A stretch of 57,405 nt of DNA from a virus (taxonomy: Duplodnaviria; Caudoviricetes), in IMG/VR virus record IMGVR_UViG_3300036834_000217, positions 1-57,405 of that record; one strand, 5' to 3'. Within the stretch, counting starts at the first letter, position 1. The number at the start of each line of letters is the position of its first letter. The position numbers were made by a program, and so were the translations under genes. The notes beneath the pieces were generated by a model. The model worked only from the letters and a program-made list of their open reading frames with translations, was not told the DNA's origin and did no database searches. Shown here piece by piece: positions 1 to 57,405 of this stretch.

Positions 1-4
1 GCTG

Positions 5-529
5 GTGAATATGGTGGACGGGAGGAGCGGCAGCTCGACGCCCCACGGCACGGTCTACAAGATCCCGTACTTCCGATACCAGAGCGCCCTCGGCTCGGTC
101 ATCGCCGACCCGGTCAAGGGTGACATCGGGGAGATCGTCGTCCACGATCGGGACACCAGCGTGGTCCGGGCGAACGCGGACCAGGCGAACCCAGGGTCGA
201 GGAGGCGGCACGACCTAGCCGACGGCGTGTACCACGGCCAGCACCTGTCGACCGCGACCCCGGCCCAGGGCGTCGCCTTCACGGGTACCGGCCTGAAGAT
301 ATTCGACAAGAACGGGAACACGATCACCCTGGCCAACAACCTGATCACGATCCAGGTCGGGAACGCCACCTATACGCTCGACCAGAATGGCAAATTCTCG
401 GCATCCGGGGAGGTCGAGGCGTACGCCGGCGGAACGGGGGCTGGGTCGAATGTCCACCTCTCGACCCACGGGCACTCCAGCGTTCAGGTCGGGTCCGGGC
501 AGAGCGGCCCGCCCGTCCCGGGCTCGTAG
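5..529 (+). CDS. Baseplate spike/gpV (Gp138-like) protein, probably 5'-truncated by the window edge
   Basis: Motifs DPVKGDIG...DRD, RRHDLADG and C-terminal 'LSTHGHSSVQVG' (HxH spike tip); directly upstream of baseplate genes. Confidence 0.75.
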   Translation: MNMVDGRSGSSTPHGTVYKIPYFRYQSALGSVIADPVKGDIGEIVVHDRDTSVVRANADQANPGSRRRHDLADGVYHGQHLSTATPAQGVAFTGTGLKIFDKNGNTITLANNLITIQVGNATYTLDQNGKFSASGEVEAYAGGTGAGSNVHLSTHGHSSVQVGSGQSGPPVPGS

Positions 530-598
530 GATCGGCGGCATGGCCGATCTCTCGCTGCGGAGGATAGCTGAGCGGTCTCGCCCGCTACTAGGGATACC

Positions 599-1036
599 AT
601 GAAGACTCTCGCGCTGTCCACGCCAGACCAGACCGGAGGAGGCTGGGATCTGGTCGTTGACTCATCCGGCAACCTGGCCGTAAATTCCGGCGGCGTCGCG
701 CTTGCCCAGGATGTGGCCAGCGCGGTACGAACTTTTAGGGGAGAGCAGTGGTACGACTGGACCCTCGGCGTCCCGTACTTCCAGCAGATCCTCGGCCGGC
801 GAGTTTCCCTCCAGTTCGTGAAGCAGGCGCTCGTCGCGGCCGGGATGACCGTGCCGGACGTCGCCTCGATCACCTGCTTCCTGACCGGCCCCGGCGCGGG
901 CCGCGAGGTCGGAGGTCAATTGCAGATCAGGAGCACCAGCGGGCAGGTCGCGGTGGCCGAGACCGGGAACCTGCTCGGCACGCTGCCGTGGTGGGTATCG
1001 GCAGTCAGTGAGGAAGCCGCCGGAGCGACTACGTGA
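599..1036 (+). CDS. Baseplate wedge subunit (gp25/W-like)
   Basis: WDLVVDSSGNLA...AQDVASAVRTFRGEQWYD..LGVPY pattern typical of this myophage gene; lies between spike and baseplate J. Confidence 0.7.
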   Translation: MKTLALSTPDQTGGGWDLVVDSSGNLAVNSGGVALAQDVASAVRTFRGEQWYDWTLGVPYFQQILGRRVSLQFVKQALVAAGMTVPDVASITCFLTGPGAGREVGGQLQIRSTSGQVAVAETGNLLGTLPWWVSAVSEEAAGATT

Positions 1037-2466
1037 GCAACGGCTTCGTAACTGCGGTTCCTCAGCCGACCTTCGGGCCGACTGGAGTCGTCCTCCCGAC
1101 CGAGGACGCGATCCTCACCGGCGTCCAGACCGATATAAACTCGGCGCTCGGCGGGGGCGTCAACCCGGGGCTGACGACCCCCCAGGGGCAGATCGCGACC
1201 TCCGCCACCGCGATCATCGGGGACAACTACGCATTCCAGGAGTGGGTCTTCAGTCAGTTCGACCCGGCGCTCAACGAGGGCCGCGGGCAGGATGCAGTCG
1301 GGCGCATCTACTTCATGGATCGGATCTCGGCCGAGCCGACCGTCCAACCGTGCGTCTGCTCGGGCCTCAACACGACGCCGATACCTGTGGGGGCCCAGGC
1401 CCAGGACCCGGCGACTGGATTAATCTGGCTTTGCCAGCAGGCCGGGGCGATCGGGGCCTCGGGCACAGTTACTCTGAACTTCGAGTGCGCGACCTCTGGC
1501 CCGATCGCGGCGCCATCCAGCCTGAGGATCTACCAGCAGATCTACGGGTGGGAGAGCGTCGCCCCGACTGGATCCTCGGTACTCGGCAACCTCGTCGAGA
1601 CCCCGAGCCAGTACGAGGCCAGGCGGAGGGCGTCGGTCGCGGCCAACGCCAACCAGATCCTCGACGCGATCCAGGGCAAGGTACTCGCCCTGCCCGGCGT
1701 CCTCGACTTCTATGGCTATGACAACGTCCTGGCCACCAACGCGACGGTGGGCGGCGTGACGCTCGGGCCCAACTCGATCTACGTCGCCGTCCTCGGCGGA
1801 TCCTCCGCGGCCATCGCGTCCGCGATCTACTCGAAGAAGGGGCCGGGGTGCGGCTACAACGGCAACACGTGGGTGACGGTCCAGGACCCCAACCCGGCCT
1901 ACGTGCCGCCCGTGCCGACCTACAGCGTTGGCTACACCGTGCCGACGCTGGTCCCGTTCGTCGTCCTCGTCACGATGTCCAACAACTCGGGCGTCCCGAG
2001 CAACGCGCTGGCCCTGATCCAGAACGTTATCATCAGCGCCTTCGCCGGACTCGACGGGGGCTCCCGCGCCAAGGTCGGGTCGAGGGTACTGGCCAGCCGC
2101 TACTACGCCGGCGTCCTCGCTCTCGGGTCGTGGGCGCAGGTAGTGGAGATAGAGCTGGGAGTCCGCGGCAGCGGCGCGACGTTCACTGGGTCCATCACGC
2201 TTACCACGCTCACGGTCTCCGCCGTGGCCAGCGGGACGCTGGTCCCCGGCCAGCTGCTGCAGGACGCCGGGTTGCTGGCCACCGGCACCATCCTCGGGGT
2301 ACAGCTTACCGGAACGACTGGTGGTACCGGTACTTACACAGTGAGCAAGTCTCAGTCCGTCGCGTCCGAGACGATGTCCTCGACTACCCTCCTGGACTCG
2401 GTTACGATGAACATAAACCAGGCGCCGTCCGTGTCGGCCCTTAATATCAACCTGGTATTGCAGTGA
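1033..2466 (+). CDS. Baseplate J-like protein
   Basis: TPQGQIA, FDP...GRGQDAVGRIYF, G...ET...YEARR motifs; 477 aa; gene order. Confidence 0.85.
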   Translation: MSNGFVTAVPQPTFGPTGVVLPTEDAILTGVQTDINSALGGGVNPGLTTPQGQIATSATAIIGDNYAFQEWVFSQFDPALNEGRGQDAVGRIYFMDRISAEPTVQPCVCSGLNTTPIPVGAQAQDPATGLIWLCQQAGAIGASGTVTLNFECATSGPIAAPSSLRIYQQIYGWESVAPTGSSVLGNLVETPSQYEARRRASVAANANQILDAIQGKVLALPGVLDFYGYDNVLATNATVGGVTLGPNSIYVAVLGGSSAAIASAIYSKKGPGCGYNGNTWVTVQDPNPAYVPPVPTYSVGYTVPTLVPFVVLVTMSNNSGVPSNALALIQNVIISAFAGLDGGSRAKVGSRVLASRYYAGVLALGSWAQVVEIELGVRGSGATFTGSITLTTLTVSAVASGTLVPGQLLQDAGLLATGTILGVQLTGTTGGTGTYTVSKSQSVASETMSSTTLLDSVTMNINQAPSVSALNINLVLQ

Positions 2467-2473
2467 GGGGATT

Positions 2474-2797
2474 TTGATGATAGGCGCCCCGGACGTCGCA
2501 CCGCTGACTGAGGACGACAAGCTCTACGGCGCCGCGTTCAAGGTCGTGTACGAGCGCCTGAACCCGGACGCCTGCGGCCCGAGCGAGTGGCCCAAGCTGT
2601 GTGCCACGGCGGAGGTCATGCGCACCTGGGCGAGGGAGCAGGAGCCGGCCGTCCGCAGGGCGTACGAGCGCGCCATCGACGGCGAGGATCCCAGGTACCC
2701 GGGAATGATGCAGCGCGCCGCGGCTCGCGTCGAGAACGTGAGGCGCGGGGTCATCATGACAGACGCCTACAACTCCATCGCGAAGCCGCCGGTGTGA
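2474..2797 (+). CDS. Hypothetical protein inserted in the baseplate operon next to an orphan repeat array
   Basis: 107-aa ORF with upstream GAGGGG and phage-like codon usage. Confidence 0.55.
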   Translation: MMIGAPDVAPLTEDDKLYGAAFKVVYERLNPDACGPSEWPKLCATAEVMRTWAREQEPAVRRAYERAIDGEDPRYPGMMQRAAARVENVRRGVIMTDAYNSIAKPPV

Positions 2798-2826
2798 GGA
2801 AAGGAACGGGTGAGAGGATTTGTGTC

Positions 2827-2962
2827 CGATCCTCTTACCCGACTCGACTCGCTCTGAGTGATCGGTACTCTCAATGGCCGCGGCTCACTCTGGTCTCACG
2901 GTACTCTCCGAGATGCCGGCTCGCTCGACACTTCCGGTACTCTCGACGGCATCGGCTCGTCT
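2827..2962 (-). repeat. TIGR-like dual-repeat array 1 (orphan; 3 intact units plus 1 degenerate, 36-nt period)
   Basis: + strand CGGTACTCTC-type motifs at 2827 (degenerate), 2863, 2899, 2935 alternate with CGGCTCGCTC-type motifs at 2845, 2881, 2917, 2953; 8-nt variable spacers. Confidence 0.85.
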
Positions 2963-2979
2963 CTTAAATATACGGCTAG

Positions 2980-3666
2980 ATGATTAATTGGCAGCAAACC
3001 GTTCTGTCGCAGTATGCGTCCAGTCCGCGGCTCATGTCGCTGCTGACCGCGATCGACGCCTGGATCTCTCCCGACGGGGCGTACGAGAACTTCTACCAGT
3101 TCGTTTGGAACGTCCTGAGCGCCTCCAGCGGAAACGGAGGCGGATATAGCTATGGACTGGACGTATGGGGGAGAATCGTCAACATCCCCCGCGTCGTGAC
3201 TCTCACCGGCGTGCCGACTACCGGCTTCGCCGAGGCCGGCGACCGGGTAGGCTTCAACCAGGGGCCGTTCTACGAGGCTGGCATCGGCGTCACTACCAAC
3301 TTCCGGCTCGGCGATCCAGTCTACCGCCAGCTCATCCTGGCCAAGGCCGCCTACAACATCACCGACGGGTCGACCCAGGCGATCAACGCCATCCTGATGA
3401 ACCTGTTCGCCTACCGCGGAAACTGCTGGGTCACGGACGGGCGCAACGTCGGGCCCTCGTCGGTCGGCTTCGCCGAGGCCGGCGACCGGCTCGGCTTCAA
3501 CCAGGGCCCGTTCTACGACCTGATTCACCCGTCCCTCCCGGCGAATATGACACTCACCTATACGTTCTCGTTTCCTCTCCAGGACTTCGAGAAGGCAATA
3601 GTCCAGTCCGGCGTCCTGCCCAAGCCGACCGGAGTCCAGGCGTTCTGGGCGTTCCTCGGGGGTTGA
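2980..3666 (+). CDS. Baseplate protein (DUF2612-like)
   Basis: TVLSQYASSP, GLDVWGRIV, YRQLILAKA..NI, VLPKPTGV motifs; follows baseplate J. Confidence 0.8.
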   Translation: MINWQQTVLSQYASSPRLMSLLTAIDAWISPDGAYENFYQFVWNVLSASSGNGGGYSYGLDVWGRIVNIPRVVTLTGVPTTGFAEAGDRVGFNQGPFYEAGIGVTTNFRLGDPVYRQLILAKAAYNITDGSTQAINAILMNLFAYRGNCWVTDGRNVGPSSVGFAEAGDRLGFNQGPFYDLIHPSLPANMTLTYTFSFPLQDFEKAIVQSGVLPKPTGVQAFWAFLGG

Positions 3667-3670
3667 TCTA

Positions 3671-4372
3671 GTGCTACTGAGTCAGATACCTGCCAAGGTG
3701 CCCACGCCGTGGGCGAGTGGCTCCGGCTCGCCGTACATCCGCGCGGTCCCGACGCCGTCGCAGCAGAGCGTCCAGAATGGGGCGGCGAGCTTCACGGACG
3801 GGTTCCCGCCGCTCTGCTTCGTGCCGATCGCCACCGGCGGCGCCGGATTCTTCGGCTCCGACATGAACGGCATCCTGAATCAGGTCACCGCGGACATCCA
3901 GTGGCAGCAGGCGGGGGCGCCGTTCACGTTCGACCCCGCGTGGGCCACGGCGATCGGCGGCTACCCGCACGGTGCCCTGATCCCGTCGGACTCGGCGCCG
4001 GGTCAGTTCTGGTACTCGACGGTCGACAACAACTCGGCGGACCCAGACACGGGCGGAGCCAACTGGCTGTCGTACGCGATGCTGCTTGGTGGCACTGGGA
4101 ACGCCCAGATCATCCAGGTCGGGAACTCGCCCACTATAAACTGCTCGGCTGGCTACGGGCAAACAGCCGTCACCTTCCCGGTCGCCTTCCCCCACGCCTG
4201 CCTCCAGGTCGTGGCCAGCGACGACGGCGTGTTCCAGGGGGTCGTGGGGGGATGCGTGGTCTACGCGTGCAGCAGTATCACGGTTAACGGGTTTACTCTG
4301 ACCGCCGCTACGCCGGCCCAGCCGACTAGCACCGCTGCCGTGAACGCACGATACATAGCGGTAGGGTGGTGA
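3671..4372 (+). CDS. Tail fibre protein
   Basis: AS(F)TDGFPP...GG...G.DMNGIL, FD..WATAIGGYP.GA, S..DNN..DP motifs; C-terminal 'FPVAFPHAC' domain. Confidence 0.8.
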   Translation: MLLSQIPAKVPTPWASGSGSPYIRAVPTPSQQSVQNGAASFTDGFPPLCFVPIATGGAGFFGSDMNGILNQVTADIQWQQAGAPFTFDPAWATAIGGYPHGALIPSDSAPGQFWYSTVDNNSADPDTGGANWLSYAMLLGGTGNAQIIQVGNSPTINCSAGYGQTAVTFPVAFPHACLQVVASDDGVFQGVVGGCVVYACSSITVNGFTLTAATPAQPTSTAAVNARYIAVGW

Positions 4373-4373
4373 T

Positions 4374-4910
4374 ATGACGCAGTACGCGTACCACGACTCG
4401 TCCCAGCCAGACCCCAAGCCGGTGATCGGCTGGTACGACACCGAGCTGTATCGCTACCAGAGCCTCCCGGATCCCTCGAACCTGCTGGAGATGTCCCAGG
4501 AGCAGTGGGCGAAGCGCCAGGACGGCCTCTGGGCCGTGCAGAGTGGTACACTAGTTCCCTACTCTCCACCGGCGCCAGCGCCTTCCCTAGCACAGCGGGC
4601 GGCGACGCTACTGGTCGGTGGGCTGGACATCGTGAGCACGGGCGACCCGTCGCTGAGCGCCACCTACCCGTGCGACCTGATGGCCCAGCAGCAGATCTCC
4701 GCCGAGGTGGTCAGCATCCTGCTGAACGGTACGTTCACCGATGGCGGCCCCTCGATAGAGTGGCGCGACGCGGCCGGCGGTGATCACGCGCTCTCGGCGG
4801 ACCAATTTAAGGCATTAGCTACCGCCATCGCGGCGTTCGTGACAGCCTGCGCGAAGTGCGTCGCCGGGCAATCGACGACACTCCCATCTGCGAGATCCGA
4901 GATATCATGA
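4374..4910 (+). CDS. Tail fibre assembly/chaperone-like protein (DUF4376-like C-terminus)
   Basis: Follows tail fibre; 'VIGWYDT' N-terminus and 'WRDA.G..H.LSADQF..LA.A' C-terminus. Confidence 0.6.
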   Translation: MTQYAYHDSSQPDPKPVIGWYDTELYRYQSLPDPSNLLEMSQEQWAKRQDGLWAVQSGTLVPYSPPAPAPSLAQRAATLLVGGLDIVSTGDPSLSATYPCDLMAQQQISAEVVSILLNGTFTDGGPSIEWRDAAGGDHALSADQFKALATAIAAFVTACAKCVAGQSTTLPSARSEIS

Positions 4911-5809
4911 TCATCGCGGTGAACTCGTCCCCAGACGCCAGCGTATCTATCAACACCGCGCTGGCGCAGGCAGCCTCCCAGGGGGGCGGGGAGGTCATCA
5001 TCCCCGCCGGTCGATACCACGTCCCGCCGGCGTCGAGCATCAGGTGGCCGGCCAGCGCCAACGGCGTCAGCCTGGTCGGCGAGGGTCCGCTGGCATCGGT
5101 GATCCAGGCCGACGCCCGCGGCTCCGACCTGCTCGACCTGACCGCGGGCAACCTGGCCCACGTCAGGATCGCGGGACTCGGTATCTCGGCCCTCGCTCCC
5201 TGCTCCGGCGGAGCCATGATCCACGCGGCGAACTGCTACGACCTCGTGGTCGAGCGCGTGAGACTAGATGGCCCGCTCCGCGATGGAATCGCGATCGATG
5301 GGGGGACGAACCAGTACCTCACGACGCTCTCGTTCGTCGTGATGCCCGGTGACCCGCGCTCCTTCCGCTGCGTGGTCATCGGAGAGGCCGGGTACCCGCA
5401 GGACACGTACATCAGCCTGTGCAAGTTCGCCGCGACGCAGTACGGCATCTGGGTCCAGAACGCCGGGGGGGTCTACCCGTCCAGCACGGAGGTGCTGGGT
5501 CACGCCCAGCACGGACTCGTCACCTACCCGATGCCCGGGCAGTCCGTCGACTGGTTCCAGGCGACTCAGTTCCTCGCCGACTCGTGCGGCGGGACCGGGT
5601 GGTACCTCGGATCGGGTGGTGGTACCGTTCGCGGCGTCTCGTTATCTAACTCGTGGGCGGCGTCGTGCAACAACGGACTGGAGATCTCCGGCCAGTGCGC
5701 CGACGTCTGCGTCGACGCCCCGACCAGGTTCCTGGCCAACCGCAACCGATCGGTGATTGACTACGGCGGAACGAACGTCAGGGTCTCGGCCTGGATGGAC
5801 AGACCCTAA
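4907..5809 (+). CDS. Pectin-lyase-fold beta-helix protein (putative tailspike/depolymerase)
   Basis: N-terminal 'INTALAQAASQGGGEVIIPAGRY' and 'VSLVGEG..SVI' (Pectate_lyase_3-type); ATG 4907 overlaps the previous stop. Confidence 0.7.
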   Translation: MIIAVNSSPDASVSINTALAQAASQGGGEVIIPAGRYHVPPASSIRWPASANGVSLVGEGPLASVIQADARGSDLLDLTAGNLAHVRIAGLGISALAPCSGGAMIHAANCYDLVVERVRLDGPLRDGIAIDGGTNQYLTTLSFVVMPGDPRSFRCVVIGEAGYPQDTYISLCKFAATQYGIWVQNAGGVYPSSTEVLGHAQHGLVTYPMPGQSVDWFQATQFLADSCGGTGWYLGSGGGTVRGVSLSNSWAASCNNGLEISGQCADVCVDAPTRFLANRNRSVIDYGGTNVRVSAWMDRP

Positions 5810-5811
5810 GC

Positions 5812-6162
5812 TCACTTACTGGGCGGCTCCGGCTGCTGGGGAGGTATCGGCGTGTGCGGGTACCGCTGCGGCTGAGGCGGCTGGGACTGGCCGTTGGCCA
5901 GCTCGGTCTGCTGCTTGTTGATGCCCTCGACGTACTCCTTGAGCCACTTGTCCTTCGCCGCGACCTGCTCCTGTAGCACCGCCAGCTGGCCCTGGGTCTG
6001 CCCCAGCTTGAACAGTAGCTGGGCGGTGCCTATGTTCTGCTGCGCCTCCGCCGAGAGCGTGCTCTGCTGAAGCGTGACCTCCGGGGCGGTCTGGGCAAGT
6101 GCTGATCCGGCACCGAGCGCCAGTCCGGCCGCGAACGCGACTGCCTTGTGATTGATAATCAT
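5812..6162 (-). CDS. Small exported coiled-coil protein
   Basis: Signal-peptide-like AVAFAAGLALGAGSALA-Q, Q-rich coil, Pro-rich tail; AGGAG RBS. Confidence 0.65.
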   Translation of the reverse strand: MIINHKAVAFAAGLALGAGSALAQTAPEVTLQQSTLSAEAQQNIGTAQLLFKLGQTQGQLAVLQEQVAAKDKWLKEYVEGINKQQTELANGQSQPPQPQRYPHTPIPPQQPEPPSK

Positions 6163-6183
6163 CTCATCTCCTTTTTTTGAGGG

Positions 6184-6214
6184 AAGGGAGGCCCGAGTGG
6201 GCCTCCCTTTTTTT
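6184..6214 (+). terminator. Rho-independent terminator for rightward tail transcription
   Basis: AAGGGAGGCCC-GAGT-GGGCCTCCCTT hairpin followed by a T run. Confidence 0.8.
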
Positions 6215-6226
6215 GTCTAAAATTTA

Positions 6227-6376
6227 CGCTCTTAAGCACACGGTACTCTCTCCTCGCTCGGCTCGCTCAGCTTCACCGGTACTCTCCTCGCAGTCGGCTC
6301 GCTCGTAGAGCACGGCACTCTCTCCTCACTCGGCTCGCTCGTGGACAACGGTACTCTCTACCCACTCGGCTCGACG
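6227..6376 (-). repeat. TIGR-like dual-repeat array 2 (4 units)
   Basis: CGG(T/C)ACTCTC at 6241, 6277, 6313, 6349 and CGGCTCG(CTC) at 6259, 6295, 6331, 6367; exact 36-nt period. Confidence 0.9.
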
Positions 6377-6387
6377 TCGGCTCGACG

Positions 6388-6951
6388 TCACGGACGGGGC
6401 GGATCGGGTGGGTGGCCGCCCTGGTGGTCTGGTGGGGGAGGGCCCCTCTTCTCCAGCTCGTCCAGAATAGATTGGCGAAGGAGGCGCGCACCCTCGTCCT
6501 CCCAGCAGTCCTTAACCTGTTGGGTATCGTCCATCGGCTGCGCCAGGGCCTCGTAGAACTTCGCACGCCCGAAGTGCCCGTTCCCGGATGACCTCTCGTG
6601 CTTGGCCTCCCTCAGTAGGTCGTGCTTGTACGCGACGTCGAGGGTGGTGTTGCCGATGGGCCACGACGCGAGCATCGTGAGGGTGCGACGGCGGATCGCC
6701 AGCTTGGCGTTGGGATAGTCGTATCGTGGCGCGCCCGCTGCGACGGGTCGGACGCCATCAGACAGCTCCTCCGCCATTATGCGGGAGCGCTGTGTCTTGC
6801 GCATGTGGTGCTGCGCCCGGACGAGTCCCCCGCGCAGTAGGTATTCTATGAGCTCTCGGTGCTTGCGCGGGCTCCGGAGCAGGGCGTCCACTACGGCATC
6901 GATGCTGCCGTGCTCGGCCAGCAGCTTCAGTATTTCATTCTCGTGAGGCAA
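6388..6951 (-). CDS. Hypothetical protein nested between TIGR arrays (candidate Tas accessory)
   Basis: 187-aa ORF, TTG start 7 nt after AGGAG, bounded by arrays 2 and 3. Confidence 0.7.
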   Translation of the reverse strand: MPHENEILKLLAEHGSIDAVVDALLRSPRKHRELIEYLLRGGLVRAQHHMRKTQRSRIMAEELSDGVRPVAAGAPRYDYPNAKLAIRRRTLTMLASWPIGNTTLDVAYKHDLLREAKHERSSGNGHFGRAKFYEALAQPMDDTQQVKDCWEDEGARLLRQSILDELEKRGPPPPDHQGGHPPDPPRP

Positions 6952-6972
6952 ATGCCATCTCCTCTGATTAAT

Positions 6973-7192
6973 TCGCTCCTAGGTCCCGGTACTCTCAGCT
7001 CGCGCGGCTCGCTCGCCATTCGCGGTACTCTCCCTTCTATCGGCTCGCTCGGTAATCACGGTACTCTTCGACCTTTCGGCTCGCTCGATATGTCACAGCA
7101 CTCTCCGACCTTTCGGCTCGCTCGATGGATGCGGTACTCTCCCGTTCGACGGCTCGCTCGGGGACCACGGTACTCTCGCCGGAGGCGGCTCA
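6973..7192 (-). repeat. TIGR-like dual-repeat array 3 (6 units)
   Basis: Loop-type motifs at 6987, 7023, 7059, 7096, 7132, 7168 alternate with CGGCTCGCTC; 36-37 nt period; directly downstream of the Nop-domain gene. Confidence 0.92.
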
Positions 7193-7194
7193 AT

Positions 7195-8223
7195 TTACTC
7201 GGCGGCGAGCGCCTCGTATCCGTAATATGCCTCCGCGAACCCGGGAAACATGTTAATATCGGGGATGCGGATCTCGTGGGCATGTCCCAGGATCGCGGTC
7301 GCGAACGGTCTCGGCGGAGCCTGGTGGTTCTTGTTCCAGTGCATGATCGCCTGGACGTGCGACAGGAAGATCTTGGTGGCGTAGTTGCAAGCCTGTTGAT
7401 CCAGGTTGCCTGCCGGGAGCCTACCCTCATTCAGTACCTTGCGCACGTCCGCCGACCTGGTCGCGAAGACCTTGGCGCGCTCGGCGTAGTCGCCGTGCTC
7501 GTTGCGGGCCACGACCAGCGCCTTGTGCTCGCGATAGAGCCTCCCGTAGAGTGCCCGCGGCTCGCCCGATATCCGCTTGAAGCACTGCCCCGCGTGCCAG
7601 CAGATCTGCTTGAGGTCGGGACTGTAGGGGCGCCTGCTGAGTGCCTTGGCCAGTGACGCCCGCGTCAGCGGCACCGGGTTCCCGGCGTGGTCGGTCGTCG
7701 CGAACCTCAGTACCACGGAGAACTTCTTCCCGGTCTGCTCGCATAGGATCCGGACGTCCCGGTCCGTGGGCTGGGCGCCCCTGACGGCCTTGCACACCAT
7801 CTTGTCTGCGGCCTCCCGACTGATCCACTTGGCCGTCGGGTCGAGCCCCGCAAATGCCCAGATCGCCCCGGCCGTCGTTGCCCGCTCTATGTCGATGTAC
7901 GCCAGCAGCCCGGCCGCGATCACCTCCGCGACTCCGTCCTGGGTCATCATCCATAGGCCGACCGGACTTGCCTCGGCAAACTTCCGAAGTGCTTTCTTGA
8001 GGTCGTCCTCTATCGACGCCTGGGCGTCGCCGAAGTAGTCGAGCATGCTGACCGGGTCGTCCTTGTCGCCCCGATGGCGGAGCTGCATGTCTGCGCGTTT
8101 CCTTAGATCTTGTGCCTGGTAGTAGTTCGCCACGAGGCACCTCGCCTCGCCATTCGTGAGATTAGACGCGGAGAGGATCCTCTCTCTATCAGCCTTGATG
8201 TTCTTCGTGTCGGTACGCCTCAT
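7195..8223 (-). CDS. tasA: TasA-like Nop/IS110-related RNA-binding protein (no nuclease domain)
   Basis: Coiled coil (YYQAQDLRKR), then 'GVAEVIAAGLLAYIDIERATTAGAIWAFAGLDP' (IS110 Transposase_20/Nop fold), 'RPY...LK', 'YGRLY...K', 'KIFLSH'; no N-terminal RuvC DEDD; flanked on both sides by 36-nt dual-repeat arrays. Confidence 0.85.
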   Translation of the reverse strand: MRRTDTKNIKADRERILSASNLTNGEARCLVANYYQAQDLRKRADMQLRHRGDKDDPVSMLDYFGDAQASIEDDLKKALRKFAEASPVGLWMMTQDGVAEVIAAGLLAYIDIERATTAGAIWAFAGLDPTAKWISREAADKMVCKAVRGAQPTDRDVRILCEQTGKKFSVVLRFATTDHAGNPVPLTRASLAKALSRRPYSPDLKQICWHAGQCFKRISGEPRALYGRLYREHKALVVARNEHGDYAERAKVFATRSADVRKVLNEGRLPAGNLDQQACNYATKIFLSHVQAIMHWNKNHQAPPRPFATAILGHAHEIRIPDINMFPGFAEAYYGYEALAAE

Positions 8224-8246
8224 TTTGATCTCCTTTTTAAATTAAG

Positions 8247-8454
8247 TCGCTCTCTTCCTTCGATACTCTCAGTTTACACGGCTCGCTCAGCTTCACCGGT
8301 ACTCTCCCTTCGATACGGCTCGCTCGGTTATGTCGGCACTCTCGATTCGATCGGCTCGCTCCCTATTTACGGTACGCTCCCTTTGATACGGCTCGCTCCG
8401 CGATCTCGGTACTTTCCAGCTTATCGGCTCGCTTGTCCGGTTTTCGGTACTCTG
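8247..8454 (-). repeat. TIGR-like dual-repeat array 4 (5 units plus a partial)
   Basis: Loop-type motifs at 8261, 8297, 8334, 8370, 8407, 8445; edge-type at 8279, 8316, 8352, 8389, 8425. Confidence 0.9.
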
Positions 8455-8455
8455 A

Positions 8456-8980
8456 TTATACCGACAGCTCCGCCAGCATGTTCGTCACCGCCGAGAATGC
8501 CGCCTCGGCGCGGTCCCCGCGCCTCAGGCCGAGTACCCGGCGGACGTAGCTCCTGAGTCTGTCCCGCGCTCCCTTCGCGTTTGCCAGGACCTGGTCCACT
8601 AGGATGCCAGCGTCCCCCTTGTCGAGTACCAGCTCGACCACGGCCCGCGCGTCGACGGGCAGCTCCCGTATCAGCTCGGCTAGTAGCAGGCTCCGATCGG
8701 GGGGCGGCCCCGACTGGTCGGACAGGTCGATGCTCAGCTCGACCTGGTACTCGCTGGAGGGGGGAGTCCCCCTCCTGAGCCTCGGGACTGCGGAGCACAT
8801 CGCCCGGTAGACTCCGGTCGTGACGAACGTGTCGAGCGACGCCAGGTGAGGGTCGTAGCTCCCCGCGGCCTGTGCCTTCCACTGCGCTATCCGGGCCTCC
8901 TGGAGGAGGTCGTCTAGCTCGACGCCGCTCGTCCGGGCGAACTCGTGGGCGTACTTGAGTACGGCGGGGTGATCCTTCAT
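8456..8980 (-). CDS. Sigma-70-family (ECF-sized) RNA polymerase sigma factor-like protein
   Basis: Region-2-like 'ELDDLLQEARIAQWKA...YDP..ASLDTFV' and 'LIRELPVDARAVVEL'; ATG at 8980 after GGGAGAG. Confidence 0.7.
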   Translation of the reverse strand: MKDHPAVLKYAHEFARTSGVELDDLLQEARIAQWKAQAAGSYDPHLASLDTFVTTGVYRAMCSAVPRLRRGTPPSSEYQVELSIDLSDQSGPPPDRSLLLAELIRELPVDARAVVELVLDKGDAGILVDQVLANAKGARDRLRSYVRRVLGLRRGDRAEAAFSAVTNMLAELSV

Positions 8981-9168
8981 GATTGTTCTCTCCCATTGAT
9001 TGTAGTGGTCCTGGTCTCCGCCTCCGGCGGCACGCCCTCGAAGCGGGCGGACCGCCGCGCGACCGCGAGCGCCAGCTCCTCGGTCGATGCCGCAACCTTG
9101 ACGACCGTGGTGCGGGTCAGGCCTGAGTCCGGCATGCCCCACGTCACGCGGACGTCGAAGTTCCTCAC
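8977..9168 (-). CDS. Hypothetical protein
   Basis: 63-aa ORF translationally coupled within the leftward operon. Confidence 0.5.
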   Translation of the reverse strand: MRNFDVRVTWGMPDSGLTRTTVVKVAASTEELALAVARRSARFEGVPPEAETRTTTINGREQS

Positions 9169-9506
9169 TTTCGTTCCTCGGCCGCCGGATCATCGGGCTG
9201 GTTAGAGTCGTCGAACGAGAACTTGGTCGGCTCCCGGTCGTGGTACCTGGCGAATACGACCACGTCGGTGGGCGCTACCTCCTGCGTGGCCCTTCGATCC
9301 CACGTCCTGTGATAGAAGTCGGGCGGGCCCCAGACCGCGACCGCCGAGTGATACTCCTCGCCGCGGAACCCGACGAAGTGGGTGGCCGGCTCCGCGTCGG
9401 CGAACAGGAGGTCTACGGGTCGCGCCCGCAGGCGCGGGCACCTCTCGTCGCAGTGTGCCGGGTGCGGGCAGTCGCCGCCCGCGGGGCATATCGAGGCGTC
9501 ACTCAT
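9165..9506 (-). CDS. Hypothetical protein
   Basis: ATG 9506 overlaps the upstream stop; 'HFVGFRGEEY..AV.VWG.PDF.HR.WD.R' looks like a conserved phage domain. Confidence 0.6.
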   Translation of the reverse strand: MSDASICPAGGDCPHPAHCDERCPRLRARPVDLLFADAEPATHFVGFRGEEYHSAVAVWGPPDFYHRTWDRRATQEVAPTDVVVFARYHDREPTKFSFDDSNQPDDPAAEERK

Positions 9507-9814
9507 CTTACTGATTTCCCTTCCCACCTGATAATCCACTCGTCCCACTTCTCGGGGTCCAGGAGGGCGAACCTCCCGGACGCGCAGACTGCGTAGAGGC
9601 ACCCGCCGTCGTCCGGCGCGAGCCCCCGCGCGAACCGGACGGCCCACGGGAACACCGTGAACCGCGTCTCCCGGCGCCCGTTCCTCAGCTCGATCACCGA
9701 GAAGTGGGCCGCGCGGTCGAACGCGACTGCGTCCCAGTCCGACCGGGACCTCCCGAAGTCGTGCTCGGAGCCACCCCGCGGGGTGACGAGTGGCTGCTGC
9801 TTGCTGATAGGCAT
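9503..9814 (-). CDS. Hypothetical protein (first gene of the leftward operon)
   Basis: ATG 9814 downstream of GGAGG and a sigma70-like promoter. Confidence 0.55.
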   Translation of the reverse strand: MPISKQQPLVTPRGGSEHDFGRSRSDWDAVAFDRAAHFSVIELRNGRRETRFTVFPWAVRFARGLAPDDGGCLYAVCASGRFALLDPEKWDEWIIRWEGKSVR

Positions 9815-9855
9815 GACGTTAAATACTTCCTCCCGAGGTCGCCCGTATTGCCCAT

Positions 9856-9884
9856 ACCATATGCGATCTTTCGAAAAATCGCAA
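9856..9884 (-). promoter_or_regulatory. Sigma70-like leftward promoter driving the sigma/TasA/array operon
   Basis: TTGCGA-N17-TATGGT on the minus strand in an AT-rich intergenic region. Confidence 0.55.
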
Positions 9885-9917
9885 AGGAAAAAATGCGATC
9901 TTTCGAAAAAAATTCTC

Positions 9918-9946
9918 TTGCGGTTTTTCGCAAAGAGGCGCATATT
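9918..9946 (+). promoter_or_regulatory. Sigma70-like rightward promoter
   Basis: TTGCGG-N17-CATATT; near-identical to the promoter at 48926-48954 (-). Confidence 0.65.
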
Positions 9947-10176
9947 CCCCTCGTCGACTACGAGAGGAGATCGAGGAAATGACCAACTGGCCTACGCGCG
10001 GAGGGCGAGGATCGTCGACGGTGATGACGGGAGGGTCTACGTCCTGGAGCTGTCCTACCCGGGCCACCTCTGCGTGATGAGGGGAACGATGGACTACCAG
10101 CATGAGCTCATCTTCGAGCGCGAGCAGCCGAAGCGCCATGCCGATCTTATGATGCTGTTCGTAGAGGAGTGAGCGG

Positions 10177-11187
10177 ATGTCTAACAACGTATTGAGACTA
10201 ATATCGAAGCTACTGGCCGTCCGGGAGTCGCGAGGCGCCACCGAGGCGGAGGCGTCCCTGGCCGCCGAGCGTATCCAAGACCTTCTCCAGAAGCACAACC
10301 TGACCCTCGCCCAGGTAGAGGCCGCGGGCGGGGAGTCCGACGGAGACGTCAGGCGCGAGAAGCGTGATACCGGCCGGCGAGCCATGTACAACTACCAGCG
10401 CGCACTCCTCGCGGCCCTGGCCGATAATAACTTTTGCATCCACCGGGTGGCGAGTTCCTTCGTGCCCGACGACAGCCACGGCCGCAAGACGACTAAGCTG
10501 ATCAACGGCGAGCACGTTACCGGCTACTACGAGAAGCGCCACGTGCTGGTGGGCCGCGCCATGAACGTCCGGGTCACCCAGGATACGTACGACTACCTGC
10601 TCCAGGCCATGCGCCGCGCGGCGGACGAGGCCGGGCACGCCGGCGGGATGCGCCGGACCAAGAGTGACTTCTACGACGGCTGCGTCAGTAGACTGACCGA
10701 GCGCCTGGCGGAGAAGGTGATCCAGGCCAAGAAGGAGAGCGAGCGGGCCGCGCGGGGCAACGGCACTCACAAGGAGCTGGCCCTGTCCGACGTGTACGGT
10801 ACCGAGGCGGACCTGAACAACGACTTCCTGAACAGCTTCCCGAGGGGCACCACCGCCGCGAGGCGTCGCCAGGATGAGGAGCGGAAGGCGCGCATCGATG
10901 CCGAGAGGAATCGACTAGTCGCCGAGGGGTTGGGCCAGGTCGAGGCGTGGTACCGCGCCCACGGCTACGGCGAGGAGCGCGCGACCGAGCTGGCCAACAA
11001 CTGGGAGCGTCAGCAACGGCGTGCCAGGACTGGACGCGGCCGCAGCCAGCGCTGGACGACTGGTGACCACGACCGGCTCCGCAAGGTGAACTCCGCCGAG
11101 TACAAGGCCGGTCGGAGTGCGGGCGGGAAGATCGGACTCGACTCCCAGGTGGGCGCGGGGTCCGCGAAGAAGATCGGGAGGTCGTGA
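10177..11187 (+). CDS. DUF2786-domain protein
   Basis: N-terminal 'ISKLLA......TEAEASLAAERIQDLLQKHNL' helical hairpin. Confidence 0.75.
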   Translation: MSNNVLRLISKLLAVRESRGATEAEASLAAERIQDLLQKHNLTLAQVEAAGGESDGDVRREKRDTGRRAMYNYQRALLAALADNNFCIHRVASSFVPDDSHGRKTTKLINGEHVTGYYEKRHVLVGRAMNVRVTQDTYDYLLQAMRRAADEAGHAGGMRRTKSDFYDGCVSRLTERLAEKVIQAKKESERAARGNGTHKELALSDVYGTEADLNNDFLNSFPRGTTAARRRQDEERKARIDAERNRLVAEGLGQVEAWYRAHGYGEERATELANNWERQQRRARTGRGRSQRWTTGDHDRLRKVNSAEYKAGRSAGGKIGLDSQVGAGSAKKIGRS

Positions 11188-11363
11188 TGAGAGCAATCAC
11201 CAACGACGACCTGTGGTCCGCGATCCGCGGCCTGGGCCTGTTCTCTAAGATGAGACACGAGCTGAACGAGATCCGCGATCGCCACGCCTCTAATCCGCTG
11301 TTCGCCAGCCAGGTGATCGCGGAGGCCGCGAGGCAGGTGATCGCAGTTAAGTGGAGGCGATGA
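11187..11363 (+). CDS. Small hypothetical protein (58 aa, MRAITNDDLW...)
   Basis: Read manually; coupled start/stop overlaps at both ends. Confidence 0.5.
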   Translation: MRAITNDDLWSAIRGLGLFSKMRHELNEIRDRHASNPLFASQVIAEAARQVIAVKWRR

Positions 11364-11806
11364 TGAACCTCCACCCAATCCTGCCCGGGGGCTGGTGCGT
11401 CCCCTCGGCCATCCAGTGCCTGACCGGCGCCGACTACGAGAGCGTGATTCACCCGGCGATTAACCGGCACGCGACGCGTCTGCGGCGCGAGACGCCAGAC
11501 CTGCTCGACCTGGTGGTGGGAACGGACGTGGAATACGTGGCTCGCGCCGTCCTGGAGGAGATGGGCTGCGACGTCCGGCAATACAGGGGGATCGTGATTC
11601 CCCTCCACTCCCAGATTAGGACGTGGGCGAAGTATAGCCTGGAGAAGTATCATAGCCGGGCGCTGCTGGTTACGGTCAGGGGCCACGCCCTGGTGATCAA
11701 GGACGGGCGCGTCTACGACACCCACGCGCCCCACGGCGCACCGGGGGACGAGCATCCCCACGCGCGCTGCCGGGTCACCTGGTGCGCGCTCGTCGAGCGG
11801 CACTAG
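11360..11806 (+). CDS. Hypothetical protein (possible papain-like Cys/His fold)
   Basis: 'WCVPSAI..LTG.DY' and 'GHALVIKDGRVYD'. Confidence 0.55.
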   Translation: MMNLHPILPGGWCVPSAIQCLTGADYESVIHPAINRHATRLRRETPDLLDLVVGTDVEYVARAVLEEMGCDVRQYRGIVIPLHSQIRTWAKYSLEKYHSRALLVTVRGHALVIKDGRVYDTHAPHGAPGDEHPHARCRVTWCALVERH

Positions 11807-12577
11807 GTGTCCCAGGCAGAGGCCAAGGGCAGGCTACGCCGGTTCCGGGCGCACGTCGTGGGCTCGGCGGACCGGACCCGCGCCCAGCTCAAGCGCGAGT
11901 CCCTGGTGTCCGACGTCCTCTCGCTCTCCCTGAGGGGCACGGAGAAGGGGCGTCAGCGAGCGGCCAGGCGGGTGCGCTCCGCCCTCCCCGGCGTGTTCGA
12001 CTGGAGGAATCTGCCGGCGGGGCTGCTTGGTGCCCTCCTCCTGGACGCCAGCGACCCCATCATCAAGGAGCCGAGGGATGCCGGGCAGACTCAGCCATCG
12101 GTGATCGTGACGTACGTGGTCCTAGGAACGAGGAGGACGATGACGTCGACCGGGCTGTGGACCCTGGAGGTGCCGATTCACGCCCTCCTGCGAGCGATCG
12201 AGCGCGACCCGGGCGGCGACGTCGGGGTCAAGGTCCGGGATGCCCATCGCGCTCTCCTCGGTGCGGGGTCCGCCCCGCCGCCGCCGATCGGTCCGGAGTT
12301 CCTGATCCCCACGTCGGGCCCCGGCGCGTTCCTAGTCGAGTGGGTACCGGCCGTGTGCCGGCCTGGCGGGGCACTGATATACGCTCGCGCTCGCACGTGG
12401 CTCCACGACGACCAGCTGTACGAGGAGCAGTCCCAGCGCGCGCTCCGACCGGCGGCGCCGGGCGAGGCCACGATGCTCGCGTCGGGACTGCTCCTGCCGC
12501 TGGTACTCCGCGAGGACGCTGCGCCCGCGCAGGGGCCAGCTGCGCCCGCTGACCGGGTCGGGGACGATGCTCGGTAG
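11807..12577 (+). CDS. Hypothetical protein
   Basis: 256-aa ORF filling the gap up to the primase. Confidence 0.5.
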   Translation: MSQAEAKGRLRRFRAHVVGSADRTRAQLKRESLVSDVLSLSLRGTEKGRQRAARRVRSALPGVFDWRNLPAGLLGALLLDASDPIIKEPRDAGQTQPSVIVTYVVLGTRRTMTSTGLWTLEVPIHALLRAIERDPGGDVGVKVRDAHRALLGAGSAPPPPIGPEFLIPTSGPGAFLVEWVPAVCRPGGALIYARARTWLHDDQLYEEQSQRALRPAAPGEATMLASGLLLPLVLREDAAPAQGPAAPADRVGDDAR

Positions 12578-13508
12578 GGCAGCTCCCTCACGCGCACCTG
12601 CGGCCTCCCTGGAGGACATCTACCGCCGGTACGGGGTACCGCACCGGGTCGACCACAGGGGACGGTGGGTAGAGACCCATTGCCCGTACTGCGCCGGCAG
12701 CTCCGACTACCACCTGGGCTGGAACGTCGAGCAGGCATACTACAACTGCTTCCGGTGCGGCTGGCACCCCGCCGCGGAGACGCTGGAGAGGCTGCTCGGC
12801 GTCCGTCGGGGCGAGGCGATCGGCCTGGCGACGTCGCTGAGGGTCGGGGGTCCGCCGAGGTCGCGGGCGAGAGCCCCGGAGCCTCGGGTGAGGATCTCCC
12901 GGTACAGGCGCCCGAGCGACGTGGGGCCAATGCGACCCCACCACCTGCGCTACCTGGAGCGCCGCGGGTTCGACTCGGACCTGATCGAGCGCGAGTGGGG
13001 GGTGCTCGGTACCGGACCGTGCGCGTACCTCGACGGGATCGACTACCGGTTCCGGCTGCTCATACCGGTGGTGTGGGACGGGAGGGAGGTGTCCTTCCAG
13101 GCGCGGGACGTGACCGGCAGATCTGACCTGCGCTACGCGTCCTGCCCGGTCGACCGAGAGGTCAGGCACCACAAGCACATCCTCTACGGGCGGCAGGAGC
13201 GGTGGGGTCGGACCGGGATCGTCGTCGAGGGTGTCACCGACGCGTGGAGGTTCGGCCCGGTCGCCTGCGCCACGTTCGGGATCGCGTATACCACCGAGCA
13301 GGTGCGCCTAATCGCGCGGGCGTTCGAGCGGGTGGCGATCGTGTTCGACGCGGAGCGCCAGGCCCAGGAGCGGGCCAGGCGGCTGGCCGCGCAGCTGCAT
13401 CAGCTGGGCAACGAGAGGCCGGTCGTGGTGAGCCTGGGAGAGGGCGTCGACCCGGGCTCGATGGGGCAGGACGACGCGGACCACCTGGTGAGGGAGCTGA
13501 CGAGATGA
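12567..13508 (+). CDS. DNA primase (Zn finger + TOPRIM)
   Basis: CPYC...CFRCG zinc-binding domain; 'VVEGVTDAW', 'IVFDAE', 'DPG' TOPRIM motifs. Confidence 0.85.
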   Translation: MLGRAAPSRAPAASLEDIYRRYGVPHRVDHRGRWVETHCPYCAGSSDYHLGWNVEQAYYNCFRCGWHPAAETLERLLGVRRGEAIGLATSLRVGGPPRSRARAPEPRVRISRYRRPSDVGPMRPHHLRYLERRGFDSDLIEREWGVLGTGPCAYLDGIDYRFRLLIPVVWDGREVSFQARDVTGRSDLRYASCPVDREVRHHKHILYGRQERWGRTGIVVEGVTDAWRFGPVACATFGIAYTTEQVRLIARAFERVAIVFDAERQAQERARRLAAQLHQLGNERPVVVSLGEGVDPGSMGQDDADHLVRELTR

Positions 13509-13849
13509 ATAGTGGTAGTGTCATCGGACTCGGTACTGTCAGCCTAGTCGTCGGCGGCCTCTGTGCCGTCGTGCTATGGCCGGTGCTAGGCCGTCCCTCC
13601 GATCCAGTAGTGAGCCAAATCATGTCCGAGTGGGATGCCACTCATCACCCCGACGTCGCCGAGCGGCAGCCGAGGCCGGACCCGCCTCAGCCGACGAGAG
13701 TATCTCAGTCGGACCCGTCGACGCTGAGGATGTTGTCTCGGCCGCGGATGGAGTATCACCATCGCTACCACAAGCAGAGATACTTCCTGCGCTCCGCCTC
13801 CGGACCAGAGTCCGAGACCCGGCGACTGAATCTAGAGCAGGTGAGATGA
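13505..13849 (+). CDS. Hypothetical membrane-anchored protein
   Basis: ATG overlaps the primase stop; N-terminal hydrophobic helix. Confidence 0.5.
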   Translation: MNSGSVIGLGTVSLVVGGLCAVVLWPVLGRPSDPVVSQIMSEWDATHHPDVAERQPRPDPPQPTRVSQSDPSTLRMLSRPRMEYHHRYHKQRYFLRSASGPESETRRLNLEQVR

Positions 13850-13866
13850 GCGGAATCGGAGGGAAC

Positions 13867-14480
13867 TTGCAAACCCCTCCCGTTTGTGCCTAGCGTATAA
13901 GTGCGAACGGCCCCGAGGGTGTGAGCCCTGGGACCGCTCTCGGATCGATTGTCGGTGCCGACGAGCAAAGGATCCTAGGGCTGAACATATCCCCTCCCGG
14001 GGATGATTGCAAGCCCCGATCTCCCGAAAGTCAGCGCCTCGACAGCCAGTCCGCACATAGTGGGCAACATATGCTTACGCAGCCGCGCACCGGGAACCAA
14101 GACCGGGCAGCTGCACAGTCCACCGTTCAGCCCCGAGGTCGAAGCGGCGTGGGGATACTAGATTGTTGGTTCCCTTAGTGCCTCTCAAGGTTGAAGCGTA
14201 CTCTCAAAAACCGCATCGATGCCTCGCGGAACTGCTGGATTGGAGCCGCGCGGCCAGAGACCGTATGATAGGCGTGCGTAATTCGGAGTGGCCGACCCGT
14301 TCCCCGAGAGTAGGGGGTCGCACAAATCCAGCATGTGAAGGCGAGGCGACGCGCCCATCCTTTACTAGTCCCGCAAACCCTAGCTCAGATTGTAAATGAC
14401 AAGGTTAGTGTCATAAGCAAAAAAAGCTAGGGTTTGCGGTAGTGCATGCTCGGCTTCAGCTAATCGCCCATCTTTGGGCA
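13867..14480 (+). ncRNA. Candidate structured non-coding RNA or replication origin
   Basis: No convincing ORF; promoter-like TTGCAA at 13867; several nested inverted repeats including a perfect 15-bp IR (14371-14385 / 14425-14439). Confidence 0.35.
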
Positions 14481-14605
14481 CACATGGGATTAAGAATTGG
14501 AGTATTGGAGGATTGATTAATCAAATGGGGTTATACATCCCGGTATAATGACTAAAGTACCGGGTTGGTCCCGGGATACTGATGGGAGTAGTGATGGAGG
14601 AGAGA

Positions 14606-14758
14606 ATGCCCAGGGCAGCGGGGTGGGTGATAGCTCTGCTGGTGTCCCTCGTCCTGTGGCTCGTGATCTGGGGACTGGTCGCGACCTGGGTCCCCTCGGC
14701 GCGTCCGGACGTCCCGCGCGTATATTCTCCTGCTGCGGGATCTAGGGAGACCGCTTGA
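14606..14758 (+). CDS. Small membrane protein (50 aa)
   Basis: GGAGG RBS; MPRAAGWVIALLVSLVLWLVIWGLVATW. Confidence 0.45.
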   Translation: MPRAAGWVIALLVSLVLWLVIWGLVATWVPSARPDVPRVYSPAAGSRETA

Positions 14759-14917
14759 TGATTAGGAATTCCTTCAGAGTGTTTGTAGCCATTACTGTCC
14801 TCGTGGGGTTATGCATAGTCGGCGCCTTCATAGTGCTGATCGTACTCATTATGGTATTGGCGCACGCGTAATGCCGACCCCGGGGTTCGGGACGGCGGGA
14901 TCTAGGGAGGCCACCCG

Positions 14918-15127
14918 GTGATCAGGGATTCCTTCAACGCAACCATCTGCAGGACGATCGAGTCGTACTGGGCCGCGCGCGGCTACCCCGTCGCCGCCAG
15001 GTACGAGCCGGGATTCGGGCGCTGCCCGGACGGGCTGCCGATCGGCAGGATCGTCACCAACCTGAGACCCGGGGCCCTGCCGCCCCACCCAACCCAGGCC
15101 GACGCGACCCAGCGGAGGGCCGTCTGA
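14918..15127 (+). CDS. Hypothetical protein
   Basis: GGGAGG RBS; 'IESYWAARGY...IVTNL..G.LP'. Confidence 0.5.
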   Translation: MIRDSFNATICRTIESYWAARGYPVAARYEPGFGRCPDGLPIGRIVTNLRPGALPPHPTQADATQRRAV

Positions 15128-15173
15128 TGGGCGTCGCCCTCGCGACGCGGAGGGAGGGACGGGGCGCCGGGTC

Positions 15174-15869
15174 GTGCTCGTCATAGAGTCGTTTCCGCGC
15201 CGCCGGACCACCAGGCGCCCGGGGCACCGGACCGAGCACTTCGCGTCGCGCAGGCGCGTCCGAGAGGCGTTCGATGCCTTCTGGGAGGCGTACCCGTCAC
15301 GCCATCCCCACTCGAACCCGAAGCACCCGGCGCAGGTGAAGTTCGAGACCAAGGTCATCAGGCGAGGAGTCGACCCGGCCGACATCATCCGGGGCGCCAG
15401 GAACTACGCATCCTACGTCTCGGCCCACGTTCGCGACCCGCGCCTCGTGGCCATGGCGCAGACCTGGCTGTACCAGGAGCGATGGACGGATCACCAGGAG
15501 GAGTTCGCCCCACCGCCCACGACGGACGAGGTCGTCTCCAGCGTATTCAACGGCAGCGCGGTGCTCGCCGCCTCGTTCCGCTCGGACGTCCTCGTCCGAG
15601 CGCGCAAGCTGGACATGGGACGCGTGTCCGAGCCGGACCTGGCCGCTCGCCTAGGAGAGCTGTACCAGGCGCTCCGCGCAGAGCGAGCCCCCGGCTCGGA
15701 CACGCCCGGTTCCCTCGACCTCCTGGGCCGGTATGTTGATTGGCTGTCGGAGAAGGATTGGCGGATGACCCCTCGGGTGCTCGGGATGGACAGCCCGGCG
15801 TTCGCGCAGTTCCGCCGCGAGGAGGCGTCTCGGCACCCGCACGGCGTCGACCCGCTGACCGGGAGGTAG
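15174..15869 (+). CDS. Replication-initiator-like protein
   Basis: 'FDAFWEAYP...K..A' and 'AQTWL.QERW.D' motifs seen in phage replication organiser C-terminal domains; lies between primase and helicase. Confidence 0.55.
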   Translation: MLVIESFPRRRTTRRPGHRTEHFASRRRVREAFDAFWEAYPSRHPHSNPKHPAQVKFETKVIRRGVDPADIIRGARNYASYVSAHVRDPRLVAMAQTWLYQERWTDHQEEFAPPPTTDEVVSSVFNGSAVLAASFRSDVLVRARKLDMGRVSEPDLAARLGELYQALRAERAPGSDTPGSLDLLGRYVDWLSEKDWRMTPRVLGMDSPAFAQFRREEASRHPHGVDPLTGR

Positions 15870-16237
15870 CAATGGAAGGAACTAGACGTTGCCAGAGAAT
15901 GAATTGAACTCCTACGCCGAGGCCGCGAGCGTCCCGCGCCAGTTCGTGGTCTCGGGGCACGACCTCTACTGGATGAGGCAGTACCTCAGGCTGGCGAGGG
16001 ACTGCGCCGAGCGCGGCCTCCACCTGCTCGACCTCGTCGAGGGCAGGCGCGGAGACGAGCGATGATCTGGCTCGCGAACGGGATCATATATGGCCTGATA
16101 TTGTGGGCGTGCGTCGAGCTGTTGATCAACAGGTGAGTCCCATGATCGAGATCGGTCCAAATCTTTATCATATTTTGATGGCGATAGGTAGTATCGTCAT
16201 GATTCTAGGTATTCTCTGGATCAACAGGTGACGGGAA

Positions 16238-16630
16238 ATGAGCAGGTCTGGGTACACCGAGGAGTGCTACAGCGAGTGGGATCTGATCCGCTGGCGCGGC
16301 GCGGTCAGGAGCGCGATCCGAGGCAGGAGAGGTCAGGCATTCCTCCTGGAGATGTTGTGGTCCCTAGACGAGATGCCCGCGAGGCGCCTGATCGAGGGCG
16401 CGCTGATGGAGGGAGGCGAGATCTGCGCCCTTGGTGCGGTCGCCGCCCACCGCGGCACGGACGTGTCCGGGGTCGACCCCGAGGACCGGGAGACCGTCGC
16501 GGCGACGTTTGGGATAGCGCTCGCCATGGCCGCGGAGATCATGTACGAGAACGACAAGTTATCTGGCGAGACGCCCGAGCAACGCTGGTACCGCATGAGG
16601 CGCTGGGTAGAGGCGAAGATCGTCGAGTGA
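16238..16630 (+). CDS. Conserved hypothetical phage protein
   Basis: MSRSGY...RWRGAV.SAIRG.RGQAFL...CALG...EIMYEND...ETPEQRW.RMR.WV. Confidence 0.7.
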   Translation: MSRSGYTEECYSEWDLIRWRGAVRSAIRGRRGQAFLLEMLWSLDEMPARRLIEGALMEGGEICALGAVAAHRGTDVSGVDPEDRETVAATFGIALAMAAEIMYENDKLSGETPEQRWYRMRRWVEAKIVE

Positions 16631-16639
16631 TCTAGCGAG

Positions 16640-18766
16640 GTGGCCCCGTCCCACGCCGTGCTGGTCGGTCACGTGCTCTCGCGCCTCGGGGAGCTGCCCG
16701 ACGAGAGCGTGCACTGCGTGGTGACCTCGCCGCCGTACTACGGCCTCAGATCATACGGGACGGAGCCGCAGGTGTGGGGCGGTGATCCGAAACACGATCA
16801 TGTCTTTGGCGAAGAGCAAATCCGCGGCGGATCGGCGCAGAAACAAGGTGCCTCATCGCAGCGGGCCGGCCGCGCAAATGTCGAGGAGCAATCCGGCCAA
16901 TCAAATTCGCAAGGAGCATTCTGCCACTGTGGCGCATGGCGCGGCGACCTGGGGCTCGAGCCGACGCCGGAGCTGTTCATTGCGCACATGGTTGATGTGT
17001 TCCGCGAGGTGCGGCGGGTGCTCCGCAAGGACGGCACGCTGTGGCTCAATATCGGGGATAGCTATGCTGGTGCCAAAGGATTCCGACCGGAACACGCGAA
17101 TACATCGACACTCAGCGGCGGCAAAAATCACATAGGCCTGGGCCGTGGCGCTCCGATACCCGCCGACTGCAAAGCAAAGGATCTCCTAATGATCCCCGCC
17201 CAACTAGCGCTCGCGCTGCGGGCCGGATTTTCTCGTTGCTCAGATTGCAATCGAGAGCTTCGATCGGACTTGTGGCCGGTTTGGAACGGGCACCGCTTTT
17301 GCCCAGATTGCCCGCGCAGCAAGATTATTCCGACAGAGCCTGGCTGGTGGCTGCGGTCTGAGATTGTGTGGGCGAAAAAGGCGCCGATGCCGGAGTCGTG
17401 CACCGACCGGCCGACCTGCGCGCACGAGAAGGTGTTCCTGCTGACGAAATCAGCCCGGTATTTCTACGATGCCGAGGCGGTGAAGGAAGAGGGTGAAGGC
17501 TACGGTCGATCAAACTGGCCGGCAATGCAATTCAAGGGCGGCGACATTACTCGCGGTCACGGCACAAAAGGTATTTCAAAGGGCACGAGCACTCATACTT
17601 ACGAGGGCGGGCGCAACATGCGCAACGTCTGGCATCTCGGCCCCGAGCCCTTCAGCGGCGCTCATCTAATGCGTGACGTAGGCGGTGGCAGTGGTCGCAT
17701 AAGGTCACCAGATTGTCCACTGCATGGGGATCGACCGACTCTGGCGTCCAAGGCTGATCGTGGTGCACGACAAGGCGTTTCTCGGTCTGCCCGCAATCAC
17801 AACAGCGATGCCCGTCCCGCTCTAGGGCTATTCGCCGAGCCCGCTCCCATTGAGCTGACCCGCGGCGAGCGCTCTGAGGACGATAATTTGGGTTCGCCAT
17901 ACCCTGCATATAGCGGCTCTGCCAAGCCGCATAGCACTCAAATCCGCAGAACGGACCCCGATGCCGAGATTTCGCCGCATGTGATAGCCGACGCATTATC
18001 GGCTTCCCACACTGGCGACAGTGCACTTCCACTCGATTCAGTCGCCACATCCGTCCGCATTCCCGAGAACAGTAGCGCGGCTGATATCCGGGACGAGTCT
18101 TCGGTTCAAACGAACGGCCACAGTGCTGACAAGTGTTCATGCAAGCAATCTAGCACACTTACAGACCACTTCGCGACGTTCGTGAGCGAGATCCCGCGCC
18201 GCGCCATCCTCGCCGGCACCAGCGCTGAGGGCGTCTGCCCGAAGTGCGGGGCGCCTTGGGTGAGGGTGGTTGAGAAGTCTGTGGTGTGGCCGGAAAAGCG
18301 TGGCGGTGTCGGTAACAATGCAGACCGCGGTGATGGCGGGCTCGCGTGCAATGCTGATCGGTCATCCCAGACCATCGGCTGGCGCCCATCCTGCTCCTGT
18401 GATACACTCGAAATTGGCTGCAGCGGCGTGGAATGCTACGGAGACACGCTATCAGGCGATGCGAGGGGTAGCGACCTCGGGAAGATAGCTTGTCGTGGGC
18501 CTGGGTCGGCAAAAGCCGACCTAAGCGAACGACTGTGCGATGGGGCGGCCAAACAGTCCCGCGTCGGGGTAACGTCCGACCTGCAGCCAATACCAGCCAC
18601 CGTCCTAGACCCATTCCTCGGCGCGGGAACGACCATGATGGTGGCCGACCGCCTGGGTCGGAACTGCGTCGGCGTCGAGCTTATCACGGAGTACGCCGCC
18701 ATGGGTGGTAGGCGCCTGGAGCGCGACGTCGGGCCCCTGGTCCGCGGGAGCGTGGAGGTGAGGTGA
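16640..18766 (+). CDS. DNA methyltransferase (N4-C/N6-A, beta class) with in-frame insertions
   Basis: Catalytic 'VVTSPPYY', 'GTLWLNIGDSY', 'WLRSEIVW.K..PMPES..DRPT..HE', 'HFATF', SAM-binding 'VLDPFLGAGTT'. Confidence 0.9.
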   Translation: MAPSHAVLVGHVLSRLGELPDESVHCVVTSPPYYGLRSYGTEPQVWGGDPKHDHVFGEEQIRGGSAQKQGASSQRAGRANVEEQSGQSNSQGAFCHCGAWRGDLGLEPTPELFIAHMVDVFREVRRVLRKDGTLWLNIGDSYAGAKGFRPEHANTSTLSGGKNHIGLGRGAPIPADCKAKDLLMIPAQLALALRAGFSRCSDCNRELRSDLWPVWNGHRFCPDCPRSKIIPTEPGWWLRSEIVWAKKAPMPESCTDRPTCAHEKVFLLTKSARYFYDAEAVKEEGEGYGRSNWPAMQFKGGDITRGHGTKGISKGTSTHTYEGGRNMRNVWHLGPEPFSGAHLMRDVGGGSGRIRSPDCPLHGDRPTLASKADRGARQGVSRSARNHNSDARPALGLFAEPAPIELTRGERSEDDNLGSPYPAYSGSAKPHSTQIRRTDPDAEISPHVIADALSASHTGDSALPLDSVATSVRIPENSSAADIRDESSVQTNGHSADKCSCKQSSTLTDHFATFVSEIPRRAILAGTSAEGVCPKCGAPWVRVVEKSVVWPEKRGGVGNNADRGDGGLACNADRSSQTIGWRPSCSCDTLEIGCSGVECYGDTLSGDARGSDLGKIACRGPGSAKADLSERLCDGAAKQSRVGVTSDLQPIPATVLDPFLGAGTTMMVADRLGRNCVGVELITEYAAMGGRRLERDVGPLVRGSVEVR
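17652..18140 (-). CDS. HNH endonuclease with N-terminal Zn-finger repeats, nested antisense inside the MTase
   Basis: CxxC...YCSxxC repeats; 'W...R...LERDGHRCCDCG...LVVHH......DNLVTLCDHCHRLRH'. Confidence 0.85.
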   Translation of the reverse strand: MNTCQHCGRSFEPKTRPGYQPRYCSRECGRMWRLNRVEVHCRQCGKPIMRRLSHAAKSRHRGPFCGFECYAAWQSRYMQGMANPNYRPQSARRGSAQWERARRIALERDGHRCCDCGQTEKRLVVHHDQPWTPESVDPHAVDNLVTLCDHCHRLRHALDERR

Positions 18767-20340
18767 ACGTCGAGAGGAGGATCATCACCGGGCTAATTGT
18801 CTCCGCCGACTACCTCCGGCGCGTCGCCCCGTTCTGGGATGACGACCTGCTGGAGGGCCCGGAGTTCCGCCGCATAGCGGGGTGGTGCCTGGAGCACTTC
18901 GCCGAGTACCACCGCGCCCCCGACCGGGACATCGAGCAGGTCTACCTCGACGCGATCAGGGCGGAGTCCGTCCCGAGGGCTGAGGCAGAGCTGATCGAGG
19001 ACGTGCTCACCGCCGTCTCGGACGAGTACGATCGCGGCGACGAGTTCAACTCCGCGTACCTGTTCGACCAGACGGTCAGGCACTTCCGCGACCGCGAGCT
19101 GGTGCTCCACACCGAGGCGGTCGCCGACCTGCGCGAGCGCGGGCAGCTGGCCGAGGCCGAGGCCCTCGCCGCGTCGTTCCGCCCGCGGAGCTGGGCCACG
19201 AGCCGAGGTCTCGACGTCGGGACCGAGCCCGGCTACGCCCGGGTCCGCGCCGCGTTCGCCCAGGCGGCGAGACCGCTGGTGCGCTATCCCGGCGCGCTCG
19301 GGGAGATGCTGAGCCCCCACCTGGTGCGGGACGGCTTCGTAGCGCTCATGGGGCCCGAGAAGCGGGGCAAGACGTTCTGGCTTACCGACATCGCGTTCCG
19401 CGCGCTGAGGCAGAAGTGCAACGTGGCCTTCTTCCAGGCCGGAGACATGACCGAGAACCAATACCTGCGCAGGATGTCGATCCACCTGGCCAGGAGGTCG
19501 GACGACCCGCGCTACTGCGCTCCCCACTGGCGCCCAGTCGGGGACTGCGCGCTCAATCAGTTTAACCGCTGCGGCCGCCCGGACCGTAACTGTGACCACG
19601 GGGTCTTCGGCGAGTTTGAGGCGTTCAGGGACGACCCGAACAGCTTCCAGGACCTCGCGAGGCTGTCCGCCGCGGCGGAGGCTGACCCGTCCTATCGGCC
19701 GTGCGACAGCTCCGCGTGTGATCAGCGCTGGCCGGTCTCCTGGCTGGAATACGTCTCGGGGAGGGCGCCCCTCGACGCCGCCGCGGCGGAGCGCGTTGTC
19801 AGGGCGTTCTTCGAGAGGCACAGGAGACGATTCCGCCTGGTGACGTACCCGTCCGGTACGCTGACGTGCGTCGAGATGACGTCGTGCATGGATGAGTGGG
19901 AGCGGCAGGACGACTTCGTCGCCGACGTCATCATCGTCGACTACGCCGACATCATGGCCGCGAGCGAGCGCGAGTTCCGGCACAGGCAGAACGAGGTGTG
20001 GATGGGCCTGCGCGGCATCAGCCAGGAGCGCCACGCCCTCGTGGTGACTGGCACCCAGGCGGACGCCGACAGCTACCGGTCGGAGCTGCTGGGGATGGGA
20101 AACTTCGCCGAGGACAAGAGGAAGTTTTCCCACGTCACTGCCATGTTCGGGCTCAACCAGGACCCGAGGGGGCGCGAGAAGGAGCTGGGCATCATGCGTC
20201 TCAACACCATCGTCGCCCGCGAGGGCAGCTACTCCCCGAGGGACGTGACCCACGTGCTTCAGCACCTCGCCGCCGGCCGCCCGTTCACGGAGAGTTACCG
20301 CGTCGGCTACCGCCCGGCCGCTCGCGAGGGACCGACGTGA
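18763..20340 (+). CDS. dnaB: Replicative DNA helicase (DnaB-like)
   Basis: Walker A GPEKRGKT, Walker B IIVDYAD, 'TGTQA', 'AEDKRK'. Confidence 0.85.
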   Translation: MNVERRIITGLIVSADYLRRVAPFWDDDLLEGPEFRRIAGWCLEHFAEYHRAPDRDIEQVYLDAIRAESVPRAEAELIEDVLTAVSDEYDRGDEFNSAYLFDQTVRHFRDRELVLHTEAVADLRERGQLAEAEALAASFRPRSWATSRGLDVGTEPGYARVRAAFAQAARPLVRYPGALGEMLSPHLVRDGFVALMGPEKRGKTFWLTDIAFRALRQKCNVAFFQAGDMTENQYLRRMSIHLARRSDDPRYCAPHWRPVGDCALNQFNRCGRPDRNCDHGVFGEFEAFRDDPNSFQDLARLSAAAEADPSYRPCDSSACDQRWPVSWLEYVSGRAPLDAAAAERVVRAFFERHRRRFRLVTYPSGTLTCVEMTSCMDEWERQDDFVADVIIVDYADIMAASEREFRHRQNEVWMGLRGISQERHALVVTGTQADADSYRSELLGMGNFAEDKRKFSHVTAMFGLNQDPRGREKELGIMRLNTIVAREGSYSPRDVTHVLQHLAAGRPFTESYRVGYRPAAREGPT

Positions 20341-20452
20341 CTCAGAAACCTGGGGATAGAATCTCCAGGAATTCATTTTCTCACTTGCGATCCTCGGCGT
20401 GGTATAATATGTGTGGAGTGATACGGTGAGTTGAATATATTTGGAGGACGAC

Positions 20453-21325
20453 ATGGGAACCGTCACTGCGGCCGTCACGCGGGCATCGCTCGTCGACGCG
20501 GCGGCCGACCTGAATAGGGTGCTCGACCTAGATCCGCCGATCGACGTCAAGCAGGGGGTTAGTAAGCTCCGTGAGAAGGTGGTCGAGGCGAGGGAGTTGG
20601 TTCGCGAGACCGACCCCATCGCGCAGGTTACCCGCGAGGTACTGTCCGCGCTGAACGGTGCGGACGAGGGCCCCGCCGCGAAGAACATCGCCGCGCCCGA
20701 GAAGAAGGACAAGACCCCTAATAAGACGCCGGCGGCGAAGTCGACGAAGCCGGTGGCCCTGGGCAAGTTCGAGCCGGTGCGGCGCGGCGAGTCCGCGTTC
20801 GCGAAGGTCCTGGAGCCGTACCTGGCGGGCGGTGCCGCGACCATAGCCGGGGCGGCCTCGTACGTCGGTGGCGACAAGAGCAAGGCGATCTCTGCCCTGC
20901 GCCGGGCGCGGATCGTCCACGGCATCGACCACTCGATCGCCGAGGACGGCTCGCTGACGATCGTCCTCCCCAAGGGCGTGGACGCAGAGAGCGTCTGGGC
21001 GAAGCCGCGGGAGAAGACCACCAAGGTCGCGAAGGTCCCGACTGCTCCGAAGGCGCAGCCCAAGCCCGGCGACTTCAAGCCGGTGCGACACGGCTCCCGA
21101 ATGCACAAGTTCCTCGTCCAGGCGTCGGATGGTAAGACCCTGGGCGAGATAGCGAAGGCGTCGGATCGCGTCGACTTCACCGAGAAGGACGTCAAGTGGT
21201 GGCTCGTCCAGTACCTCCGCCGTCACCACGGCATCGCGGCGGTCGTGAACGAGGACAAGACGGTCACGCTCACGCCCCCGGCGGGCAAGAATCTGGCCGA
21301 TTGCGTCTCGGCGCCGGCGGGATAG
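20453..21325 (+). CDS. Lys/Ala-rich protein with two tandem related domains (putative DNA-binding)
   Basis: Extended -10 TGGTATAAT at 20400, GGAGG RBS; repeats G(K/D)F.PVR.G...HGI...(D/K).(S/T)(L/V)T. Confidence 0.6.
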   Translation: MGTVTAAVTRASLVDAAADLNRVLDLDPPIDVKQGVSKLREKVVEARELVRETDPIAQVTREVLSALNGADEGPAAKNIAAPEKKDKTPNKTPAAKSTKPVALGKFEPVRRGESAFAKVLEPYLAGGAATIAGAASYVGGDKSKAISALRRARIVHGIDHSIAEDGSLTIVLPKGVDAESVWAKPREKTTKVAKVPTAPKAQPKPGDFKPVRHGSRMHKFLVQASDGKTLGEIAKASDRVDFTEKDVKWWLVQYLRRHHGIAAVVNEDKTVTLTPPAGKNLADCVSAPAG

Positions 21326-21405
21326 ACCTAGCGTGGGAGCGGGCGATCCGCTAGAATAGGTCGCTCGCTCCCCGGTAGGGTGCGAAGGGATTTTGAGAGG
21401 GACGC

Positions 21406-22485
21406 ATGGACGGTCTGCTACTGCCCTCGACGAGAACGATCGGGACGGTGAAGGCTACGACCGAGTGGCCTCGGATCCCCAGGACCAAGAGGATCAAGCC
21501 GCTGGGCAGTACGTCGCCCCACGTCTGGGTAGTCGAGCCGTCCTTCGGGTGCAACCTGGCCTGCGGCCACTGCTGCGCCAAGCTGATCGATGACGCCGAC
21601 AAGGTGCTGATGGGGGAGGCCGTGTGGAGGTCAACGTTCGCGACGCTGAACGAGGTGTCCCCCACCGTGCGCGTGGACGTCTGCGGGGTCGTCGGGGAGC
21701 CCACCCTCAACCCCCACCTGACCGACTGGCTCAGCGTCGCCAGGGAGTTGGCACCACTCGCCCAGATCCAGATTACAACGAACGGGACGCGCCTCCTGGC
21801 CAAGCAGGTCACGTACCGGGGCCTGCTCGACGCCGGGGCCAACATCGTGTACACGGACCAGTACGGCCCACCGGGACGGTTCGAGCGGCTGGCCGAGGCG
21901 AGCGGGTACCCGTTCTACCACTACTACACCCCGCCACCCGGCGCCCCCACGCCGTGGATGTACTACGGCCCGGCCGCCAAGTTCATCGTCCTGATGAACC
22001 AGCCCGAGGACTGGCCCAAGTCGCGCCGCCGCGCCGGCCTGCTCGGGAACTGGTACGGAAACCTGGACTGGGAGGCTGGGAGGGAGTTCGGCATGAGGCC
22101 CCTCGCCGAGCCCCTGACCAGGCGCTGCAACCAGCCGTTTCTGTACGTGAACGTCTCGGCGTCGGGGGAATACCTCCTGTGTTGCCAGGACGGGATGCAC
22201 AAGTCGGCGGGGAAGTTCGGCACGATCCTCGATGGGGTCGACGGATTCAGGCGGTTCTGGTACGGACGCGAGATGCAGCTGGTCAGGCGCCGCCTGAGAC
22301 TGAAGAACCGCGCCGACACGGACTACGCCTGCGCCAAGTGCAACATCACGTTCTCGCGGTGCGACTTCAAGCACTGGACCGACGACGAGGTGGGGCGCTG
22401 GTGGGACGGCGTCGCCGAGCAGCCGCTGGGTGACGAGCCTGGAGTGGACAGGTTCTCCCGGAGGGACCCCTCGCCCCTGTTCTAG
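21406..22485 (+). CDS. Radical SAM enzyme with SPASM/twitch-like C-terminus
   Basis: CNLACGHC (CxxxCxxC), GEPTLNP, ITTNG, C-terminal C.QPF...G..LLCCQD...CAKC. Confidence 0.85.
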   Translation: MDGLLLPSTRTIGTVKATTEWPRIPRTKRIKPLGSTSPHVWVVEPSFGCNLACGHCCAKLIDDADKVLMGEAVWRSTFATLNEVSPTVRVDVCGVVGEPTLNPHLTDWLSVARELAPLAQIQITTNGTRLLAKQVTYRGLLDAGANIVYTDQYGPPGRFERLAEASGYPFYHYYTPPPGAPTPWMYYGPAAKFIVLMNQPEDWPKSRRRAGLLGNWYGNLDWEAGREFGMRPLAEPLTRRCNQPFLYVNVSASGEYLLCCQDGMHKSAGKFGTILDGVDGFRRFWYGREMQLVRRRLRLKNRADTDYACAKCNITFSRCDFKHWTDDEVGRWWDGVAEQPLGDEPGVDRFSRRDPSPLF

Positions 22486-22506
22486 GTCGCCCGCGTATCT
22501 TATCGC

Positions 22507-23865
22507 ATGGCGCACGACGACCACACGCTGCCACTAAGGAGGGAGAACGCCGAGGATCGCCTCTTCGACGTCTCCGTCGTCGCCCGCCGCTGGCAGGACG
22601 TCTGGACCAGCATGCCCGCGTTCGAGATGGGTGCCGCCGACTCCCTCCTCCATACTATTATTCACTTCCGCTCCTACGCGGACGTGGAGCGGTTCAAGTC
22701 AATCTTGGGCGACGCCGTCTGGTGGATACCCGGGGGCCAGGGCTCCGGCTGGTTCGGGGGCAGGGACGCGGACTGGGTCGCCCCGATGGACATGTTGTGG
22801 AGAACTGAGGACCGATCCAGGCTCCCGCGGTACCCAGTGTACGTACCCTCCGTGGGGCGCTGGGAGACGCCGCTGACCGCCAGCGCCCTGGAGGCCCTGG
22901 GCGTCCCCCATCGCGTTGTGGTGGAGCCCGCGCAGCGCGACGCCTATGCCCGCGCGCTCGGGGAGGATCGGCTGCTCGTCCTGCCCGAGGACTTCAGCGC
23001 GCGCAACACCGGGTCGATCCCGGCGCGCAACTGGATATGGGAGCACTCCCTGGCCGAGGGCCACGCCCGCCACTGGGTCATCGACGACAACGTCCGCGGG
23101 TTCCTCCGTGTCCACCGCAACAGGCGGGTGCCGGTCGACGGCCCGTCGATCTTCGTCGCGGCGGAGGACTTCACCGACCGGTTCGAGAACGTCGCGTTCA
23201 GTGGCTTCAACTACATGTACCTGGTGAAGGAGCGCGACGCTACGTTCCCGCCGTTCTACCTGAACACGAGGGTATACTCGATGATCCTCGTGAACAACTC
23301 TCTGCCCTACCGCTGGAGGGGGAGATACAACGAGGATACTGATATCTGCATTCGCGCCCTGAAGGACGGGTGGTGCACCATCCTGATCAACGCCTTCCTG
23401 GGCGACAAGGCTCCCACGCTGACCATGGCCGGCGGCAACACCGACACGGTGTACGCGACCGGGGACAAGCGCCGCGCCTTCGCCGACAGCCTGGTCGAGC
23501 AGCACCCGGACGTCGCGCGGCGCGTGCGGCGCTACGGGCGATGGCACCACGAGGTGGACTACTCCGTCTACAGCCACAACAAGTTGCGTCCGAGGGCCGA
23601 CGCGCCCCTGCCGGACGACCCCGAGTACGGGATGAGGCTAGTCCGCGACCGGCGGACATCCCGCTATCCCAGTCCCCACAGGGAGCGACAGAATGGAAGT
23701 GCAGAGGGAAGAGCTGCTCCGGACGATCAGGCGAGTGATCCCGGCGATGGCCAAGAAGGAGATATTCGACCAGGCCAATCGGATCGCGTTCGTCGGGGGG
23801 AAGGTGGTGGCGTTCGACGACGCCGTGGCAATCTTTCATCCCCAGCCTGGCGGCCTAGAATTTGA
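22507..23865 (+). CDS. GT-A glycosyltransferase of TET-associated/GREB1-like type, fused to a small N-terminal domain
   Basis: 'RYPVYVPS.GR', 'ARNWIWEHS...G..RHWVIDDN', 'NTRVYS.IL', 'WRGRYNEDTD', 'GGNT', 'RWHH.VDY'. Confidence 0.75.
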   Translation: MAHDDHTLPLRRENAEDRLFDVSVVARRWQDVWTSMPAFEMGAADSLLHTIIHFRSYADVERFKSILGDAVWWIPGGQGSGWFGGRDADWVAPMDMLWRTEDRSRLPRYPVYVPSVGRWETPLTASALEALGVPHRVVVEPAQRDAYARALGEDRLLVLPEDFSARNTGSIPARNWIWEHSLAEGHARHWVIDDNVRGFLRVHRNRRVPVDGPSIFVAAEDFTDRFENVAFSGFNYMYLVKERDATFPPFYLNTRVYSMILVNNSLPYRWRGRYNEDTDICIRALKDGWCTILINAFLGDKAPTLTMAGGNTDTVYATGDKRRAFADSLVEQHPDVARRVRRYGRWHHEVDYSVYSHNKLRPRADAPLPDDPEYGMRLVRDRRTSRYPSPHRERQNGSAEGRAAPDDQASDPGDGQEGDIRPGQSDRVRRGEGGGVRRRRGNLSSPAWRPRI

Positions 23866-24727
23866 GGGGTCCGTCGACGGCGCCCGTCTCGTCGAGCTGC
23901 TGAGTAGGATCAAGACGGAGACCATCAAGGTCACCGTGGAGGACACCAGGCTGCGGATCAAGGCGGGGCGCAGCGACGTCAAGTTCGACGTCCTGCCGGT
24001 CCAGCTCCCGATCGACTCGGTCGACATGACCGGGGACGCCGTGGACCTGGTGGTTACCGACAAGGGGGGCGTCCCGTTCGTCGACCAGCTCCGGTGGGTC
24101 AGCCCGAGCTGCGCCAGGGACACGAGTCGCCCAGCCCTGACCTGCGTGATGATCGAGGGCGGCATCATGCAGGCCACGGATAGCTTCCGTGCCAGCCGCG
24201 TCCAGTGCGCGGACGAAGCGCTGCCGAGGCTGATGCTGCCGCTGTCCCAGGTCCAGGTCCTGGTCAAGGACGACTACAAGATCCGCCGTGTGGCTCTGTC
24301 CGAGGGCGGGGAATGGGCCCGGTTCGAGTGTGAGGATGATGTTACGCTGTGCTGCAGGTCGATGTCCGGTAAGTTCCCATCGATAGACGAGGTATTCGTC
24401 GTCCAGGGCAAGGAGATTAAGCTCACGGGAACCATCGACGACGCCATGGACAGGGCCCACGTGTTTTCTAAGCGCGAGAATGCGGCCGATGAGGAGGTCA
24501 AGCTGACCATGCGAAGGAACCAGGTCGTGGTGTCGGCGCACTGCGACGGTGGATCGTTCGAGGAGATCGTCCAATGCGAGGGGGCCGTCGAGGGTATCGA
24601 GTTCACAATTCATCCGAAGCTCCTGGCGGCTGCCCTGAGGTCTAATACCAGCTGCGTGGTCGGTACTAACAGGGTGTTATTCAGCGGGAAGGACTGGCAG
24701 CACATCGTGGCGCTGAAGGGGGGCTGA
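23693..24727 (+). CDS. DNA polymerase sliding clamp (beta-subunit-like)
   Basis: 344 aa; 'SRPALTCV', 'ATDSFR', 'GKFP' as in DnaN; replication context. Confidence 0.75.
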   Translation: MEVQREELLRTIRRVIPAMAKKEIFDQANRIAFVGGKVVAFDDAVAIFHPQPGGLEFEGSVDGARLVELLSRIKTETIKVTVEDTRLRIKAGRSDVKFDVLPVQLPIDSVDMTGDAVDLVVTDKGGVPFVDQLRWVSPSCARDTSRPALTCVMIEGGIMQATDSFRASRVQCADEALPRLMLPLSQVQVLVKDDYKIRRVALSEGGEWARFECEDDVTLCCRSMSGKFPSIDEVFVVQGKEIKLTGTIDDAMDRAHVFSKRENAADEEVKLTMRRNQVVVSAHCDGGSFEEIVQCEGAVEGIEFTIHPKLLAAALRSNTSCVVGTNRVLFSGKDWQHIVALKGG

Positions 24728-24734
24728 GTGGCTA

Positions 24735-25970
24735 ATGGGCGTCCGCCCACTATTTGATCTCCGGGCCGAGACGGACCCGGTGGAGCGGGGGCGCACGCTG
24801 TCGTGCGTCTCCTGCGGGCTCTACAGGGGAGCCCTGTCCCCCAGGATGCAGCCCCACGGTGAGCACCGGCGGCGCATCATGCTGGTGGGCGAGGGACCCG
24901 GGGAGGTGGAGGACGAGAGGGGGAGGCCGTGGCAGGGCAAGACGGGCAAGTTGCTCCAGGGCGCGCTGCGCGAGCTGGGAGTGGACATGGACGAGGACTG
25001 CGTGAGCCTCAACGCCGTGAACTGCCGCCCTCCAGAGAACCGCGACCCCACCGGGCACGAGGTGGCCTGCTGCCGGGCGAGGATGGTCAACCCGGCCGTC
25101 GAGAGGTACGCTCCCAGAGTGATTCTCCTGATGGGGAAGTCCGCCGTCACCAGTGTGCTGGGGCCACTGTGCGCCGGAGCGCTGGGGGCCTCGGTCGGCA
25201 AGTGGAGGGGTCTCACCATACCGGTGCCAGAGTGGGGAGCCTGGGCGTGCCCCACGTACCACCCGAGCTACGTGGCGCGCGAGGAGAGGCGCCCCGAGAT
25301 CGACACGGTCTGGCGCCGCGACGTGCGCCGCGCGCTCGGCCTGCTGGTCGCGGACGTCCCGGCCCCCGAGGACCTGAGGAGCCGGGTCACGATCCTCCGC
25401 GAGGAGGTCGACGTCCTCCAGGAGATCTATCGGGCCCACGAGTTCTCCCTGCTGTCGTACGACTACGAGACGACCGGTCTGCGCGCATCCCTTCACGAGC
25501 TGGTCTGCGCGTCGTTCTGCGTCTCGCCCGACCGGGCCTACGCGTTCATGATGCCCGAGTCCGGTCCGGTGCGCGGCGCCTGGAAGGCTCTGATGGAGCG
25601 CGCCGACGTGGGAAAGATCTCCCACCACATGAAGTTCGAGGACGGGTGGACGCGGGAGCACTTCGGGGTCGAGGACATCAACTGGGCCTGGGACAGCATG
25701 CTCGGCGCCCACGTCGTCGATAACCGGGCGGGGATCTGCGGCTTGAAGCTCCAGGCGTTCCTGAACTTTGGGATCCAGGCGTGGGACGACGCGATAGAGT
25801 CGTATCTCAAGTCGAGGGACGATAACCCAGCGACACATAATCGGATCCGCGAGTTCATCGATACGTACGGGGAGGACGAGTGCCTGGTGTACTGCGGGCT
25901 GGATTCTCTCGTATCGTTCCGCCTAGCAATGAGGCAGAGGGAGATCATCGGTGTCGAAGCTGAGGCTTGA
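24735..25970 (+). CDS. Family-4 uracil-DNA-glycosylase-like domain + 3'-5' exonuclease (N-terminal half of an SPO1-type PolA)
   Basis: CxxC, 'VGEGPG..ED..GRP..G.TG', 'CRPPENR.P', 'TYHPSY'; then 'YDYETTGL', 'H.KFE', 'DSML', 'YCGLD'. Confidence 0.85.
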   Translation: MGVRPLFDLRAETDPVERGRTLSCVSCGLYRGALSPRMQPHGEHRRRIMLVGEGPGEVEDERGRPWQGKTGKLLQGALRELGVDMDEDCVSLNAVNCRPPENRDPTGHEVACCRARMVNPAVERYAPRVILLMGKSAVTSVLGPLCAGALGASVGKWRGLTIPVPEWGAWACPTYHPSYVAREERRPEIDTVWRRDVRRALGLLVADVPAPEDLRSRVTILREEVDVLQEIYRAHEFSLLSYDYETTGLRASLHELVCASFCVSPDRAYAFMMPESGPVRGAWKALMERADVGKISHHMKFEDGWTREHFGVEDINWAWDSMLGAHVVDNRAGICGLKLQAFLNFGIQAWDDAIESYLKSRDDNPATHNRIREFIDTYGEDECLVYCGLDSLVSFRLAMRQREIIGVEAEA

Positions 25971-26003
25971 GGTCGAGTTCGAGTACGATGCCGAGGAGAT
26001 GTC

Positions 26004-26225
26004 GTGATGTTAGGACTTACCGTGAGGGGACTGATCAACCTCCTGAATCTGGGCTGGCACGTCGAGGTGGAGAGGCCGACCGAGGAGGACAAGATGGAGC
26101 GCCGATCACCCTCGATGAGTGTGTGGTATCTCGGTTCTCCTGATCGGATCTCCTTCCAGAGGAAGGGCGACGGGGATGTTGAATTTGGAGTCGTGATGGA
26201 TAGCAAGCGCGATACCCCCGACTAG
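26004..26225 (+). CDS. Hypothetical protein between the two polymerase halves
   Basis: 73-aa ORF with GAGGAG RBS. Confidence 0.4.
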   Translation: MMLGLTVRGLINLLNLGWHVEVERPTEEDKMERRSPSMSVWYLGSPDRISFQRKGDGDVEFGVVMDSKRDTPD

Positions 26226-26239
26226 TAGTTGGGCCCGCA

Positions 26240-27628
26240 GTGACCTCTAGCCTCCTCGACGGATATCGGCTGCTCCACGACGGAGCCCTGGCCCTCGCCG
26301 AGGTAGAGCGGGCCGGCATCCGGATAGACGTCGAGTACTGCCGCGAGAAGGTGGCGTGGCTGGATGATCAGGCCCGGAGGTCGGACCGTCGCCTGCGGTC
26401 CAGCGCCCTCGGCCGCGCCTGGCTCGCGCGGTTCGAGGGATCCGCGTCGTGGGCCAGCGGCCCCCAGCTTCAGGCCGTCCTCTACGTCGACCTGGGGGTC
26501 AAGCCGTACAAGACGACCGAGGCCGGCATGGACTCCGTGGACGAGGAGGCACTCAGGCAGGCGGGGGTAGACGGCATCGACCACCTGCTCAGGCTGCGAT
26601 CCCTCAAGAAGATGGGGGACGTGCTGAAGCAGTTCCTCCGGTACCAGGTGGGTGGGTACCTATATCCTAACTATCACCTCCACACGGTCACCACGTATCG
26701 CAGCTCGTCGAGCGACCCGAACCTCCAGAACGTCCCAGTGCGCGACAAGGAGCAGATGGACGTCTGCCGAAGGGCCATCGTCCCCTCGCCGGGCAACGTG
26801 ATCCTGGAGGTGGATAAGAGCGGTATCGAGGTCTGCGTGGCGGCGTGCTACCACAGGGATCCGGCGATGCTGAGCTACCTCCGCGACCCGGGGGCTGACA
26901 TGCACGCCGACGCGGCGAAGCGGCTGTTCTTCCTCGACGCCAGCGTCCGCGACCTGAAGAGGCTGGCCGGGTTCTCGACCGTCCTGCGCCAGGCCGGCAA
27001 GAACGGGTTCATATTCCCTCAGTTCTACGGCGACTATTACGAGCCGTGCGCCCAGAACGTCGCGTGCGGCTGGTGCAAGCTGCCGAGGGTCGGTGATTGG
27101 ACGGACGACGACGGCCTGCCGCTCGACGGGGTCCCGATCGCCCGCCACCTGAGGCAGCACGACGTCCGCGGTCTGGTCGACTTCACGGAGCACGTGAGGC
27201 GGGTCGAGGACTGGCTGTGGCAGGAGCGCTTCCCGGTATATTACAAGTGGCGGCAGGACTGGTACGCGAGGTACCAGCGCCGCGGCAGCTTCCAGATGAA
27301 GACAGGGTTCGTGTGCGGTGGCGTAATGAGCAGGAACCAGGCGACGAACTACCCGGTCCAGGGCCCAGCCTTCCACCTGCTTCTGAGGACCCTGACCCTG
27401 GTGGTCGACCGGATTCGGGACTTCAAGAGCAGGGTAGTCGGTCAGATCCACGACTCCCTGCTGTTCGACGCCGATCCGGACGAGGTCCCGGCCCTGGTTG
27501 ATATGGTCCAGCGCATCGCCGCCGAGGAGCTGCCCCGGCTCTGGGACTGGATCATAGTCCCGCTGCGGGTCGAGGCGAAGGTGAGTGAGGTCGACGGGAG
27601 CTGGGCAGAGATGGTGGTGGTGGAGTGA
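26240..27628 (+). CDS. polA: DNA polymerase family A, polymerase domain
   Basis: 'T.RSSSSDPNLQNVP', motif A 'D.SGIEV', motif B 'RQAGK...F...YG', 'NYPVQG', motif C 'QIHDSL'. Confidence 0.9.
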   Translation: MTSSLLDGYRLLHDGALALAEVERAGIRIDVEYCREKVAWLDDQARRSDRRLRSSALGRAWLARFEGSASWASGPQLQAVLYVDLGVKPYKTTEAGMDSVDEEALRQAGVDGIDHLLRLRSLKKMGDVLKQFLRYQVGGYLYPNYHLHTVTTYRSSSSDPNLQNVPVRDKEQMDVCRRAIVPSPGNVILEVDKSGIEVCVAACYHRDPAMLSYLRDPGADMHADAAKRLFFLDASVRDLKRLAGFSTVLRQAGKNGFIFPQFYGDYYEPCAQNVACGWCKLPRVGDWTDDDGLPLDGVPIARHLRQHDVRGLVDFTEHVRRVEDWLWQERFPVYYKWRQDWYARYQRRGSFQMKTGFVCGGVMSRNQATNYPVQGPAFHLLLRTLTLVVDRIRDFKSRVVGQIHDSLLFDADPDEVPALVDMVQRIAAEELPRLWDWIIVPLRVEAKVSEVDGSWAEMVVVE

Positions 27629-27810
27629 TGCCCAGACCGTTCGACGTTCTCGATATCGTCAAGCACCGATTCCTCGACTGGGAGGGAATGGTCGTTGACA
27701 TCTATCCGGCGGAAGACTCGCCAACTGAGAGGGGATGTGCAGATGTCTTCGTTGAGGTAGGGCAGCGCATGGAGACGAGGGTGCCGATCGATTTCCTGGA
27801 AAAGAAATGA
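27625..27810 (+). CDS. Small hypothetical protein
   Basis: Coupled to neighbours on both sides. Confidence 0.45.
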   Translation: MMPRPFDVLDIVKHRFLDWEGMVVDIYPAEDSPTERGCADVFVEVGQRMETRVPIDFLEKK

Positions 27811-28739
27811 GCCTATATCAGAAGGTCCGCCCCACCTGCTTCGACGAAGTCGCGGGTAATGACGACGTCGTCAAGATCCTGACGGTCCTGACCGCGAAAC
27901 CAGAACCGCCCCACGCTTACTTGCTGACCGGCCCCGCGGGATGCGGCAAGACTACGCTGGGTCGCCTGATTGCGCTTGCCCTCGGCATCCGGTCGAACGA
28001 CGTCCTGACTCAGACCGGAGACTACCGCGAGTTGAATAACGCGAAGTTTCGAGGCATCGACACCATCCGGGAGATGGAGGACGGAGCCGGCTACGTGGGG
28101 CTGAACGGCCCCAGGAGGGTCTGGCTCCTCGACGAGGTGCACGGGCTCGGCAAGCTGCCACAGGACGCCCTGCTCAAGCTCCTGGAGGAGCCCCCATCCC
28201 ACGCCTACTTCATCCTGTGCACGACGATGCCCGAGGCACTGTCGGAGACGATGAGGAGCCGATGCTCGATTCATCGAGTATCGCCGCTCTCCGAGCAGCA
28301 CATGATTGCTCTCCTGCACAAGGTGGCCAAGGGAGAGGGTGAGCGCCTGCCGCGGCCACTGCTCGCGATGATACATGAGAAGACCGAGGGCAAGCCCCGC
28401 GCGGCAATCCAACTCCTTGAGAAGGTCCTCGCGGCGGGCCCGGACGGCAGGGACGCCGTCGTCAAGTCCGCCGAGGCGGTAAAGGAGAAGGTCGATGGTC
28501 TAGCCCGCGAGCTGATGCGACGCACCGGGTGGAAGGCCGTAGCCGCGATCCTGTCCCAGGTCGAGGAGGACGACGTCGAGTCGGTCCGCCGCGGCGTGAT
28601 CGGGTACTGCTCCGCCGTCCTCCTCAAGGGCGAGGATGACCGCGCGATGGCCATCTTGGATCAGATGATAGAACCATTCTTCCAGAGCGGGCGTGCTGGG
28701 CTGATCCACGCGGCCTACACGATCCTGAGTCAGGAGTAA
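27807..28739 (+). CDS. Clamp loader ATPase (DnaX gamma/tau-like)
   Basis: 'LYQKVRP..FDEVAG', GPAGCGKTT, 'LDEVH', 'ALLKLLEEPP', 'SRC'. Confidence 0.9.
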   Translation: MSLYQKVRPTCFDEVAGNDDVVKILTVLTAKPEPPHAYLLTGPAGCGKTTLGRLIALALGIRSNDVLTQTGDYRELNNAKFRGIDTIREMEDGAGYVGLNGPRRVWLLDEVHGLGKLPQDALLKLLEEPPSHAYFILCTTMPEALSETMRSRCSIHRVSPLSEQHMIALLHKVAKGEGERLPRPLLAMIHEKTEGKPRAAIQLLEKVLAAGPDGRDAVVKSAEAVKEKVDGLARELMRRTGWKAVAAILSQVEEDDVESVRRGVIGYCSAVLLKGEDDRAMAILDQMIEPFFQSGRAGLIHAAYTILSQE

Positions 28740-28753
28740 CGAAGGGACCTCCG

Positions 28754-29116
28754 ATGGGCACGAAGAATAACCCGGGAAAGTACGACTGCTACGCCAACGC
28801 CGCTTCGGACGAGGAGCTATTTACGCTGAGGGCCAAGGACAGGTACGCGCCTACGTTGATCTGGCTCTGGGCCGCGCTGCGCGAGCTGGACGGTGAGGAT
28901 GTCGACTGCGTGGCCGAGGCTCGCGCCTGCGCGGTCAAGATGCTCCAGTGGCAGGCGGAGCACGGGTTTAAGACCGTCGGCTTCGGGCAGGCTACCCTGG
29001 CTGGTGTCCTGGAGCTCATCCGCACCGTTAACGGTTTGATGAGAGATCCGATCAACGAGGGTACCGACCTGGAGGTCGTGCGCCGCTTCCTCGCCGAGAC
29101 TAAGTTAGAGATATGA
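28754..29116 (+). CDS. Hypothetical phage protein
   Basis: 'MGTKNNPGKYDCY..A..DE..F.L.A.D..AP'. Confidence 0.6.
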   Translation: MGTKNNPGKYDCYANAASDEELFTLRAKDRYAPTLIWLWAALRELDGEDVDCVAEARACAVKMLQWQAEHGFKTVGFGQATLAGVLELIRTVNGLMRDPINEGTDLEVVRRFLAETKLEI

Positions 29117-29688
29117 GCTACGAGGACGACATCGACATCGACGAGACCGCCATCGACGTCGAGTGGCTGGACCAGGCGAAGTTGATGAGGGAATACTGTA
29201 GGATCGAGGCCGAGGCCGGCAGGACGATGGATCTGGCGAAGGAGAACGTCGACTTCGTCTGGGCTACCATCGAGAGGGTTATCCGGGCAACGCCGGCGCA
29301 GTACGGTGTTACCCCCGGCTCGCGCGGCATTACGGAGGACTCGATTAAGGCCGCCATTCAGATCCACCCACAGTATCAGGCGGCCGTCCGTGCCCACATC
29401 GACGCGAAGTACGAGTACGGGGTCGCCAAGGGGACGGTGCGCGCGTTCGACCACCGCAAGTCCTCCCTGGAGCGTCTAGTCCAGCTCCACGGCCAGTCGT
29501 ACTTCTCCGGTCCGTCCGTGCCGCGCAATCTCCGCGAGGAGCGCGAGCGCCGCGACGCCGCCGTGCAGAGGAAGGTCCGGATAGGAGGAAGAGGCGCGAT
29601 CGGGCGGTCCGTCGACGTGTCGACTGGCCCCGAGCAGGTGGACCTGGACGAGCAGACTAGACGCCCGCCGTTGACCAGGAGGAGGTAG
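29113..29688 (+). CDS. Helical protein, possibly a UvsY-like recombination mediator
   Basis: 'DIDIDE..ID.EW..Q', 'TE..IK..I...P.Y', 'AF.HRK..L..L'; upstream of SSB and RecA. Confidence 0.5.
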   Translation: MSYEDDIDIDETAIDVEWLDQAKLMREYCRIEAEAGRTMDLAKENVDFVWATIERVIRATPAQYGVTPGSRGITEDSIKAAIQIHPQYQAAVRAHIDAKYEYGVAKGTVRAFDHRKSSLERLVQLHGQSYFSGPSVPRNLREERERRDAAVQRKVRIGGRGAIGRSVDVSTGPEQVDLDEQTRRPPLTRRR

Positions 29689-29845
29689 AGTCGCGTGGTC
29701 TGGTGGATCGTCGCCCTGCTAGTCGCCCTGTTGATACTGGGTGCGGCGCCGCCGTACCTCTATGTGGTCTGCAAGTTCGCCGGCGCCGGCTGGCTCGCCG
29801 GAATGCGGGCGTATATTAACCATCGAGGAAAGAGGGAGAAGTGAA

Positions 29846-30994
29846 TTGAGTAAGTCGTCTAGGAGGGGCAGCTTCCGCGGGAAGGTCTCCCGCAATGCCT
29901 CTCAGCAGAAGTCGAGGGCTGCCAACTACGGTCACCTGATCCTGCCGCGGGGCATCCCCATGTTCAAGGAGGATCCAGGCGGCCGGGTCGAGCTGGACAT
30001 CCTTCCCTACGAGGTGACCGACGAGCGTCACCCCGACCGCGACGACGAGGCAGAGGTGGCCGTCCCGGGCTCCCTGTGGTATCGGCGTCCATACAAGCTC
30101 CACCGGACGATCGGTACGGATAACAAGACGATCGTGTGCCCGGGCAGCGTGGGGAGGAAGTGCCCGATATGCGACCATCGCACCCATCTCCTGGAGGGCG
30201 GCGCCGACTGGCAGGAGAAGGTCGTCAAGGACCTGCGCCCGTCGAACCGCGACCTCTACGTCGTGCGGCCGCTGGGGAGTAAGAAGTTCGAGGAGAGGCC
30301 ACACATCTGGGACATCTCCCAGTTCTGCTTCCAGGATAAGCTCAACGATGAGCTGGAGGAGAACGACGAGTGGGAGGAGTTCCCGGACCTCGAACACGGC
30401 CTGACCCTGAAGATCCGGTTCAGCGAGGAGAAGATCGGGTCTAACTCGTTCGCCGAGACCAGCCGGATCGACTTCGAGCCGCGGAAGTACAAGTACGGGG
30501 ACGCGATACTGAGAGAGGTCCCCAACCTCGACGAGGTCCTCGACCTGAAGGACTACGACGAGGTCGAGCGCCTGTTCTTCGAGTCCGAGCCCGGCGACTC
30601 GGCGGACCCCCAGGCCGAGATCACCCGGCCCCGGGCCGAGCGCCCCGCGACCAGGTCCAGGTCCCGCGATGGAGATGAGTCCGGCGAGTCTCCCACCGTC
30701 GTGAGCATGCCCCCCAGGCGCAACGGTCGGGAGCGAGAGGAGCCAGCGGACCGCCGCCGCCCCGACCGGGGTCGCCCGGATCCGGATGCCCGGGACGGAG
30801 GGGACGTGGTGACGACTATTGCGTCGCGCCCGTCCCGGGAGAAGGCCAAGCCCACTCCTCCATCCGAGAGTGAAAGCGCGGCCGACGGGGAGTGCCCTCA
30901 CGGCCACCGCTTCGGCGTCGACACCGACGCCAAGCCGGAGTGCGGCGAGTGCAAGGTATGGGACGAATGCATGGACGCTCGCGACGAGAGGTGA
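29846..30994 (+). CDS. Single-stranded DNA-binding protein (gp32-like)
   Basis: 'H..IG.....VCP...G.KCPIC', 'F.DLE.G.TL.IRF', acidic low-complexity tail with a terminal Cys cluster; TTG start after GGGAG. Confidence 0.65.
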   Translation: MSKSSRRGSFRGKVSRNASQQKSRAANYGHLILPRGIPMFKEDPGGRVELDILPYEVTDERHPDRDDEAEVAVPGSLWYRRPYKLHRTIGTDNKTIVCPGSVGRKCPICDHRTHLLEGGADWQEKVVKDLRPSNRDLYVVRPLGSKKFEERPHIWDISQFCFQDKLNDELEENDEWEEFPDLEHGLTLKIRFSEEKIGSNSFAETSRIDFEPRKYKYGDAILREVPNLDEVLDLKDYDEVERLFFESEPGDSADPQAEITRPRAERPATRSRSRDGDESGESPTVVSMPPRRNGREREEPADRRRPDRGRPDPDARDGGDVVTTIASRPSREKAKPTPPSESESAADGECPHGHRFGVDTDAKPECGECKVWDECMDARDER

Positions 30995-31031
30995 CTACTT
31001 CGTCCTCCCACCAGACGCCGTACCGACGGGG

Positions 31032-32123
31032 ATGCGCCAGGGTCGTGGCCGAGGACCGCCGATCGTGCTGAGGAGGCGCTCTCCTCCCCCCGGCGAGCCC
31101 CTGTCGAGTCAGGTGGCCAGCAGGCTCGCCCGCGTCCCGCAGAGGGCTCCTCCCCCGTTACCCAACGCCAAGGTGGTCTCGACCGGGTCCACGCTCCTCG
31201 ACCTGGCAATATCGGGGTGGGTCTATACCAACGGCGGCATCCCCCCGGGAATCATGGTGGAGATGTTCGGGCCGCCCGGCGCGGGCAAGACGGTGGTGAT
31301 GTGCGAGATGGCGGGTAACGTCCAGCGCGCCGGCGGGAAGGTCCTGTTCGACGACCCGGAGGGACGGCTGAACGCCCAGTTCGCGTCGCTGTTCGCCTTC
31401 GACGTCTCCCGAGCTGCGTACGGACGACCTGATACGGTCACCGAGATGTTCAAGTCCATTCGCGCGTGGAGGCCGATCTCTAAGGGGATCAACGCGGTGT
31501 TCGCCGACTCCCTGGCCGCCCTGTCGACCGACCTAGAGATGAAGAAGGGCGACAAGATGGGCCAGCGCCGAGCCAAGGAGTTCTCAGAGCAGCTCCGCGT
31601 GACCTGTCGAGAGCTGGTCAAGCGCAACCTCCTGCTGGTCTGCTCGAACCAGGTGCGGTCGAACCCGGACGCGGGGAAGTTCGGGGAGAAGTACGCGACG
31701 TCGGGCGGGCTGGCGATTCCCCACTATTCGTCCCTGCGCCTGAGGTTCAATAGACCCATGAAGACGCCGCGGGAGATCACGGTTAGGGGCAAGGAGTACG
31801 TGCGGGTCGTGGGTGTGCACACGAAGGTCGACGTCTACAAGAGCTCAGTGGGGCAGCCGCACTACTCGGCTCCCCTCCACATCGTCTACGACTACGGAAT
31901 CGACGACGTCCGGGCTAATCTAGAATACGTCAAGGAGAAGGTGGGAGGCGCCAGCTATCGGGTCGATGATGGCCATCGGCTCGACCAGGGCCTGGATCGC
32001 AGCATCAGGATGGTAGAGGAGGGGGAGTTGGAGCCTCGCCTGAGGGCATATACTGCCCAGGTGTGGAGAGAGTTCGAATCGAAGTTCAAGGTAGAGCGTC
32101 CCGCCAAGAGACGGGTGTGGTGA
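31032..32123 (+). CDS. recA: RecA/UvsX-like recombinase (start uncertain)
   Basis: 'STGSTLLDLAI.G...GGIP.G..VE.FGP.GAGKT', 'DSLAAL', 'NQVR', 'GG.A..HYSS.R'. Confidence 0.85.
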   Translation: MRQGRGRGPPIVLRRRSPPPGEPLSSQVASRLARVPQRAPPPLPNAKVVSTGSTLLDLAISGWVYTNGGIPPGIMVEMFGPPGAGKTVVMCEMAGNVQRAGGKVLFDDPEGRLNAQFASLFAFDVSRAAYGRPDTVTEMFKSIRAWRPISKGINAVFADSLAALSTDLEMKKGDKMGQRRAKEFSEQLRVTCRELVKRNLLLVCSNQVRSNPDAGKFGEKYATSGGLAIPHYSSLRLRFNRPMKTPREITVRGKEYVRVVGVHTKVDVYKSSVGQPHYSAPLHIVYDYGIDDVRANLEYVKEKVGGASYRVDDGHRLDQGLDRSIRMVEEGELEPRLRAYTAQVWREFESKFKVERPAKRRVW

Positions 32124-32398
32124 CGTGGAGCGTATAGAGATCAGGGAGGAGATGCGTGAGAAGGCGTAGCGTGCCTCCCGAGCCGCCCGCGGGGAAGCCG
32201 TCCCCCGAGTCAGGCATGACGACCGATCGCGCCTCTGCCCAGCCCGGCAAGCGGTACGTCGTCGAGCGCTGCTCGGGGGGCGGCGACCGCGCCATCTACG
32301 CCGTGAACGCCCTGACGACCCTGTCGACCGTTGCGCTGGCCACCGGGTCGGTCAGAGCCATACCCATGTCGCCGCGGCGCTGGAAAAAATAGGATAGA

Positions 32399-32926
32399 TT
32401 GATGGATTCGACGACGAGGCTGATGAGACTAGAGAGGCTGATGCCCTGGCCCTGGAAGCGAGTGCTCGCAGAGGTGCAGGTCGTGTGGCCAGAGGCCGTG
32501 ATCGCCGGCGGAGCCCTTCGCGACTACGACCACGGGAGGGGAGTTAAAGATGTGGACATCTTCGTCCCGCCCCGAGTGCCGGGCGAGGTCGAGCGGCTGT
32601 TTCCCGACGCGAATAAGTGCGAACTGAATGGAGATGCGGCCTTCTACTTCGGCTCCGACGTTCTGTACCACTATACTTTCACCCGCTTCGGGTGGTTGTT
32701 CGAGATCACCTTCAAGGGTGACCTAGATGGCCTGCTCGACTCGATGGACGTCGGGTTGTGTCTCGTGAAGTACGACGGCGGGGAGATCGTCGCCGAGCCG
32801 GAGTACCACGAGGACAGCGAGGGTAAGACGCTGTCCCTCCTGCGCCGGACCGGGGGCGAGATGGACCACGTGGCCAGGCTCGCCCTGAAGTACCCCGATT
32901 TTGAGGTGGTAGACAGGACCAAATGA
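32399..32926 (+). CDS. Nucleotidyltransferase (CCA/poly(A)-polymerase head-like)
   Basis: 'IAGGALRD......KDVDIF' signature. Confidence 0.65.
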   Translation: MMDSTTRLMRLERLMPWPWKRVLAEVQVVWPEAVIAGGALRDYDHGRGVKDVDIFVPPRVPGEVERLFPDANKCELNGDAAFYFGSDVLYHYTFTRFGWLFEITFKGDLDGLLDSMDVGLCLVKYDGGEIVAEPEYHEDSEGKTLSLLRRTGGEMDHVARLALKYPDFEVVDRTK

Positions 32927-33432
32927 GGCCGGGTGGGGGAGGTCCGAAGGGCGGCGCGTTCGAGCGCCGGGTGTGCAAGCAGCTCTCCCTGTGGGTCTCG
33001 AACGGCGTCAGCGACTCCCTGTTCTGGAGGAGCGCCATGTCCGGGGGACGCGCCACAATCCAGCTCAGGAGGGGAAAGGTGAATGTCCGGCAGTCCGGCG
33101 ACATCTGCGCGATCGATCCGATGGGCTACCCCTTCGTGGAGGAGAACTTCACGGAGCTGAAGCACTACAATAACCTGGGCATCGACCGCGCATTCGTGTG
33201 CCGGACTGGTACCCTCGCCAACTTCTGGAGGCACGCGCGCCGCGAGGCCACCAAGTACGGCAAGCGCCCGCTGCTCGTCGCTCTCCAGAACTTCTACCCG
33301 ACCCTGGCGATCACCGATGCCGACGCCGGTATATTCGACGACGACCCGATGATCGAGCTGCGCAATTGGGGCGCGCGGGTTTATCTATTCGACGAGGTCA
33401 CCAGGGTCAAGTTAGTCAGGAGGGCGAGTTGA
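32923..33432 (+). CDS. Holliday junction resolvase (PD-(D/E)xK, Hjc-like)
   Basis: 'KG.AFER.VCK.LS.W', 'RSAMSGG', 'GDI', 'ELKHY'. Confidence 0.75.
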   Translation: MRPGGGGPKGGAFERRVCKQLSLWVSNGVSDSLFWRSAMSGGRATIQLRRGKVNVRQSGDICAIDPMGYPFVEENFTELKHYNNLGIDRAFVCRTGTLANFWRHARREATKYGKRPLLVALQNFYPTLAITDADAGIFDDDPMIELRNWGARVYLFDEVTRVKLVRRAS

Positions 33433-33833
33433 TGTCGGATAATCGGCTTGAAGAATTTCTGAGTTCTGGGTCGCGGCGCAGGCCCCGACCGCACGTTGCC
33501 CCCAACGTCGAGGCTGCGCGACTTTGCGATGCCTGCGCCATATTTCATCGTCGATACACGTTCCAAGTCGGCGACTTCATAGTTATCAAGCGAGGTATTC
33601 GGATCGAGAGTACGCGCGGCGAGGGCAGCGAGCCCGTGTACGTCGTGTTGGACTTCTTCCCCGACGCCGAGATGATCTTGAACCCGGAGAATCCGATGAG
33701 CTACGGCCTCTGCTACGACCTCCTCATCGGACACTACGACGAGGACGGGGACTTCATATTCAGTCCGATGGACTCGCGCCGTGTAGAGCCGTGGCCGCGC
33801 CGCTCGGACGCCAAGAAGGAAAGCTTTTCGTGA
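33432..33833 (+). CDS. Hypothetical protein
   Basis: ATG coupled to the resolvase stop; 133 aa. Confidence 0.55.
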   Translation: MSDNRLEEFLSSGSRRRPRPHVAPNVEAARLCDACAIFHRRYTFQVGDFIVIKRGIRIESTRGEGSEPVYVVLDFFPDAEMILNPENPMSYGLCYDLLIGHYDEDGDFIFSPMDSRRVEPWPRRSDAKKESFS

Positions 33834-34153
33834 CTGAGTGGGCACATAATCGCCCCTCAAACGACCAGCCGATGGGGGATCCCGCGGAGCGAGAGGATAG
33901 GAAGGTCTCATGAAACATTACGCGTGCAGTAACTGCCAACCTTGAGGTAATATAACCGAGCGAGAGGAAAGGAAGGGGGTCGCGTGAGTGAGGAGGAACG
34001 GCGAGCGGCAGAGGAAGACCGGGCCGAGCTTCAGATGTATCGAGAGGCAGCCCTATATGATGCCTGCATGGGCGGCGCCGTATTCAAGGGGTGGAATCGC
34101 TCAGCGCTTGATCGAGCACGCAAAGTGAGTGAGCGGCGGAAGGAGAGCGCGGC

Positions 34154-34411
34154 ATGAGCCAAAACCTGATCGAGACGGTAGGGCTGGCTCTTTACGAGCA
34201 ATGGCGTAATGAAATTCAACCGCCAGCGGATGAGCCGTGGGAAGATGCGCTGCCGGAATGTCAGCAGACATGGAAATTGAGAGGTAAAGCCGCGTTCCTC
34301 GCCGTCCTGGATACGATATGCGAGCCCATGCCTACCTGGAACAAACAAACAGGGGATCTGTGGCGCGGCTGTATCGCTGACCTGCGCGCCGAGATCGAGA
34401 GAGCGGCATGA
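34154..34411 (+). CDS. Hypothetical protein
   Basis: AGGAG RBS; coupled ORFs. Confidence 0.5.
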   Translation: MSQNLIETVGLALYEQWRNEIQPPADEPWEDALPECQQTWKLRGKAAFLAVLDTICEPMPTWNKQTGDLWRGCIADLRAEIERAA

Positions 34412-34629
34412 GTGAATATCGAGAATGGGCGCGTCGCGCCGCCGTTCGCCGAAGCTTAACGCCAGAAGCATGCTGGATGGTGTACCGAGAGTGCATCCTG
34501 AGCATTGATGATGCCGAAAACCTTTATGACCTAGCTCGGTGCGGTGGGTCCGGTCTAGGATGGGGTCCGATTGTCCGCGAATGGTGCAACATGACCGGCA
34601 AGCTCGAAATCTGGCTCGCTGCGGCATGA
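34408..34629 (+). CDS. Hypothetical protein
   Basis: ATGA overlap with the upstream gene. Confidence 0.45.
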   Translation: MSEYREWARRAAVRRSLTPEACWMVYRECILSIDDAENLYDLARCGGSGLGWGPIVREWCNMTGKLEIWLAAA

Positions 34630-34659
34630 CTGAGCCGAGCGAGAGGAAAGGAAGGTCCG

Positions 34660-35076
34660 ATGAAAGCTATTCTTCTTATCGTCTTCGCGATAACGACCGC
34701 AGCGCACGCGGATGAATATGTGCGCTGCTTCTATGAACTTCCGGAGTTAGGGACGATGTCATTTGTCGAGAGAGCCGACGATGTCCAGAGATGGTTAGAT
34801 GCCAAGCGAGCCGATCACTCAATCCCAGATTGGGACTCGAAGCCGCGCTGCGAGCCGTTGGACCTAACCCCTGTCTATCACCTGCTAACTCGGGCCGCGA
34901 ATGGAACTGTCTCTCTTCAGAGCGGACTTACCGAGGATGCATGCCAGACCATAAGTCATCGGCTGACCGATCCTCCGTGCTCTGATAGCTGCTCTTGGAT
35001 AGAGCAACCGGGGGGACATCCGCACTGCGCAATGCTTCAAATGATCGAGGCGGGGTGGATGATTCGGGTACCCTGA
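34660..35076 (+). CDS. Hypothetical exported Cys-containing protein
   Basis: Signal-peptide-like MKAILLIVFAITTAAHA-D. Confidence 0.5.
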   Translation: MKAILLIVFAITTAAHADEYVRCFYELPELGTMSFVERADDVQRWLDAKRADHSIPDWDSKPRCEPLDLTPVYHLLTRAANGTVSLQSGLTEDACQTISHRLTDPPCSDSCSWIEQPGGHPHCAMLQMIEAGWMIRVP

Positions 35077-35077
35077 T

Positions 35078-36049
35078 ATGCTCCTCCTCTGCACCGACCT
35101 GCACCTCGACGACAACCCGGCCAACGAGTACCGGTGGCGCGTGTTCGACGAGCTGGCTAGCGTCTGCGACGCTCGCCCCGTCTCCTGCGTGCATTGCCTG
35201 GGGGACATGACCGACAGGCGGGACCGGTTCCCGGCGAACCTGGTCAACCGCCTCGTGCGCAGCTGGGCCGACCTGCCGGTGCCGAAGGTGATCCTCGACG
35301 GTAACCACACGCGGCTGCTCGACGACTCCCTCCGGGCGTTCTGGGCGTTCCTATCCTACGTGCCGGACCTGGAGTACGTGACGCGCCCGACCGCCCGCGG
35401 CGACCTGATCCTGCTCCCGTTCTCGGCGAATCCGAGGGCGGAGTGGAGAGACCTGCGAATAGGTGACTACAGGGCCGCGTTCCTCCACGCGACGAGGAGC
35501 GGTGCGATAGCCGAGAACGGGCACGTCTTGCCGGGCCAGGACCTGCCGCCGATCCCGCGCAGCGTCAAGGTCTACAGCGGGGACATCCACACTCAGCAGA
35601 CGATCGACAACTGGACGTACGTCGGGGCGAGCCACCCGGTGAAGTACGGCGACGACTACCCCTGTAGGTTCCTCCTGCTCGACGAGGACTCCTACGACGT
35701 GGTCGAGGAGATCGGCATCGCGACGATGCGCAAGCGCGTCGTCGAGATGGCGTCCCTTGATGACTTGACGAGAGCCGAGGTCAGCCGCGGGGACCAGGTC
35801 CAGGTCCGGGTGTCGATCGCTCCCGGTGCCCTGGACTGGGGCGCGTTCGAGGCAGGGGTAGACCGGTGGGCGAGGGAGCGCGGCGTGGAGGTTACGTTCA
35901 GCGGCGGGTACGAAGTCCAGGCCCAGACCGGGGAGCCGGGTGTGGAGTTGGATCCGGGGGAGCTGCTCGCGGCGTTCGCCGCCGAGGAGGGCGTCGAGGG
36001 CGACTTGCTGGACGCGGGTCAGGTGCTGCTGAGGGAGGTTCGGGGATGA
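35078..36049 (+). CDS. Mre11/SbcD-like metallophosphoesterase nuclease
   Basis: 'DLH', 'LGD..D', 'GNH', 'SGDIH' calcineurin-like motifs; upstream of a Rad50-like gene. Confidence 0.85.
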   Translation: MLLLCTDLHLDDNPANEYRWRVFDELASVCDARPVSCVHCLGDMTDRRDRFPANLVNRLVRSWADLPVPKVILDGNHTRLLDDSLRAFWAFLSYVPDLEYVTRPTARGDLILLPFSANPRAEWRDLRIGDYRAAFLHATRSGAIAENGHVLPGQDLPPIPRSVKVYSGDIHTQQTIDNWTYVGASHPVKYGDDYPCRFLLLDEDSYDVVEEIGIATMRKRVVEMASLDDLTRAEVSRGDQVQVRVSIAPGALDWGAFEAGVDRWARERGVEVTFSGGYEVQAQTGEPGVELDPGELLAAFAAEEGVEGDLLDAGQVLLREVRG

Positions 36050-36245
36050 GAGACTACGTGTGCCGTTGGGAGGACTCCATTAAGAATGAGATGCCCGTGT
36101 CCGAGGTGCCGACTCCGATCATCGTCTTAATGATAGATCACGTGATGAGAGGCAGACCCGTGTACTTCAGAGATGGGGAGAACCTCGACGGGGTGCTGGA
36201 GCGGCTCAGGATTGAGCTATGCATACGCGCTTGGGGGATGAGTGA

Positions 36246-36461
36246 ATGATTAGGCGGTTGCTCGGGGAAATCCGTATACTTTTCGATATCTATGAGCGGT
36301 GTAGGCAGGCCGACGAGAGGGCGCTGTGGCCGGTGTGCAAGGAGCAGGCGGTCGACCTGGTGGATGCCCAGCTCGCATTCGCCTCCCACATTATTCGAGA
36401 CCCCGCGTGGCTGCGATTGGGTGACGTCGAGATCGCTAGGCGGATCGGTCTATTGTCGTGA
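36246..36461 (+). CDS. Hypothetical protein
   Basis: 71-aa ORF in operon. Confidence 0.45.
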   Translation: MIRRLLGEIRILFDIYERCRQADERALWPVCKEQAVDLVDAQLAFASHIIRDPAWLRLGDVEIARRIGLLS

Positions 36462-36479
36462 TGAAGAGATAGTTATTCG

Positions 36480-38324
36480 ATGAGGAGCATATCCCTCCAG
36501 TACGTCGACCTGACGAACTTCAAGTCGTTTCTCTCCGGCCGCGTGGACCTGGACCGCGGGCCCGGACTGCGCATGATCTTTGGCACCAACCGGCGCGGGC
36601 CCCGCCTCGGGGCCAACGGAGCCGGCAAGTCGACGTTCATCTCCGACGCCCCGTGCTTCTGCCTGTCGGGTCGGTCGGCGGGGCGCCGAGCGCACCCGGG
36701 TGGCAAGCGGGCGTCCGAGTTGATTACCGACCTCCAGAAGAAGATGGAGGTCTCGACGGCGTGGTTGATTGACGGCGAGCCCCACATGGTGACGAGGTCG
36801 TTCCCGCCCGAGCGGATCTGGGTCGACGGCGCGCCGGCCGACCAGGCGACCGTCGACGAGCTGATGGGCCTGTCCCGAGACCGCCTGCTGGCGTCCGTGA
36901 TCTTCGGTCAGGACCGGCCACTGTTCATCGACCTGGAGGTTCCTAAGCGCGGCGACCTCCTCGACGAGGTGCTGGTATCCAGCTTCTGGATGCGCGCCGC
37001 CAACCTGGCGTCGTCCCGCGGGACCGCGGCTGGCGTCGAGTTGCAAAGGATCCAGCGTGAGGTGTCTAGGCTCGACGGTGCCCTGGCCGAGCTGCCCGAG
37101 GAGGATGCCCTCGTCCTGGCCATCGCGGACTTCGAGGCGGAGCGTGGTACCAAGCTCCTCGCCCTGCGTCGAGAGCGCAGCTCGCTCGACGCGGCCTACA
37201 GGGAGCTGCGTAGGGAGCTGAGTAATGCTCAGGTGGACGTAGATCGGGAGAGAGAACTCAACGCCCTCCGCGGCGATCTGCGCGCCCTGCACGCGACGCT
37301 GCTGAGCGAGGAGGCAGTGCTCAGGTCAGAGGTAGATCGCCTGGATGCGGATATCGAGTTCTTCGAGAACACGGGACAGTGCCCGACGTGCGAGCAGGAC
37401 ATACCCGAGCACTTCGCGGAGGAGCACCTGAGGGACTTCGGGAGGGAGCGGGATACCAAGGTCCACCTGTGGAGCGAGACGCAGGGGAAGCGGAGGGACC
37501 TAGATCAGCAGCTCGCCGCAGCCGCCGCGGAGCTGCGAGCCCTATCTGACAAGACCGGCGGCCGGCACCGGATCGCCTTGGCCGCGACGTCCAAGAGGGG
37601 CGAGGTTCGTAGCGTCGACAACCGGATCCAGATGGTCGAGGCCCAGGAGAACCCCCACGAGGTGATGCTCCGCACCGCAGCCGCCCGCCGCGCGGAGCTG
37701 AATCAGCAGCTGGCGGCGAAGCACGAGGAGGAGTCAGCGCTCTCCAGGTCGATCGACCAGATGGACTTCTGGAGGGCCGGGTTCCGCCGCGTCCGAGTGT
37801 TCTGCCTCAAGCGCATCCTCGGCGAATTGGAGGCGTCGACCATGCTGGAGGTTCGGAGCCTGGGCCTGGTGGGGTGGTCCGTTAAGTACGTCGGGGAGAC
37901 GGAGACCAAGTCGGAGACCGTGAGGCTCGGCGTCCAGGCTGTGGTCCAGTCCCCCGAGGCCCGGAGAGACTTCGACGCCTGGAGCCCAGGCGAGGGACAG
38001 CGCGTGCGCGTGGCGTCGGCGCTCGGCCTGTCGTCCCTCGTCCAGCGGTACTCCGGCGTGCTCTACGACTTCGAGGTGTGGGACGAGCCCAGCGCGTGGC
38101 TCTCCGCCGAGGGTATTGACGACCTATTCGAGTCCCTCCGCGAGCGCGCCCACTCCCGCGGCAAGGCGATCTGGGTGGTCGACCCGCGCGCCGGCCTCGG
38201 CCACGGCGGGTTCGACGACGTGTGGAACGTCGTCAAGGACGATGGTGGATCCCGGGTCGAGGTCGCGGGGGAGCCTCGCGTAGCCTCCTCCAATGCAGAT
38301 ATGCCTATCAGGAGGAGGGCGTGA
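36480..38324 (+). CDS. Rad50/SbcC-like ATPase
   Basis: 'NFKSF', GANGAGKST, coiled coils with CPTC zinc hook, signature 'SPGE', Walker B 'VWDEP'. Confidence 0.9.
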   Translation: MRSISLQYVDLTNFKSFLSGRVDLDRGPGLRMIFGTNRRGPRLGANGAGKSTFISDAPCFCLSGRSAGRRAHPGGKRASELITDLQKKMEVSTAWLIDGEPHMVTRSFPPERIWVDGAPADQATVDELMGLSRDRLLASVIFGQDRPLFIDLEVPKRGDLLDEVLVSSFWMRAANLASSRGTAAGVELQRIQREVSRLDGALAELPEEDALVLAIADFEAERGTKLLALRRERSSLDAAYRELRRELSNAQVDVDRERELNALRGDLRALHATLLSEEAVLRSEVDRLDADIEFFENTGQCPTCEQDIPEHFAEEHLRDFGRERDTKVHLWSETQGKRRDLDQQLAAAAAELRALSDKTGGRHRIALAATSKRGEVRSVDNRIQMVEAQENPHEVMLRTAAARRAELNQQLAAKHEEESALSRSIDQMDFWRAGFRRVRVFCLKRILGELEASTMLEVRSLGLVGWSVKYVGETETKSETVRLGVQAVVQSPEARRDFDAWSPGEGQRVRVASALGLSSLVQRYSGVLYDFEVWDEPSAWLSAEGIDDLFESLRERAHSRGKAIWVVDPRAGLGHGGFDDVWNVVKDDGGSRVEVAGEPRVASSNADMPIRRRA

Positions 38325-38848
38325 TGTTGAGTGAGTGTCCAGACGACCACTCCGAGGTAGAGAGGTGCAACGGTCGGCGGCGCAGCCGCGGGCCGCGGGT
38401 GCCGGACCAAATGCTGGAGCTGCTTCGCTCCCGCGCCGGGATGCCAGTGGACTTTCGGCGGTGCGCCGCCGAGGTGGGCATACTCGATCCGCAGTCGGAG
38501 GTGATCAAGGTCCACGTGTGCCACGCGCGCGCCCTCCTGAGACCCAACGAGAGGATCGTATCTTCCTATGGAAGACGCCGCGGGCACAGCGGCACCTACA
38601 CCTTGCTGGAGGGACTTGACGTGACCTACACCTACGTCGTGAGTGGTACCGCCGCCGCCGGGCAGACCTGGGAGACCACCGGCACGGTGGAGTCGAACCC
38701 CGGGAACTTCCGGGTGCTCTCCGACGTCGTCATGTCGGGTGCCTTCGCCCAGCTGACCGAAGGCAGGGCCGTGTTCGGGTTTCCCGGAATCGGCTGCCGC
38801 GGGCCGTACTCCATCACCAAGCTGGTGATCGAGAGGGCCGAGTCGTGA
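38324..38848 (+). CDS. Hypothetical protein with a possible OmpR-like winged helix in the N-terminal half
   Basis: 'VIKVHVCHAR..L...I.S.YG...Y'. Confidence 0.45.
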   Translation: MLSECPDDHSEVERCNGRRRSRGPRVPDQMLELLRSRAGMPVDFRRCAAEVGILDPQSEVIKVHVCHARALLRPNERIVSSYGRRRGHSGTYTLLEGLDVTYTYVVSGTAAAGQTWETTGTVESNPGNFRVLSDVVMSGAFAQLTEGRAVFGFPGIGCRGPYSITKLVIERAES

Positions 38849-39876
38849 GTTACCGCACGTCCGCCGAGGTCGTCCTGGATAGTGTCACATCCTACGCGGA
38901 GCACCAGCACTTCGTTGGTGCGAATGACGCCGCGCCGACCCGTCTCACGTCGATGTACGTCGTCTTTCCCAAGATGATCCTCGGCGAGCGCAATCGCCAC
39001 CGCGGCTTCAGCTTGTCCGACCGCTCGTCCCGCGCCGTGCCACCAGAGAAGTTGATCGCCGAGGTCCGCGAGGACCCGGCAATGCCGGTGAAGTTCCGCC
39101 GTCGCGCCAAGGGGATGGGTGGCGGCGAGGAGATGGTCGGAGACGAGCTGGCCGAGGCGCAGGAACGCTGGAAGGCGCAGGCGTACAGGGCGGCCCATGC
39201 CGCCTCGTGGGCCGCCGCGGCGGGCGAGGCCAAGGAGACGGTGAACCGGCGTCTGGACCCATACATTCGCATGCACTCGCTGATGACGGCGACGCGCTAC
39301 GTGTGGCTGAACTTCTTCGGCCTGCGCCTCGACGAGGGAGCAGACCCGACGATCCAGGTCCTGGCCCAGCGCTGCTTCGAGGCATATAAGGATTCGGTGC
39401 CGAAGCTGCTGGAGCCGGGCGAGTGGCACTTGCCCTTCGTTGATTATGCGGACCGTCAGCACGTGACGGAACGCGCCTTGAATGAGTCCTTACCCATTCC
39501 TGGAGACGTGACTTCTGTGCATAGAGCAGAGGGAGTGCTGGAGGTCGCGCTGAAGGTTATGAAGCGACTGTCCGCCGCCCGCTGCGCCCACCTGTCCTAC
39601 AACGATCTGGAGACCGGCAGGCGGATGACGGTCGATCGCGCGCTGGCGATCTACGACAGGCTGGTCAACTCGCGCCCGCTCCACGCCAGCCCGTGCGAGC
39701 ACCAGGCCACGCCGGACGTTTGGTCTGATACTTATATACTTGATAGTGGTGGCGATATCGACCTGGGGCACTGGGAGTATCCCGAGCAGCATGGTAACCT
39801 CTACGGCTGGCGCCAGGCCCGCAAGATGCTGCCGGGCGAGGCCGTCGCCCCGCTGCCGGAGGGATACGAACTGTGA
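38845..39876 (+). CDS. thyX: Flavin-dependent thymidylate synthase (Thy1/ThyX-like)
   Basis: 'E.NRHR.FS...SSRAVP', 'K...NR.L.P', 'NFF.LR', 'SAARCA..SY', 'HASP.EHQA'. Confidence 0.8.
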   Translation: MSYRTSAEVVLDSVTSYAEHQHFVGANDAAPTRLTSMYVVFPKMILGERNRHRGFSLSDRSSRAVPPEKLIAEVREDPAMPVKFRRRAKGMGGGEEMVGDELAEAQERWKAQAYRAAHAASWAAAAGEAKETVNRRLDPYIRMHSLMTATRYVWLNFFGLRLDEGADPTIQVLAQRCFEAYKDSVPKLLEPGEWHLPFVDYADRQHVTERALNESLPIPGDVTSVHRAEGVLEVALKVMKRLSAARCAHLSYNDLETGRRMTVDRALAIYDRLVNSRPLHASPCEHQATPDVWSDTYILDSGGDIDLGHWEYPEQHGNLYGWRQARKMLPGEAVAPLPEGYEL

Positions 39877-40130
39877 GGGACGAGGACGTCGGCTACACCA
39901 AGCACGCCCCGTACTACGCCGCGGGCGACGTCGACCCGATCGAGTATGGCCGGCAGCATGGTTTGAACTACATGGAGGTGGCGATCATCAAGTACGTCAC
40001 CAGGTGGCGCAAGCCGGGCGGGGGATGGTCGAGGAGCCTGGAGAAAATCGGATACTTCGCGGACCGCCTGCGGCGCGAGGCGGAGAGCGGCGCCCACGGC
40101 CCGGAGCCGGTCGCGGATGGTGAGGGCTGA
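39873..40130 (+). CDS. DUF3310 (SaV-like) protein
   Basis: 'H..YY..G..DPIEY......IIKYV.R...K'. Confidence 0.7.
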   Translation: MRDEDVGYTKHAPYYAAGDVDPIEYGRQHGLNYMEVAIIKYVTRWRKPGGGWSRSLEKIGYFADRLRREAESGAHGPEPVADGEG

Positions 40131-40200
40131 TCTTGCAATATCCCGCAAGTTTGCTTACGTCTTGGGGGAAAGCGTTATCCCTCACGATGGTGTGATTAGC

Positions 40201-40446
40201 ATGAAGATTCACTCTAGCTCGATCGGGTCGGTCCTTAGGAGGGCACGCCTCGGCCTGCGCATGGGGCAGGGTGACCTGGCCGACCTGCTTGGTGTCACCG
40301 CCCCGTGCTTGAACCGCGTCGAGCACGGGTCGCGGTCGTTCGACACGGAGTGGGTGGCGCTCCTCCCCTCGCCGATCGCCGAGGCCGTCAAGGACGCCCT
40401 GGCCAGGGAGGTCGAGGCACTCGGGGACGGCGTCGATGCGGCCTGA
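40201..40446 (+). CDS. XRE-family HTH protein
   Basis: 'LRRARL.L.M.Q.DLA..LGVT...L.RVE.G.R'. Confidence 0.7.
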   Translation: MKIHSSSIGSVLRRARLGLRMGQGDLADLLGVTAPCLNRVEHGSRSFDTEWVALLPSPIAEAVKDALAREVEALGDGVDAA

Positions 40447-40900
40447 CCGGCCGATGATCGTTGGGATGAATAACCCGCTGTCTATGGACCCGCGGTACGC
40501 CCTATACCCACTGCCCGTGGGATGCGCAGGCCATCGCCTGTTCGAGATGCTGTGCGAGGTGCTGCCGGGGGTCAGGATGCACGACTACGTCCACCGCTTC
40601 GAGCGAATCAACTTGGTCTCCGGTCCGTGGGACGCGGGCGCTGCCCGGACCCGCGCCGAGGAGCTCAGGCCATCCCTGGCCGGACGCCGCGTCGTGCTCC
40701 TCGGTCGCGAGGTCGCGCGGGCGTTTGGAATCCAGTCCTCCGTATTCTCTGAGGAATGTGATGTAGATGCTCTCGATGGTCCCACGTTCTACCTGCTGCC
40801 TCATCCCAGCGGTCGCAACCTGCTCTACAACGACCCGGGCCGTCGCCTCGCCGCCGGTGAATTGCTGGCTCGGTTGTATGCGGAGGAGCCGGTTGGCTAG
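40436..40900 (+). CDS. Uracil-DNA-glycosylase-superfamily protein
   Basis: 'VVLLG..VA.AF' and 'LPHPSGRN..YN' motif B-like. Confidence 0.6.
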   Translation: MRPDRPMIVGMNNPLSMDPRYALYPLPVGCAGHRLFEMLCEVLPGVRMHDYVHRFERINLVSGPWDAGAARTRAEELRPSLAGRRVVLLGREVARAFGIQSSVFSEECDVDALDGPTFYLLPHPSGRNLLYNDPGRRLAAGELLARLYAEEPVG

Positions 40901-40994
40901 GAGGATCACATCGGTTTACGTTCACTGAGCCTCGCGAGCAATTTTGCTGGTTTAAGGACGAGCCTGGTGCCGAGAAATTGAGGGAGAAGATGCC

Positions 40995-43900
40995 ATGAAG
41001 TTCACTCGCGTGCTGACCTATGACAAGCCGAACGACGTGCGCGTCGAGGACTGGATCCGGTGGAGGATCGTCGACGCGGTGATTACCGCTCCCGATGGGA
41101 GGGTGATCTTCGAGCAGCGCGGCGTCGAGGTGCCGGAGCAGTGGTCTCAAAACGCCGCAAACATCCTGGCTCAGAAGTACTTCCGCAAGGCCGGAGTACC
41201 GAGTGCGGTCTCTTACCATTTAGGTGTCCCCGACATGCCTGAGTGGCTGCGTCCGCGAGTTCCCGTGAATAGCGCGACGTTCGGCGGCGAAACCTCTGCA
41301 AAGCATGTCTTTCACCGCATGGCCGGGTGCTGGACCTACTGGGGATGGCGCGAGGGTCTGCTCACGTCCGAGGATGATGCCCGCGTCTTCTACGACGAGG
41401 TGTTTGCCTCCCTGGCGCTCCAGTACGCCGCCCCTAACTCGCCCCAGTGGTTCAACACGGGGATCCACTGGGCCTATGGCATCGAGGGACCGGACTCCGG
41501 CCAGTGGTACGCCGGTGACGTGAGTCCATATTTCGAGGGAACTCGGTTAAAGATGCCTCGGATCGAAGTCAAGCGCATCCACAATAGCTACGAGCGTCCC
41601 CAGCCCCACGCCTGCTTCATACAGACCGTCGAGGACGACCTGGTTAACCCGGGCGGCATGATGGATTTGTGGACGCGCGAGGCCCGCCTGTTCAAGCACG
41701 GGTCAGGCTCCGGTTCGAACATGAGTAAGATCCGGGGCCGGGGCGAGAAGCTGTCCGGGGGCGGAGTCAGCAGTGGATTGATGTCGTTCCTCCGCGTCGG
41801 CGACCGCTCGGCCGGGTCGATCAAGAGTGGTGGGACGACGCGTCGCGCGGCCCTCATGCGCGTCCTGGACATGGACCATCCCGAGATCGAGGACTTCATC
41901 GACTGGAAGGCTACCGAGGAGTACAAGGCCGCGTGCATCGCGGTCGGGAGCCGCGTGATCCACGATCGACTGACGAGCGTGGCGCGGCACAGGGGCGACG
42001 ACCGGCGCGTCCCACGATTCGACCGCGAGGCCGACGCGCTCGGCTCCTGGGTACCGCAGTCCCTGGTGGACCGCGCGAAGGCGGGGGAATCTGACTGGCC
42101 CGTGCACGAGGCCGACTCGTTCGAGGGCGATGCCATCGAGACGGTCTCGGGACAGAACTCAAATAACTCGGTGCGCGTCTCCAACGATTTCTTGCACCAG
42201 GTCGATAATCCTGACCGCTTGCACTCGCTCACGGCTCGTACGACTGGTGAGGTCGTTCGCTACGTTCCCGTGCGAGGACTATGGACCCGGCTGTGCCGCG
42301 CGGCGTGGGCCAGCGGGGACCCAGGCGTCCAGTTCTCCGATACGATCAACGACTGGCACACGTGCCGCGCCGACGGCCCGATCAACGCCAGTAATCCATG
42401 CTGCTTCGTCGGCGAGACCTTCGTCGACACGAGCGAGGGCTTTATTTCTATCGAGGAACTGGCCCGCATGTCTGCTGTCGGGGAGGATCTGCCTTGGGCA
42501 TTCTGCTTCGATCAAGAGGACGCCCTTCCGGACCTGCGTCCTATCGCGCGTGCCTGGTGCTCGGGATATGCGCACAAGTTGACCGAAGTGACGACGCGGA
42601 ATGGCCAGGTCTTGTACTGTACGCCGGAGCACGGGTGGCTTACGCGTCGTGCCGAAGGCTACGTCGCGGCGAGGGATCTCCGCGTCGGTACGAGCCTTCA
42701 GAAGATTAATCGTGAGATCAATACGAAGCGGTCTGATCGCGTGGTGCTTACGCATCGAAGTGTGGGAGAGTCCAGTTACGGGAGATCTTCCCAGCATAAG
42801 TTCGTCTGGGAGAAGATGCGTGGTGCGGTGCCTAGCGACTACGATGTTCATCACCTAAACGAAGATCCGACCGACGATCGGTTTTCGAACCTGGGGATTA
42901 AGGAGTTCAGCCTCCATCAGTCGGAGCATAGTCGTGGTGATAGGAATCCGCGGTTTCTGGATGTAGATGATGAGACTCTAGTGGAGGTCTACGACGCTGC
43001 GGGGAGGGATCCTCTCTCGACTCGTCGTAGGGGGAAAGGAATCGTTACCGTAGGTGTGTGGAATAAGTACGTTAGGAAGATGGGGTTGTTCGGCGTTGTT
43101 CCCTTGGGGAATCTCCGCGACGGAGGTCGCATCCGGGGAATGTCGTGGGATAGCTTCGTCGAGCGTATGGAGGCCGCTCGCGCTCGGGTGAACGACTCGG
43201 TACTGTCGGTTAAGTCCATCGAGTTGGATGATCCAGTTCCGGTCTACGACATCGAGGTCGAGGGATGCCACAATTTTGGCGTTCGCTCCGATGCGACCCG
43301 AAACGGCGATTCTATAATCGTTCATAACTCTGAGTACCTCTTCCTCGACGATACCGCGTGCAATCTTGCATCGATCCGCCTGACGAAGTTTCTGCCGCTC
43401 GACGACGCCGCCATGAGTAAGTTCGATCACGTCGTCCGCCTGTGGACCGTCGTATTGGAGATCTCGGTCTACATGGCGTCGTTCCCGAGCGAGGCCATCG
43501 CCCGCAACTCCTACCTGTATAGGACGCTCGGCCTGGGCTATACCGACCTCGGCGGCCTGCTGATGCGGCAGGCCATTCCCTACGCCTCGGACGAGGGACG
43601 CGCGATCGCCGCCGGCCTGACCGCGCTGATGACTGGCGTCGCCTACCGGACCAGTGCGGAGATGGCCGCCGAAGTGGGGTCGTTCCTGCGGTGGGAAGCG
43701 AACGCCGAGAATATGCGTAGGGTACTGCGCAACCACAGGACCGCGCTATTTACCGAAAAGCTGTTCTACGCTCCTATGAGGATCGATCCATATCGAAAGC
43801 CGGCGCTCCAGATGGAGAGTGGCTTGAGGGATCGGTGTCTGGCGGTCTGGGATCTCGTGGTAGCAGCGCCAGCCTTTCGCAACGCCCAAGTAACATTGCT

Positions 43901-45038
43901 CGCCCCGACCGGTACCATCTCGTTCGTCATGGACTGCGATACGACTGGGATAGAGCCCGACTTCGCCCTGGTCAAGCACAAGAGCCTGGCCGGCGGCGGA
44001 TCCATGCGGATCGTCAACCAGGCAGTTGAGGAAGGTCTCCGACGTAAAGGTCGAAGCGAGAGCTGGATCAGCGAGGCACTGGCCGAGATAGAGTGGACGG
44101 ATAAGCTGAAATTTACTGACTCTGTCGAATTCGCTTGTGCCAATGATATCGCGTGGGAAGATCACGTCAAGATGGTCGCCGTCGTCCAGCCGTTCCTGTC
44201 TGGAGGCGTGAGTAAGACGATCAACATGCCACGCGACGCTACGGTAGACGACGTCGATCGTGCATACCGCCTGGCCCACCAGCTCGGGGTCAAGACCATC
44301 TCGATATACCGAGACGGTAGTAAATTGTCGCAACCTCTCTCATCGAGACGAGACGAGAGTACCGAGCAAGCTGAGCGAGTCGCCCCACGGGAGAGTATCG
44401 AGTATCTAGAGCGCTTACCTCGCGGCGCCCGCGAGTATCTTCCTTGGCGTCGCGAGGCAGGCTGGACCCAGAAAATTAAGATCGGCCAGGACCGTCAGAG
44501 CGTCTTCCTCCGCGTGTCCGAGTACCCCGACGGACGCCCCGGCGAGGTGTTCCTGGAGATCGCGGGCGAGGGCAGTACCCTCCGCGCCCTGGCCAACTGC
44601 CTCGCCATCTCGATCTCGGTGGGGCTCCAGCGCGGCGTTCCGGTCGCCGAGTACGTGGACCAGCTCGTCGGGCTCAAGTTCGAGCCGGCCGGCTACGTCG
44701 AGGGCCACTCCCGCATCAGGTTCGCCAGTTCGATCGCCGACTACATAGGACGGGAGCTGGGGATCTCATACGCCGGCCGCGACGACCTGGCGAACGCGCC
44801 CGCCCCGATCGCGGAGGCCGTCGAGCGTATCGCGGAGCACTCCGAGCGACTGGACGAGGAGTGGAGACTGTCCGTCAAGGACAATGAGCAGCTCGTGGCG
44901 CACGGTAATCAGACGACGACGATGTCGAAGTATTTTGAACAGACCGGCGACATGTGCCCCGGCTGCGGCGCCCTCCTCCGCCGGGCCGGCACCTGCCGCT
45001 CGTGCCCGAACTGCTCCTGGAGCGAGGGGTGCGGGTGA
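40995..45038 (+). CDS. nrdJ: Class II (B12-dependent) ribonucleotide reductase with an intein and a C-terminal TSCPD/Zn-ribbon domain
   Basis: 'PNSPQWFN', 'PQPHACFI', 'GGTTRRAA', 'NPC|SEY', 'CNLAS', 'LGLGY', 'APTGTI', 'SKTINMP', 'YRDGSK'. Confidence 0.95.
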   Translation: MKFTRVLTYDKPNDVRVEDWIRWRIVDAVITAPDGRVIFEQRGVEVPEQWSQNAANILAQKYFRKAGVPSAVSYHLGVPDMPEWLRPRVPVNSATFGGETSAKHVFHRMAGCWTYWGWREGLLTSEDDARVFYDEVFASLALQYAAPNSPQWFNTGIHWAYGIEGPDSGQWYAGDVSPYFEGTRLKMPRIEVKRIHNSYERPQPHACFIQTVEDDLVNPGGMMDLWTREARLFKHGSGSGSNMSKIRGRGEKLSGGGVSSGLMSFLRVGDRSAGSIKSGGTTRRAALMRVLDMDHPEIEDFIDWKATEEYKAACIAVGSRVIHDRLTSVARHRGDDRRVPRFDREADALGSWVPQSLVDRAKAGESDWPVHEADSFEGDAIETVSGQNSNNSVRVSNDFLHQVDNPDRLHSLTARTTGEVVRYVPVRGLWTRLCRAAWASGDPGVQFSDTINDWHTCRADGPINASNPCCFVGETFVDTSEGFISIEELARMSAVGEDLPWAFCFDQEDALPDLRPIARAWCSGYAHKLTEVTTRNGQVLYCTPEHGWLTRRAEGYVAARDLRVGTSLQKINREINTKRSDRVVLTHRSVGESSYGRSSQHKFVWEKMRGAVPSDYDVHHLNEDPTDDRFSNLGIKEFSLHQSEHSRGDRNPRFLDVDDETLVEVYDAAGRDPLSTRRRGKGIVTVGVWNKYVRKMGLFGVVPLGNLRDGGRIRGMSWDSFVERMEAARARVNDSVLSVKSIELDDPVPVYDIEVEGCHNFGVRSDATRNGDSIIVHNSEYLFLDDTACNLASIRLTKFLPLDDAAMSKFDHVVRLWTVVLEISVYMASFPSEAIARNSYLYRTLGLGYTDLGGLLMRQAIPYASDEGRAIAAGLTALMTGVAYRTSAEMAAEVGSFLRWEANAENMRRVLRNHRTALFTEKLFYAPMRIDPYRKPALQMESGLRDRCLAVWDLVVAAPAFRNAQVTLLAPTGTISFVMDCDTTGIEPDFALVKHKSLAGGGSMRIVNQAVEEGLRRKGRSESWISEALAEIEWTDKLKFTDSVEFACANDIAWEDHVKMVAVVQPFLSGGVSKTINMPRDATVDDVDRAYRLAHQLGVKTISIYRDGSKLSQPLSSRRDESTEQAERVAPRESIEYLERLPRGAREYLPWRREAGWTQKIKIGQDRQSVFLRVSEYPDGRPGEVFLEIAGEGSTLRALANCLAISISVGLQRGVPVAEYVDQLVGLKFEPAGYVEGHSRIRFASSIADYIGRELGISYAGRDDLANAPAPIAEAVERIAEHSERLDEEWRLSVKDNEQLVAHGNQTTTMSKYFEQTGDMCPGCGALLRRAGTCRSCPNCSWSEGCG
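42402..43328 (+). mobile_element. Intein (309 aa) with an HNH endonuclease
   Basis: Begins CFVGET, block B 'CTPEH', ends 'VYDIEVEGCHNF...IIVHN' before Ser; central 'VHHLNEDPTDDRFSNL...H..EH'. Confidence 0.92.
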
Positions 45039-45044
45039 TCGCCG

Positions 45045-45299
45045 ATGATCCACATTCGCATCGACGACGAGGAGCTGAATAGTAAGCGGCGGTTCGCCTG
45101 CGGCCTAGGACCGGAATTGCCCGAGGGCGACCAATATTATTTCGCCGGCGAGAGAGCTGCTCACCGCGCCGATTGTCCCGGCTGCAATCCAGCCGGGGCG
45201 CGTCGGATCGGGACGCCTATCTCTCAGCTTTCGGGCAGGATCGGCGATCCGGGCTACGCGAAGTTCGCCCGCATCGCGCGATCGTGGGGATATGAATAA
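45045..45299 (+). CDS. Hypothetical protein
   Basis: 84 aa with CG...CPGC. Confidence 0.55.
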   Translation: MIHIRIDDEELNSKRRFACGLGPELPEGDQYYFAGERAAHRADCPGCNPAGARRIGTPISQLSGRIGDPGYAKFARIARSWGYE

Positions 45300-45391
45300 G
45301 GGCATGCGCTACGGGACTAGCTCCGGCGGCCCTCACCGCTACCAGCGGCCCCCGCAGCAGGGCTGCGCTCGTGTCTAGGCGGGTAGGTCGC

Positions 45392-45724
45392 ATGTCGCGC
45401 GGGAAGAACCGGGGACCGACCCGCCTGGTCCCTCCGCCGCCGCTGGATCCCCAGACCGCCCGCCTGCGCGCAGCTCGATTGGAGCGAGACGCCGCGCTCC
45501 CGAAGCACGTGCGCCTCGACTCCCATCACCGCGTATTCGGCCTGGAGGACGAGATCCCGTTCGGGAAGCACAAGGGGATGACGATCGAGATGATCCTCGA
45601 CGTCGAGCCCAGCTACGTCACCTGGCTCCTGGAGTACACGGACTTCGAGTTGGGCCCCGACGCCGAGGCTGAGTACCACGCCCGGCAGGATATGAGGGAT
45701 CCCCGCGGGGCGTGGGTGGATTAG
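45392..45724 (+). CDS. Hypothetical protein with a 'PFGKHKG...P.Y..W' (exonuclease X C-terminal/DUF3820-like) motif
   Basis: IPFGKHKGMTI....EPSYVTWL. Confidence 0.55.
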   Translation: MSRGKNRGPTRLVPPPPLDPQTARLRAARLERDAALPKHVRLDSHHRVFGLEDEIPFGKHKGMTIEMILDVEPSYVTWLLEYTDFELGPDAEAEYHARQDMRDPRGAWVD

Positions 45725-45990
45725 AGCTGGAGTAGGCAGACGACGAGCGCGGCTAGTGTAATACTCGTGACGACGCCCACGATGACGATGATAATGCCCA
45801 AGCGGAAGCTAGAGGTCTCGTCGTAGGTCTCGGCGTCGGTGTAACCCCAGTCCCAGAAGAATCCGAACTCGCTGTCCGATGGGTCAGGGTTGTCGGTTAT
45901 CGCCCTCCCGCGCGCGAATGCGATGCTGCCCTCCAGGTACTTCTGGCAAGCCCAGCGCGGCCACTTCTCGATTGGGTCAGAGATGGACAT
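45721..45990 (-). CDS. Small protein with an Rmf-like motif and a C-terminal TM helix
   Basis: 'EG..AF..G.....NP.......W..GY' followed by a hydrophobic helix. Confidence 0.5.
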   Translation of the reverse strand: MSISDPIEKWPRWACQKYLEGSIAFARGRAITDNPDPSDSEFGFFWDWGYTDAETYDETSSFRLGIIIVIVGVVTSITLAALVVCLLQL

Positions 45991-46002
45991 CCCCTATTCT
46001 CC

Positions 46003-47790
46003 TCAGAATGGAATTTCGGACTCTACGACGTCGTCGGCTGCTTGACCTCGACCCCATTGGGTCGGTGCCGCGTCCAGGTACGGGCTCACCTTCCACTCCA
46101 CTGGCAGCGGCTTCGGCATCTCGACGGGAGCCACCGGCCTGTCTACCGCGGCGGAGATCGTCTCCTGCTTGTCGATGGTCATGTTGGCCATGTAGCTGTC
46201 GATGCTGTCCACGAATACCAAGAATTGGACTAGGACGCTGCCGAGCTGCCCGATGCGGTGGAGACGGTCCTCGGCCTGGGCCATGTTCCCCGGTACCCAG
46301 TCCATCTCTGCGAAGATCGCCAGCTGAGCGGCGGTCAGGGTAAGTCCCACACCCGCCGCCTGTATCGACCCGATGAATACCCGGCAGTCCGGGTCGAGCT
46401 GGAATCGGTCGACCTCGGCCTGCCGCGCGTCCGGCCTGGTCTCGCCGGTGACCACCGCGGCGTTGTTGAACTCCCGGGCCAGGGCGTGTGCTACGTCGTG
46501 GTGGTGAATGAAGACGACGACCTTGTCGACGTTCTCCAGGCATCCCCGGACGTGCTCGACCACGTGGGGAATCTTGGCGACCGCGGTCGCGCGGCGCAGC
46601 TTCGACATCTCCTCGAACGATGCGCTCCTGCCGCCGAGCTGGCGCATGGCCGCCGCGAACGCTGCTAGGTCGTCCTCGCCCCGCCGCTTCGCCTCGCGAG
46701 CGGCCTCCTCCGCCCGGCGGAAGGCCACGCGCTCGCGTCTGACCATCTCGGTCGCCCCGTTGGCGGGGATCGCGATGATCTGTCGGCGCTTGGGGGGTAG
46801 CTCGCTCAGGACGTCGTCCTTCAGGCGACGGATCATGAACTTGGACCGCAGCTTGGTCTGCAGCTCCTCCAGGTTGCTGGCGCCGGAGAAGTCCCAGCCG
46901 TAGCCGTTGTGTTGAGCGTTCGTGTAGCGCATCATGAACTTGAAGTACGACCTCCCGAGGTCGTCCGGGTCGATCTCGTGGACCAGTGACCACAGCTCCT
47001 TGGGGCGGTTCACGATCGGCGTGCCGGTCGTGTATACCCGGCGCCTGGCCTTGATCGGGGTCTCCATTGGGGGTTGGATGTCCCGCAACTTCTCCAGCTT
47101 GGTCTGCCGACGTCGCCCGCCGTAGAGTGCCCGGACGCGGATCACGTCGGCGTGTGTCCCCTTGGCGCGGTGACACTCGTCCGCGACCAGCAGGTCCCAC
47201 TGGATTCGGTCGATCGCCTCCCGATGGCGCGGCAAGATGTCGTAGTTGATGATGACGACGTCCGCGTTCTCCGGGAAGTAGTCCCCGCTCGCTATGTCGA
47301 TCGACCGCTGTAGGACGAGCCACTTCGACAGCTCTCGCGCCCAGTTGATCTTGAGTGTTGCGGGGCAGACGACGAGGACGCGGCCGATCGAGGAGTCGGC
47401 GTTGATCAGGCCGGCGACCTGGATGGTCTTGCCCAGTCCCATCTCGTCGCCGAGCAGGGCGTCGCGGTGGTCTAGTAGGTAGGCGACGCCGGCCCGCTGG
47501 TATGGTAGGTAGGCGAGCCCATCGGGTGACGGCACGTCGATCGTCGCGTCGGTCGCGCGGCTCGCGGCCATGGCGGCGTTGAGCTGCTCGACGTGCTGCT
47601 GGGCCTGGGGCACCATGCTCGGGTCGAGCCGGGCCGCGACTACCGGGTCCCTGGTGTACCACAGCTTCTCCTTCGGGGAGAACCACCACCCGGCCTTCTT
47701 CACGACCTCCTTGGTCTCGTGGGAGAACTTGAAGCGGGCGAGCCAGCGCGCGCCCTCCTTGGTTATGAATATAGGATTGATCTGGGTCAT
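46003..47790 (-). CDS. SNF2-family (HARP/SMARCAL1-like) helicase
   Basis: 'PYQ..GV', 'DEMGLGKT', 'DECH', 'TGTP..NRP.EL', 'RRLK.DVL.ELP.K', 'G.GLTL', 'QAEDR.HRIGQ'. Confidence 0.92.
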   Translation of the reverse strand: MTQINPIFITKEGARWLARFKFSHETKEVVKKAGWWFSPKEKLWYTRDPVVAARLDPSMVPQAQQHVEQLNAAMAASRATDATIDVPSPDGLAYLPYQRAGVAYLLDHRDALLGDEMGLGKTIQVAGLINADSSIGRVLVVCPATLKINWARELSKWLVLQRSIDIASGDYFPENADVVIINYDILPRHREAIDRIQWDLLVADECHRAKGTHADVIRVRALYGGRRRQTKLEKLRDIQPPMETPIKARRRVYTTGTPIVNRPKELWSLVHEIDPDDLGRSYFKFMMRYTNAQHNGYGWDFSGASNLEELQTKLRSKFMIRRLKDDVLSELPPKRRQIIAIPANGATEMVRRERVAFRRAEEAAREAKRRGEDDLAAFAAAMRQLGGRSASFEEMSKLRRATAVAKIPHVVEHVRGCLENVDKVVVFIHHHDVAHALAREFNNAAVVTGETRPDARQAEVDRFQLDPDCRVFIGSIQAAGVGLTLTAAQLAIFAEMDWVPGNMAQAEDRLHRIGQLGSVLVQFLVFVDSIDSYMANMTIDKQETISAAVDRPVAPVEMPKPLPVEWKVSPYLDAAPTQWGRGQAADDVVESEIPF

Positions 47791-47791
47791 T

Positions 47792-48001
47792 TTATAGGAC
47801 TCCCCACCGCCGCGCGAAGTTCACGGCCGCTGCCCGCGATTTGAACTCGCGCGTCGCATCGATGCGCCTCTGTCCGTCGTGCGTTGCCCAGATGATGGTC
47901 CGGAAGAAGCGACGCGGCTCCTCCCCGAGCGCTCGGTGCCCGGGGTCGTTTACGCGCTCTATGGTGAGGCGCGCGTTCTCGTGGATCTTCGTGGTGCTCA
48001 T
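47792..48001 (-). CDS. Small hypothetical protein
   Basis: ATG 48001 downstream of the promoter at 48034-48062. Confidence 0.5.
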   Translation of the reverse strand: MSTTKIHENARLTIERVNDPGHRALGEEPRRFFRTIIWATHDGQRRIDATREFKSRAAAVNFARRWGVL

Positions 48002-48033
48002 CGGGATCTCTCGATCGGGATTATTGTGACGTG

Positions 48034-48062
48034 AATATGCGCGCTCTATCACTCACTCGCAA
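48034..48062 (-). promoter_or_regulatory. Sigma70-like promoter
   Basis: TTGCGA-N17-CATATT. Confidence 0.6.
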
Positions 48063-48284
48063 GCCCAAATTTGCGAAAAATCGCAAAAAAGTGGGATTAC
48101 TCCGTCCGGGGTGGCGAGGCGTCCTCTCCCCGCCGACGCTCGATCAGCTCCGCCGCCTTCCTCGGGCAGGTCGTCCTGCGGATCACACTTTCGAGCTCAC
48201 CGTTGGTGGCTGCTCGTAGCCCCTTCGCCAGTAGTTCAGTATCGACTTTGTCCCAGAACTCGTCGCGTTGCGATTGGATTATAA

Positions 48285-48698
48285 TCATTCCTCGTCCCTC
48301 AGGTGAAGTCCCAGATCGTCGAGTGCCTCGACGACCTCATTAAGTGACCTTCTCCCAAATTGCGGGATGCGAAGTAGGTCCCTCCTCGACCGCCCCACGA
48401 GGTCGCCGACTGTGTTGATGCCGTCGTTGTGTAGGCGGTTCGCTACCCTTACGGGTAGCTCTAGCTCGTCCACCGGACGTCCGCGGGCGATGGCGAAGTG
48501 CACATCCACTATTTCGGATTGCTGTATTCTGACTTCTTTTTTGAGCTTTCTCCAGCGCCTCTCGGCGGCTTGGTACTTGCGCCATAGGTCTACCTCGACC
48601 CACCCGGGCTCGAATAGTAAGCTGCCGATCCCCTCATGGGGTTCCATCTCGCCGTCCATGTAGTTCCAGTGTATTGCTACTGCTACCTTATCGGACAT
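48285..48698 (-). CDS. Stand-alone RNA polymerase alpha-CTD domain protein
   Basis: '[15 protein letters not shown]...[32 protein letters not shown]' closely follows the RpoA C-terminal domain. Confidence 0.85.
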
Positions 48699-48704
48699 TT
48701 TCTC

Positions 48705-48866
48705 TTAGCCTCCTATGATTTTGACGCACAGCGCGTCAGTTAGGTCTATGCACGGCACTTCTCCGTCCTGTAGCGGTCTGCGATCGGTGAGTCCGGCTCG
48801 CAGTAGGACCAGCGCGTCGATTCGATCTACTAGTCGATCGATTGCCCTGCTTAGATTCTTACTCAT
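48705..48866 (-). CDS. Small hypothetical protein
   Basis: GGAGG RBS, ATG 48866. Confidence 0.45.
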   Translation of the reverse strand: MSKNLSRAIDRLVDRIDALVLLRAGLTDRRPLQDGEVPCIDLTDALCVKIIGG

Positions 48867-48925
48867 CTCGGTTCCTCCCACTCCCAGAGATTGGAGAACT
48901 CGCGCTTGATCTTCTCGGCGTTCAC

Positions 48926-48954
48926 AATATGCGCCGCTTTGCGAAAAAGCGCAA
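48926..48954 (-). promoter_or_regulatory. Sigma70-like leftward promoter
   Basis: TTGCGC-tttttcgcaaagcggcg-CATATT; near copy of 9918-9946. Confidence 0.65.
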
Positions 48955-48990
48955 GATCTTTTTACGATATTTCGCAAAAATTCTGCGATC

Positions 48991-49019
48991 TTGCAAGACG
49001 CGACTAAGTCCCTTATCCT
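48991..49019 (+). promoter_or_regulatory. Rightward promoter upstream of the NusG paralog
   Basis: TTGCAA-N17-TATCCT. Confidence 0.5.
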
Positions 49020-49072
49020 GGCGGGAGATTTCGCGTCGACTTCCTTTGCTCTCCTGCCCAGGGAACCCGAGA

Positions 49073-49618
49073 TTGGGACCACAGGGGGATGCGGTAGCTT
49101 CCGCTGCTGAGACTATCGCTCATGATGGGTCTAGGTGGTCAGTAGTCCTCACCTACGGGGGCTGCGAGCGCAAGGCTGTCGAGAACCTGCGCCGCCAGCA
49201 CTATGACGCGTTCTGTCCCCTCGTCGCCCGCCCTAGCAAGTCCGACCTGGCACACCTGGTCGAGTCTCCTCTCTTCCCGTGCTACGCATTCGTGGGCATC
49301 TCCCCGGACCAGGGGTGGCGCAGCATCAACAGCACGTACGGCGTCGTCCGCCTCCTGACCGACCGAAGCCGGGTTGACCCGCGTCCCCTGTACGTGGACG
49401 ACGGCAAGATCGAGGAGATCATGGCACTGTCCAGGTCCGCCGAGAACCCGCTCCCCGTCGGCACGGTGGTCAGGGTGCGCCGGCGGGGCAATCCCTTCTG
49501 CGACATGATCGGTACGATCGTGGGGATGGATAGAGTGGCCCGCGTCTCGGTCCTGATGAGCATGTTTAATCGCGACGTGGTCGTCGAATTCGTCGTCTCC
49601 GAGCTGGAGAAGCTGTAG
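49073..49618 (+). CDS. NusG/RfaH-family antitermination factor (start uncertain)
   Basis: 'W.VV.T..G.E.KA.ENL.RQ....FCP', 'PLFP.Y.FV', 'I.ST.GV..L', KOW-like 'G..VRV..G.PF....G' and 'RV.VL..MF.R'. Confidence 0.85.
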   Translation: MGPQGDAVASAAETIAHDGSRWSVVLTYGGCERKAVENLRRQHYDAFCPLVARPSKSDLAHLVESPLFPCYAFVGISPDQGWRSINSTYGVVRLLTDRSRVDPRPLYVDDGKIEEIMALSRSAENPLPVGTVVRVRRRGNPFCDMIGTIVGMDRVARVSVLMSMFNRDVVVEFVVSELEKL

Positions 49619-49630
49619 GACATCCATCTA

Positions 49631-52600
49631 ATGAATAGGTTGCTGGGGGCAATCCTCGCCCTCGCGCTCGTCCTCGTCCTCGCCCCGGAGGCTCGCGCGC
49701 AGCTCGTCAGCATCGCCGGGTGGAGGCAGCAGACCCTCCCCTGCGCGACGGACGTCTTCATCCCGGTCGTCCCGAGTGGCAGCGCGGTGCTCTCCGAGTA
49801 CCTGCCGTGCGCCGTATTCCTGACGTCTAACTCGCTCGGCGCTACCGCGCCTGGCTCACCTACGCGGTACCTGGGACTCGACGCGAGCAACAGCCTGGTG
49901 ACCGGGACCCCGTCCGGCGGCGGAGGCGGAGGCGGAGGCGTGTCGGGACCGGTCTCCTCTATTAATCTGTTCGTTCCCCAGTGGAGCGGGACGACCGGGA
50001 CGCTCCTCGGTCCCGGGCTTCAGGTGAGCCAGTCTGGGGGTGTCGGTAACGCGATCGTCGAGTCCATGGTAAGTGGCTTCATCTCTAACTCGTGGATCTC
50101 GGGTCTGCCCAACGCAAACCTGGCTAACTCGACGATTGCGGTGTCGGTCCCGTCTTGGCTGGTCGCGAGCGGCACCCCGGCGCCGCTCGGTGGCTCCGTA
50201 GTGATCTCCGGTGCCTCGCTCCTATCCAACCAATTCCTTGCTACTCCCAACGGCTCCGCCGGAGTGCTGTCGCCCCGAGTCATCGTCCCAGCCGACCTGC
50301 CGCTGGGATCGAGTTCCCAGTTCGGCGCCCTGGAGTGCGGGGTGGGAACGTTATGTAACGCCGGCGTGATGTCAGTAGCCCTGCCGACCGGGTCCAATTC
50401 CCAGCTAGGTATCCTGGAGTGTGGCGCCAGTGTGTCATGCTCCGCCGGCGTGATTAGCCTGCCGGCGGTTAGCAACGCCCAGTTTCTTGGCTGGGGTACC
50501 GGCTCAGGGTCCGGCACCGCGGGCGCCGTCTCCATCGCCGCCGGTGCCGGCATAACCTTCACATGCTCCGGCGCGACGTGCACCGTCGCGACCTCCGGGA
50601 TCATGGGCCCCGGCTCCTCCACCAACCTGTTCGTGCCCCAGTGGAATGGTGCTACGGGGACGATCTTGAGCGCCGGTCTCCCGGTCAGCACGACCGGGGC
50701 GTCCTCCGCGATCGTCGAGTCTACGTCCGGTGGGACCATCTCCAATTCGCTGATCTCCGGGCTTCCCAATGCTAACCTGGCCAACTCGACGATAACCCTG
50801 GCGGTACCCAGCTGGCTCCAAGTCAGCGGGAGTCCGGTCTCGCTGGGTGGTACGATGCTGATATCCGGGACCAGCCAGACGGCGAATCAGTTCGTGGCTA
50901 CGCCCAACGGCTCCGCCGGAGCCGTCGCGCTCCGCACCATAGTGCCCGCCGACCTGCCGCTGGGATCGAGTTCCCAGTTCGGCGCCCTGGAGTGCGGCTC
51001 CGGGACGACGTGTACCGCCGGCGTGATAACCGTCTCCGGTAGTGGACTGCCGACGGTCAATAACCAGCAGTTCCTGGGCTATGGCGGGGGGTCGGGCTCG
51101 GGTACGGCCCAGGCCGTCACGCTCGCCGCCGGCACTGGGGTAACGATCACCTGCTCGGCCCAGACTTGTACCGTCGGCGCGTCGGGCAGCGGCGGCGTGT
51201 CGGGGCCGGGCTCCTCTGTCAATAACGACGTCGTGGCGTGGAGCGGCACGGCCGGAGCGGCACTCAAGGACACCAATATTCTCTACACGAACCTGGCTAC
51301 GCTCACCGGCCCGAACGTATTTACCGGAGTGAATACTCTCTCGTCCGGCAACGAGCGCATCCTCGGTACCTCGACTGGCTATACGGCGCTCGCCTCGGCG
51401 AATACGTCGGCGTCCAACTTCACGATCACGTTCCCGGCGGCGACCGATACCGTGGACCTGATCGCCGCGGCGCAGGCTCTCAGTAACAAGACGTACAACG
51501 GTCTGACTATCACGGCTAACGGTACCAATACGCTGAACATAGCTGCCGGCAAGACCCTGACCGACACCTCTGCCGCCGGACCCGTCCTGCTCCTCGGGGC
51601 GACCGGCGGCGGATTCACCGGCTACGCAGGAACGTCGTGCACGAGCCAGGTTCTCACCGCTGTCAGCTCGGCTGGTCTCGGATCGTGCGCGAGCGTGGGA
51701 ACTGGTATGCTCACGACCGGGGCCGTTACCTACGCCAAGATCCAGAACGAGAACGCGAATACGGCACTCGGTAACTCGTCCGGTACCGCCGCCGCCCCGT
51801 CGGAGATCGCGCTCGGGACCACCGGTAACTCGACGATCGTCCTAACCGACAGCAGTGGCAACATGAAGGCCCCGGTCAATACGACGACGGGGACGTTCAG
51901 CGGGGCGATTACGGCGGTCGGTGGTAGCCTGACGGCCCTGACGGCGCTCTCGCTGCGCGACACGAGCGCGGCATTCAACTTGACGCTGGCCGCGACCTCC
52001 TCGACGGCCCTGACGGTAGCTCGTACCCTGGCGCTCGACGTGGTTAACGGATCTCGCACGCTTAAGCTCGGCGCTAACCTGACGCTTGCGACCGACCCCG
52101 GTGCTGTCACCGGCGCGCTGAAATCCGACGGTGCTGGTACCTTCTCCCAGGCATCTTGCGCGGACCTGATCAACTGCCCCTCGCTGACCGCGACCGACGG
52201 CACGCACAGCGTCGCCAATGCGACGTCGCTCGCCTTCGGCAACGGCTTCATCGTGGGCGGGACGAGTCCCTCGGCGACGGTCAACTCGACGGTCCCAGAC
52301 AATACCAAGACGACGAGCTATACGGTCGCGGCCCCCGACATGCAGGGCGCGCTGAACCTGGCCGGCACTACTGGCACACCAGTCCTGACTCTCCCAGCTG
52401 CCAGCGCGACGATCTTCGCGCCGGGAATGCCCCTGTCGATCGTCGTTACCGGCACGGTGCCGTGGACGATCACGAACTCCACCGGTCTGACGATGACCGG
52501 CCTCAACTCTACGTCCCTGCCTCCGGGATCGAGCGGAGACATCGTCGCCAACGCGAACGGGACCGGACTCGACTTCTTTCCCGGTACCCAGCCTCCTACG

Positions 52601-52732
52601 TCGACGGCGATCGGCGCCGTCCGCGGCGACGGGAAGTCGCTCGTGGTCAGCGCGGCTGGGGTAATAGGCACATCGCCCGCCACGCAGGCAGCCGTCGCTG
52701 TCTCTGCCTACGGCGTCGCAGGAGGGATCTGA
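49631..52732 (+). CDS. Large Gly/Ser/Thr-rich fibre-like protein with a signal-peptide-like N-terminus and a ~219-aa tandem duplication
   Basis: MNRLLGAILALALVLVLAPEARA-Q; repeated 'LPNANLANSTI', 'PADLPLGSSSQFGALECG'; exact 50-bp repeat at 50291-50340 / 50948-50997. Confidence 0.7.
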   Translation: MNRLLGAILALALVLVLAPEARAQLVSIAGWRQQTLPCATDVFIPVVPSGSAVLSEYLPCAVFLTSNSLGATAPGSPTRYLGLDASNSLVTGTPSGGGGGGGGVSGPVSSINLFVPQWSGTTGTLLGPGLQVSQSGGVGNAIVESMVSGFISNSWISGLPNANLANSTIAVSVPSWLVASGTPAPLGGSVVISGASLLSNQFLATPNGSAGVLSPRVIVPADLPLGSSSQFGALECGVGTLCNAGVMSVALPTGSNSQLGILECGASVSCSAGVISLPAVSNAQFLGWGTGSGSGTAGAVSIAAGAGITFTCSGATCTVATSGIMGPGSSTNLFVPQWNGATGTILSAGLPVSTTGASSAIVESTSGGTISNSLISGLPNANLANSTITLAVPSWLQVSGSPVSLGGTMLISGTSQTANQFVATPNGSAGAVALRTIVPADLPLGSSSQFGALECGSGTTCTAGVITVSGSGLPTVNNQQFLGYGGGSGSGTAQAVTLAAGTGVTITCSAQTCTVGASGSGGVSGPGSSVNNDVVAWSGTAGAALKDTNILYTNLATLTGPNVFTGVNTLSSGNERILGTSTGYTALASANTSASNFTITFPAATDTVDLIAAAQALSNKTYNGLTITANGTNTLNIAAGKTLTDTSAAGPVLLLGATGGGFTGYAGTSCTSQVLTAVSSAGLGSCASVGTGMLTTGAVTYAKIQNENANTALGNSSGTAAAPSEIALGTTGNSTIVLTDSSGNMKAPVNTTTGTFSGAITAVGGSLTALTALSLRDTSAAFNLTLAATSSTALTVARTLALDVVNGSRTLKLGANLTLATDPGAVTGALKSDGAGTFSQASCADLINCPSLTATDGTHSVANATSLAFGNGFIVGGTSPSATVNSTVPDNTKTTSYTVAAPDMQGALNLAGTTGTPVLTLPAASATIFAPGMPLSIVVTGTVPWTITNSTGLTMTGLNSTSLPPGSSGDIVANANGTGLDFFPGTQPPTSTAIGAVRGDGKSLVVSAAGVIGTSPATQAAVAVSAYGVAGGI

Positions 52733-52736
52733 AACG

Positions 52737-53267
52737 ATGCAACGCTCGACTAGAATCGTCGCCGCCCTGGGTCTTGTCATATTTCTTGTCACTGCCGACG
52801 CCGACTCCGCCGTGACACCCAACTCGCCGGTGTACCCCCAGCAGATTCGCTCGCCGGCCGCGCAGATCCTCCCGGGCTCCGGGACTACGGCGCAGCAGAT
52901 CGTCACGCCCGGGACGAACGTCGGCCAGAACGGGACGAAGGTGATCGGCATTACCTGCTCGAACACCGATACGGTGGCAGGTTACGCGATCCAACTCATA
53001 AAGACTCGCTCCTCCACCTCCTACATCATCAATACGGTGTGGGTCCCACCTAGCGCCGGCTTCTCGGCCTCCGCCTCGGCCTATGTCCCACCGGTGAGTC
53101 TGATGCCGCCGTCGACCTTCGGCGACACAGCTGGTAACTCCTACGTCGTCGTCGAGGGGTCCTCTGAGGCGGCCCCCGCAAACAGCGATACCCTCAACAT
53201 CGCGTCGACGACGACGGTGAGTACCGGAAAGATCATCTCCTGCGTAGCAACGGCTTCGGACCTCTGA
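52737..53267 (+). CDS. Hypothetical beta-rich protein with a signal-peptide-like N-terminus
   Basis: IVAALGLVIFLVTADADS-AVTPNS. Confidence 0.65.
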   Translation: MQRSTRIVAALGLVIFLVTADADSAVTPNSPVYPQQIRSPAAQILPGSGTTAQQIVTPGTNVGQNGTKVIGITCSNTDTVAGYAIQLIKTRSSTSYIINTVWVPPSAGFSASASAYVPPVSLMPPSTFGDTAGNSYVVVEGSSEAAPANSDTLNIASTTTVSTGKIISCVATASDL

Positions 53268-53269
53268 TC

Positions 53270-54415
53270 ATGATGACCTGGGCTCGCTCTGCATTTCTGC
53301 TGCTGCTCCTCGCGCTGGCTCCGTGCCAGTCACTCGCGGAGTGGTCATCCCCGGGCGGCGACTCGGGAGTGCCGCCTCACCTACTGGGGAGGACCAACCA
53401 GTACTCCGGCCCAAATGCGGTGCCGGCACCGGCTGCCCCGCTCCCCGTGTCCAATGGCACGGTCTCCGTCCCGCCAGTTGGCGGGGTCTACTCGGTTCTC
53501 CTGACCGGTAACGTCACCCTCGGGTGCCCTCCTCTGCCCCGAGGCGCGATACTGGGGCAGAGCTATACGATCAAGCTCTACCAGGACGCCGTTGGATCGC
53601 GCACGGTGGCGCCGAGCGCGAGTTGCTACGTGCTCCCGACCGCCTCGTTCACAGGTAACCTCCTCAACACTGCTACTGCGCCCCGCTCGGAGGACGTGCT
53701 CGCGTGCCAGACGGCACCCAAGATGGGCGGAGGATGGGAGTTCGACTGCGGCTTCATCCAGAATTTGGTTCCGCCGGCGGCGTGGGCATTAGTCGCGCAC
53801 ACTTCGTCCGGCTCGACCAACAGCACCAGCATCACTACGTCGGCCATCAACGACGTCGGGGCCAATTTACTCGTCGTGCACGTCGCCTCGGGGGTATTAA
53901 GCCCCACCTATACGCTGAGTGATAGCTCCAGCAATAGTTGGGGCTCGACCCCCGCGCTGCACATCAACTCCGCTAATGGTGCCATAGACACGTGGTTCTT
54001 AGTCGCCCCGACGGTCACCTCGTCTCAGACCTTTACCGTGACCGGATCTGGTAACACGTATCCCTCGATCGTAGTGGAGTCATTCTCCGGCCCGTCGTCC
54101 CCCGTGATTACCCTCGATCGATCCTCCAGCGGCGCCACGTCGGGCGGCTTGCAGTCCAGCGTGCAGACCGGTTCTATCACTCCTACGGCTAACAATGAGC
54201 TAATCGTTACCTCTGTATCGCTGTCCAACAGCCAAGGCTCGACTCCAACCGTGGACAGCGGGATCACCCAATTAGATTATATGAATAATAACAGCACAAA
54301 TGAGGGCGTAGCGGCCGGCTACCTCATCCAGCCCGCCGCCGCCGCCATAAACCCGACTTGGACGTGGCCCACGCTCGATGATAGCGCAGCCAACATCCTA
54401 AGCTTCAAGCCTTGA
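53270..54415 (+). CDS. Hypothetical Ser/Thr-rich protein with a signal-peptide-like N-terminus
   Basis: AFLLLLLALAPCQSLA-E; 'LTGNVTL', 'QDA.GSRTV', 'TGSITPTANNELIV'. Confidence 0.65.
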   Translation: MMTWARSAFLLLLLALAPCQSLAEWSSPGGDSGVPPHLLGRTNQYSGPNAVPAPAAPLPVSNGTVSVPPVGGVYSVLLTGNVTLGCPPLPRGAILGQSYTIKLYQDAVGSRTVAPSASCYVLPTASFTGNLLNTATAPRSEDVLACQTAPKMGGGWEFDCGFIQNLVPPAAWALVAHTSSGSTNSTSITTSAINDVGANLLVVHVASGVLSPTYTLSDSSSNSWGSTPALHINSANGAIDTWFLVAPTVTSSQTFTVTGSGNTYPSIVVESFSGPSSPVITLDRSSSGATSGGLQSSVQTGSITPTANNELIVTSVSLSNSQGSTPTVDSGITQLDYMNNNSTNEGVAAGYLIQPAAAAINPTWTWPTLDDSAANILSFKP

Positions 54416-55917
54416 GGAGGTGGTCTCTCGTCTCGATCCTGATCGCACTGGTCCCGGCGGCCTGCGCGGCCCTCGCCGGTCCGTGGGGAGGTGGACTGCT
54501 CTTGTCGACGGGCAAGACGTCCTCGCCTCCGCCGGCGCAGACCATCGCCAGCATACGCCCGACCAGCTGCACATTTACGCAGGGTACCGCGGGCTCCTGC
54601 AATCTGACCATCGCGATGAGCCCGTCGTCCCCATCCTTTGCGACGGATGGTGGCACGCTGGCGCTCGTCTCCGCGAACGCGGCCTGCTCCGGTTCCAACG
54701 ACACGACCGACTTCGGGGTCGGCAACAGTCCCTACAGAATAACCTATAACGGTGCGGCCGCGGCTGGGTCCCACAATACCTGCGTCAGGGCGTCCGCGAG
54801 TGGCATCACGAGTGCCTTTCAGCAGATATCAGTCACGATAAACCCGACCGGCGGCGGCGTCGCCTGCGACATCGGACCGAACTATGTGGGCGCGATTCCC
54901 GGCCCCGCCGCCGCGATGGGATTCACGACGTGCCTCAACTTCGACTTTGCCTACACGGGGACGTTCACCAATCGCGTCGCCTTCCTAAACCACAACATCG
55001 TGACTGTGCCCGCCAATCAAACATACCAGTGGTCAAATCAAGCGTCTTGGCTCTACGAGGCCGGCGCAGGCAACGCCGCGCTGTGGGCCGGAGGCACATT
55101 CAACTCTGGTGCGTATCAGTTAGTGCAGGACGGCGGAACTCAGGTTCTCCTATCCCAGTGGACCCCCAACGACAATACTAGTCAGATCAACTCCCCGTTC
55201 TTTCCTCTAACCAACATGTTCCTGGAGGAGGAAGTACGGATCGATCCGAACGCTTATGTGAACGTAACGTCCACAGTAAACACCGAGATCATCGACGACT
55301 TCGGTTTCTTCGGCAACAAGCCGGGGGGAACTGCCGGGCTGGAGGTGGACGCCGGAACCAGTTGTCCGGCAGTGCCACCATCGACCGCAACAGCCTGGGC
55401 AAGCGGGGGCAACAATACTGCCTGTACCGGAAACGGCACATTTTATGTATCAGCAGACGGTACCACGTTTGTCGGACAGCCGTCTTATTTTCCGTGCTGC
55501 AACATAAATCCATCAGATGGTAGTTACCACGTCAATGCCATGCTGGTCGTCTCCAGTCGAACTAACAATACGATAGGAACTTGCGGCTACTACGATAGGC
55601 AGTGGGCTGACGGGAGGGGATTCGGCCCGTGCTGGGCGCCATGTCATACGTTCGGCGGTTGTGGTGATGCGTGCACGTTTGAGACCTCCGCGATCTGCTG
55701 GGAGAGCGGGACTACCGCCATAGGGACCTACGTGACCGGGGCGTCTTCGTCTAGCGGACCTGGCAGGCACTGGGTCAGGAGGATCACGATATGGACTTGC
55801 GCTGGCTGGAACACTCCGTCTTCGTCGGGAAACGGGTACACAGCCGACAATAGCTGCGACAGCGGCAGCAACGTCTTTAATGCTGTCGGCGGCAATCAAA
55901 GTGGGCCGTCGTATTAG
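54412..55917 (+). CDS. Cys-rich modular protein with a signal-peptide-like N-terminus (putative receptor-binding/adhesin)
   Basis: MRRWSLVSILIALVPAACAALA; N-terminal module shared with the next gene. Confidence 0.65.
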   Translation: MRRWSLVSILIALVPAACAALAGPWGGGLLLSTGKTSSPPPAQTIASIRPTSCTFTQGTAGSCNLTIAMSPSSPSFATDGGTLALVSANAACSGSNDTTDFGVGNSPYRITYNGAAAAGSHNTCVRASASGITSAFQQISVTINPTGGGVACDIGPNYVGAIPGPAAAMGFTTCLNFDFAYTGTFTNRVAFLNHNIVTVPANQTYQWSNQASWLYEAGAGNAALWAGGTFNSGAYQLVQDGGTQVLLSQWTPNDNTSQINSPFFPLTNMFLEEEVRIDPNAYVNVTSTVNTEIIDDFGFFGNKPGGTAGLEVDAGTSCPAVPPSTATAWASGGNNTACTGNGTFYVSADGTTFVGQPSYFPCCNINPSDGSYHVNAMLVVSSRTNNTIGTCGYYDRQWADGRGFGPCWAPCHTFGGCGDACTFETSAICWESGTTAIGTYVTGASSSSGPGRHWVRRITIWTCAGWNTPSSSGNGYTADNSCDSGSNVFNAVGGNQSGPSY

Positions 55918-55984
55918 CTCACCTTATTGGCCGGTGCCGTTGATCCCAATGCCGACCGGCGATTAACTGGTAGTGGGTGCTCCA

Positions 55985-57405
55985 ATGCATCGATGGATTG
56001 TGACGATCATCATCGTGACGGCTGTTGCCCTAGCGTCCGCGGTCCTCGCGGTAGACACCGCGGCCCGCGCCGCGCCGTGGGGAAGTGGACTATTCATGTC
56101 GTCTGGTAAGATACCCCCGCCGACCATCGCCGGCATCAGCCCAGCTACTTGCTCATTCACGCAGGGCTCCGCGGGCTCCTGCAATCTGACCATCACGATG
56201 AGCCCGTTGACCCCTACCTTTGCAGCGCGCGGCGGCACGCTGTCGCTCGTCTCCGCGAACTCGGCGTGCCCCGGTTCTAACGACACGAGCAACTTCTCGA
56301 CTAGCAACAGTCCCTACGTACTGACCTACAATGGCACGGCGGCGGCGGGGTCCTACAAGGCATGCGTCCAGGCATCGGCGAGTGGCATCGCGAATGCCTA
56401 TCAGCAGATAGCCGTGACGGTGACCACGGGCGTGGTGGCGCTCGTGTTCAATAAGGGAGGTGATCGCCTTGATACTGGATCGTCGCCCTACACGGTCAGC
56501 TATGGCTTGGGGACCGGCTCCAAGCTGCTGATTGCGTTCCTGGAGTTCGCGAATTGTACGAGCCCGAGCATCACCTATGGCGGCGTTGCGATGATCAATC
56601 CGCCGAACGCGATCACCACGGTCGCGCAGGGCGGGAACAATCCAGTCGCGGGGTTCTATCTAATAAATCCCCCGACCTCCGGCAACTTCGTCGTCACCTG
56701 CCCGGGGGCGAACTTCCTGTATCTGATAGCCACGGATTACACCGACACGAATGGCGTGCCAGTCTTTGTCAGTGCTGGGAATTCCGTAGATCCAGTAGTC
56801 GAGGTCACGTACACGGATAGTTATACCAATCCTAGCGCGAACAATTTGATCATCATGGGGGCCGGCAACATTGGTAACTCGGCGGCTGGTCCAGTAGCCG
56901 GTGGGACTGGGGCCGTCCTGCGACAGGGCAATAAGTACAGTTCTGACGGATTATTCGACTCCGGAGGGGCCGTAGCCGCCGGGCCGTGGTCGATGACAGC
57001 CTCCGTCCAGGATAGCTCCAGCGGTGGTCCATTTTCAAACTCGAAGCAGAGCCGCGTCTACATGGCGTTCAACGCCGGCGGCCCACCGCCGCCGCCGACA
57101 ATTGGTACGGTCTCGCTGGCAACTCCGAACTTCGTCGTCCCGGCGGCGGCTGGGTCTCAGATCTCAGTGATCAACAATACCTGCCCGAACCAGGGGTGCT
57201 CCACGATAACGCACACCCTCGTCCAGACTGGCGGAGTGTGCAATGCGACAAACGGCGCGGACAACGCGCTGTTCGCGATCTCTGGGACTAACCTGAAAGT
57301 CGGCGGCACGGCAATTAGCACCGCGCGATCCTACGCGATTTGTGATCGCGCAGACCTCGCCGGAGCCACCGACACGCCGGTCTTCACGGCGCTGACGCCG
57401 ACCGG
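55985..57405 (+). CDS. Paralog of the preceding gene, running off the window end
   Basis: Read manually: ATG 55985, open to the end; MHRWIVTIIIVTAVALASAVLA...APWGSGLFMSSGK...CSFTQGSAGSCNLTITMSP. Confidence 0.75.
   Translation, partial: MHRWIVTIIIVTAVALASAVLAVDTAARAAPWGSGLFMSSGKIPPPTIAGISPATCSFTQGSAGSCNLTITMSPLTPTFAARGGTLSLVSANSACPGSNDTSNFSTSNSPYVLTYNGTAAAGSYKACVQASASGIANAYQQIAVTVTTGVVALVFNKGGDRLDTGSSPYTVSYGLGTGSKLLIAFLEFANCTSPSITYGGVAMINPPNAITTVAQGGNNPVAGFYLINPPTSGNFVVTCPGANFLYLIATDYTDTNGVPVFVSAGNSVDPVVEVTYTDSYTNPSANNLIIMGAGNIGNSAAGPVAGGTGAVLRQGNKYSSDGLFDSGGAVAAGPWSMTASVQDSSSGGPFSNSKQSRVYMAFNAGGPPPPPTIGTVSLATPNFVVPAAAGSQISVINNTCPNQGCSTITHTLVQTGGVCNATNGADNALFAISGTNLKVGGTAISTARSYAICDRADLAGATDTPVFTALTPT

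What the first reader, a model, noticed from the sequence alone, without database searches (positions are those of the whole stretch)
2474..2962. Orphan guide array plus an unknown gene inserted between baseplate J and the DUF2612 gene
Seen: the same two repeats at exact 36-nt period (2827-2962), with spacers not shared with the other arrays, more than 4 kb from the Tas gene and antisense to the late structural operon, next to a 107-aa ORF. Established: baseplate J and the DUF2612-like gene are usually adjacent. Inference: TIGR arrays can spread or be seeded at distant sites and act in trans. The AT-rich TATATTTAAG just upstream on the minus strand may be its own promoter, which bears on how arrays and spacers are acquired.
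Basis: partly seen in the sequence, partly recalled or inferred. Interest (0 to 1): 0.7.

Follow-up and report, generated by a model that had tools for sequence, protein, structure and literature searches.

The report
Satellite TIGR guide mini-array in phage
A soil phage that carries the recently described TIGR-Tas RNA-guided system keeps three extra guide units in a small separate array wedged backwards between two tail genes, while the "unknown gene" beside it is an ordinary resident of that tail-gene block.

Summary
The repeats are real. Eight repeat positions sit in an exact 18-nt register (2827-2962). They give three complete 36-nt dual-repeat TIGR units on the minus strand, with six spacers found in no other array of the window.

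It is not an orphan. A nuclease-less Tas protein (7195-8223) lies 4.2 kb away on the same strand, and its model matches only TasH/TasR structures. The closest relative (G001, 94% complete) lacks tas, the tas cassette and this array.

The array looks like its own transcription unit. A -10-like TATATT sits 4 nt before a 5'-degenerate first repeat, and a hairpin follows the last unit. In relatives, 100 of 100 arrays share the strand of tas, and none of 132 is truly sandwiched antisense in a foreign operon.

The 106-aa gene was not inserted with the array. It belongs to a conserved small-protein family of the baseplate module, present in tas-less relatives. No expression data and no targets were obtained.

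This scan has already noted detached TIGR arrays in other soil phages. Verdict: a new member of a known kind with an unusual placement. Interest is moderate.

The parts
1033..2466 (+). Baseplate J-like / wedge subunit gene (477 aa), upstream neighbour
   Evidence: PHROG phrog_6 'baseplate wedge subunit' at E 7.2e-36. No Pfam hit at E<=0.01. 74% identical to the J gene of G001/L012.
2477..2797 (+). ORF106: small four-helix protein of an uncharacterised family resident in the baseplate/tail-fibre module; not part of the TIGR system
   Evidence: GC by codon position is 0.65/0.50/0.92, like the neighbouring genes. No Pfam or PHROG hit. A profile search gave 39 hits at E<=1e-3 and 16 at <=1e-10. 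A 57%-identical homologue sits in tas-less G001. The AF2 model has pLDDT 95.6 with four helices. No fold match at E<=0.001.
2807..2841 (-). Hairpin downstream of the array on the minus strand (12 pairs with one bulge), followed by a U/C-rich tail; terminator-like, weak U tract
   Evidence: The RNA fold of window:2790-2975:- shows this stem in both the MFE and the centroid structure. The consensus terminator scan did not call it.
2827..2836 (-). Decayed loop-like repeat (3 mismatches) in register; remnant of a fourth half unit
   Evidence: Read. It lies 18 nt from the terminal edge repeat.
2845..2890 (-). TIGR unit 3: edge (1 mismatch, a natural variant) - spacer A - perfect loop repeat - spacer B - terminal edge (C8->T)
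   Evidence: The variant GAGTGAGCCG occurs in 7 of 307 internal edges of relatives. GAGCGAGTCG occurs in 0 of 307.
2881..2926 (-). TIGR unit 2: perfect edge - spacer A - perfect loop - spacer B - edge (1 mismatch)
2917..2962 (-). TIGR unit 1: 5'-degenerate first edge repeat (2953-2962) - spacer A - perfect loop - spacer B - perfect edge
   Evidence: A 5'-truncated first edge repeat is typical of TIGR arrays (PMC12045711, section 4).
2967..2994 (-). Sigma-70-like promoter candidate, CTGCCA-16-TATATT. The -10 ends 4 nt before the first repeat. The -35 lies inside the first codons of the DUF2612 gene on the other strand.
   Evidence: Scan: 9 of 12 consensus positions; 2 sites found in 7.1 kb against 0.8 +/- 1.0 in shuffles. 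The same layout (-10 directly before a truncated first repeat) occurs at array 4 and in 4 of 127 arrays of relatives.
2980..3666 (+). DUF2612 baseplate/structural gene, downstream neighbour
   Evidence: Pfam PF11041 at E 2.7e-38. phrog_587 at E 1.9e-46.
6241..6390 (-). Array 2 (4 units), part of the tas cassette
6987..7193 (-). Array 3 (6 units); starts right after the tas stop codon
7195..8223 (-). tasA-type gene (342 aa, all-helical Nop-type fold, no nuclease domain): the presumed partner of all arrays
   Evidence: phmmer against PDB: TasH at 7.2e-5 and TasR at 9.7e-5. AF2 model pLDDT 84.6. The top 10 Foldseek PDB hits are all TasH/TasR, E 6.6e-5 to 2.9e-4.
8261..8454 (-). Array 4 (5 units plus a leading half unit), with TATAAT directly upstream

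Best explanation
Positions 2845-2962 (minus strand) are a satellite mini-array of the phage's own dual-repeat TIGR-TasA system. It holds three 36-nt guide units, each with two 8-nt spacers.

Most likely it is a self-contained transcription unit. RNA polymerase starts at a TATATT -10 element a few bases before a 5'-degenerate first repeat. It reads about 150 nt antisense to the late tail operon and stops at the hairpin at 2807-2841. The TasA protein made 4.2 kb away binds and trims the transcript into three tigRNAs. Each tigRNA would steer the nuclease-less TasA dimer to a 16-bp DNA site, one spacer per strand, where binding represses rather than cuts.

Shown here: the array anatomy, the strand, the same-genome TasA, absence of the array from a tas-less sister phage, and the promoter-like and terminator-like elements. 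Inferred: transcription, processing, use in trans, and repression. The neighbouring 106-aa gene is an unrelated, conserved baseplate-module gene.
For: Array and units:
- Exact 18-nt register of 8 repeat positions, with 3 of 3 loop repeats perfect.
- The repeat halves each unit needs are intact. The one internal edge variant is a natural variant (7 of 307), and 8+8-nt spacers are the family norm (291 of 307).

Strand:
- 100 of 100 arrays in 52 tas-bearing relative loci lie on the strand of tas.
- Both repeats start GAG and end CCG, in the orientation of the published box D/box C layout (PMC12045711, section 8).

Partner protein:
- The Tas model matches only TasH/TasR among hits at E<=0.001 (sequence).

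Link to tas:
- G001 (J 74% identical, 94% complete) lacks tas, lacks the 6163-8455 cassette, lacks array 1 and lacks the RNR-embedded units.

Own transcription unit:
- Promoter-like site at 2994..2967, with the same '-10 then truncated first repeat' layout as array 4 and four arrays of relatives.
- A hairpin lies downstream on the minus strand.

Mode of action:
- TasA proteins act as RNA-guided repressors (preprint 10.64898/2026.09.09.750476, sections 12-13).
Against: - There are no expression data. No RNA run is listed for this phage, so that blank says nothing either way.
- No target was found for any of 19 units at <=1 mismatch in the window, in G001 or in 729 kb of related loci.
- The array is short: 3 units, against the typical 5-15.
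- Its 3' end is decayed. The terminal edge carries C8->T, seen in 0 of 307 edges of relatives, and is followed by a degenerate half unit.
- The hairpin has no proper U tract and was not called by the terminator scan.
- The promoter match is only 9 of 12. -10-like hexamers within 45 nt upstream are not enriched overall in relatives: 4 of 127, against roughly 2-3 expected by my rough estimate.
- Whether this TasA has the Y/H processing dyad was not established.
Confidence: 0.6

Rival explanations
1. Inert relic. A fragment of a TIGR array landed by illegitimate recombination between two tail genes. It is neither transcribed on the minus strand nor used, and is drifting towards loss.
For: - Only 3 units.
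- 2 of the 3 full-length edge repeats (2845, 2881, 2917) carry a substitution, and the fourth, leading copy at 2953-2962 is degenerate.
- The terminal edge variant is unseen in 307 edges of relatives.
- A decayed half unit lies at 2827-2836.
- No targets were found.
- The promoter and terminator are only consensus-like.
Against: - All three loop repeats are perfect and the register is exact.
- Every repeat half needed by the three units is intact.
- The substitutions lie where they do not affect these units, or are natural variants.
- The -10 element is placed exactly as at array 4 and in relatives.
- X1 and X2 contigs show no variant over the stretches they cover. X1 may be the source sample. 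No X2 contig listed spans 2845-2962.
Confidence: 0.25
2. Real guides without their own promoter. Array 1 is reached only by read-through of the long minus-strand TIGR operon (array 4 - tas - array 3 - ORF187 - array 2 - ORF116), running 2.8 kb antisense through the tail-fibre genes.
For: - In relatives, distal arrays 2.5-7.2 kb from tas sit between co-directional genes and could be co-transcribed.
- No terminator was called after ORF116.
Against: - The intervening 2.8 kb is coding on the opposite strand and would face convergent late transcription.
- A -10/-35-like site lies immediately upstream of the array.
Confidence: 0.1
3. Not a guide array at all. The element is a chance repeat, or acts on the + strand within the late mRNA, for example as a structure or a peptide-coding stretch.
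For: It lies within a + strand operon, and a + strand ORF (2587-2967) runs across it.
Against: - 0 of 100 shuffles reach the observed repeat counts.
- The repeats are identical to those flanking tas and to 79 IMG/VR loci.
- The overlapping + ORF has non-coding composition, GC3 0.55.
- No Rfam family matches.
- The fold z-score is -0.69, so there is no unusual structure.
Confidence: 0.03

Closest known systems
Dual-repeat TIGR-TasA systems (e.g. FpTIGR-TasA of Flavonifractor plautii; Faure et al. 2025, PMC12045711; sections 4-8, 10, 24 and 49 read)
   Same: Two alternating short repeats with short spacers in 36-nt units. Nuclease-less Nop-type Tas protein. Phage-borne. 5'-degenerate first edge repeat.
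   Different: Spacers are 8+8 nt rather than 9+9. The repeats read GAG...CCG rather than UG...CCA. This array is not adjacent to tas: it lies 4.2 kb away behind six genes (ORF187, ORF116 and four + strand tail genes), is antisense to its neighbours and has only 3 units.
SpTIGR-TasH of Salicola phage CGphi29 (PMC12045711; PDB 9w03/9w04/21kl)
   Same: Phage system with 16 nt of spacer per guide. It is the best structural match of the window's Tas model.
   Different: TasH carries an N-terminal HNH nuclease. The window's protein starts directly with the helical Nop/coiled-coil part and has a ~65-residue insertion.
Distal co-directional arrays in IMG/VR phages with the same repeat pair
   Same: Identical repeats. 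Several arrays per genome, up to 7.2 kb from tas in 8 of the 51 contigs where tblastn found tas. Same strand as tas.
   Different: There the arrays sit between genes of the same direction. By my heuristic, 1 of 132 is flanked by opposite-strand genes on both sides, and that one (L078) is an artefact because tas beside it was not called.
Detached TIGR arrays noted earlier by this scan in other soil-phage genomes
   Same: Guide arrays far from a single TasA gene in the same phage genome.
   Different: Those are mostly larger arrays, 23-90 kb away. I did not check them. The present one is a 3-unit array embedded antisense in the late operon.
Orphan and virus-borne mini-CRISPR arrays that use an effector encoded elsewhere (recalled from the CRISPR literature; no paper read here)
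   Same: A short guide array detached from its effector gene, used in trans.
   Different: A different system with different RNA architecture. Here the effector is in the same genome.

Membership tests
Dual-repeat TIGR array (Faure et al. 2025) | Two distinct alternating 8-12-nt repeats separated by short spacers of fixed length, with a unit of about 36 nt | tested here: met
   10-nt loop and edge repeats and 8-nt spacers, with an exact 36-nt period over 2845-2962.
Dual-repeat TIGR array (Faure et al. 2025) | Edge and loop repeats share the same 5' (box D-like) and 3' (box C-like) end motifs | tested here: met
   On the minus strand both repeats begin GAG and end CCG. These positions are >=95% conserved in 307 edge and 690 loop repeats of relatives. 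The letters differ from the published UG/CCA.
Dual-repeat TIGR array (Faure et al. 2025) | A Tas (Nop-domain) protein encoded in the same element | tested here: met
   The product of 7195-8223 matches TasH/TasR by sequence and by fold.
Dual-repeat TIGR array (Faure et al. 2025) | Array directly upstream and/or downstream of tas | tested here: not met
   Array 1 is 4,233 nt from tas. ORF187, ORF116, arrays 2-3 and four + strand tail genes lie between. Arrays 2-4 do meet the feature.
Dual-repeat TIGR array (Faure et al. 2025) | [quoted passage not shown] | tested here: inconclusive
   A 5'-degenerate edge repeat is present at 2953-2962. The 3' end has a full edge, a decayed half unit and a hairpin with a weak U tract. 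The terminator scan did not call it.
Dual-repeat TIGR array (Faure et al. 2025) | Transcribed and processed into 36-nt tigRNAs bound by Tas | not testable with these tools
   No RNA run is listed for this phage. Only metagenome contigs could be laid.
TasA (nuclease-less Tas) | Nop-type helical fold with a coiled coil and no HNH or RuvC domain | tested here: met
   The model is all-helical from residue 13. The PDB alignment places query residues 53-130 on residues 120-212 of TasH/TasR, so no N-terminal nuclease-sized domain is present. Pfam finds no nuclease domain.
TasA (nuclease-less Tas) | C-terminal Y/H loop that processes dual-repeat pre-tigRNA | tested here: inconclusive
   A conserved C-terminal PPxP[YF]...GH motif is present in 27 aligned proteins; P306 and H314 of it are invariant. 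The window has F where most have Y. The dyad was not mapped onto SpTasH.
Orphan guide array (no effector in the genome) | No cognate effector gene in the same genome | tested here: not met
   tas is present 4.2 kb away.
ORF106: any described protein family | Significant match to a curated family or a solved fold | tested here: not met
   Pfam: 0 families for ORF106 at E<=0.01. The 22 aligned members give only six single-member hits, all at E 0.011 or weaker. PHROGs 0. Atlas gave no usable hit. Foldseek BFVD and PDB gave no hit at E<=0.001.

The most novel reading that the evidence does not exclude
TIGR units may be mobile within a genome, and this phage may catch them at it. Two ectopic landings share the cassette's repeats. 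One is a self-promoted 3-unit array lying antisense in the late tail operon. The other is about 1.5 units inserted in frame in the variable linker of the ribonucleotide reductase gene, on the opposite strand to tas. Both are absent from the tas-less sister phage. If so, arrays can be seeded away from tas by a process linked to the Tas system. The antisense placement could also give these three guides their own timing: on early, then silenced by convergent late transcription.
Probability: 0.2. Interest if true: 0.7.

Novelty: new member of a known kind. Interest (0 to 1): 0.4.

Why it matters
How TIGR arrays arise, grow and are expressed is stated as an open question in both TIGR papers I read (PMC12045711, section 10; preprint 10.64898/2026.09.09.750476, section 13).

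This locus offers a small natural test case. It has three guides, an apparent promoter and an apparent terminator. It sits away from tas in a foreign operon, and a sister phage lacks the whole system, which fixes the boundaries of what was gained.

It also suggests that annotation limited to the neighbourhood of tas may under-count guides. The gain is modest:
- the system itself is known;
- detached arrays have already turned up repeatedly in this scan;
- function is not shown.

Tried and rejected
Targets.
- I searched all 19 guide units in both possible strand geometries, with gaps of 0-2.
- In the window outside the arrays there were 0 hits at <=1 mismatch and 2 hits at 2 mismatches.
- In the whole of G001 there were 0 hits at <=1 mismatch. 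At 2 mismatches there were 8, against 7 (plus one at 1 mismatch) for reversed-spacer controls.
- In 729 kb of 83 related loci there were 2 one-mismatch hits, both from one array-4 guide, against 4 in controls.
- I did not scan public collections for 16-mers. By my estimate chance hits would number in the tens to hundreds.

Expression.
- No RNA holder is listed.
- X1 (possibly the source sample) and X2 are soil metagenome contig sets. What was laid is identical to the window where it covers it.
- No X2 contig listed spans 2845-2962.

Relatives.
- DUF2612 as a single protein found nothing in viral contigs.
- The ORF106 pair alignment found only G001 in viral contigs and nothing in metagenome contigs.
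- The 22-member alignment found only G001 in viral contigs and was too diverse for the other two collections.
- The 6-member alignment gave L110/L111 and nothing in genome contigs.
- blastn against 50,697 phage records gave only an 82-nt J match.

ORF106 function.
- Pfam, PHROGs, Atlas, and Foldseek against BFVD and PDB all gave nothing usable.
- The search for homologous proteins returned only the window's own protein among 9 candidates.

Host.

Rejected readings.
- Homology between array 1 and the 54-codon ORF of G001: the alignment shows none beyond the flanking genes.
- Chance repeat.
- A known RNA family.

Not seen. Supplements of the papers (fig. S4/S5, table S1) and the TIGRSafari resource could not be consulted. 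They may already list arrays at such distances.

Literature searches behind 'not described':
- 'TIGR-Tas' gave 47 papers, of which I saw the listing.
- 'tigRNA' plus 'orphan' gave 1 review, listing only.
- Term searches inside the two main papers gave: 'orphan' 0 and 0; 'distal' 0 and 3, all three about RNA stems; 'in trans' only in a CRISPR reference.

Full report
WHAT IS THERE

The window is an IMG/VR virus record of 57,405 bp. It is linear, estimated 69% complete and 64% G+C, and was recovered from soil metagenomes.

Between the stop of a small + strand gene (2797) and the start of the DUF2612 gene (2980) lie 182 non-coding bases. In them, CGGTACTCTC occurs exactly at 2863, 2899 and 2935. 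CGGCTCGCTC occurs at 2917 exactly and at 2845 and 2881 with one mismatch each. A degenerate copy at 2953-2962 and a 3-mismatch copy at 2827-2836 keep the register. That gives eight repeat positions exactly 18 nt apart.

Window-wide, both motifs exceed every one of 100 shuffles. The same two repeats build three larger arrays at 6241-6390, 6987-7193 and 8261-8454.

WHICH STRAND, AND WHAT KIND OF ARRAY

Read on the minus strand, the repeats are GAGAGTACCG (loop type) and GAGCGAGCCG (edge type), separated by 8-nt spacers. This is the architecture of dual-repeat TIGR arrays: two alternating 8-12-nt repeats, short spacers and 36-nt units processed from mid-edge to mid-edge (PMC12045711, sections 4, 5 and 8).

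Three lines fix the minus strand as sense:
- Both repeats start GAG and end CCG, which is the orientation of the published box D and box C positions.
- A scan of IMG/VR for the exact repeat pair returned 79 loci on 70 contigs. tblastn found a tas homologue in 52 of these loci. In those 52 loci, 100 of 100 arrays with at least 3 repeat hits lie on the strand of tas.

THE PARTNER PROTEIN

The 342-aa product of 7195-8223 (minus strand) has several lines of support:
- It scores just below the Pfam threshold for the IS110-type Transposase_20 domain.
- It matches TasH and TasR chains by sequence, at E 7e-5 and 1e-4.
- Folded with 26 homologues from the fetched loci, it gave pLDDT 84.6. Its ten best PDB matches are all TasH or TasR cryo-EM chains, followed by IS110-family recombinases.
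- It is all-helical from residue 13 and has no nuclease domain, so it is a TasA-type protein. It carries a ~65-residue insertion shared with one relative.

Array 1 is therefore not an orphan in the strict sense. Its effector lies 4,233 nt away on the same strand.

IS ARRAY 1 COMPETENT?

The array holds three units. All three loop repeats are perfect. Each unit needs only the 3' half of its upstream edge repeat and the 5' half of its downstream one, and all of these halves are intact.

The internal variant GAGTGAGCCG is a natural one, seen in 7 of 307 internal edges of relatives. 8+8-nt spacers are the rule there (291 of 307).

The terminal edge has C8->T, seen in 0 of 307 edges. The change lies in the half that only a fourth unit would use, and that fourth unit is decayed anyway. 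The six spacers are unique within the window.

ITS OWN TRANSCRIPTION UNIT?

Upstream on the minus strand lie + strand tail genes, so co-transcription with tas would need 2.8 kb of antisense read-through.

Directly upstream is CTGCCA-16-TATATT, at 2994..2967. It was one of two promoter-like sites in 7.1 kb, against 0.8 expected. The -10 ends 4 nt before the degenerate first repeat, so a start about 7 nt downstream would fall at the beginning of that repeat.

The same layout occurs elsewhere:
- array 4 has TATAAT one base before a truncated repeat;
- four arrays of relatives show it, for example a TTGCTT-16-TATAAT promoter 4 nt before a truncated edge repeat in L037.

Overall, such hexamers within 45 nt upstream occur in only 4 of 127 arrays of relatives, which is no more than chance by my rough estimate. 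The argument therefore rests on position, not frequency.

AT-rich islands are rare in this genome: 40 in 57 kb. Several others look like TATAAT or TATATT promoters.

Downstream on the minus strand, a 12-pair hairpin (2807-2841) is followed by a U/C-rich stretch. It is terminator-like but has a weak U tract, and the scan did not call it.

COMPARISON WITH RELATIVES

The closest structural relative found is G001, a 114.5-kb record estimated 94% complete, with a J protein 74% identical. It has no tas.

tblastx shows colinearity from window 1 to 5809. The homologue of ORF116 is then followed directly by the homologue of the sigma-like gene. So 6163-8455 (array 2, ORF187, array 3, tas, array 4) is a 2.3-kb cassette that G001 lacks.

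At the J/DUF2612 junction G001 has the ORF106 homologue and then a 54-codon ORF overlapping the DUF2612 start. The window has array 1 in that place, and there is no sequence similarity between the two fillers. The array thus goes with the cassette, though this rests on a single comparison.

G002 is a complete 110-kb relative whose Tas is 45% identical. It keeps all its arrays within 2.3 kb around tas.

Among the 70 contigs with the same repeats, tblastn found tas on 51. Eight of those 51 have arrays 2.5-7.2 kb from tas; two of the eight look like the same phage. These distal arrays sit between co-directional genes.

By a simple GC3-based gene caller, 73 of 132 arrays have same-strand genes on both sides. 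Only one has opposite-strand genes on both sides, and that one is an artefact, because tas beside it was not called. Array 1's antisense, sandwiched position is therefore unusual for this family.

THE 'UNKNOWN GENE'

ORF106 (ATG 2477, preceded by a good ribosome-binding site; 106 aa) has coding-type composition. It has no Pfam, PHROG or Atlas assignment.

It has a 57%-identical homologue at the same position in tas-less G001. A profile search of 1.84 billion representatives gave 39 hits at E<=1e-3 (16 at <=1e-10), most of them 91-125 aa. They share a conserved pattern.

In two metagenome loci (J 56% and DUF2612 52% identical) the order is W, J, DUF2612, ORF106 homologue, tail fibre. In those loci, and in Burkholderia phages PE067 and Bcep781, J and DUF2612 abut.

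So J and DUF2612 are indeed usually adjacent, but ORF106 is a conserved small gene that moves about within the baseplate module and has nothing to do with TIGR.

Its model is a confident four-helix bundle (pLDDT 95.6) with no informative structural neighbour. My best guess is a small baseplate or tail-fibre accessory or assembly protein. That guess rests on position alone.

MECHANISM, WITH STATUS

Shown here:
- the anatomy of the array and its sense strand;
- a TasA in the same genome;
- absence of the array from a tas-less relative;
- promoter-like and terminator-like elements.

Established elsewhere:
- Tas proteins bind 36-nt tigRNAs, and the two spacers pair with opposite DNA strands (PMC12045711, sections 5-8);
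- TasA represses transcription at its targets (preprint 10.64898/2026.09.09.750476, section 12).

Inferred:
- array 1 is transcribed from its own promoter;
- it is processed and loaded in trans by TasA;
- it directs repression of three 16-bp targets;
- its antisense position may couple its expression to the early/late switch.

From the reported 8-nt 3' overhangs and the 'C - 5' rule, I derived that a target reads spacer A followed by the reverse complement of spacer B. I searched the other geometry as well.

WHAT ARGUES AGAINST

No targets were found in the window, in G001 or in 729 kb of related phage loci. No RNA data exist for this phage. The array is short and frayed at its 3' end. A relic remains a serious rival (0.25).

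NOVELTY

The system is known. The main texts I read place arrays upstream of, downstream of, flanking or inside tas. They do not use 'orphan', and 'distal' appears only for RNA stems. Supplements and TIGRSafari were not available to me.

This scan has already recorded detached TIGR arrays 23-90 kb from a single TasA gene in other soil phages, and one Tas-less 3-unit array (not checked by me).

What is particular here is threefold:
- the mini-array is antisense and apparently self-contained, inside the late operon;
- the insertion boundaries are clean against a tas-less sister phage;
- a second ectopic copy lies inside the ribonucleotide reductase gene.

I rate it a new member of a known kind, with interest 0.4.

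Noticed in passing
window 44355-44408 (+), inside ORF 40995-45038: About 1.5 TIGR units lie in frame in the variable linker of a 1,347-aa ribonucleotide-reductase-like gene. The order is loop, spacer, edge with C8->T, spacer, loop with C8->T, spacer, truncated edge, with exact 18-nt spacing. They are on the strand opposite to tas. The tas-less relative G001 has a longer, non-repetitive linker there. If TasA processed them, it would cut the RNR mRNA.
   Followed up: partly
window 6163-8455: Array 2, ORF187, array 3, tas and array 4 form a 2.3-kb cassette. G001 lacks it between the ORF116 homologue (89% aa identity) and the sigma-like gene homologue.
   Followed up: partly
window 7195-8223 (-), residues ~135-198: The Tas protein carries a ~65-residue insertion between the conserved GLDPT..W and KRPWN motifs. 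Only 1 of 26 aligned homologues (L048) shares it. The model's confidence is lower there, with 10-residue block means of 64-80.
   Followed up: no
window 6259-6286 and 8279-8306; 7059-7123; 6241-6373: Spacers are partly redundant. The same spacer B occurs in arrays 2 and 4. One spacer A is repeated in two neighbouring units of array 3. The spacer A sequences of array 2 resemble each other. One array-4 spacer A recurs 4 times in array context in relatives.
   Followed up: no
window 6366-6389: An 11-nt tandem duplication of the truncated first edge repeat lies at the 5' end of array 2, right after the ORF187 stop codon.
   Followed up: no
L012 4997-8004 (G001): The relative has two extra genes (571 and 435 aa) between the baseplate W and J genes, where the window has none. 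Together with the ORF106 and array slots, this marks the baseplate module as a hot spot of gene gain and loss.
   Followed up: no
IMG/VR loci L022-L100: The exact repeat pair of this window is shared by 79 loci on 70 viral contigs, although their Tas proteins are only 24-47% identical to the window's. The repeats are far better conserved than the protein. A recurrent '503-aa gene, small array, 73-aa gene, ~870-aa gene' block appears in several contigs.
   Followed up: partly
window 40995-45038: The RNR-like ORF looks interrupted by an intein-like segment with an HNH-type motif. I judged this by eye from the translation and did not test it.
   Followed up: no

Follow-up and report, generated by a model that had tools for sequence, protein, structure and literature searches.

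A TIGR-TasA cassette with dual-repeat arrays in a soil phage genome

Compact, RNA-guided and independent of a PAM, TIGR-Tas systems bind DNA and currently attract interest from engineers; the part of the TIGR-Tas literature considered here leaves open what they target in nature, which accessory factors they use and how their arrays grow. Dual-repeat arrays alternate two different repeats of 8-12 nt with two spacers of about 9 nt (8-12), and TasA differs from TasH and TasR in lacking an HNH or RuvC nuclease domain. In the system of Flavonifractor plautii (FpTasA; Faure et al., Science 2025, PMC12045711), short repeats of two kinds alternate, each unit of about 36 nt includes two short spacers, the arrays adjoin a nuclease-free Nop-domain protein, and this protein binds 36-nt processed RNAs. 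In the TIGR arrays of the same report, edge repeats are truncated where an array ends and a hairpin follows the final array, and total spacer length is given as 18 nt for FpTIGR and 16 nt for SpTIGR. Its tasA-tasParB operons (fig. S14) join tasA to a second small gene, with 10-nt dual-repeat arrays upstream, downstream and between the genes, the operon being conserved and its flanks variable; homology of tasParB to ParB was found there by HHpred. SpTIGR-TasH of Salicola phage CGphi29 (PDB 9W03, 9W04, 21KL) combines a dual-repeat array, in which the spacers total 16 nt, with a TasH that carries an N-terminal HNH nuclease and cuts DNA. The stem-loop TasA proteins (MbTasA, PlTasA; 10.64898/2026.09.09.750476, 10.64898/2026.08.11.744272) are nuclease-free and bind DNA via a tandem-spacer guide, but their guide units are stem-loops and they are described as having no C-terminal processing loop.

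Here we report a locus of this type in a window of 57,405 nt, by which we mean the whole stretch of DNA analysed (IMG/VR record IMGVR_UViG_3300036834_000217). An earlier reading of the letters had taken the locus to be phage-borne, and the virus record indeed holds PHROG matches for baseplate, tail-fibre and replication functions. The TIGR-TasA kind has been in print since 2025, and the locus adds to it a further well-documented example, unusual in a few details, rather than a new kind. New are the cassette bounds drawn from a relative (G006), an unannotated partner family, an opposite-strand guide unit in a ribonucleotide reductase (RNR) gene, and spacer duplication. The core of the locus comprises the following features:

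8456..9193, minus strand: sigma-70/ECF-like gene (Pfam Sigma70_r2, 24.4 bits, cut-off 24)
6216..8454, minus strand: entire cassette of about 2.24 kb, in the order array, tasA, array, partner gene, array; right boundary approximate
8247..8454, minus strand: TIGR array A3, beginning 1 nt past the stop codon of the sigma-like gene
7195..8223, minus strand: tasA, encoding a 342-aa nuclease-free TIGR-associated Nop-domain protein
6973..7192, minus strand: TIGR array A2, 6 units
6388..6951, minus strand: gene of the 187-aa partner protein, starting with TTG; the product is largely helical and belongs to an unannotated family
6227..6376, minus strand: TIGR array A1, 4 units
6184..6209, minus strand: G+C-rich hairpin after A1, terminator-like in both directions (-25.4 kcal/mol, z -4.0)

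The locus shares with FpTasA the composition of its units and the adjoining nuclease-free protein, with the arrays of Faure et al. the truncated ends and the closing hairpin, and with the tasA-tasParB operons the operonic second gene, the repeat length of 10 nt, the placement of the arrays (likewise in the related loci L001 and L016) and a conserved operon in variable flanks. It differs from FpTasA in having four arrays plus a plus-strand unit, and in its protein, which falls in a separate metagenomic/viral clade and has a 59-aa insert. The multi-array layout, which the sequence-only reading had called unusually dispersed, is not unusual: the same three-array arrangement is in print in the methods of Faure et al. 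(PMC12045711) and recurs in relatives, with the same cassette layout found in unrelated contexts (L001, L003 and L016). In a comparison of five records, the features that stand out are limited to the 3-unit array lying apart and the unit on the plus strand in the RNR gene.

The 342-aa protein is a TasA: it belongs to the Tas proteins and has no nuclease domain. It matched the NCBIfam model TIGR_Tas_endo (NF052498) with 133 bits (E 1.4e-38, cut-off 100), and a profile of its family matched TasR (1e-13) and TasH (3.3e-13) in the PDB. A fold check against Tas and IS110 proteins, proposed together with the original assignment, was run with an all-helical AlphaFold model (pLDDT 84.9): TasH or TasR complexes filled the ten best Foldseek rows in the PDB (E 3.6e-5 to 3.3e-4; TM by target 0.51-0.69), with SpTIGR-TasH as the best structural match, and IS621/ISCro4 ranked after them (E 0.19-0.96). 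The sole Pfam match at E<=1 was to Transposase_20 (residues 93-131, 20.2 bits, below the cut-off of 21.3), no RuvC, HNH or DEDD family was matched in TasA at that threshold, and nothing in TasA corresponds to the N-terminal HNH part of about 50 aa in the alignment to SpTasH. These results agree with the sequence-only reading, which had described a 342-aa gene with a Transposase_20/Nop core and neither RuvC nor HNH, and had placed it in the nuclease-less TasA type. Among INPHARED phages, blastn found no match to positions 6000-9200 and tblastn none to TasA, and a scan of GTDB species genomes with a few peptide patterns from the alignment returned no TasA relative.

Some of these observations could also be expected of an IS110-type RNA-guided transposase with bridge RNAs, namely the sub-threshold Transposase_20 match, a match to PHROG 4285 'transposase' (E 1.4e-20) and the weaker fold matches to IS621/ISCro4; the IS110/IS621 recombinases also resemble this locus in their RNA-binding core (Transposase_20/Nop-like) and in using a guide of two parts in tandem. 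However, the protein has no RuvC-like DEDD domain by Pfam and no recombinase serine domain, the Tas-specific NCBIfam model is matched above its cut-off, TasH and TasR outscore the IS110 enzymes by at least 3 orders of magnitude in the fold search, and arrays of tandem 36-nt dual-repeat units replace the single bridge RNA, from which they differ. A CRISPR array, in which a single repeat of about 23-55 nt would alternate with spacers of comparable length next to cas genes, is contradicted by repeats of two different kinds and only 10 nt, spacers of 8-9 nt and the absence of cas genes (no Cas family among the PHROG matches of 52 ORFs). An IS110/bridge-RNA or CRISPR identity is refuted by the domain, fold and repeat evidence, and we assign it a negligible probability.

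Across 21 TasA relatives, 56 alignment columns are invariant, and 6 of the 21 aligned members share the 59-aa insert (residues 138-196 here). The histidine of the C-terminal 'LGH' motif, H314, is invariant (21/21) and corresponds by motif to the catalytic H296 of SpTasH (RPFATAILGH here, RPLYVQEKLGH in SpTasH). By the same motif, the position of the processing residue Y289 of SpTasH is taken by Phe307 here, with F in 19 and Y in 2 of the 21 family members; both correspondences rest on the motif, as MAFFT left the loop unaligned. Because the Tyr of the published Y/H dyad is replaced by Phe307, autonomous processing is not assured. Two invariant tyrosines (333 and 334) lie downstream of Phe307 in the TasA family.

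Each unit reads, on the minus strand, edge repeat GAGCGAGCCG, spacer A (8-9 nt), loop repeat GAGAGTACCG and spacer B (8-9 nt), giving units of 36-37 nt and a guide of 16-18 nt; Tandem Repeats Finder returned periods of 36/37 and 72/73 at A1, A2 and A3. A script parse of the minus strand recovered the exact coordinates of the three arrays that had been claimed, as well as their dual-repeat units of about 36 nt with two 8-9-nt spacers, and counted 15 units in A3, A2 and A1 and 18 with a fourth array, A4, where about 15 and about 18 had been given. A3 (8454-8247) holds 5 full units preceded by a loop repeat and a 10-nt spacer; it starts with that loop repeat, unlike A2 and A1, which both start with a 5'-truncated edge (GAGCCG), 3 nt past the tasA stop codon in the case of A2. 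The opposite ends are 3'-truncated edges: GAGCGA in A3, 23 nt upstream of the tasA start codon, GAGCGA in A2, right upstream of the partner-gene ribosome-binding site, and GAGCG in A1. Both tasA and the 187-aa gene are thereby set between a 3'-truncated and a 5'-truncated edge repeat.

The edge 10-mer (<=1 mismatch) occurred 35 times, compared to 17.07 +/- 3.99 in shuffles (35 reached in 0/100), and the loop 10-mer occurred 26 times, compared to 5.52 +/- 2.12 (reached in 0/100). All exact minus-strand copies of the edge (n=13) and of the loop (n=11) lie within the four arrays, where they make up 24 of the 34 full-length repeats; some repeats of A3 are degenerate. Both repeats start with GAG and end with CCG, and relatives keep GA...(C/T)CG, in contrast to the letters UG...CCA that form the box D-like start and box C-like end of both repeats in TasR arrays. 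Two pairs of spacers are identical (0/2000 shuffles) and four pairs agree within 1 mismatch (1/2000 shuffles). An Rfam search of positions 2000-10500 gave no match at E<=0.1.

The bounds of the cassette were set by comparison with G006, a cassette-free syntenic sister phage (about 75% nt identity, 94% complete) that has no tasA. In the BLAST alignment with G006, positions 2979-6097 and 8874-8980 of the window align and positions 6098-8873 do not. At the G006 junction, the sigma stop codon is followed by 12 nt and then by a terminator hairpin, the counterpart of the hairpin at 6184-6209; the cassette occupies the interval from the sigma-like gene's stop codon to this hairpin. By this comparison, the sigma-like gene, which probably begins at Met72 (8980), belongs to the backbone and is present in G006, and the cassette sits in the 3' untranslated region of this gene. 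A promoter scan found no convincing promoter belonging to the cassette itself; a TATAAT that overlaps the sigma stop codon has no acceptable -35, was unflagged in the scan and is also present in G006. The hairpins after A1 and A4 have weak U-tracts.

Taken together, the arrays, the protein and the bounds identify a dual-repeat TIGR-TasA system, carried as an accessory cassette of about 2.24 kb in a soil phage, and we think it probable that it acts through its guides as follows. Read-through from the sigma-like gene would transcribe the cassette as a single precursor, which would be cut in the middle of the edge repeats into about 15 tigRNAs of 36-37 nt, the same cuts freeing the tasA and partner-gene mRNAs. 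A TasA dimer would carry one tigRNA, whose spacer A would base-pair with one DNA strand and whose spacer B would do so with the neighbouring segment of the opposite strand, at a site of 16-18 bp that needs no flanking motif (PAM), and the nuclease-free protein would remain bound and block transcription (or replication) there. A4 would supply three more guides from a small transcription unit of its own, and the partner protein may be a clade-specific cofactor. The sequence-only reading had held the role of TasA to be unresolved; a 2026 preprint (Xu et al., 10.64898/2026.09.09.750476) presents MbTasA, a stem-loop TasA and not a dual-repeat TasA of the clade described here, as an RNA-guided repressor in E. 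coli, with target-DNA binding in EMSA and guide-dependent, reversible repression of reporters and of a chromosomal gene. A use in regulation or interference, as the sequence-only reading proposed, is plausible.

We searched for targets in the window itself. Neither tandem geometry gave a self-target with <=2 mismatches on the 57.4-kb contig (0 sites), the shuffled-spacer expectation being 1.33 at exactly 2 mismatches, 0.03 at 1 and none at 0, and there were 0 exact sites on the contig in four orientations with gaps of 0-6 nt. Single spacers occurred 64 times outside the arrays, compared to about 67 by chance. Since no matching site is present on the contig, which represents about 69% of the genome (CheckV) and leaves room for self-targets in the missing part, targets most likely lie outside it; the proposed action would then be directed most likely at the host or at competing mobile elements. 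A foreign target is inferred here from absence, because, by our own arithmetic, searches of large databases with 16 nt would give so many chance matches as to drown any signal, a point also made by Xu et al. (10.64898/2026.09.09.750476).

Alternatively, the system might regulate the phage's own genes, with targets in the unsequenced ~31% of the genome and perhaps in concert with the sigma-like factor encoded next to it; it could serve as a repressor that times the infection programme or exert RNA-guided transcription control analogous to dCas12f-sigmaE. The minus-strand module starts with the sigma-like gene, which is probably co-transcribed with the cassette, there is precedent for a nuclease-dead RNA-guided protein paired with an ECF sigma factor (PMC12259090; 10.1101/2025.06.10.658880), and Xu et al. 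(10.64898/2026.09.09.750476) include regulation of the viral lifecycle among possible roles. This explanation is nonetheless unlikely in our judgement, given 57.4 kb without a target in any geometry, single-spacer occurrences at chance level, and a sigma-like gene that belongs to the backbone and is found in the TasA-less G006. Of 5 TasA-bearing records, the window alone gave a Sigma70_r2 match; the linkage is thus not conserved, and a functional link between the sigma-like factor and TasA was set aside on these grounds.

The partner protein belongs to a family with 341 representatives at E<=1e-3, for which no Pfam, PHROG or NCBIfam match was found in the case of the protein encoded here. Its model (pLDDT 81.5) gave no Foldseek match at E<=0.001 and a best VIA-align Z of 4.5; a PDB sequence search with the family profile reached a best E of 0.9, and an ESM Atlas search returned no usable match. 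Differently from what is described for tasParB, Pfam found no ParB_N in the protein or in 40 family members, and no ParB structure is among the fold matches shown by Foldseek and VIA-align; a six-frame search of five records with PF02195 gave 0 matches in the window and none near tasA in the four relatives. The four supplement files of Faure et al. (PMC12045711), a set to which the fig. S14 PDF does not belong, contain no TasA or partner peptide of the window, no copy of its edge repeat and no 'ParB'. The chances that the partner gene is of the same family as tasParB are close to even.

Among eight contigs found with the partner protein as query, the family adjoins TIGR arrays in 6 and tasA in 4, and 2 have neither tasA nor an array. 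Conversely, 3 of 7 related tasA loci have no member of the family within the flanks fetched. These last two counts would fit a partner gene that is captured cargo, expressed off the array transcript, beside an ordinary one-protein TIGR-TasA system. We regard this as possible but doubtful: against it stand the frequent adjacency to arrays and tasA, two contigs (L017 and L019) whose records stop right at the array and place tasA beyond reach of the data, the persistence of the tasA-partner linkage in L003 despite reversed gene order, and a scan of 185,579 prokaryote species genomes with few peptide patterns that found no member of the family. The predicted complex of TasA with the 187-aa protein (score 0.00, mark 0.32) speaks neither for nor against binding. 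If the partner protein is required, the dual-repeat TasA systems of this clade would be two-component systems; the locus offers a partner family, unannotated and hundreds of members strong, that accompanies the arrays.

Outside the cassette, we identified the following array-related features:

2845..2962, minus strand: separate ('orphan') array A4, 3 units
2967..2994, minus strand: promoter-like site right upstream of A4 (CTGCCA, 16 nt, TATATT; a consensus match only)
2807..2841, minus strand: hairpin directly after A4 (-24.4 kcal/mol, z -3.2; weak U-rich tail)
44355..44413, plus strand: guide units in the RNR gene, about 1.5 units (a complete unit and a leading half-unit)
34768..34821, plus strand: unit that has probably decayed, with two edge-like 10-mers (1 mismatch each) at a distance of exactly 36 nt

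A4 lies antisense in a 183-nt spacer between two plus-strand structural genes, and this spacer is not common to G006. The units at 44355-44413 are in frame within a linker of the class II RNR gene (40995-45038) and read loop repeat, spacer, edge GAGCGAGTCG, spacer, loop GAGAGTATCG, spacer and GAGCG; they had no place in the sequence-only reading. At 34768-34821, the letters after the second edge-like 10-mer, ATCACTCA, match spacer B of unit A4.3 exactly.

Such fragments raise the question of whether the cassette is a selfish or decaying passenger, a mobile module that scatters pieces of its arrays and has no present guide-directed function for the phage. It is an insertion relative to G006, array fragments lie in one intergenic spacer and inside two coding regions, some repeats are degenerate, the spacers are partly duplicated (2 identical pairs, 4 within 1 mismatch), and L014 has its tasA match in two parts, separated by about 2.2 kb. 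Yet the reading frames of tasA and the partner gene are unbroken, and their ribosome-binding sites follow directly on the ends of the arrays; 56 columns are invariant over 21 TasA relatives, 24 of 34 full-length repeats are exact, A1, A2 and A3 keep the truncated-edge ends needed for complete terminal guides, and no transposase, integrase or terminal repeats were seen in the cassette. We consider a passenger without function quite unlikely, and retain as the more probable reading the guide-directed action proposed above.

A more far-reaching proposal, which we hold to be rather improbable although worth stating, joins two claims: that the 187-aa protein is a dedicated second TIGR component, with a fold not among solved structures, acting in tigRNA biogenesis or at the bound target, and that the genome catches TIGR units in the course of moving and multiplying. 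The second claim draws on units duplicated or half-exchanged within and between arrays, on the 3-unit array, complete in itself, that would have been seeded into the spacer between structural genes, and on an intact unit recombined into the RNR linker at a patch of microhomology. If this were so, processing of the RNR-borne unit by TasA would cut the RNR mRNA, and the locus would provide the first concrete handle on the growth of TIGR arrays without adaptation machinery. The sequence traces themselves are direct, bearing on duplication and dispersal of units and including a guide unit in an essential metabolic gene. For positions 5800-9300, the runs listed were three of soil-metagenome DNA and none of RNA. 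The probable source run covers the stretch, two further runs contained short pieces of it (e.g., 8323-8695 and 7907-8139) with 0-1 differences, and the contigs showed no array variants.

On the minus strand, we identified three arrays between positions 8454 and 6227 in which two 10-nt repeats, an edge repeat (GAGCGAGCCG) and a loop repeat (GAGAGTACCG), alternate and are separated by spacers of 8-9 nt. Every repeat was placed by script and the units were counted for each array: A1, A2 and A3, which surround tasA, and the separate array A4 hold 18 units in total, each of 36-37 nt. Periods of 36/37 and 72/73 were detected at A1, A2 and A3 by Tandem Repeats Finder (TRF). Comparison to shuffled sequences shows 35 occurrences of the edge motif (at most 1 mismatch) vs. 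17.07 ± 3.99, and 26 of the loop motif vs. 5.52 ± 2.12, numbers that 0 of 100 shuffles equalled in either case. The array coordinates, unit structure and counts of the sequence-only reading are all right.

Features of the locus and of the dispersed units
8454-8247, minus strand: array A3, 5 full units, with a loop repeat and a 10-nt spacer ahead of them
7195-8223, minus strand: tasA, 342-aa ORF (NCBIfam, Foldseek, family profile)
7192-6973, minus strand: array A2, 6 units
6388-6951, minus strand: partner gene, 187 aa (profile family, neighbourhood)
6376-6227, minus strand: array A1, 4 units
2962-2845, minus strand: array A4 (separate), 3 units
34768-34821, plus strand: probable decayed TIGR unit, two edge-like 10-mers exactly 36 nt apart, inside ORF 34660-35076
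44355-44413, plus strand: one complete unit and a half-unit, in frame in ORF 40995-45038 (RNR)

The 342-aa ORF passes NF052498 TIGR_Tas_endo, the NCBI curated model for Tas proteins (E = 1.4e-38, 133 bits, cut-off 100); its sole Pfam match, Transposase_20, is below threshold, no nuclease family was found by Pfam, and its PHROGs family carries the label 'transposase'. Among 6483 candidates scored, 765 proteins, mostly of 275-295 aa, are related at E ≤ 0.001. The AlphaFold model, built with 21 family members as input, is of good confidence (pLDDT 84.9, pTM 0.82) and all-helical. Foldseek against the PDB, one of the fold checks proposed by the sequence-only reading, returned TasH/TasR cryo-EM complexes as all ten best matches (E = 3.6e-5 to 3.3e-4), followed by the weaker IS110-type recombinases IS621 and ISCro4 (E ≥ 0.19), and the family profile matched TasR at 1e-13 and TasH at 3.3e-13. 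Taken together, the model score, the fold and profile matches and the lack of a nuclease family show that this gene is a TasA, so that the identification of a TIGR-TasA locus from the sequence was true. Residues 138-196 form an insert that only 6 of these 21 relatives carry.

The locus belongs to a kind published in 2025-2026. Faure et al. 2025 (PMC12045711) define TIGR arrays, TasA, TasH and TasR, 36-nt tigRNAs and the targeting of both DNA strands, and Xu et al. (preprint 10.64898/2026.09.09.750476) catalogue 6,685 arrays, note that arrays may lie on both sides of tas, describe for dual-repeat systems a C-terminal Y/H processing loop that is conserved, and present one TasA that binds target DNA and acts as a guide-dependent, reversible transcriptional repressor. 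Given that repression and binding, the earlier statement that the role of TasA is unresolved is partly outdated; and since flanking arrays are in print, the three-array layout, which had been called unusually dispersed, is not unusual in itself. What the locus adds is threefold: a cleanly delimited cassette, an unannotated partner family, and traces of unit duplication and dispersal.

The cassette is delimited by comparison with G006, a 114.5-kb viral record (94% complete) reached via the closest RNR homologue, which is syntenic with the window at ~75% nucleotide identity and from which tasA is absent. The alignment covers window positions 2979-6097 and 8874-8980 and leaves 6098-8873 unaligned. 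In G006, the sigma-like gene has the same '...ggtataat' end; a terminator hairpin comes 12 nt later, and after it the homologue of the 116-aa gene. In the window, A3 begins 1 nt past the sigma-like stop codon and A1 stops just short of the corresponding hairpin. Because it is missing from G006 and lodged between this stop codon and this hairpin, the array-tasA-array-partner-array unit (~6216-8454) is, judged from sequence comparison, an accessory cassette within a backbone gene's 3' untranslated region. A promoter scan found none convincing within the cassette. The sigma-like gene matches Sigma70_r2 at 24.4 bits (Pfam cut-off 24); none of the other four records examined shows such a gene linked to tasA. 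The hairpin after A1 (6165-6232, both strands), flanked by A-runs and T-runs and followed on the plus strand by seven T, resembles a terminator that works in both directions; it escaped the terminator scan, whose stem extension took in the T-run.

Two scans of viral contigs for TasA relatives yielded 7 distinct contigs, 6 of which carry period-36 arrays (TRF), several with the identical two repeats, and in 4 of the 7 a homologue of the 187-aa gene adjoins tasA. The gene order of the window (array, tasA, array, partner gene, array) recurs in contig L001; in L003 the order differs, with tasA after the partner gene. In the 117-kb viral contig L014, the tasA match falls in two pieces ~2.2 kb apart (L014:353-964 and L014:3142-3549); a 10-unit array built of the same two repeats comes next, and the partner gene after that.

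A word-based search with the partner protein returned only itself. A profile of three homologues, searched against 1.84 billion representatives, matched 341 proteins at E ≤ 1e-3, of which 86 reach ≤ 1e-10 and 8 reach ≤ 1e-30; almost all are 160-200 aa long. There was no meaningful Pfam family match and no PHROG match in any of 40 aligned members, and NCBIfam and PDB sequence searches gave no match for the protein or family. The predicted structure is helical for the most part (pLDDT 81.5). Foldseek gave no match for it at E ≤ 0.001, and the best VIA-align Z among 48,161 chains, 4.5, is at the level of noise. A six-frame search found no ParB_N in the window or near tasA in four complete relatives; the family may equal the published TasParB. 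Searching the collections with the partner protein itself yielded 8 distinct contigs: 4 have tasA within the fetched flanks, 6 have an adjoining TIGR array, and 2 (L015/L020 and L018) have neither. In L017 and L019, the record stops at the array and leaves no flank in which tasA could be seen. Given the arrays in 6 of 8 contigs, the partner family travels with TIGR arrays.

Both tasA and the partner gene have a 3'-truncated edge (GAGCGA) on one side and a 5'-truncated one (GAGCCG) on the other. As the mature tigRNA ends lie in the middle of edge repeats, according to PMC12045711, and the genes lie between truncated edges, we infer that one long precursor would be cut at every edge repeat, freeing ~15 guides and two mRNAs. 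The catalytic histidine H296 of SpTasH (PMC13421893) corresponds by the motif '...LGH' to His314, a residue that all 21 members share. The SpTasH tyrosine Y289 corresponds, again by motif, to Phe307 (F in 19 of 21, Y in 2 of 21), so processing may depend on a different residue, on a host RNase or on the partner protein. By analogy with the published behaviour of the family, TasA would bind 16-18-bp tandem sites and repress sterically. For 19 guides, in either tandem order and with up to 2 mismatches, no self-target was found on the contig; the expectation from shuffled spacers is 1.33 sites at exactly 2 mismatches, 0.03 at 1 and none at 0. Nor did the contig have any exact site when four orientations and gaps of 0-6 nt were searched. 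Single spacers occur on the contig 64 times vs. ~67 by chance. The spacers have a G+C content of 50% as a whole and of 39% in A3, compared with 64% for the genome. The record is a virus fragment (~69% complete by CheckV), and under self-regulation the targets may lie within the missing third of the genome; against this stand the lack of a target site on the contig and the chance-level single spacers. Foreign targets are the simplest reading.

The 38 spacers include 2 identical pairs (equalled or exceeded in 0 of 2000 composition-preserving shuffles) and 4 pairs within one mismatch (1 of 2000). One identical pair is shared between A1 and A3, and spacer repetition is also seen in relatives G001, G003 and G004, which points to arrays growing by duplication and divergence, with exchange among them. 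Contigs of run X1, from the soil sample that is the probable source, match part of A3 and then, at 8334 and 8394, continue for 255 nt into sequence unrelated to the window; that sample seems to contain other elements with these repeats.

We applied one loop-spacer-edge pattern to the window and four complete relatives. In each relative, all pattern units are on one strand in a single cluster of ≤3.6 kb. Of the 13 in the window, 12 belong to the four minus-strand arrays and 1, at 44355, is on the plus strand; reversed-pattern controls gave 0 in every record. A4 lies antisense within the 183-nt spacer that separates two structural genes, with a promoter-like site (a consensus match only) upstream and a hairpin downstream; the spacer in G006 is unrelated. 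The plus-strand element, opposite in strand to the four arrays, lies in a variable, disordered RNR linker, and its three repeats in exact 18-nt register are expected ~4e-8 times per genome, as estimated from shuffle chance rates. In the closest RNR homologues, the linker is longer and unrelated in sequence, yet the peptide ERVAP is shared; in the window, the edge-like repeat and the first spacer bases encode it. This suggests that the unit may have reached RNR by recombination at a patch of microhomology. At 34768-34821, the second edge-like 10-mer is followed by an 8-mer equal to spacer B of A4 unit 3, and the element is probably a decayed TIGR unit.

The small gene 34660-35076 has a signal-peptide-like start. 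The RNR gene (40995-45038, plus strand, 1347 aa; closest homologues ~1030-1110 aa) contains an intein with an HNH endonuclease (Pfam PF14890, PF13392; PHROG HNH matches at residues 577-651). Phage genes identified by PHROG comprise baseplate, tail-fibre, primase, helicase, polymerase, clamp, recombinase, thymidylate synthase and class II RNR. Between two baseplate-gene matches, G006 has ~3.2 kb (60050-63227) that is missing from the window (996-1034). The DNA polymerase is in two plus-strand ORFs, 24735-25970 and 26240-27628, which match successive phrog_17 positions (476-774 and 837-1236).

Follow-up and report, generated by a model that had tools for sequence, protein, structure and literature searches.

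Nucleases hidden inside phage methylase genes have been described in actinobacteriophages, where the ShiLan domain is a hidden, out-of-frame HNH within DNA methylases (Gosselin et al. 2023, PMC9957025; Arsenault, Gosselin, Gogarten 2025, PMC11855218), and where the distances of insert and methylase were reported to be uncorrelated (R2 0.001; PMC11855218). A second, unrelated nuclease ORF is hidden inside the methylase gp60 of Pacc40, and in phages Tiff81 and Sashimi related methylases are preceded by free-standing HNH genes (PMC11855218, section 3.6). In ShiLan, the HNH is read from the same strand as the methylase, in the third frame (in gp142 of phage Optimus, we found the HNH match on the gene's own strand, at frame offset 1), whereas in the family of the locus analyzed here the HNH gene is antisense to the gene that contains it.

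The stretch of DNA analyzed, referred to as the window, comprises 57,405 nt of the Caudoviricetes virus record IMGVR_UViG_3300036834_000217, and all positions refer to it. The features of the locus are:

16640..18766, plus strand: DNA methyltransferase (MTase) ORF, 708 aa when read through the insert (PF01555, phrog_67)
16724..16738, plus strand: MTase catalytic motif IV, TSPPY, residues 29-33 (S30, P31, P32 and Y33 invariant in alignment A1)
17612..17665, plus strand: conserved MTase block RNMRNVW...EPFSGAH, just 5' of the insert
17652..18140, minus strand: HNH endonuclease CDS, 162 aa and TGA stop
17666..18169, plus strand: insert, 504 nt or 168 codons, with 0 stops in the MTase frame (residues 367-494 disordered in the AF2 model)
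17673..17804, minus strand: HNH catalytic core (C113, C116, H126, H127, N143, C148, C151, H152, H156; Pfam match over residues 113-157; PDB 5h0m)
17714..17725, plus strand: CPLH in the MTase frame, proposed zinc ligands, overlapping HNH codons 139-143
17934..18131, minus strand: two N-terminal Cys4 zinc fingers of the HNH protein (C4, C7, C24, C28; C41, C44, C65, C69), the cysteines invariant or nearly so in 41 family members
18134..18142, plus strand: CSC in the MTase frame, proposed zinc ligands, overlapping the HNH start codon
18147..18155, minus strand: extended -10-like box TGCTAGATT, 6 nt 5' of the HNH ATG and within MTase codons
18167..18181, plus strand: conserved MTase motif HFATF, just 3' of the insert (H510, F511 and A512 invariant)
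18608..18634, plus strand: MTase SAM-binding motif I, DPFLGAGTT, residues 657-665, in the same frame as motif IV

The plus-strand ORF matches PF01555 (N6_N4_Mtase; E 3.8e-27), with the Pfam match split around the insert, and the DNA methyltransferase profile phrog_67 (E 5.7e-43); its relatives in the PDB are 2zie and CcrM 6pbd, and motifs IV and I flank the insert in one open frame. By profile and motif, it is a predicted N6/N4 DNA methyltransferase of the beta class. From the RNxRNxW block to HFATF, insert-free homologues have exactly 10 residues compared to 178 in the window, so that the insert amounts to 168 codons, that is, 504 nt (17666-18169). All nested loci have one insertion site and one relative frame in common, between PF(S/P) and xxH[FY]A. 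Among GenBank phages, 0 of 172 records cover at least 80% of the window MTase, and a DNA-level search returned short matches to the MTase core only. The HNH ORF covers all but 29 nt of the insert, and its stop, the reverse complement of 17652-17654, falls in the F and S codons of EPFSGAH.

In a soil DNA run, a Logan contig of 734 nt covers 17463-18196 and shows 0 differences from the window, but it does not count as independent support because this run may be the window's own sample. The other contigs from two soil DNA runs are fragments of related MTases of other organisms, with and without inserts, and carry no evidence on the window phage.

The minus-strand ORF matches PF01844 (HNH) in Pfam with 25.6 bits, above the cut-off of 21.4 (E 1.3e-5), PHROG 1271, 'HNH endonuclease' (phrog_1271; E 2.2e-25), and, over residues 87-162, PDB 5h0m (E 5.7e-5). 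In alignment A2, which consists of 41 HNH sequences (the window and 40 of 42 database hits), 15 columns are invariant and 34 nearly invariant, and these cover all Cys, His and Asn ligands; the window has all of the catalytic and zinc residues H126, H127, N143, H152, H156, C113, C116, C148 and C151, each of which is invariant or nearly so in the 41, and most wobble positions of the HNH codons are free to vary. Judged by these matches and this pattern of conservation, the nested HNH is a real gene under constraint. Its close relatives come from uncultivated viral contigs and metagenome-assembled genomes (MAGs) of several phyla; in 50,697 GenBank phage records, no close relative of the nested HNH was found, the best match being a free-standing gene with 37% identity. 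The contigs on which nearly all HNH proteins of the family in the protein collection had been predicted measure about 0.6-3.5 kb, and the window's own protein record holds the MTase only, with the HNH absent.

An earlier note on this DNA, made from its letters alone, had described an intact 162-aa zinc-finger HNH gene on the minus strand, nested antisense in an MTase gene whose conserved motif is split by 504 nt (17666-18169) with the frame left open, and had placed the HNH stop within the FSGAH codons. All of this holds: the two ORFs are nested as claimed (plus strand 16640..18766, 708 aa; minus strand 17652..18140, 162 aa), the position of the stop follows from the sequence, the nuclease is recognized by Pfam, PHROG and PDB 5h0m as well as by its conserved ligands, and the alignment with insertion-free MTases that the note had suggested gives a site of 10 residues with the motifs intact on both sides.

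To the set of nested loci, viral and genome collections contribute 43 complete, distinct relatives and metagenomes another 65 distinct ones (108 altogether), and the HNH gene is antisense to the MTase gene in the window and in 108/108 relatives. None of the 43 complete distinct loci has a stop in the MTase-relative frame, and the result was replicated in the metagenome loci, of which 65/65 are open. The plus-strand stops that, according to the earlier note, homologous inserts would commonly carry if its reading were wrong are therefore absent from all 108 distinct relatives. When the HNH codons were shuffled synonymously (2000 times per locus), the probability of 0 stops ranged from 0.001 to 0.175 (median 0.018; 0.115 for the window alone), and the sum of the log10 values is -77 with the loci treated as independent, though they share ancestry. 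The other two antisense frames contain 7 and 10 stops in the window HNH, and 0-9 and 4-23 stops across the nested family. As a control, we analyzed 31 distinct distant free-standing HNH genes, and none of these is open in the frame in question (1-23 stops each). MTase codon position 1 faces HNH position 1, MTase position 2 faces HNH position 3, and MTase position 3 faces HNH position 2. By these counts, the open MTase frame is no chance effect, and, given an insert whose length is divisible by three and which is stop-free in this frame, we propose that the MTase is translated straight through.

At two residues of the HNH gene, the choice among synonymous codons is fixed. His139 is encoded by CAT in 41/41 loci (overall usage, CAT 298 vs. 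CAC 174), and the wobble position of residue 142 is C in 41/41 (GAC 33, GGC 8; overall usage, GAC 173 vs. GAT 172); in the 9 alignable free-standing controls, residue 139 is encoded by CAC in 5 and by CAT in 4, and the wobble position of residue 142 is mixed. This codon choice yields a plus-strand Cys in 0.98 and a plus-strand His in 0.93 of the loci. The resulting CxxH lies near one end of the insert and a CxC near the other, and the two co-vary: among 76 distinct inserts with both ends available, 71 carry CxxH and CxC, 3 carry neither, and in 2 CxxC replaces CxxH (Fisher p = 1.4e-4). By these observations, selection acts on MTase-frame residues at HNH-synonymous sites. The other MTase-frame residues of the insert are poorly conserved (consensus fractions mostly 0.2-0.5). 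In the AF2 model, the MTase core is confident (229 residues with pLDDT >=90), insert residues 367-494 have pLDDT <50 and no secondary structure, and at the proposed clasp residues pLDDT is only 53-67; from conservation and covariation alone, we infer that Cys-x-x-His ... Cys-x-Cys would tie the ends of the loop as a zinc clasp. The strict conservation of these Cys and His residues could also mean that the loop has acquired a role in its own right, in which case the scenario would not be purely selfish.

The earlier note had also pointed to an extended -10-like box close to the HNH start, at a distance of 6 nt. The sequence TGCTAGATT does occupy minus-strand positions 18147-18155, with 6 nt between it and the ATG, which suggests that the HNH transcript in the window is leaderless, and the box recurs at -12 across the family: TAnnnT peaks at this position (12/43 loci, with a mean of 1.2 per position). 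TAnnnT is found at -14..-11 from the HNH start in 16/43 loci, none of which has a Shine-Dalgarno (SD) motif, and among the other 27 loci, 18 have an SD, accompanied by a -10-like box at -43..-31 in 16. Altogether, 32/43 loci fit one of the two layouts, leaderless or leadered, and start codons are kept. A two-hexamer sigma-70 scan of 17400-18500 returned 0 promoters; the window has the extended -10-like box and no -35. The sequencing runs found to carry the window sequence are two soil DNA runs, with no RNA run among them.

In the MTase tree, which has 121 rows, 77 rows are insert-free and the state of the insert changes 15-16 times; the window MTase sits in starred clades of insert-free MTases, many branches of the tree being weakly supported. 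A single clade of insert-bearing MTases is rejected by the AU test with only modest significance (p = 0.024; 38/41 insert rows, three long branches having been dropped, and 37/77 insert-free rows). The pairwise identities of HNH and MTase are uncorrelated (R2 = 0.001, 406 pairs). The window HNH is 66-67% identical to those of loci L004-L006; the corresponding MTase identities are 39-49%, and the window MTase is 64% identical to the insert-free P0018. We see no sign of a recent homing event: identity to the window sequences does not exceed 67% in any HNH relative or 64% in any MTase relative, and a BLASTP search of a collection of 5.8 billion proteins found no near-identical empty-site allele of the window MTase (best non-self match, 53%); the element may no longer be mobile. 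A patchy insert with a history uncoupled from that of the MTase fits homing, and the family combines a fixed conserved host site, a sporadic distribution and a phylogeny incongruent with that of the MTase, as do homing genes.

One MTase, P0069, has a large insert at another site; this insert looked LAGLIDADG-like by eye, which Pfam did not support at E <= 1e-3.

We consider it probable that the locus holds a homing-type mobile element that is tolerated within its host gene by antisense dual coding. The earlier note had put forward this reading, with a homing-type HNH tolerated by read-through of the MTase and without splicing, and it is now backed by every comparative test that we ran, among them those for open frames (108/108 relatives), for selection at HNH-synonymous sites and for a patchy, decoupled distribution of the insert. 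The element would be a compact module, consisting of an internal promoter, an optional Shine-Dalgarno and a zinc-finger HNH gene of roughly 160-210 codons, and would sit in reverse at one fixed site of a phage N6/N4 MTase gene, between ...PF(S/P) and (x)xHFATFP. Translation of the MTase would run straight through the stop-free, multiple-of-three insert, and the ~170 extra residues would form a mostly poorly conserved surface loop, probably disordered, with its ends tied by the putative Cys/His zinc clasp. The HNH would be made from its own antisense transcript, leaderless in the window, and would cut or nick insert-free MTase alleles of co-infecting phages, whereupon repair would copy the element into the cut allele. 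Our computations show selection on both reading frames, a fixed insertion site, a patchily occurring insert whose phylogeny departs from that of the MTase, and conservation of promoter-like signals. A little less firmly, we also take it as likely that this is a family of at least 108 distinct members in phages and prophages of several bacterial phyla, that is, nested antisense dual-coding genes of ~500 nt with both strands selected, in which a homing-type HNH has its own promoter within MTase codons and the MTase has adapted through a zinc clasp closing the loop.

The alternative that survives best, although we regard it as improbable, is a domesticated nuclease-MTase module, in which the HNH no longer homes, or never did, and forms with the MTase an R-M-like or anti-competitor pair that attacks DNA without the MTase mark; nesting would then guarantee co-inheritance as well as coupled convergent expression. 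Such a pair would account for the finding that close HNH relatives are practically confined to the interior of this MTase family (nested at 108 distinct loci vs. one non-nested, L043), and agrees with the convergent orientation to N6_N4 MTase genes of 2/31 distant free-standing HNH relatives (L060 and L062), with the lack of visible recent transfer and with long-term purifying selection on both products. However, a fixed site in the most conserved motif of the MTase is a hallmark of homing, not of operon partnership, the nuclease is missing from most close MTase relatives (77/121 rows), and the uncoupled histories of HNH and MTase (R2 = 0.001) are unexpected for co-adapted partners of matched specificity; furthermore, nothing indicates that the HNH is sensitive to methylation.

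Far less likely still is that the MTase-frame insert is the functional product, as a zinc-binding or DNA-recognition module, and the HNH ORF a silent relic of the ancestral sequence. The conserved and co-varying CxxH and CxC of the MTase frame would be expected of such a module, but the peptide is otherwise poorly conserved (consensus fractions mostly 0.2-0.5), AF2 predicts no structure for residues 367-494, and the HNH frame retains every catalytic and zinc ligand, along with its start codons and, in most loci (32/43, in one of two layouts), promoter and SD signals.

As to removal of the insert, Rfam found 0 families at E <= 1 on either strand of 16500-19000, which, with 29 nt to spare, leaves no recognizable ribozyme core of a group I or group II intron; for an intein, the insert starts with LMRD and ends with TLTDH, followed by F, and among the Pfam matches of the 708-aa protein there is neither an intein nor a Hint domain. 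The remark of the earlier note that intein residues are lacking and that there is little room for a group I intron core agrees with the boundary residues, Pfam and Rfam. Although the position in a host gene and the patchy distribution resemble introns and inteins, and antisense homing endonuclease genes are known in nuclear group I introns (in the available part of PMC9548176), excision as an unrecognised self-splicing intron or atypical intein, with the open frame incidental or serving only to avoid polarity, is the least credible reading, given the absence of Rfam matches at E <= 1 with only 29 nt of the insert outside the HNH ORF, of a +1 Cys/Ser/Thr and of a terminal His-Asn, an insert that is always in frame (0 stops in 108/108 loci), and selected MTase-frame residues at HNH-synonymous sites, which would be pointless if the segment were never translated.

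In bacteria and phages alike, long antisense gene overlaps are a matter of dispute. On this matter, the family offers strong evolutionary evidence in the form of open frames in 108/108 loci, fixed synonymous sites and co-varying ligands. If the preferred reading, a homing-type element made harmless by antisense dual coding, is true, the pair would rank among the best supported of the long antisense overlaps between genes of prokaryotic viruses. It would also present the adaptation of a host protein, by way of a putative zinc clasp, to a selfish insert, and a promoter written within the protein-coding codons of the opposite strand. The locus exposes a blind spot of annotation, with gene callers keeping the long MTase ORF and dropping the HNH, and HNH enzymes that target a conserved MTase motif with site specificity could find use as reagents.

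The antisense arrangement appears to be new, its same-strand counterpart, ShiLan, having been in print since 2025. The literature searched, with the supplements and survey of the ShiLan papers outside its scope, contains no account of a methyltransferase that is read through an antisense HNH; the survey by the ShiLan authors could include antisense cases. The idea of a hidden HNH in a phage methylase is here extended to the opposite strand and far beyond actinophages, and translation through a homing element thereby comes to look like a general strategy rather than a curiosity.

The two families share an HNH with flanking zinc fingers in an alternative frame of a phage methylase insert, a methylase frame that is stop-free through the insert, the lack of an intein or intron signature, a disjunct distribution with uncorrelated insert and methylase distances (R2 0.001 in both), a low-confidence AlphaFold loop held away from the core, and a proposed leaderless initiation. 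Besides the strand, they differ in the MTase subfamily and in the site, which in Optimus follows the N-terminal DPPY region (insert at ~residues 115-320), whereas that of the window lies directly before HFATFP; the window HNH and the Optimus HNH are only marginally similar (32% over 75% of the query, E 9e-3). ShiLan is known from mycobacteriophages, whereas the sources of the window family are viral contigs of uncultivated origin and MAGs from several phyla, and the internal promoters and the CxxH/CxC clasp proposed for the window family are absent from the description of ShiLan as far as its available text goes.

The nuclease hidden in Pacc40 gp60 is of the AP2-like type and lies at another site; in that case, too, free-standing relatives adjoin insert-free methylases, in parallel to L060, which overlaps the 3' terminus of a same-family MTase that has no insert, and L062, which abuts a helicase-MTase fusion. 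Phage zinc-ribbon HNH nicking endonucleases (PDB 5H0M) have the HNH core, the CxxC pair and extra zinc ribbons in common with the window HNH, but, in the part of PMC3592412 available, are described as free-standing, adjoining terminase genes and serving DNA packaging. With inteins and group I introns that carry homing endonucleases, the window element shares a selfish nuclease at a conserved site of a host gene, a sporadic distribution and harmlessness to the host product, and its antisense orientation has a precedent in the homing endonuclease genes of nuclear rDNA group I introns (PMC9548176, in the part available). Introns and inteins are spliced out of the RNA or the protein, whereas for the window element no removal is indicated and the evidence points to read-through translation; if this is true, translated-through homing elements, ShiLan included, would constitute a third route to harmlessness beside introns and inteins.

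The observation, made earlier from the sequence alone, that a complete HNH endonuclease gene is nested antisense in a DNA methyltransferase (MTase) gene was confirmed in every detail, and the finding is real. The arrangement comprises the following features:

16640–18766, plus strand: MTase ORF, 708 codons (ORF scan; Pfam PF01555, E 3.8e-27, match in two pieces; phrog_67)
MTase residues 29–33, plus strand: motif IV, TSPPY, on one side of the insert
MTase residues 657–665, plus strand: motif I, DPFLGAGTT, on the other side of the insert, in the frame of motif IV
17666–18169, plus strand: insert, 168 codons, from alignment of the MTase with insert-free homologues
17652..18140, minus strand: HNH ORF, 162 codons, inside the MTase ORF
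18147–18155, minus strand: −10-like box, TGCTAGATT, 6 nt before the HNH ATG

To size the insert, the MTase was aligned with homologues drawn from a collection of 5.8 billion proteins. The distance from the RNxRNxW block to HFATF(P) is exactly 10 residues in insert-free enzymes, which typically read ...GPEPFPEA and then HFATF at once, vs. 178 in the window; thus, the insert amounts to 168 codons (504 nt), the length given in the earlier note. As the note also had it, the HNH stop overlaps the MTase codons for F and S in EPFSGAH; all but 29 nt of the insert belong to the HNH ORF, and the −10-like box lies where it had been placed. The nuclease, described as an intact zinc-finger HNH of 162 aa, matches Pfam HNH (E 1.3e-5), phrog_1271 'HNH endonuclease' (E 2.2e-25) and the phage HNH structure 5h0m (E 5.7e-5), and carries two Cys4 fingers at its N-terminus and a complete HNH core, as judged from the alignment of 41 sequences (the window HNH and 40 of the 42 family proteins). 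Motifs IV and I lie on either side of the insert in one frame in the window and in its relatives alike. Positions 17463–18196 are covered without a single difference by one contig (734 nt) from a soil DNA run, which may be the source sample of the window.

The estimated completeness of the 57,405-base IMG/VR viral contig is 69%. Adjacent to the MTase lie replication genes, which by PHROG annotation encode a replication-initiation-like protein and a DnaB-like helicase, and the ORF directly upstream (16238–16630, 130 aa) matches phrog_25637, of unknown function, over its full length (E 1.1e-42). The GC content of the whole MTase gene, not just of the insert, is ~0.58–0.62 (16700–18700) vs. ~0.66–0.78 in the flanks, suggestive of a relatively recent arrival of the entire gene in this phage. 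The MTase carries two more lineage-specific in-frame insertions that most relatives lack: one (17237–17311) of ~40 residues, CxxC...CxxC and zinc-ribbon-like, between ALRA and GWWLRSEIVW, at a site where another homologue, P0069, has an unassigned insert of ~190 residues, and one (18407–18600) of ~60 residues before PIPATVLDPF, with AlphaFold2 pLDDT <50 (residues 599–636). No credible ORF was seen on the opposite strand of either.

The HNH family in the protein collection includes 42 proteins at E <= 1e-3, nearly all called on contigs of ~0.6–3.5 kb. DNA of the relatives was fetched with the HNH alignment rather than with the MTase, which kept the sampling blind to the opposite strand. Among the best 80 of 167 IMG/VR matches and all 8 matches (8/8) from species-representative genomes, there were 45 distinct close HNH relatives, the window included, of which 43 are complete and nested in a long antisense ORF with MTase motifs; of the other two, one is cut at a contig end, its remaining part being open in the MTase frame, and one, with a 39% identical HNH, has no recognisable MTase around it. 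In all 43 complete nested loci, the same relative antisense frame contains no stops, whereas the remaining two antisense frames contain 0–9 and 4–23. When synonymous codons were permuted within each HNH gene (2000 shuffles per locus, with protein and codon usage unchanged), the probability of zero stops ranged from 0.001 to 0.175 (median 0.018; 0.115 for the window alone), the summed log10 P being −77 if loci are treated as independent, which is an overstatement. Among 31 distinct distant free-standing HNH genes of the same fetch, none is open (1–23 stops). The best 80 of 120 metagenome contig matches yielded 76 distinct ones, 11 already known, and all 65 new ones are open. Thus, the openness of the MTase frame over the HNH, asserted for the window, extends to 108 of 108 relatives, and plus-strand stops, which the note had expected to be common in homologous inserts if its reading failed, occur in none.

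The HNH genes of the family vary in GC content from 44 to 67% and come from uncultivated viral contigs and from metagenome-assembled genomes (MAGs) labelled Actinomycetota, Patescibacteria, Acidobacteriota, Planctomycetota and Gammaproteobacteria; no close relative of the nested element was found among GenBank phages. One Solirubrobacterales MAG has identical nested HNHs on two large contigs, of 1.1 and 0.48 Mb, which might reflect a pair of prophages or a duplication in the assembly.

In a tree of 121 MTase rows with the insert removed (41 with the insert, 77 without, 3 with short inserts), 15–16 changes of insert state are required, and the starred branches alone force at least 5–6. The window MTase groups with three insert-free enzymes (support 96*) and falls within a clade of 55 rows (97*), 52 of which lack the insert. 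A single insert clade was rejected by the AU test (log-likelihood difference 187, p = 0.024; 38 insert and 37 insert-free rows, leaving out 3 long-branch insert rows and 40 insert-free rows). HNH identity does not correlate with MTase identity across 406 pairs (R2 = 0.001): the window HNH is 66–67% identical to those of three loci (L004–L006) whose MTases are only 39–49% identical to that of the window. A patchy insert with decoupled HNH and MTase histories is what homing would be expected to produce. Neither a near-identical insert pair nor a recent empty-site allele was found among the sequences compared, and all transfers appear to be old.

The main rival explanation, a domesticated nuclease-MTase partnership, draws some support from this absence of recent transfers, and some from two distant free-standing HNH relatives convergent to MTase genes; set beside the patchy and uncoupled history, we consider it improbable. 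One of the two (L060:2959-4678; 192 aa, PF01844 E 2.8e-9) overlaps by ~180 nt the 3' end of an insert-free MTase of the same family as that of the window (440 aa, PF01555 E 4e-51), an arrangement that may be ancestral-like or may represent a free-standing homing endonuclease located next to the gene it targets. The other (L062:2971-5928; 182 aa) slightly overlaps an 811-aa helicase-MTase fusion (Helicase_C and N6_N4_Mtase). By a simple motif scan, 2 of the 31 free-standing relatives have an MTase neighbour.

Short inserts of 34–61 residues occupy the same site in some MTases (P0100, P0095, P0105 and P0116) and may have arisen by decay or as an independent mini-domain. In P0100, just 34 residues remain, similar to the two termini of the HNH insert but lacking what lies between them, suggesting that loss of the nuclease core can occur; P0105 and P0116 have a Cys/His-rich piece of ~60 residues. 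Contigs of two soil DNA runs corresponding to 17640–18190 include pieces of other related MTases, one bridging the site without the insert and another running on into the other subtype of insert; thus, insert-bearing and insert-free alleles of related MTases co-occur in these soils, in organisms other than this phage, about which they carry no evidence.

In the shared register, MTase codon positions 1, 2 and 3 face HNH positions 1, 3 (wobble) and 2, respectively. The wobble bases are mostly free to vary, and the MTase-frame peptide is correspondingly unconserved (consensus fractions ~0.2–0.5). Two codons depart from this: His139 of the HNH is CAT in 41 of 41 loci (CAT 298 vs. CAC 174 overall), and residue 142 is GAC in 33 and GGC in 8, the wobble base always being C (GAC 173 vs. 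GAT 172 overall). These codons spell Cys (0.98), Pro (0.84) and His (0.93) in the MTase frame, whereas 9 alignable free-standing controls have CAC (5) or CAT (4) at His139 and a mixed wobble at residue 142. Another motif of the MTase frame, CxC, is found 9 or 14 residues ahead of H[FY]A and falls beyond the HNH ORF in many of the loci; the wobble bases of its Cys codons and the codon between them vary, as predicted by protein-level selection. Among the 76 distinct inserts with both ends available, 71 have both CxxH and CxC, 3 have neither, and in 2 CxxH is replaced by CxxC, a His-to-Cys change (Fisher p = 1.4e-4 for co-occurrence). The two motifs would provide four putative metal ligands tying the ends of the insert together. 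The AlphaFold2 model, based on an alignment of 77 sequences, has a confident MTase core (229 residues at pLDDT >= 90; pTM 0.70), with pLDDT <50 and no secondary structure at residues 367–494 and pLDDT 53–67 for the proposed ligands.

Splicing out of the insert was rejected, being hard to square with selection on MTase-frame Cys/His residues, and Rfam yielded no match at E <= 1 over 16500–19000; an intein was rejected as well, given that the insert boundaries lack intein residues, as had been noted. The reading as a homing-type HNH on the opposite strand, tolerated by MTase read-through, holds as the probable explanation on the openness of the frame, the selected residues and the patchy, uncoupled history.

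In a scan of the 60 nt preceding the HNH start in the 43 loci, TAnnnT hexamers peaked at −12 (12 loci) and −34 (8 loci), against a mean of 1.2 per position. Sixteen loci have the hexamer at −14..−11, none of them with a Shine-Dalgarno (SD) sequence; the window belongs here, in support of the leaderless layout guessed for it. Among the remaining 27, 18 have an SD, 16 of these with a box at −43..−31 (leadered layout), and TTGACA-like −35 hexamers are present in several loci. The signals are encoded within MTase codons; for example, the −10 box reads on the complementary strand as a recurrent F-Y of the MTase frame. A two-hexamer promoter scan found none in the window itself, and no RNA sequencing run was found to contain the window sequence; it is thus from these signals that we infer that the HNH would be expressed from an antisense transcript of its own.

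The principle of an HNH hidden in a translated-through methylase insert has already been published for the same strand. The ShiLan domain of actinophage methylases is a disjunctly distributed insert, free of stops in the methylase frame and showing no signs of an intron or intein; an HNH with zinc fingers is hidden in its third frame, on the same strand, and the element was proposed to be tolerated as a loop and translated leaderlessly (PMC11855218; an earlier paper on the domain is PMC9957025). The words antisense, reverse, opposite and complement are all absent from the text of PMC11855218, and no antisense case was found in the main texts of the literature searched. In phage Optimus gp142, a ShiLan carrier, the HNH match is out of frame on the gene's own strand, whereas the window HNH is antisense; the insert occupies a different site in a different MTase subfamily, and the two HNHs show marginal resemblance (E 9e-3). 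Compared with ShiLan, the new features are an HNH in antisense orientation, a large and broadly distributed family, putative promoters that lie within coding sequence, and a set of Cys/His residues that co-vary in the host frame.
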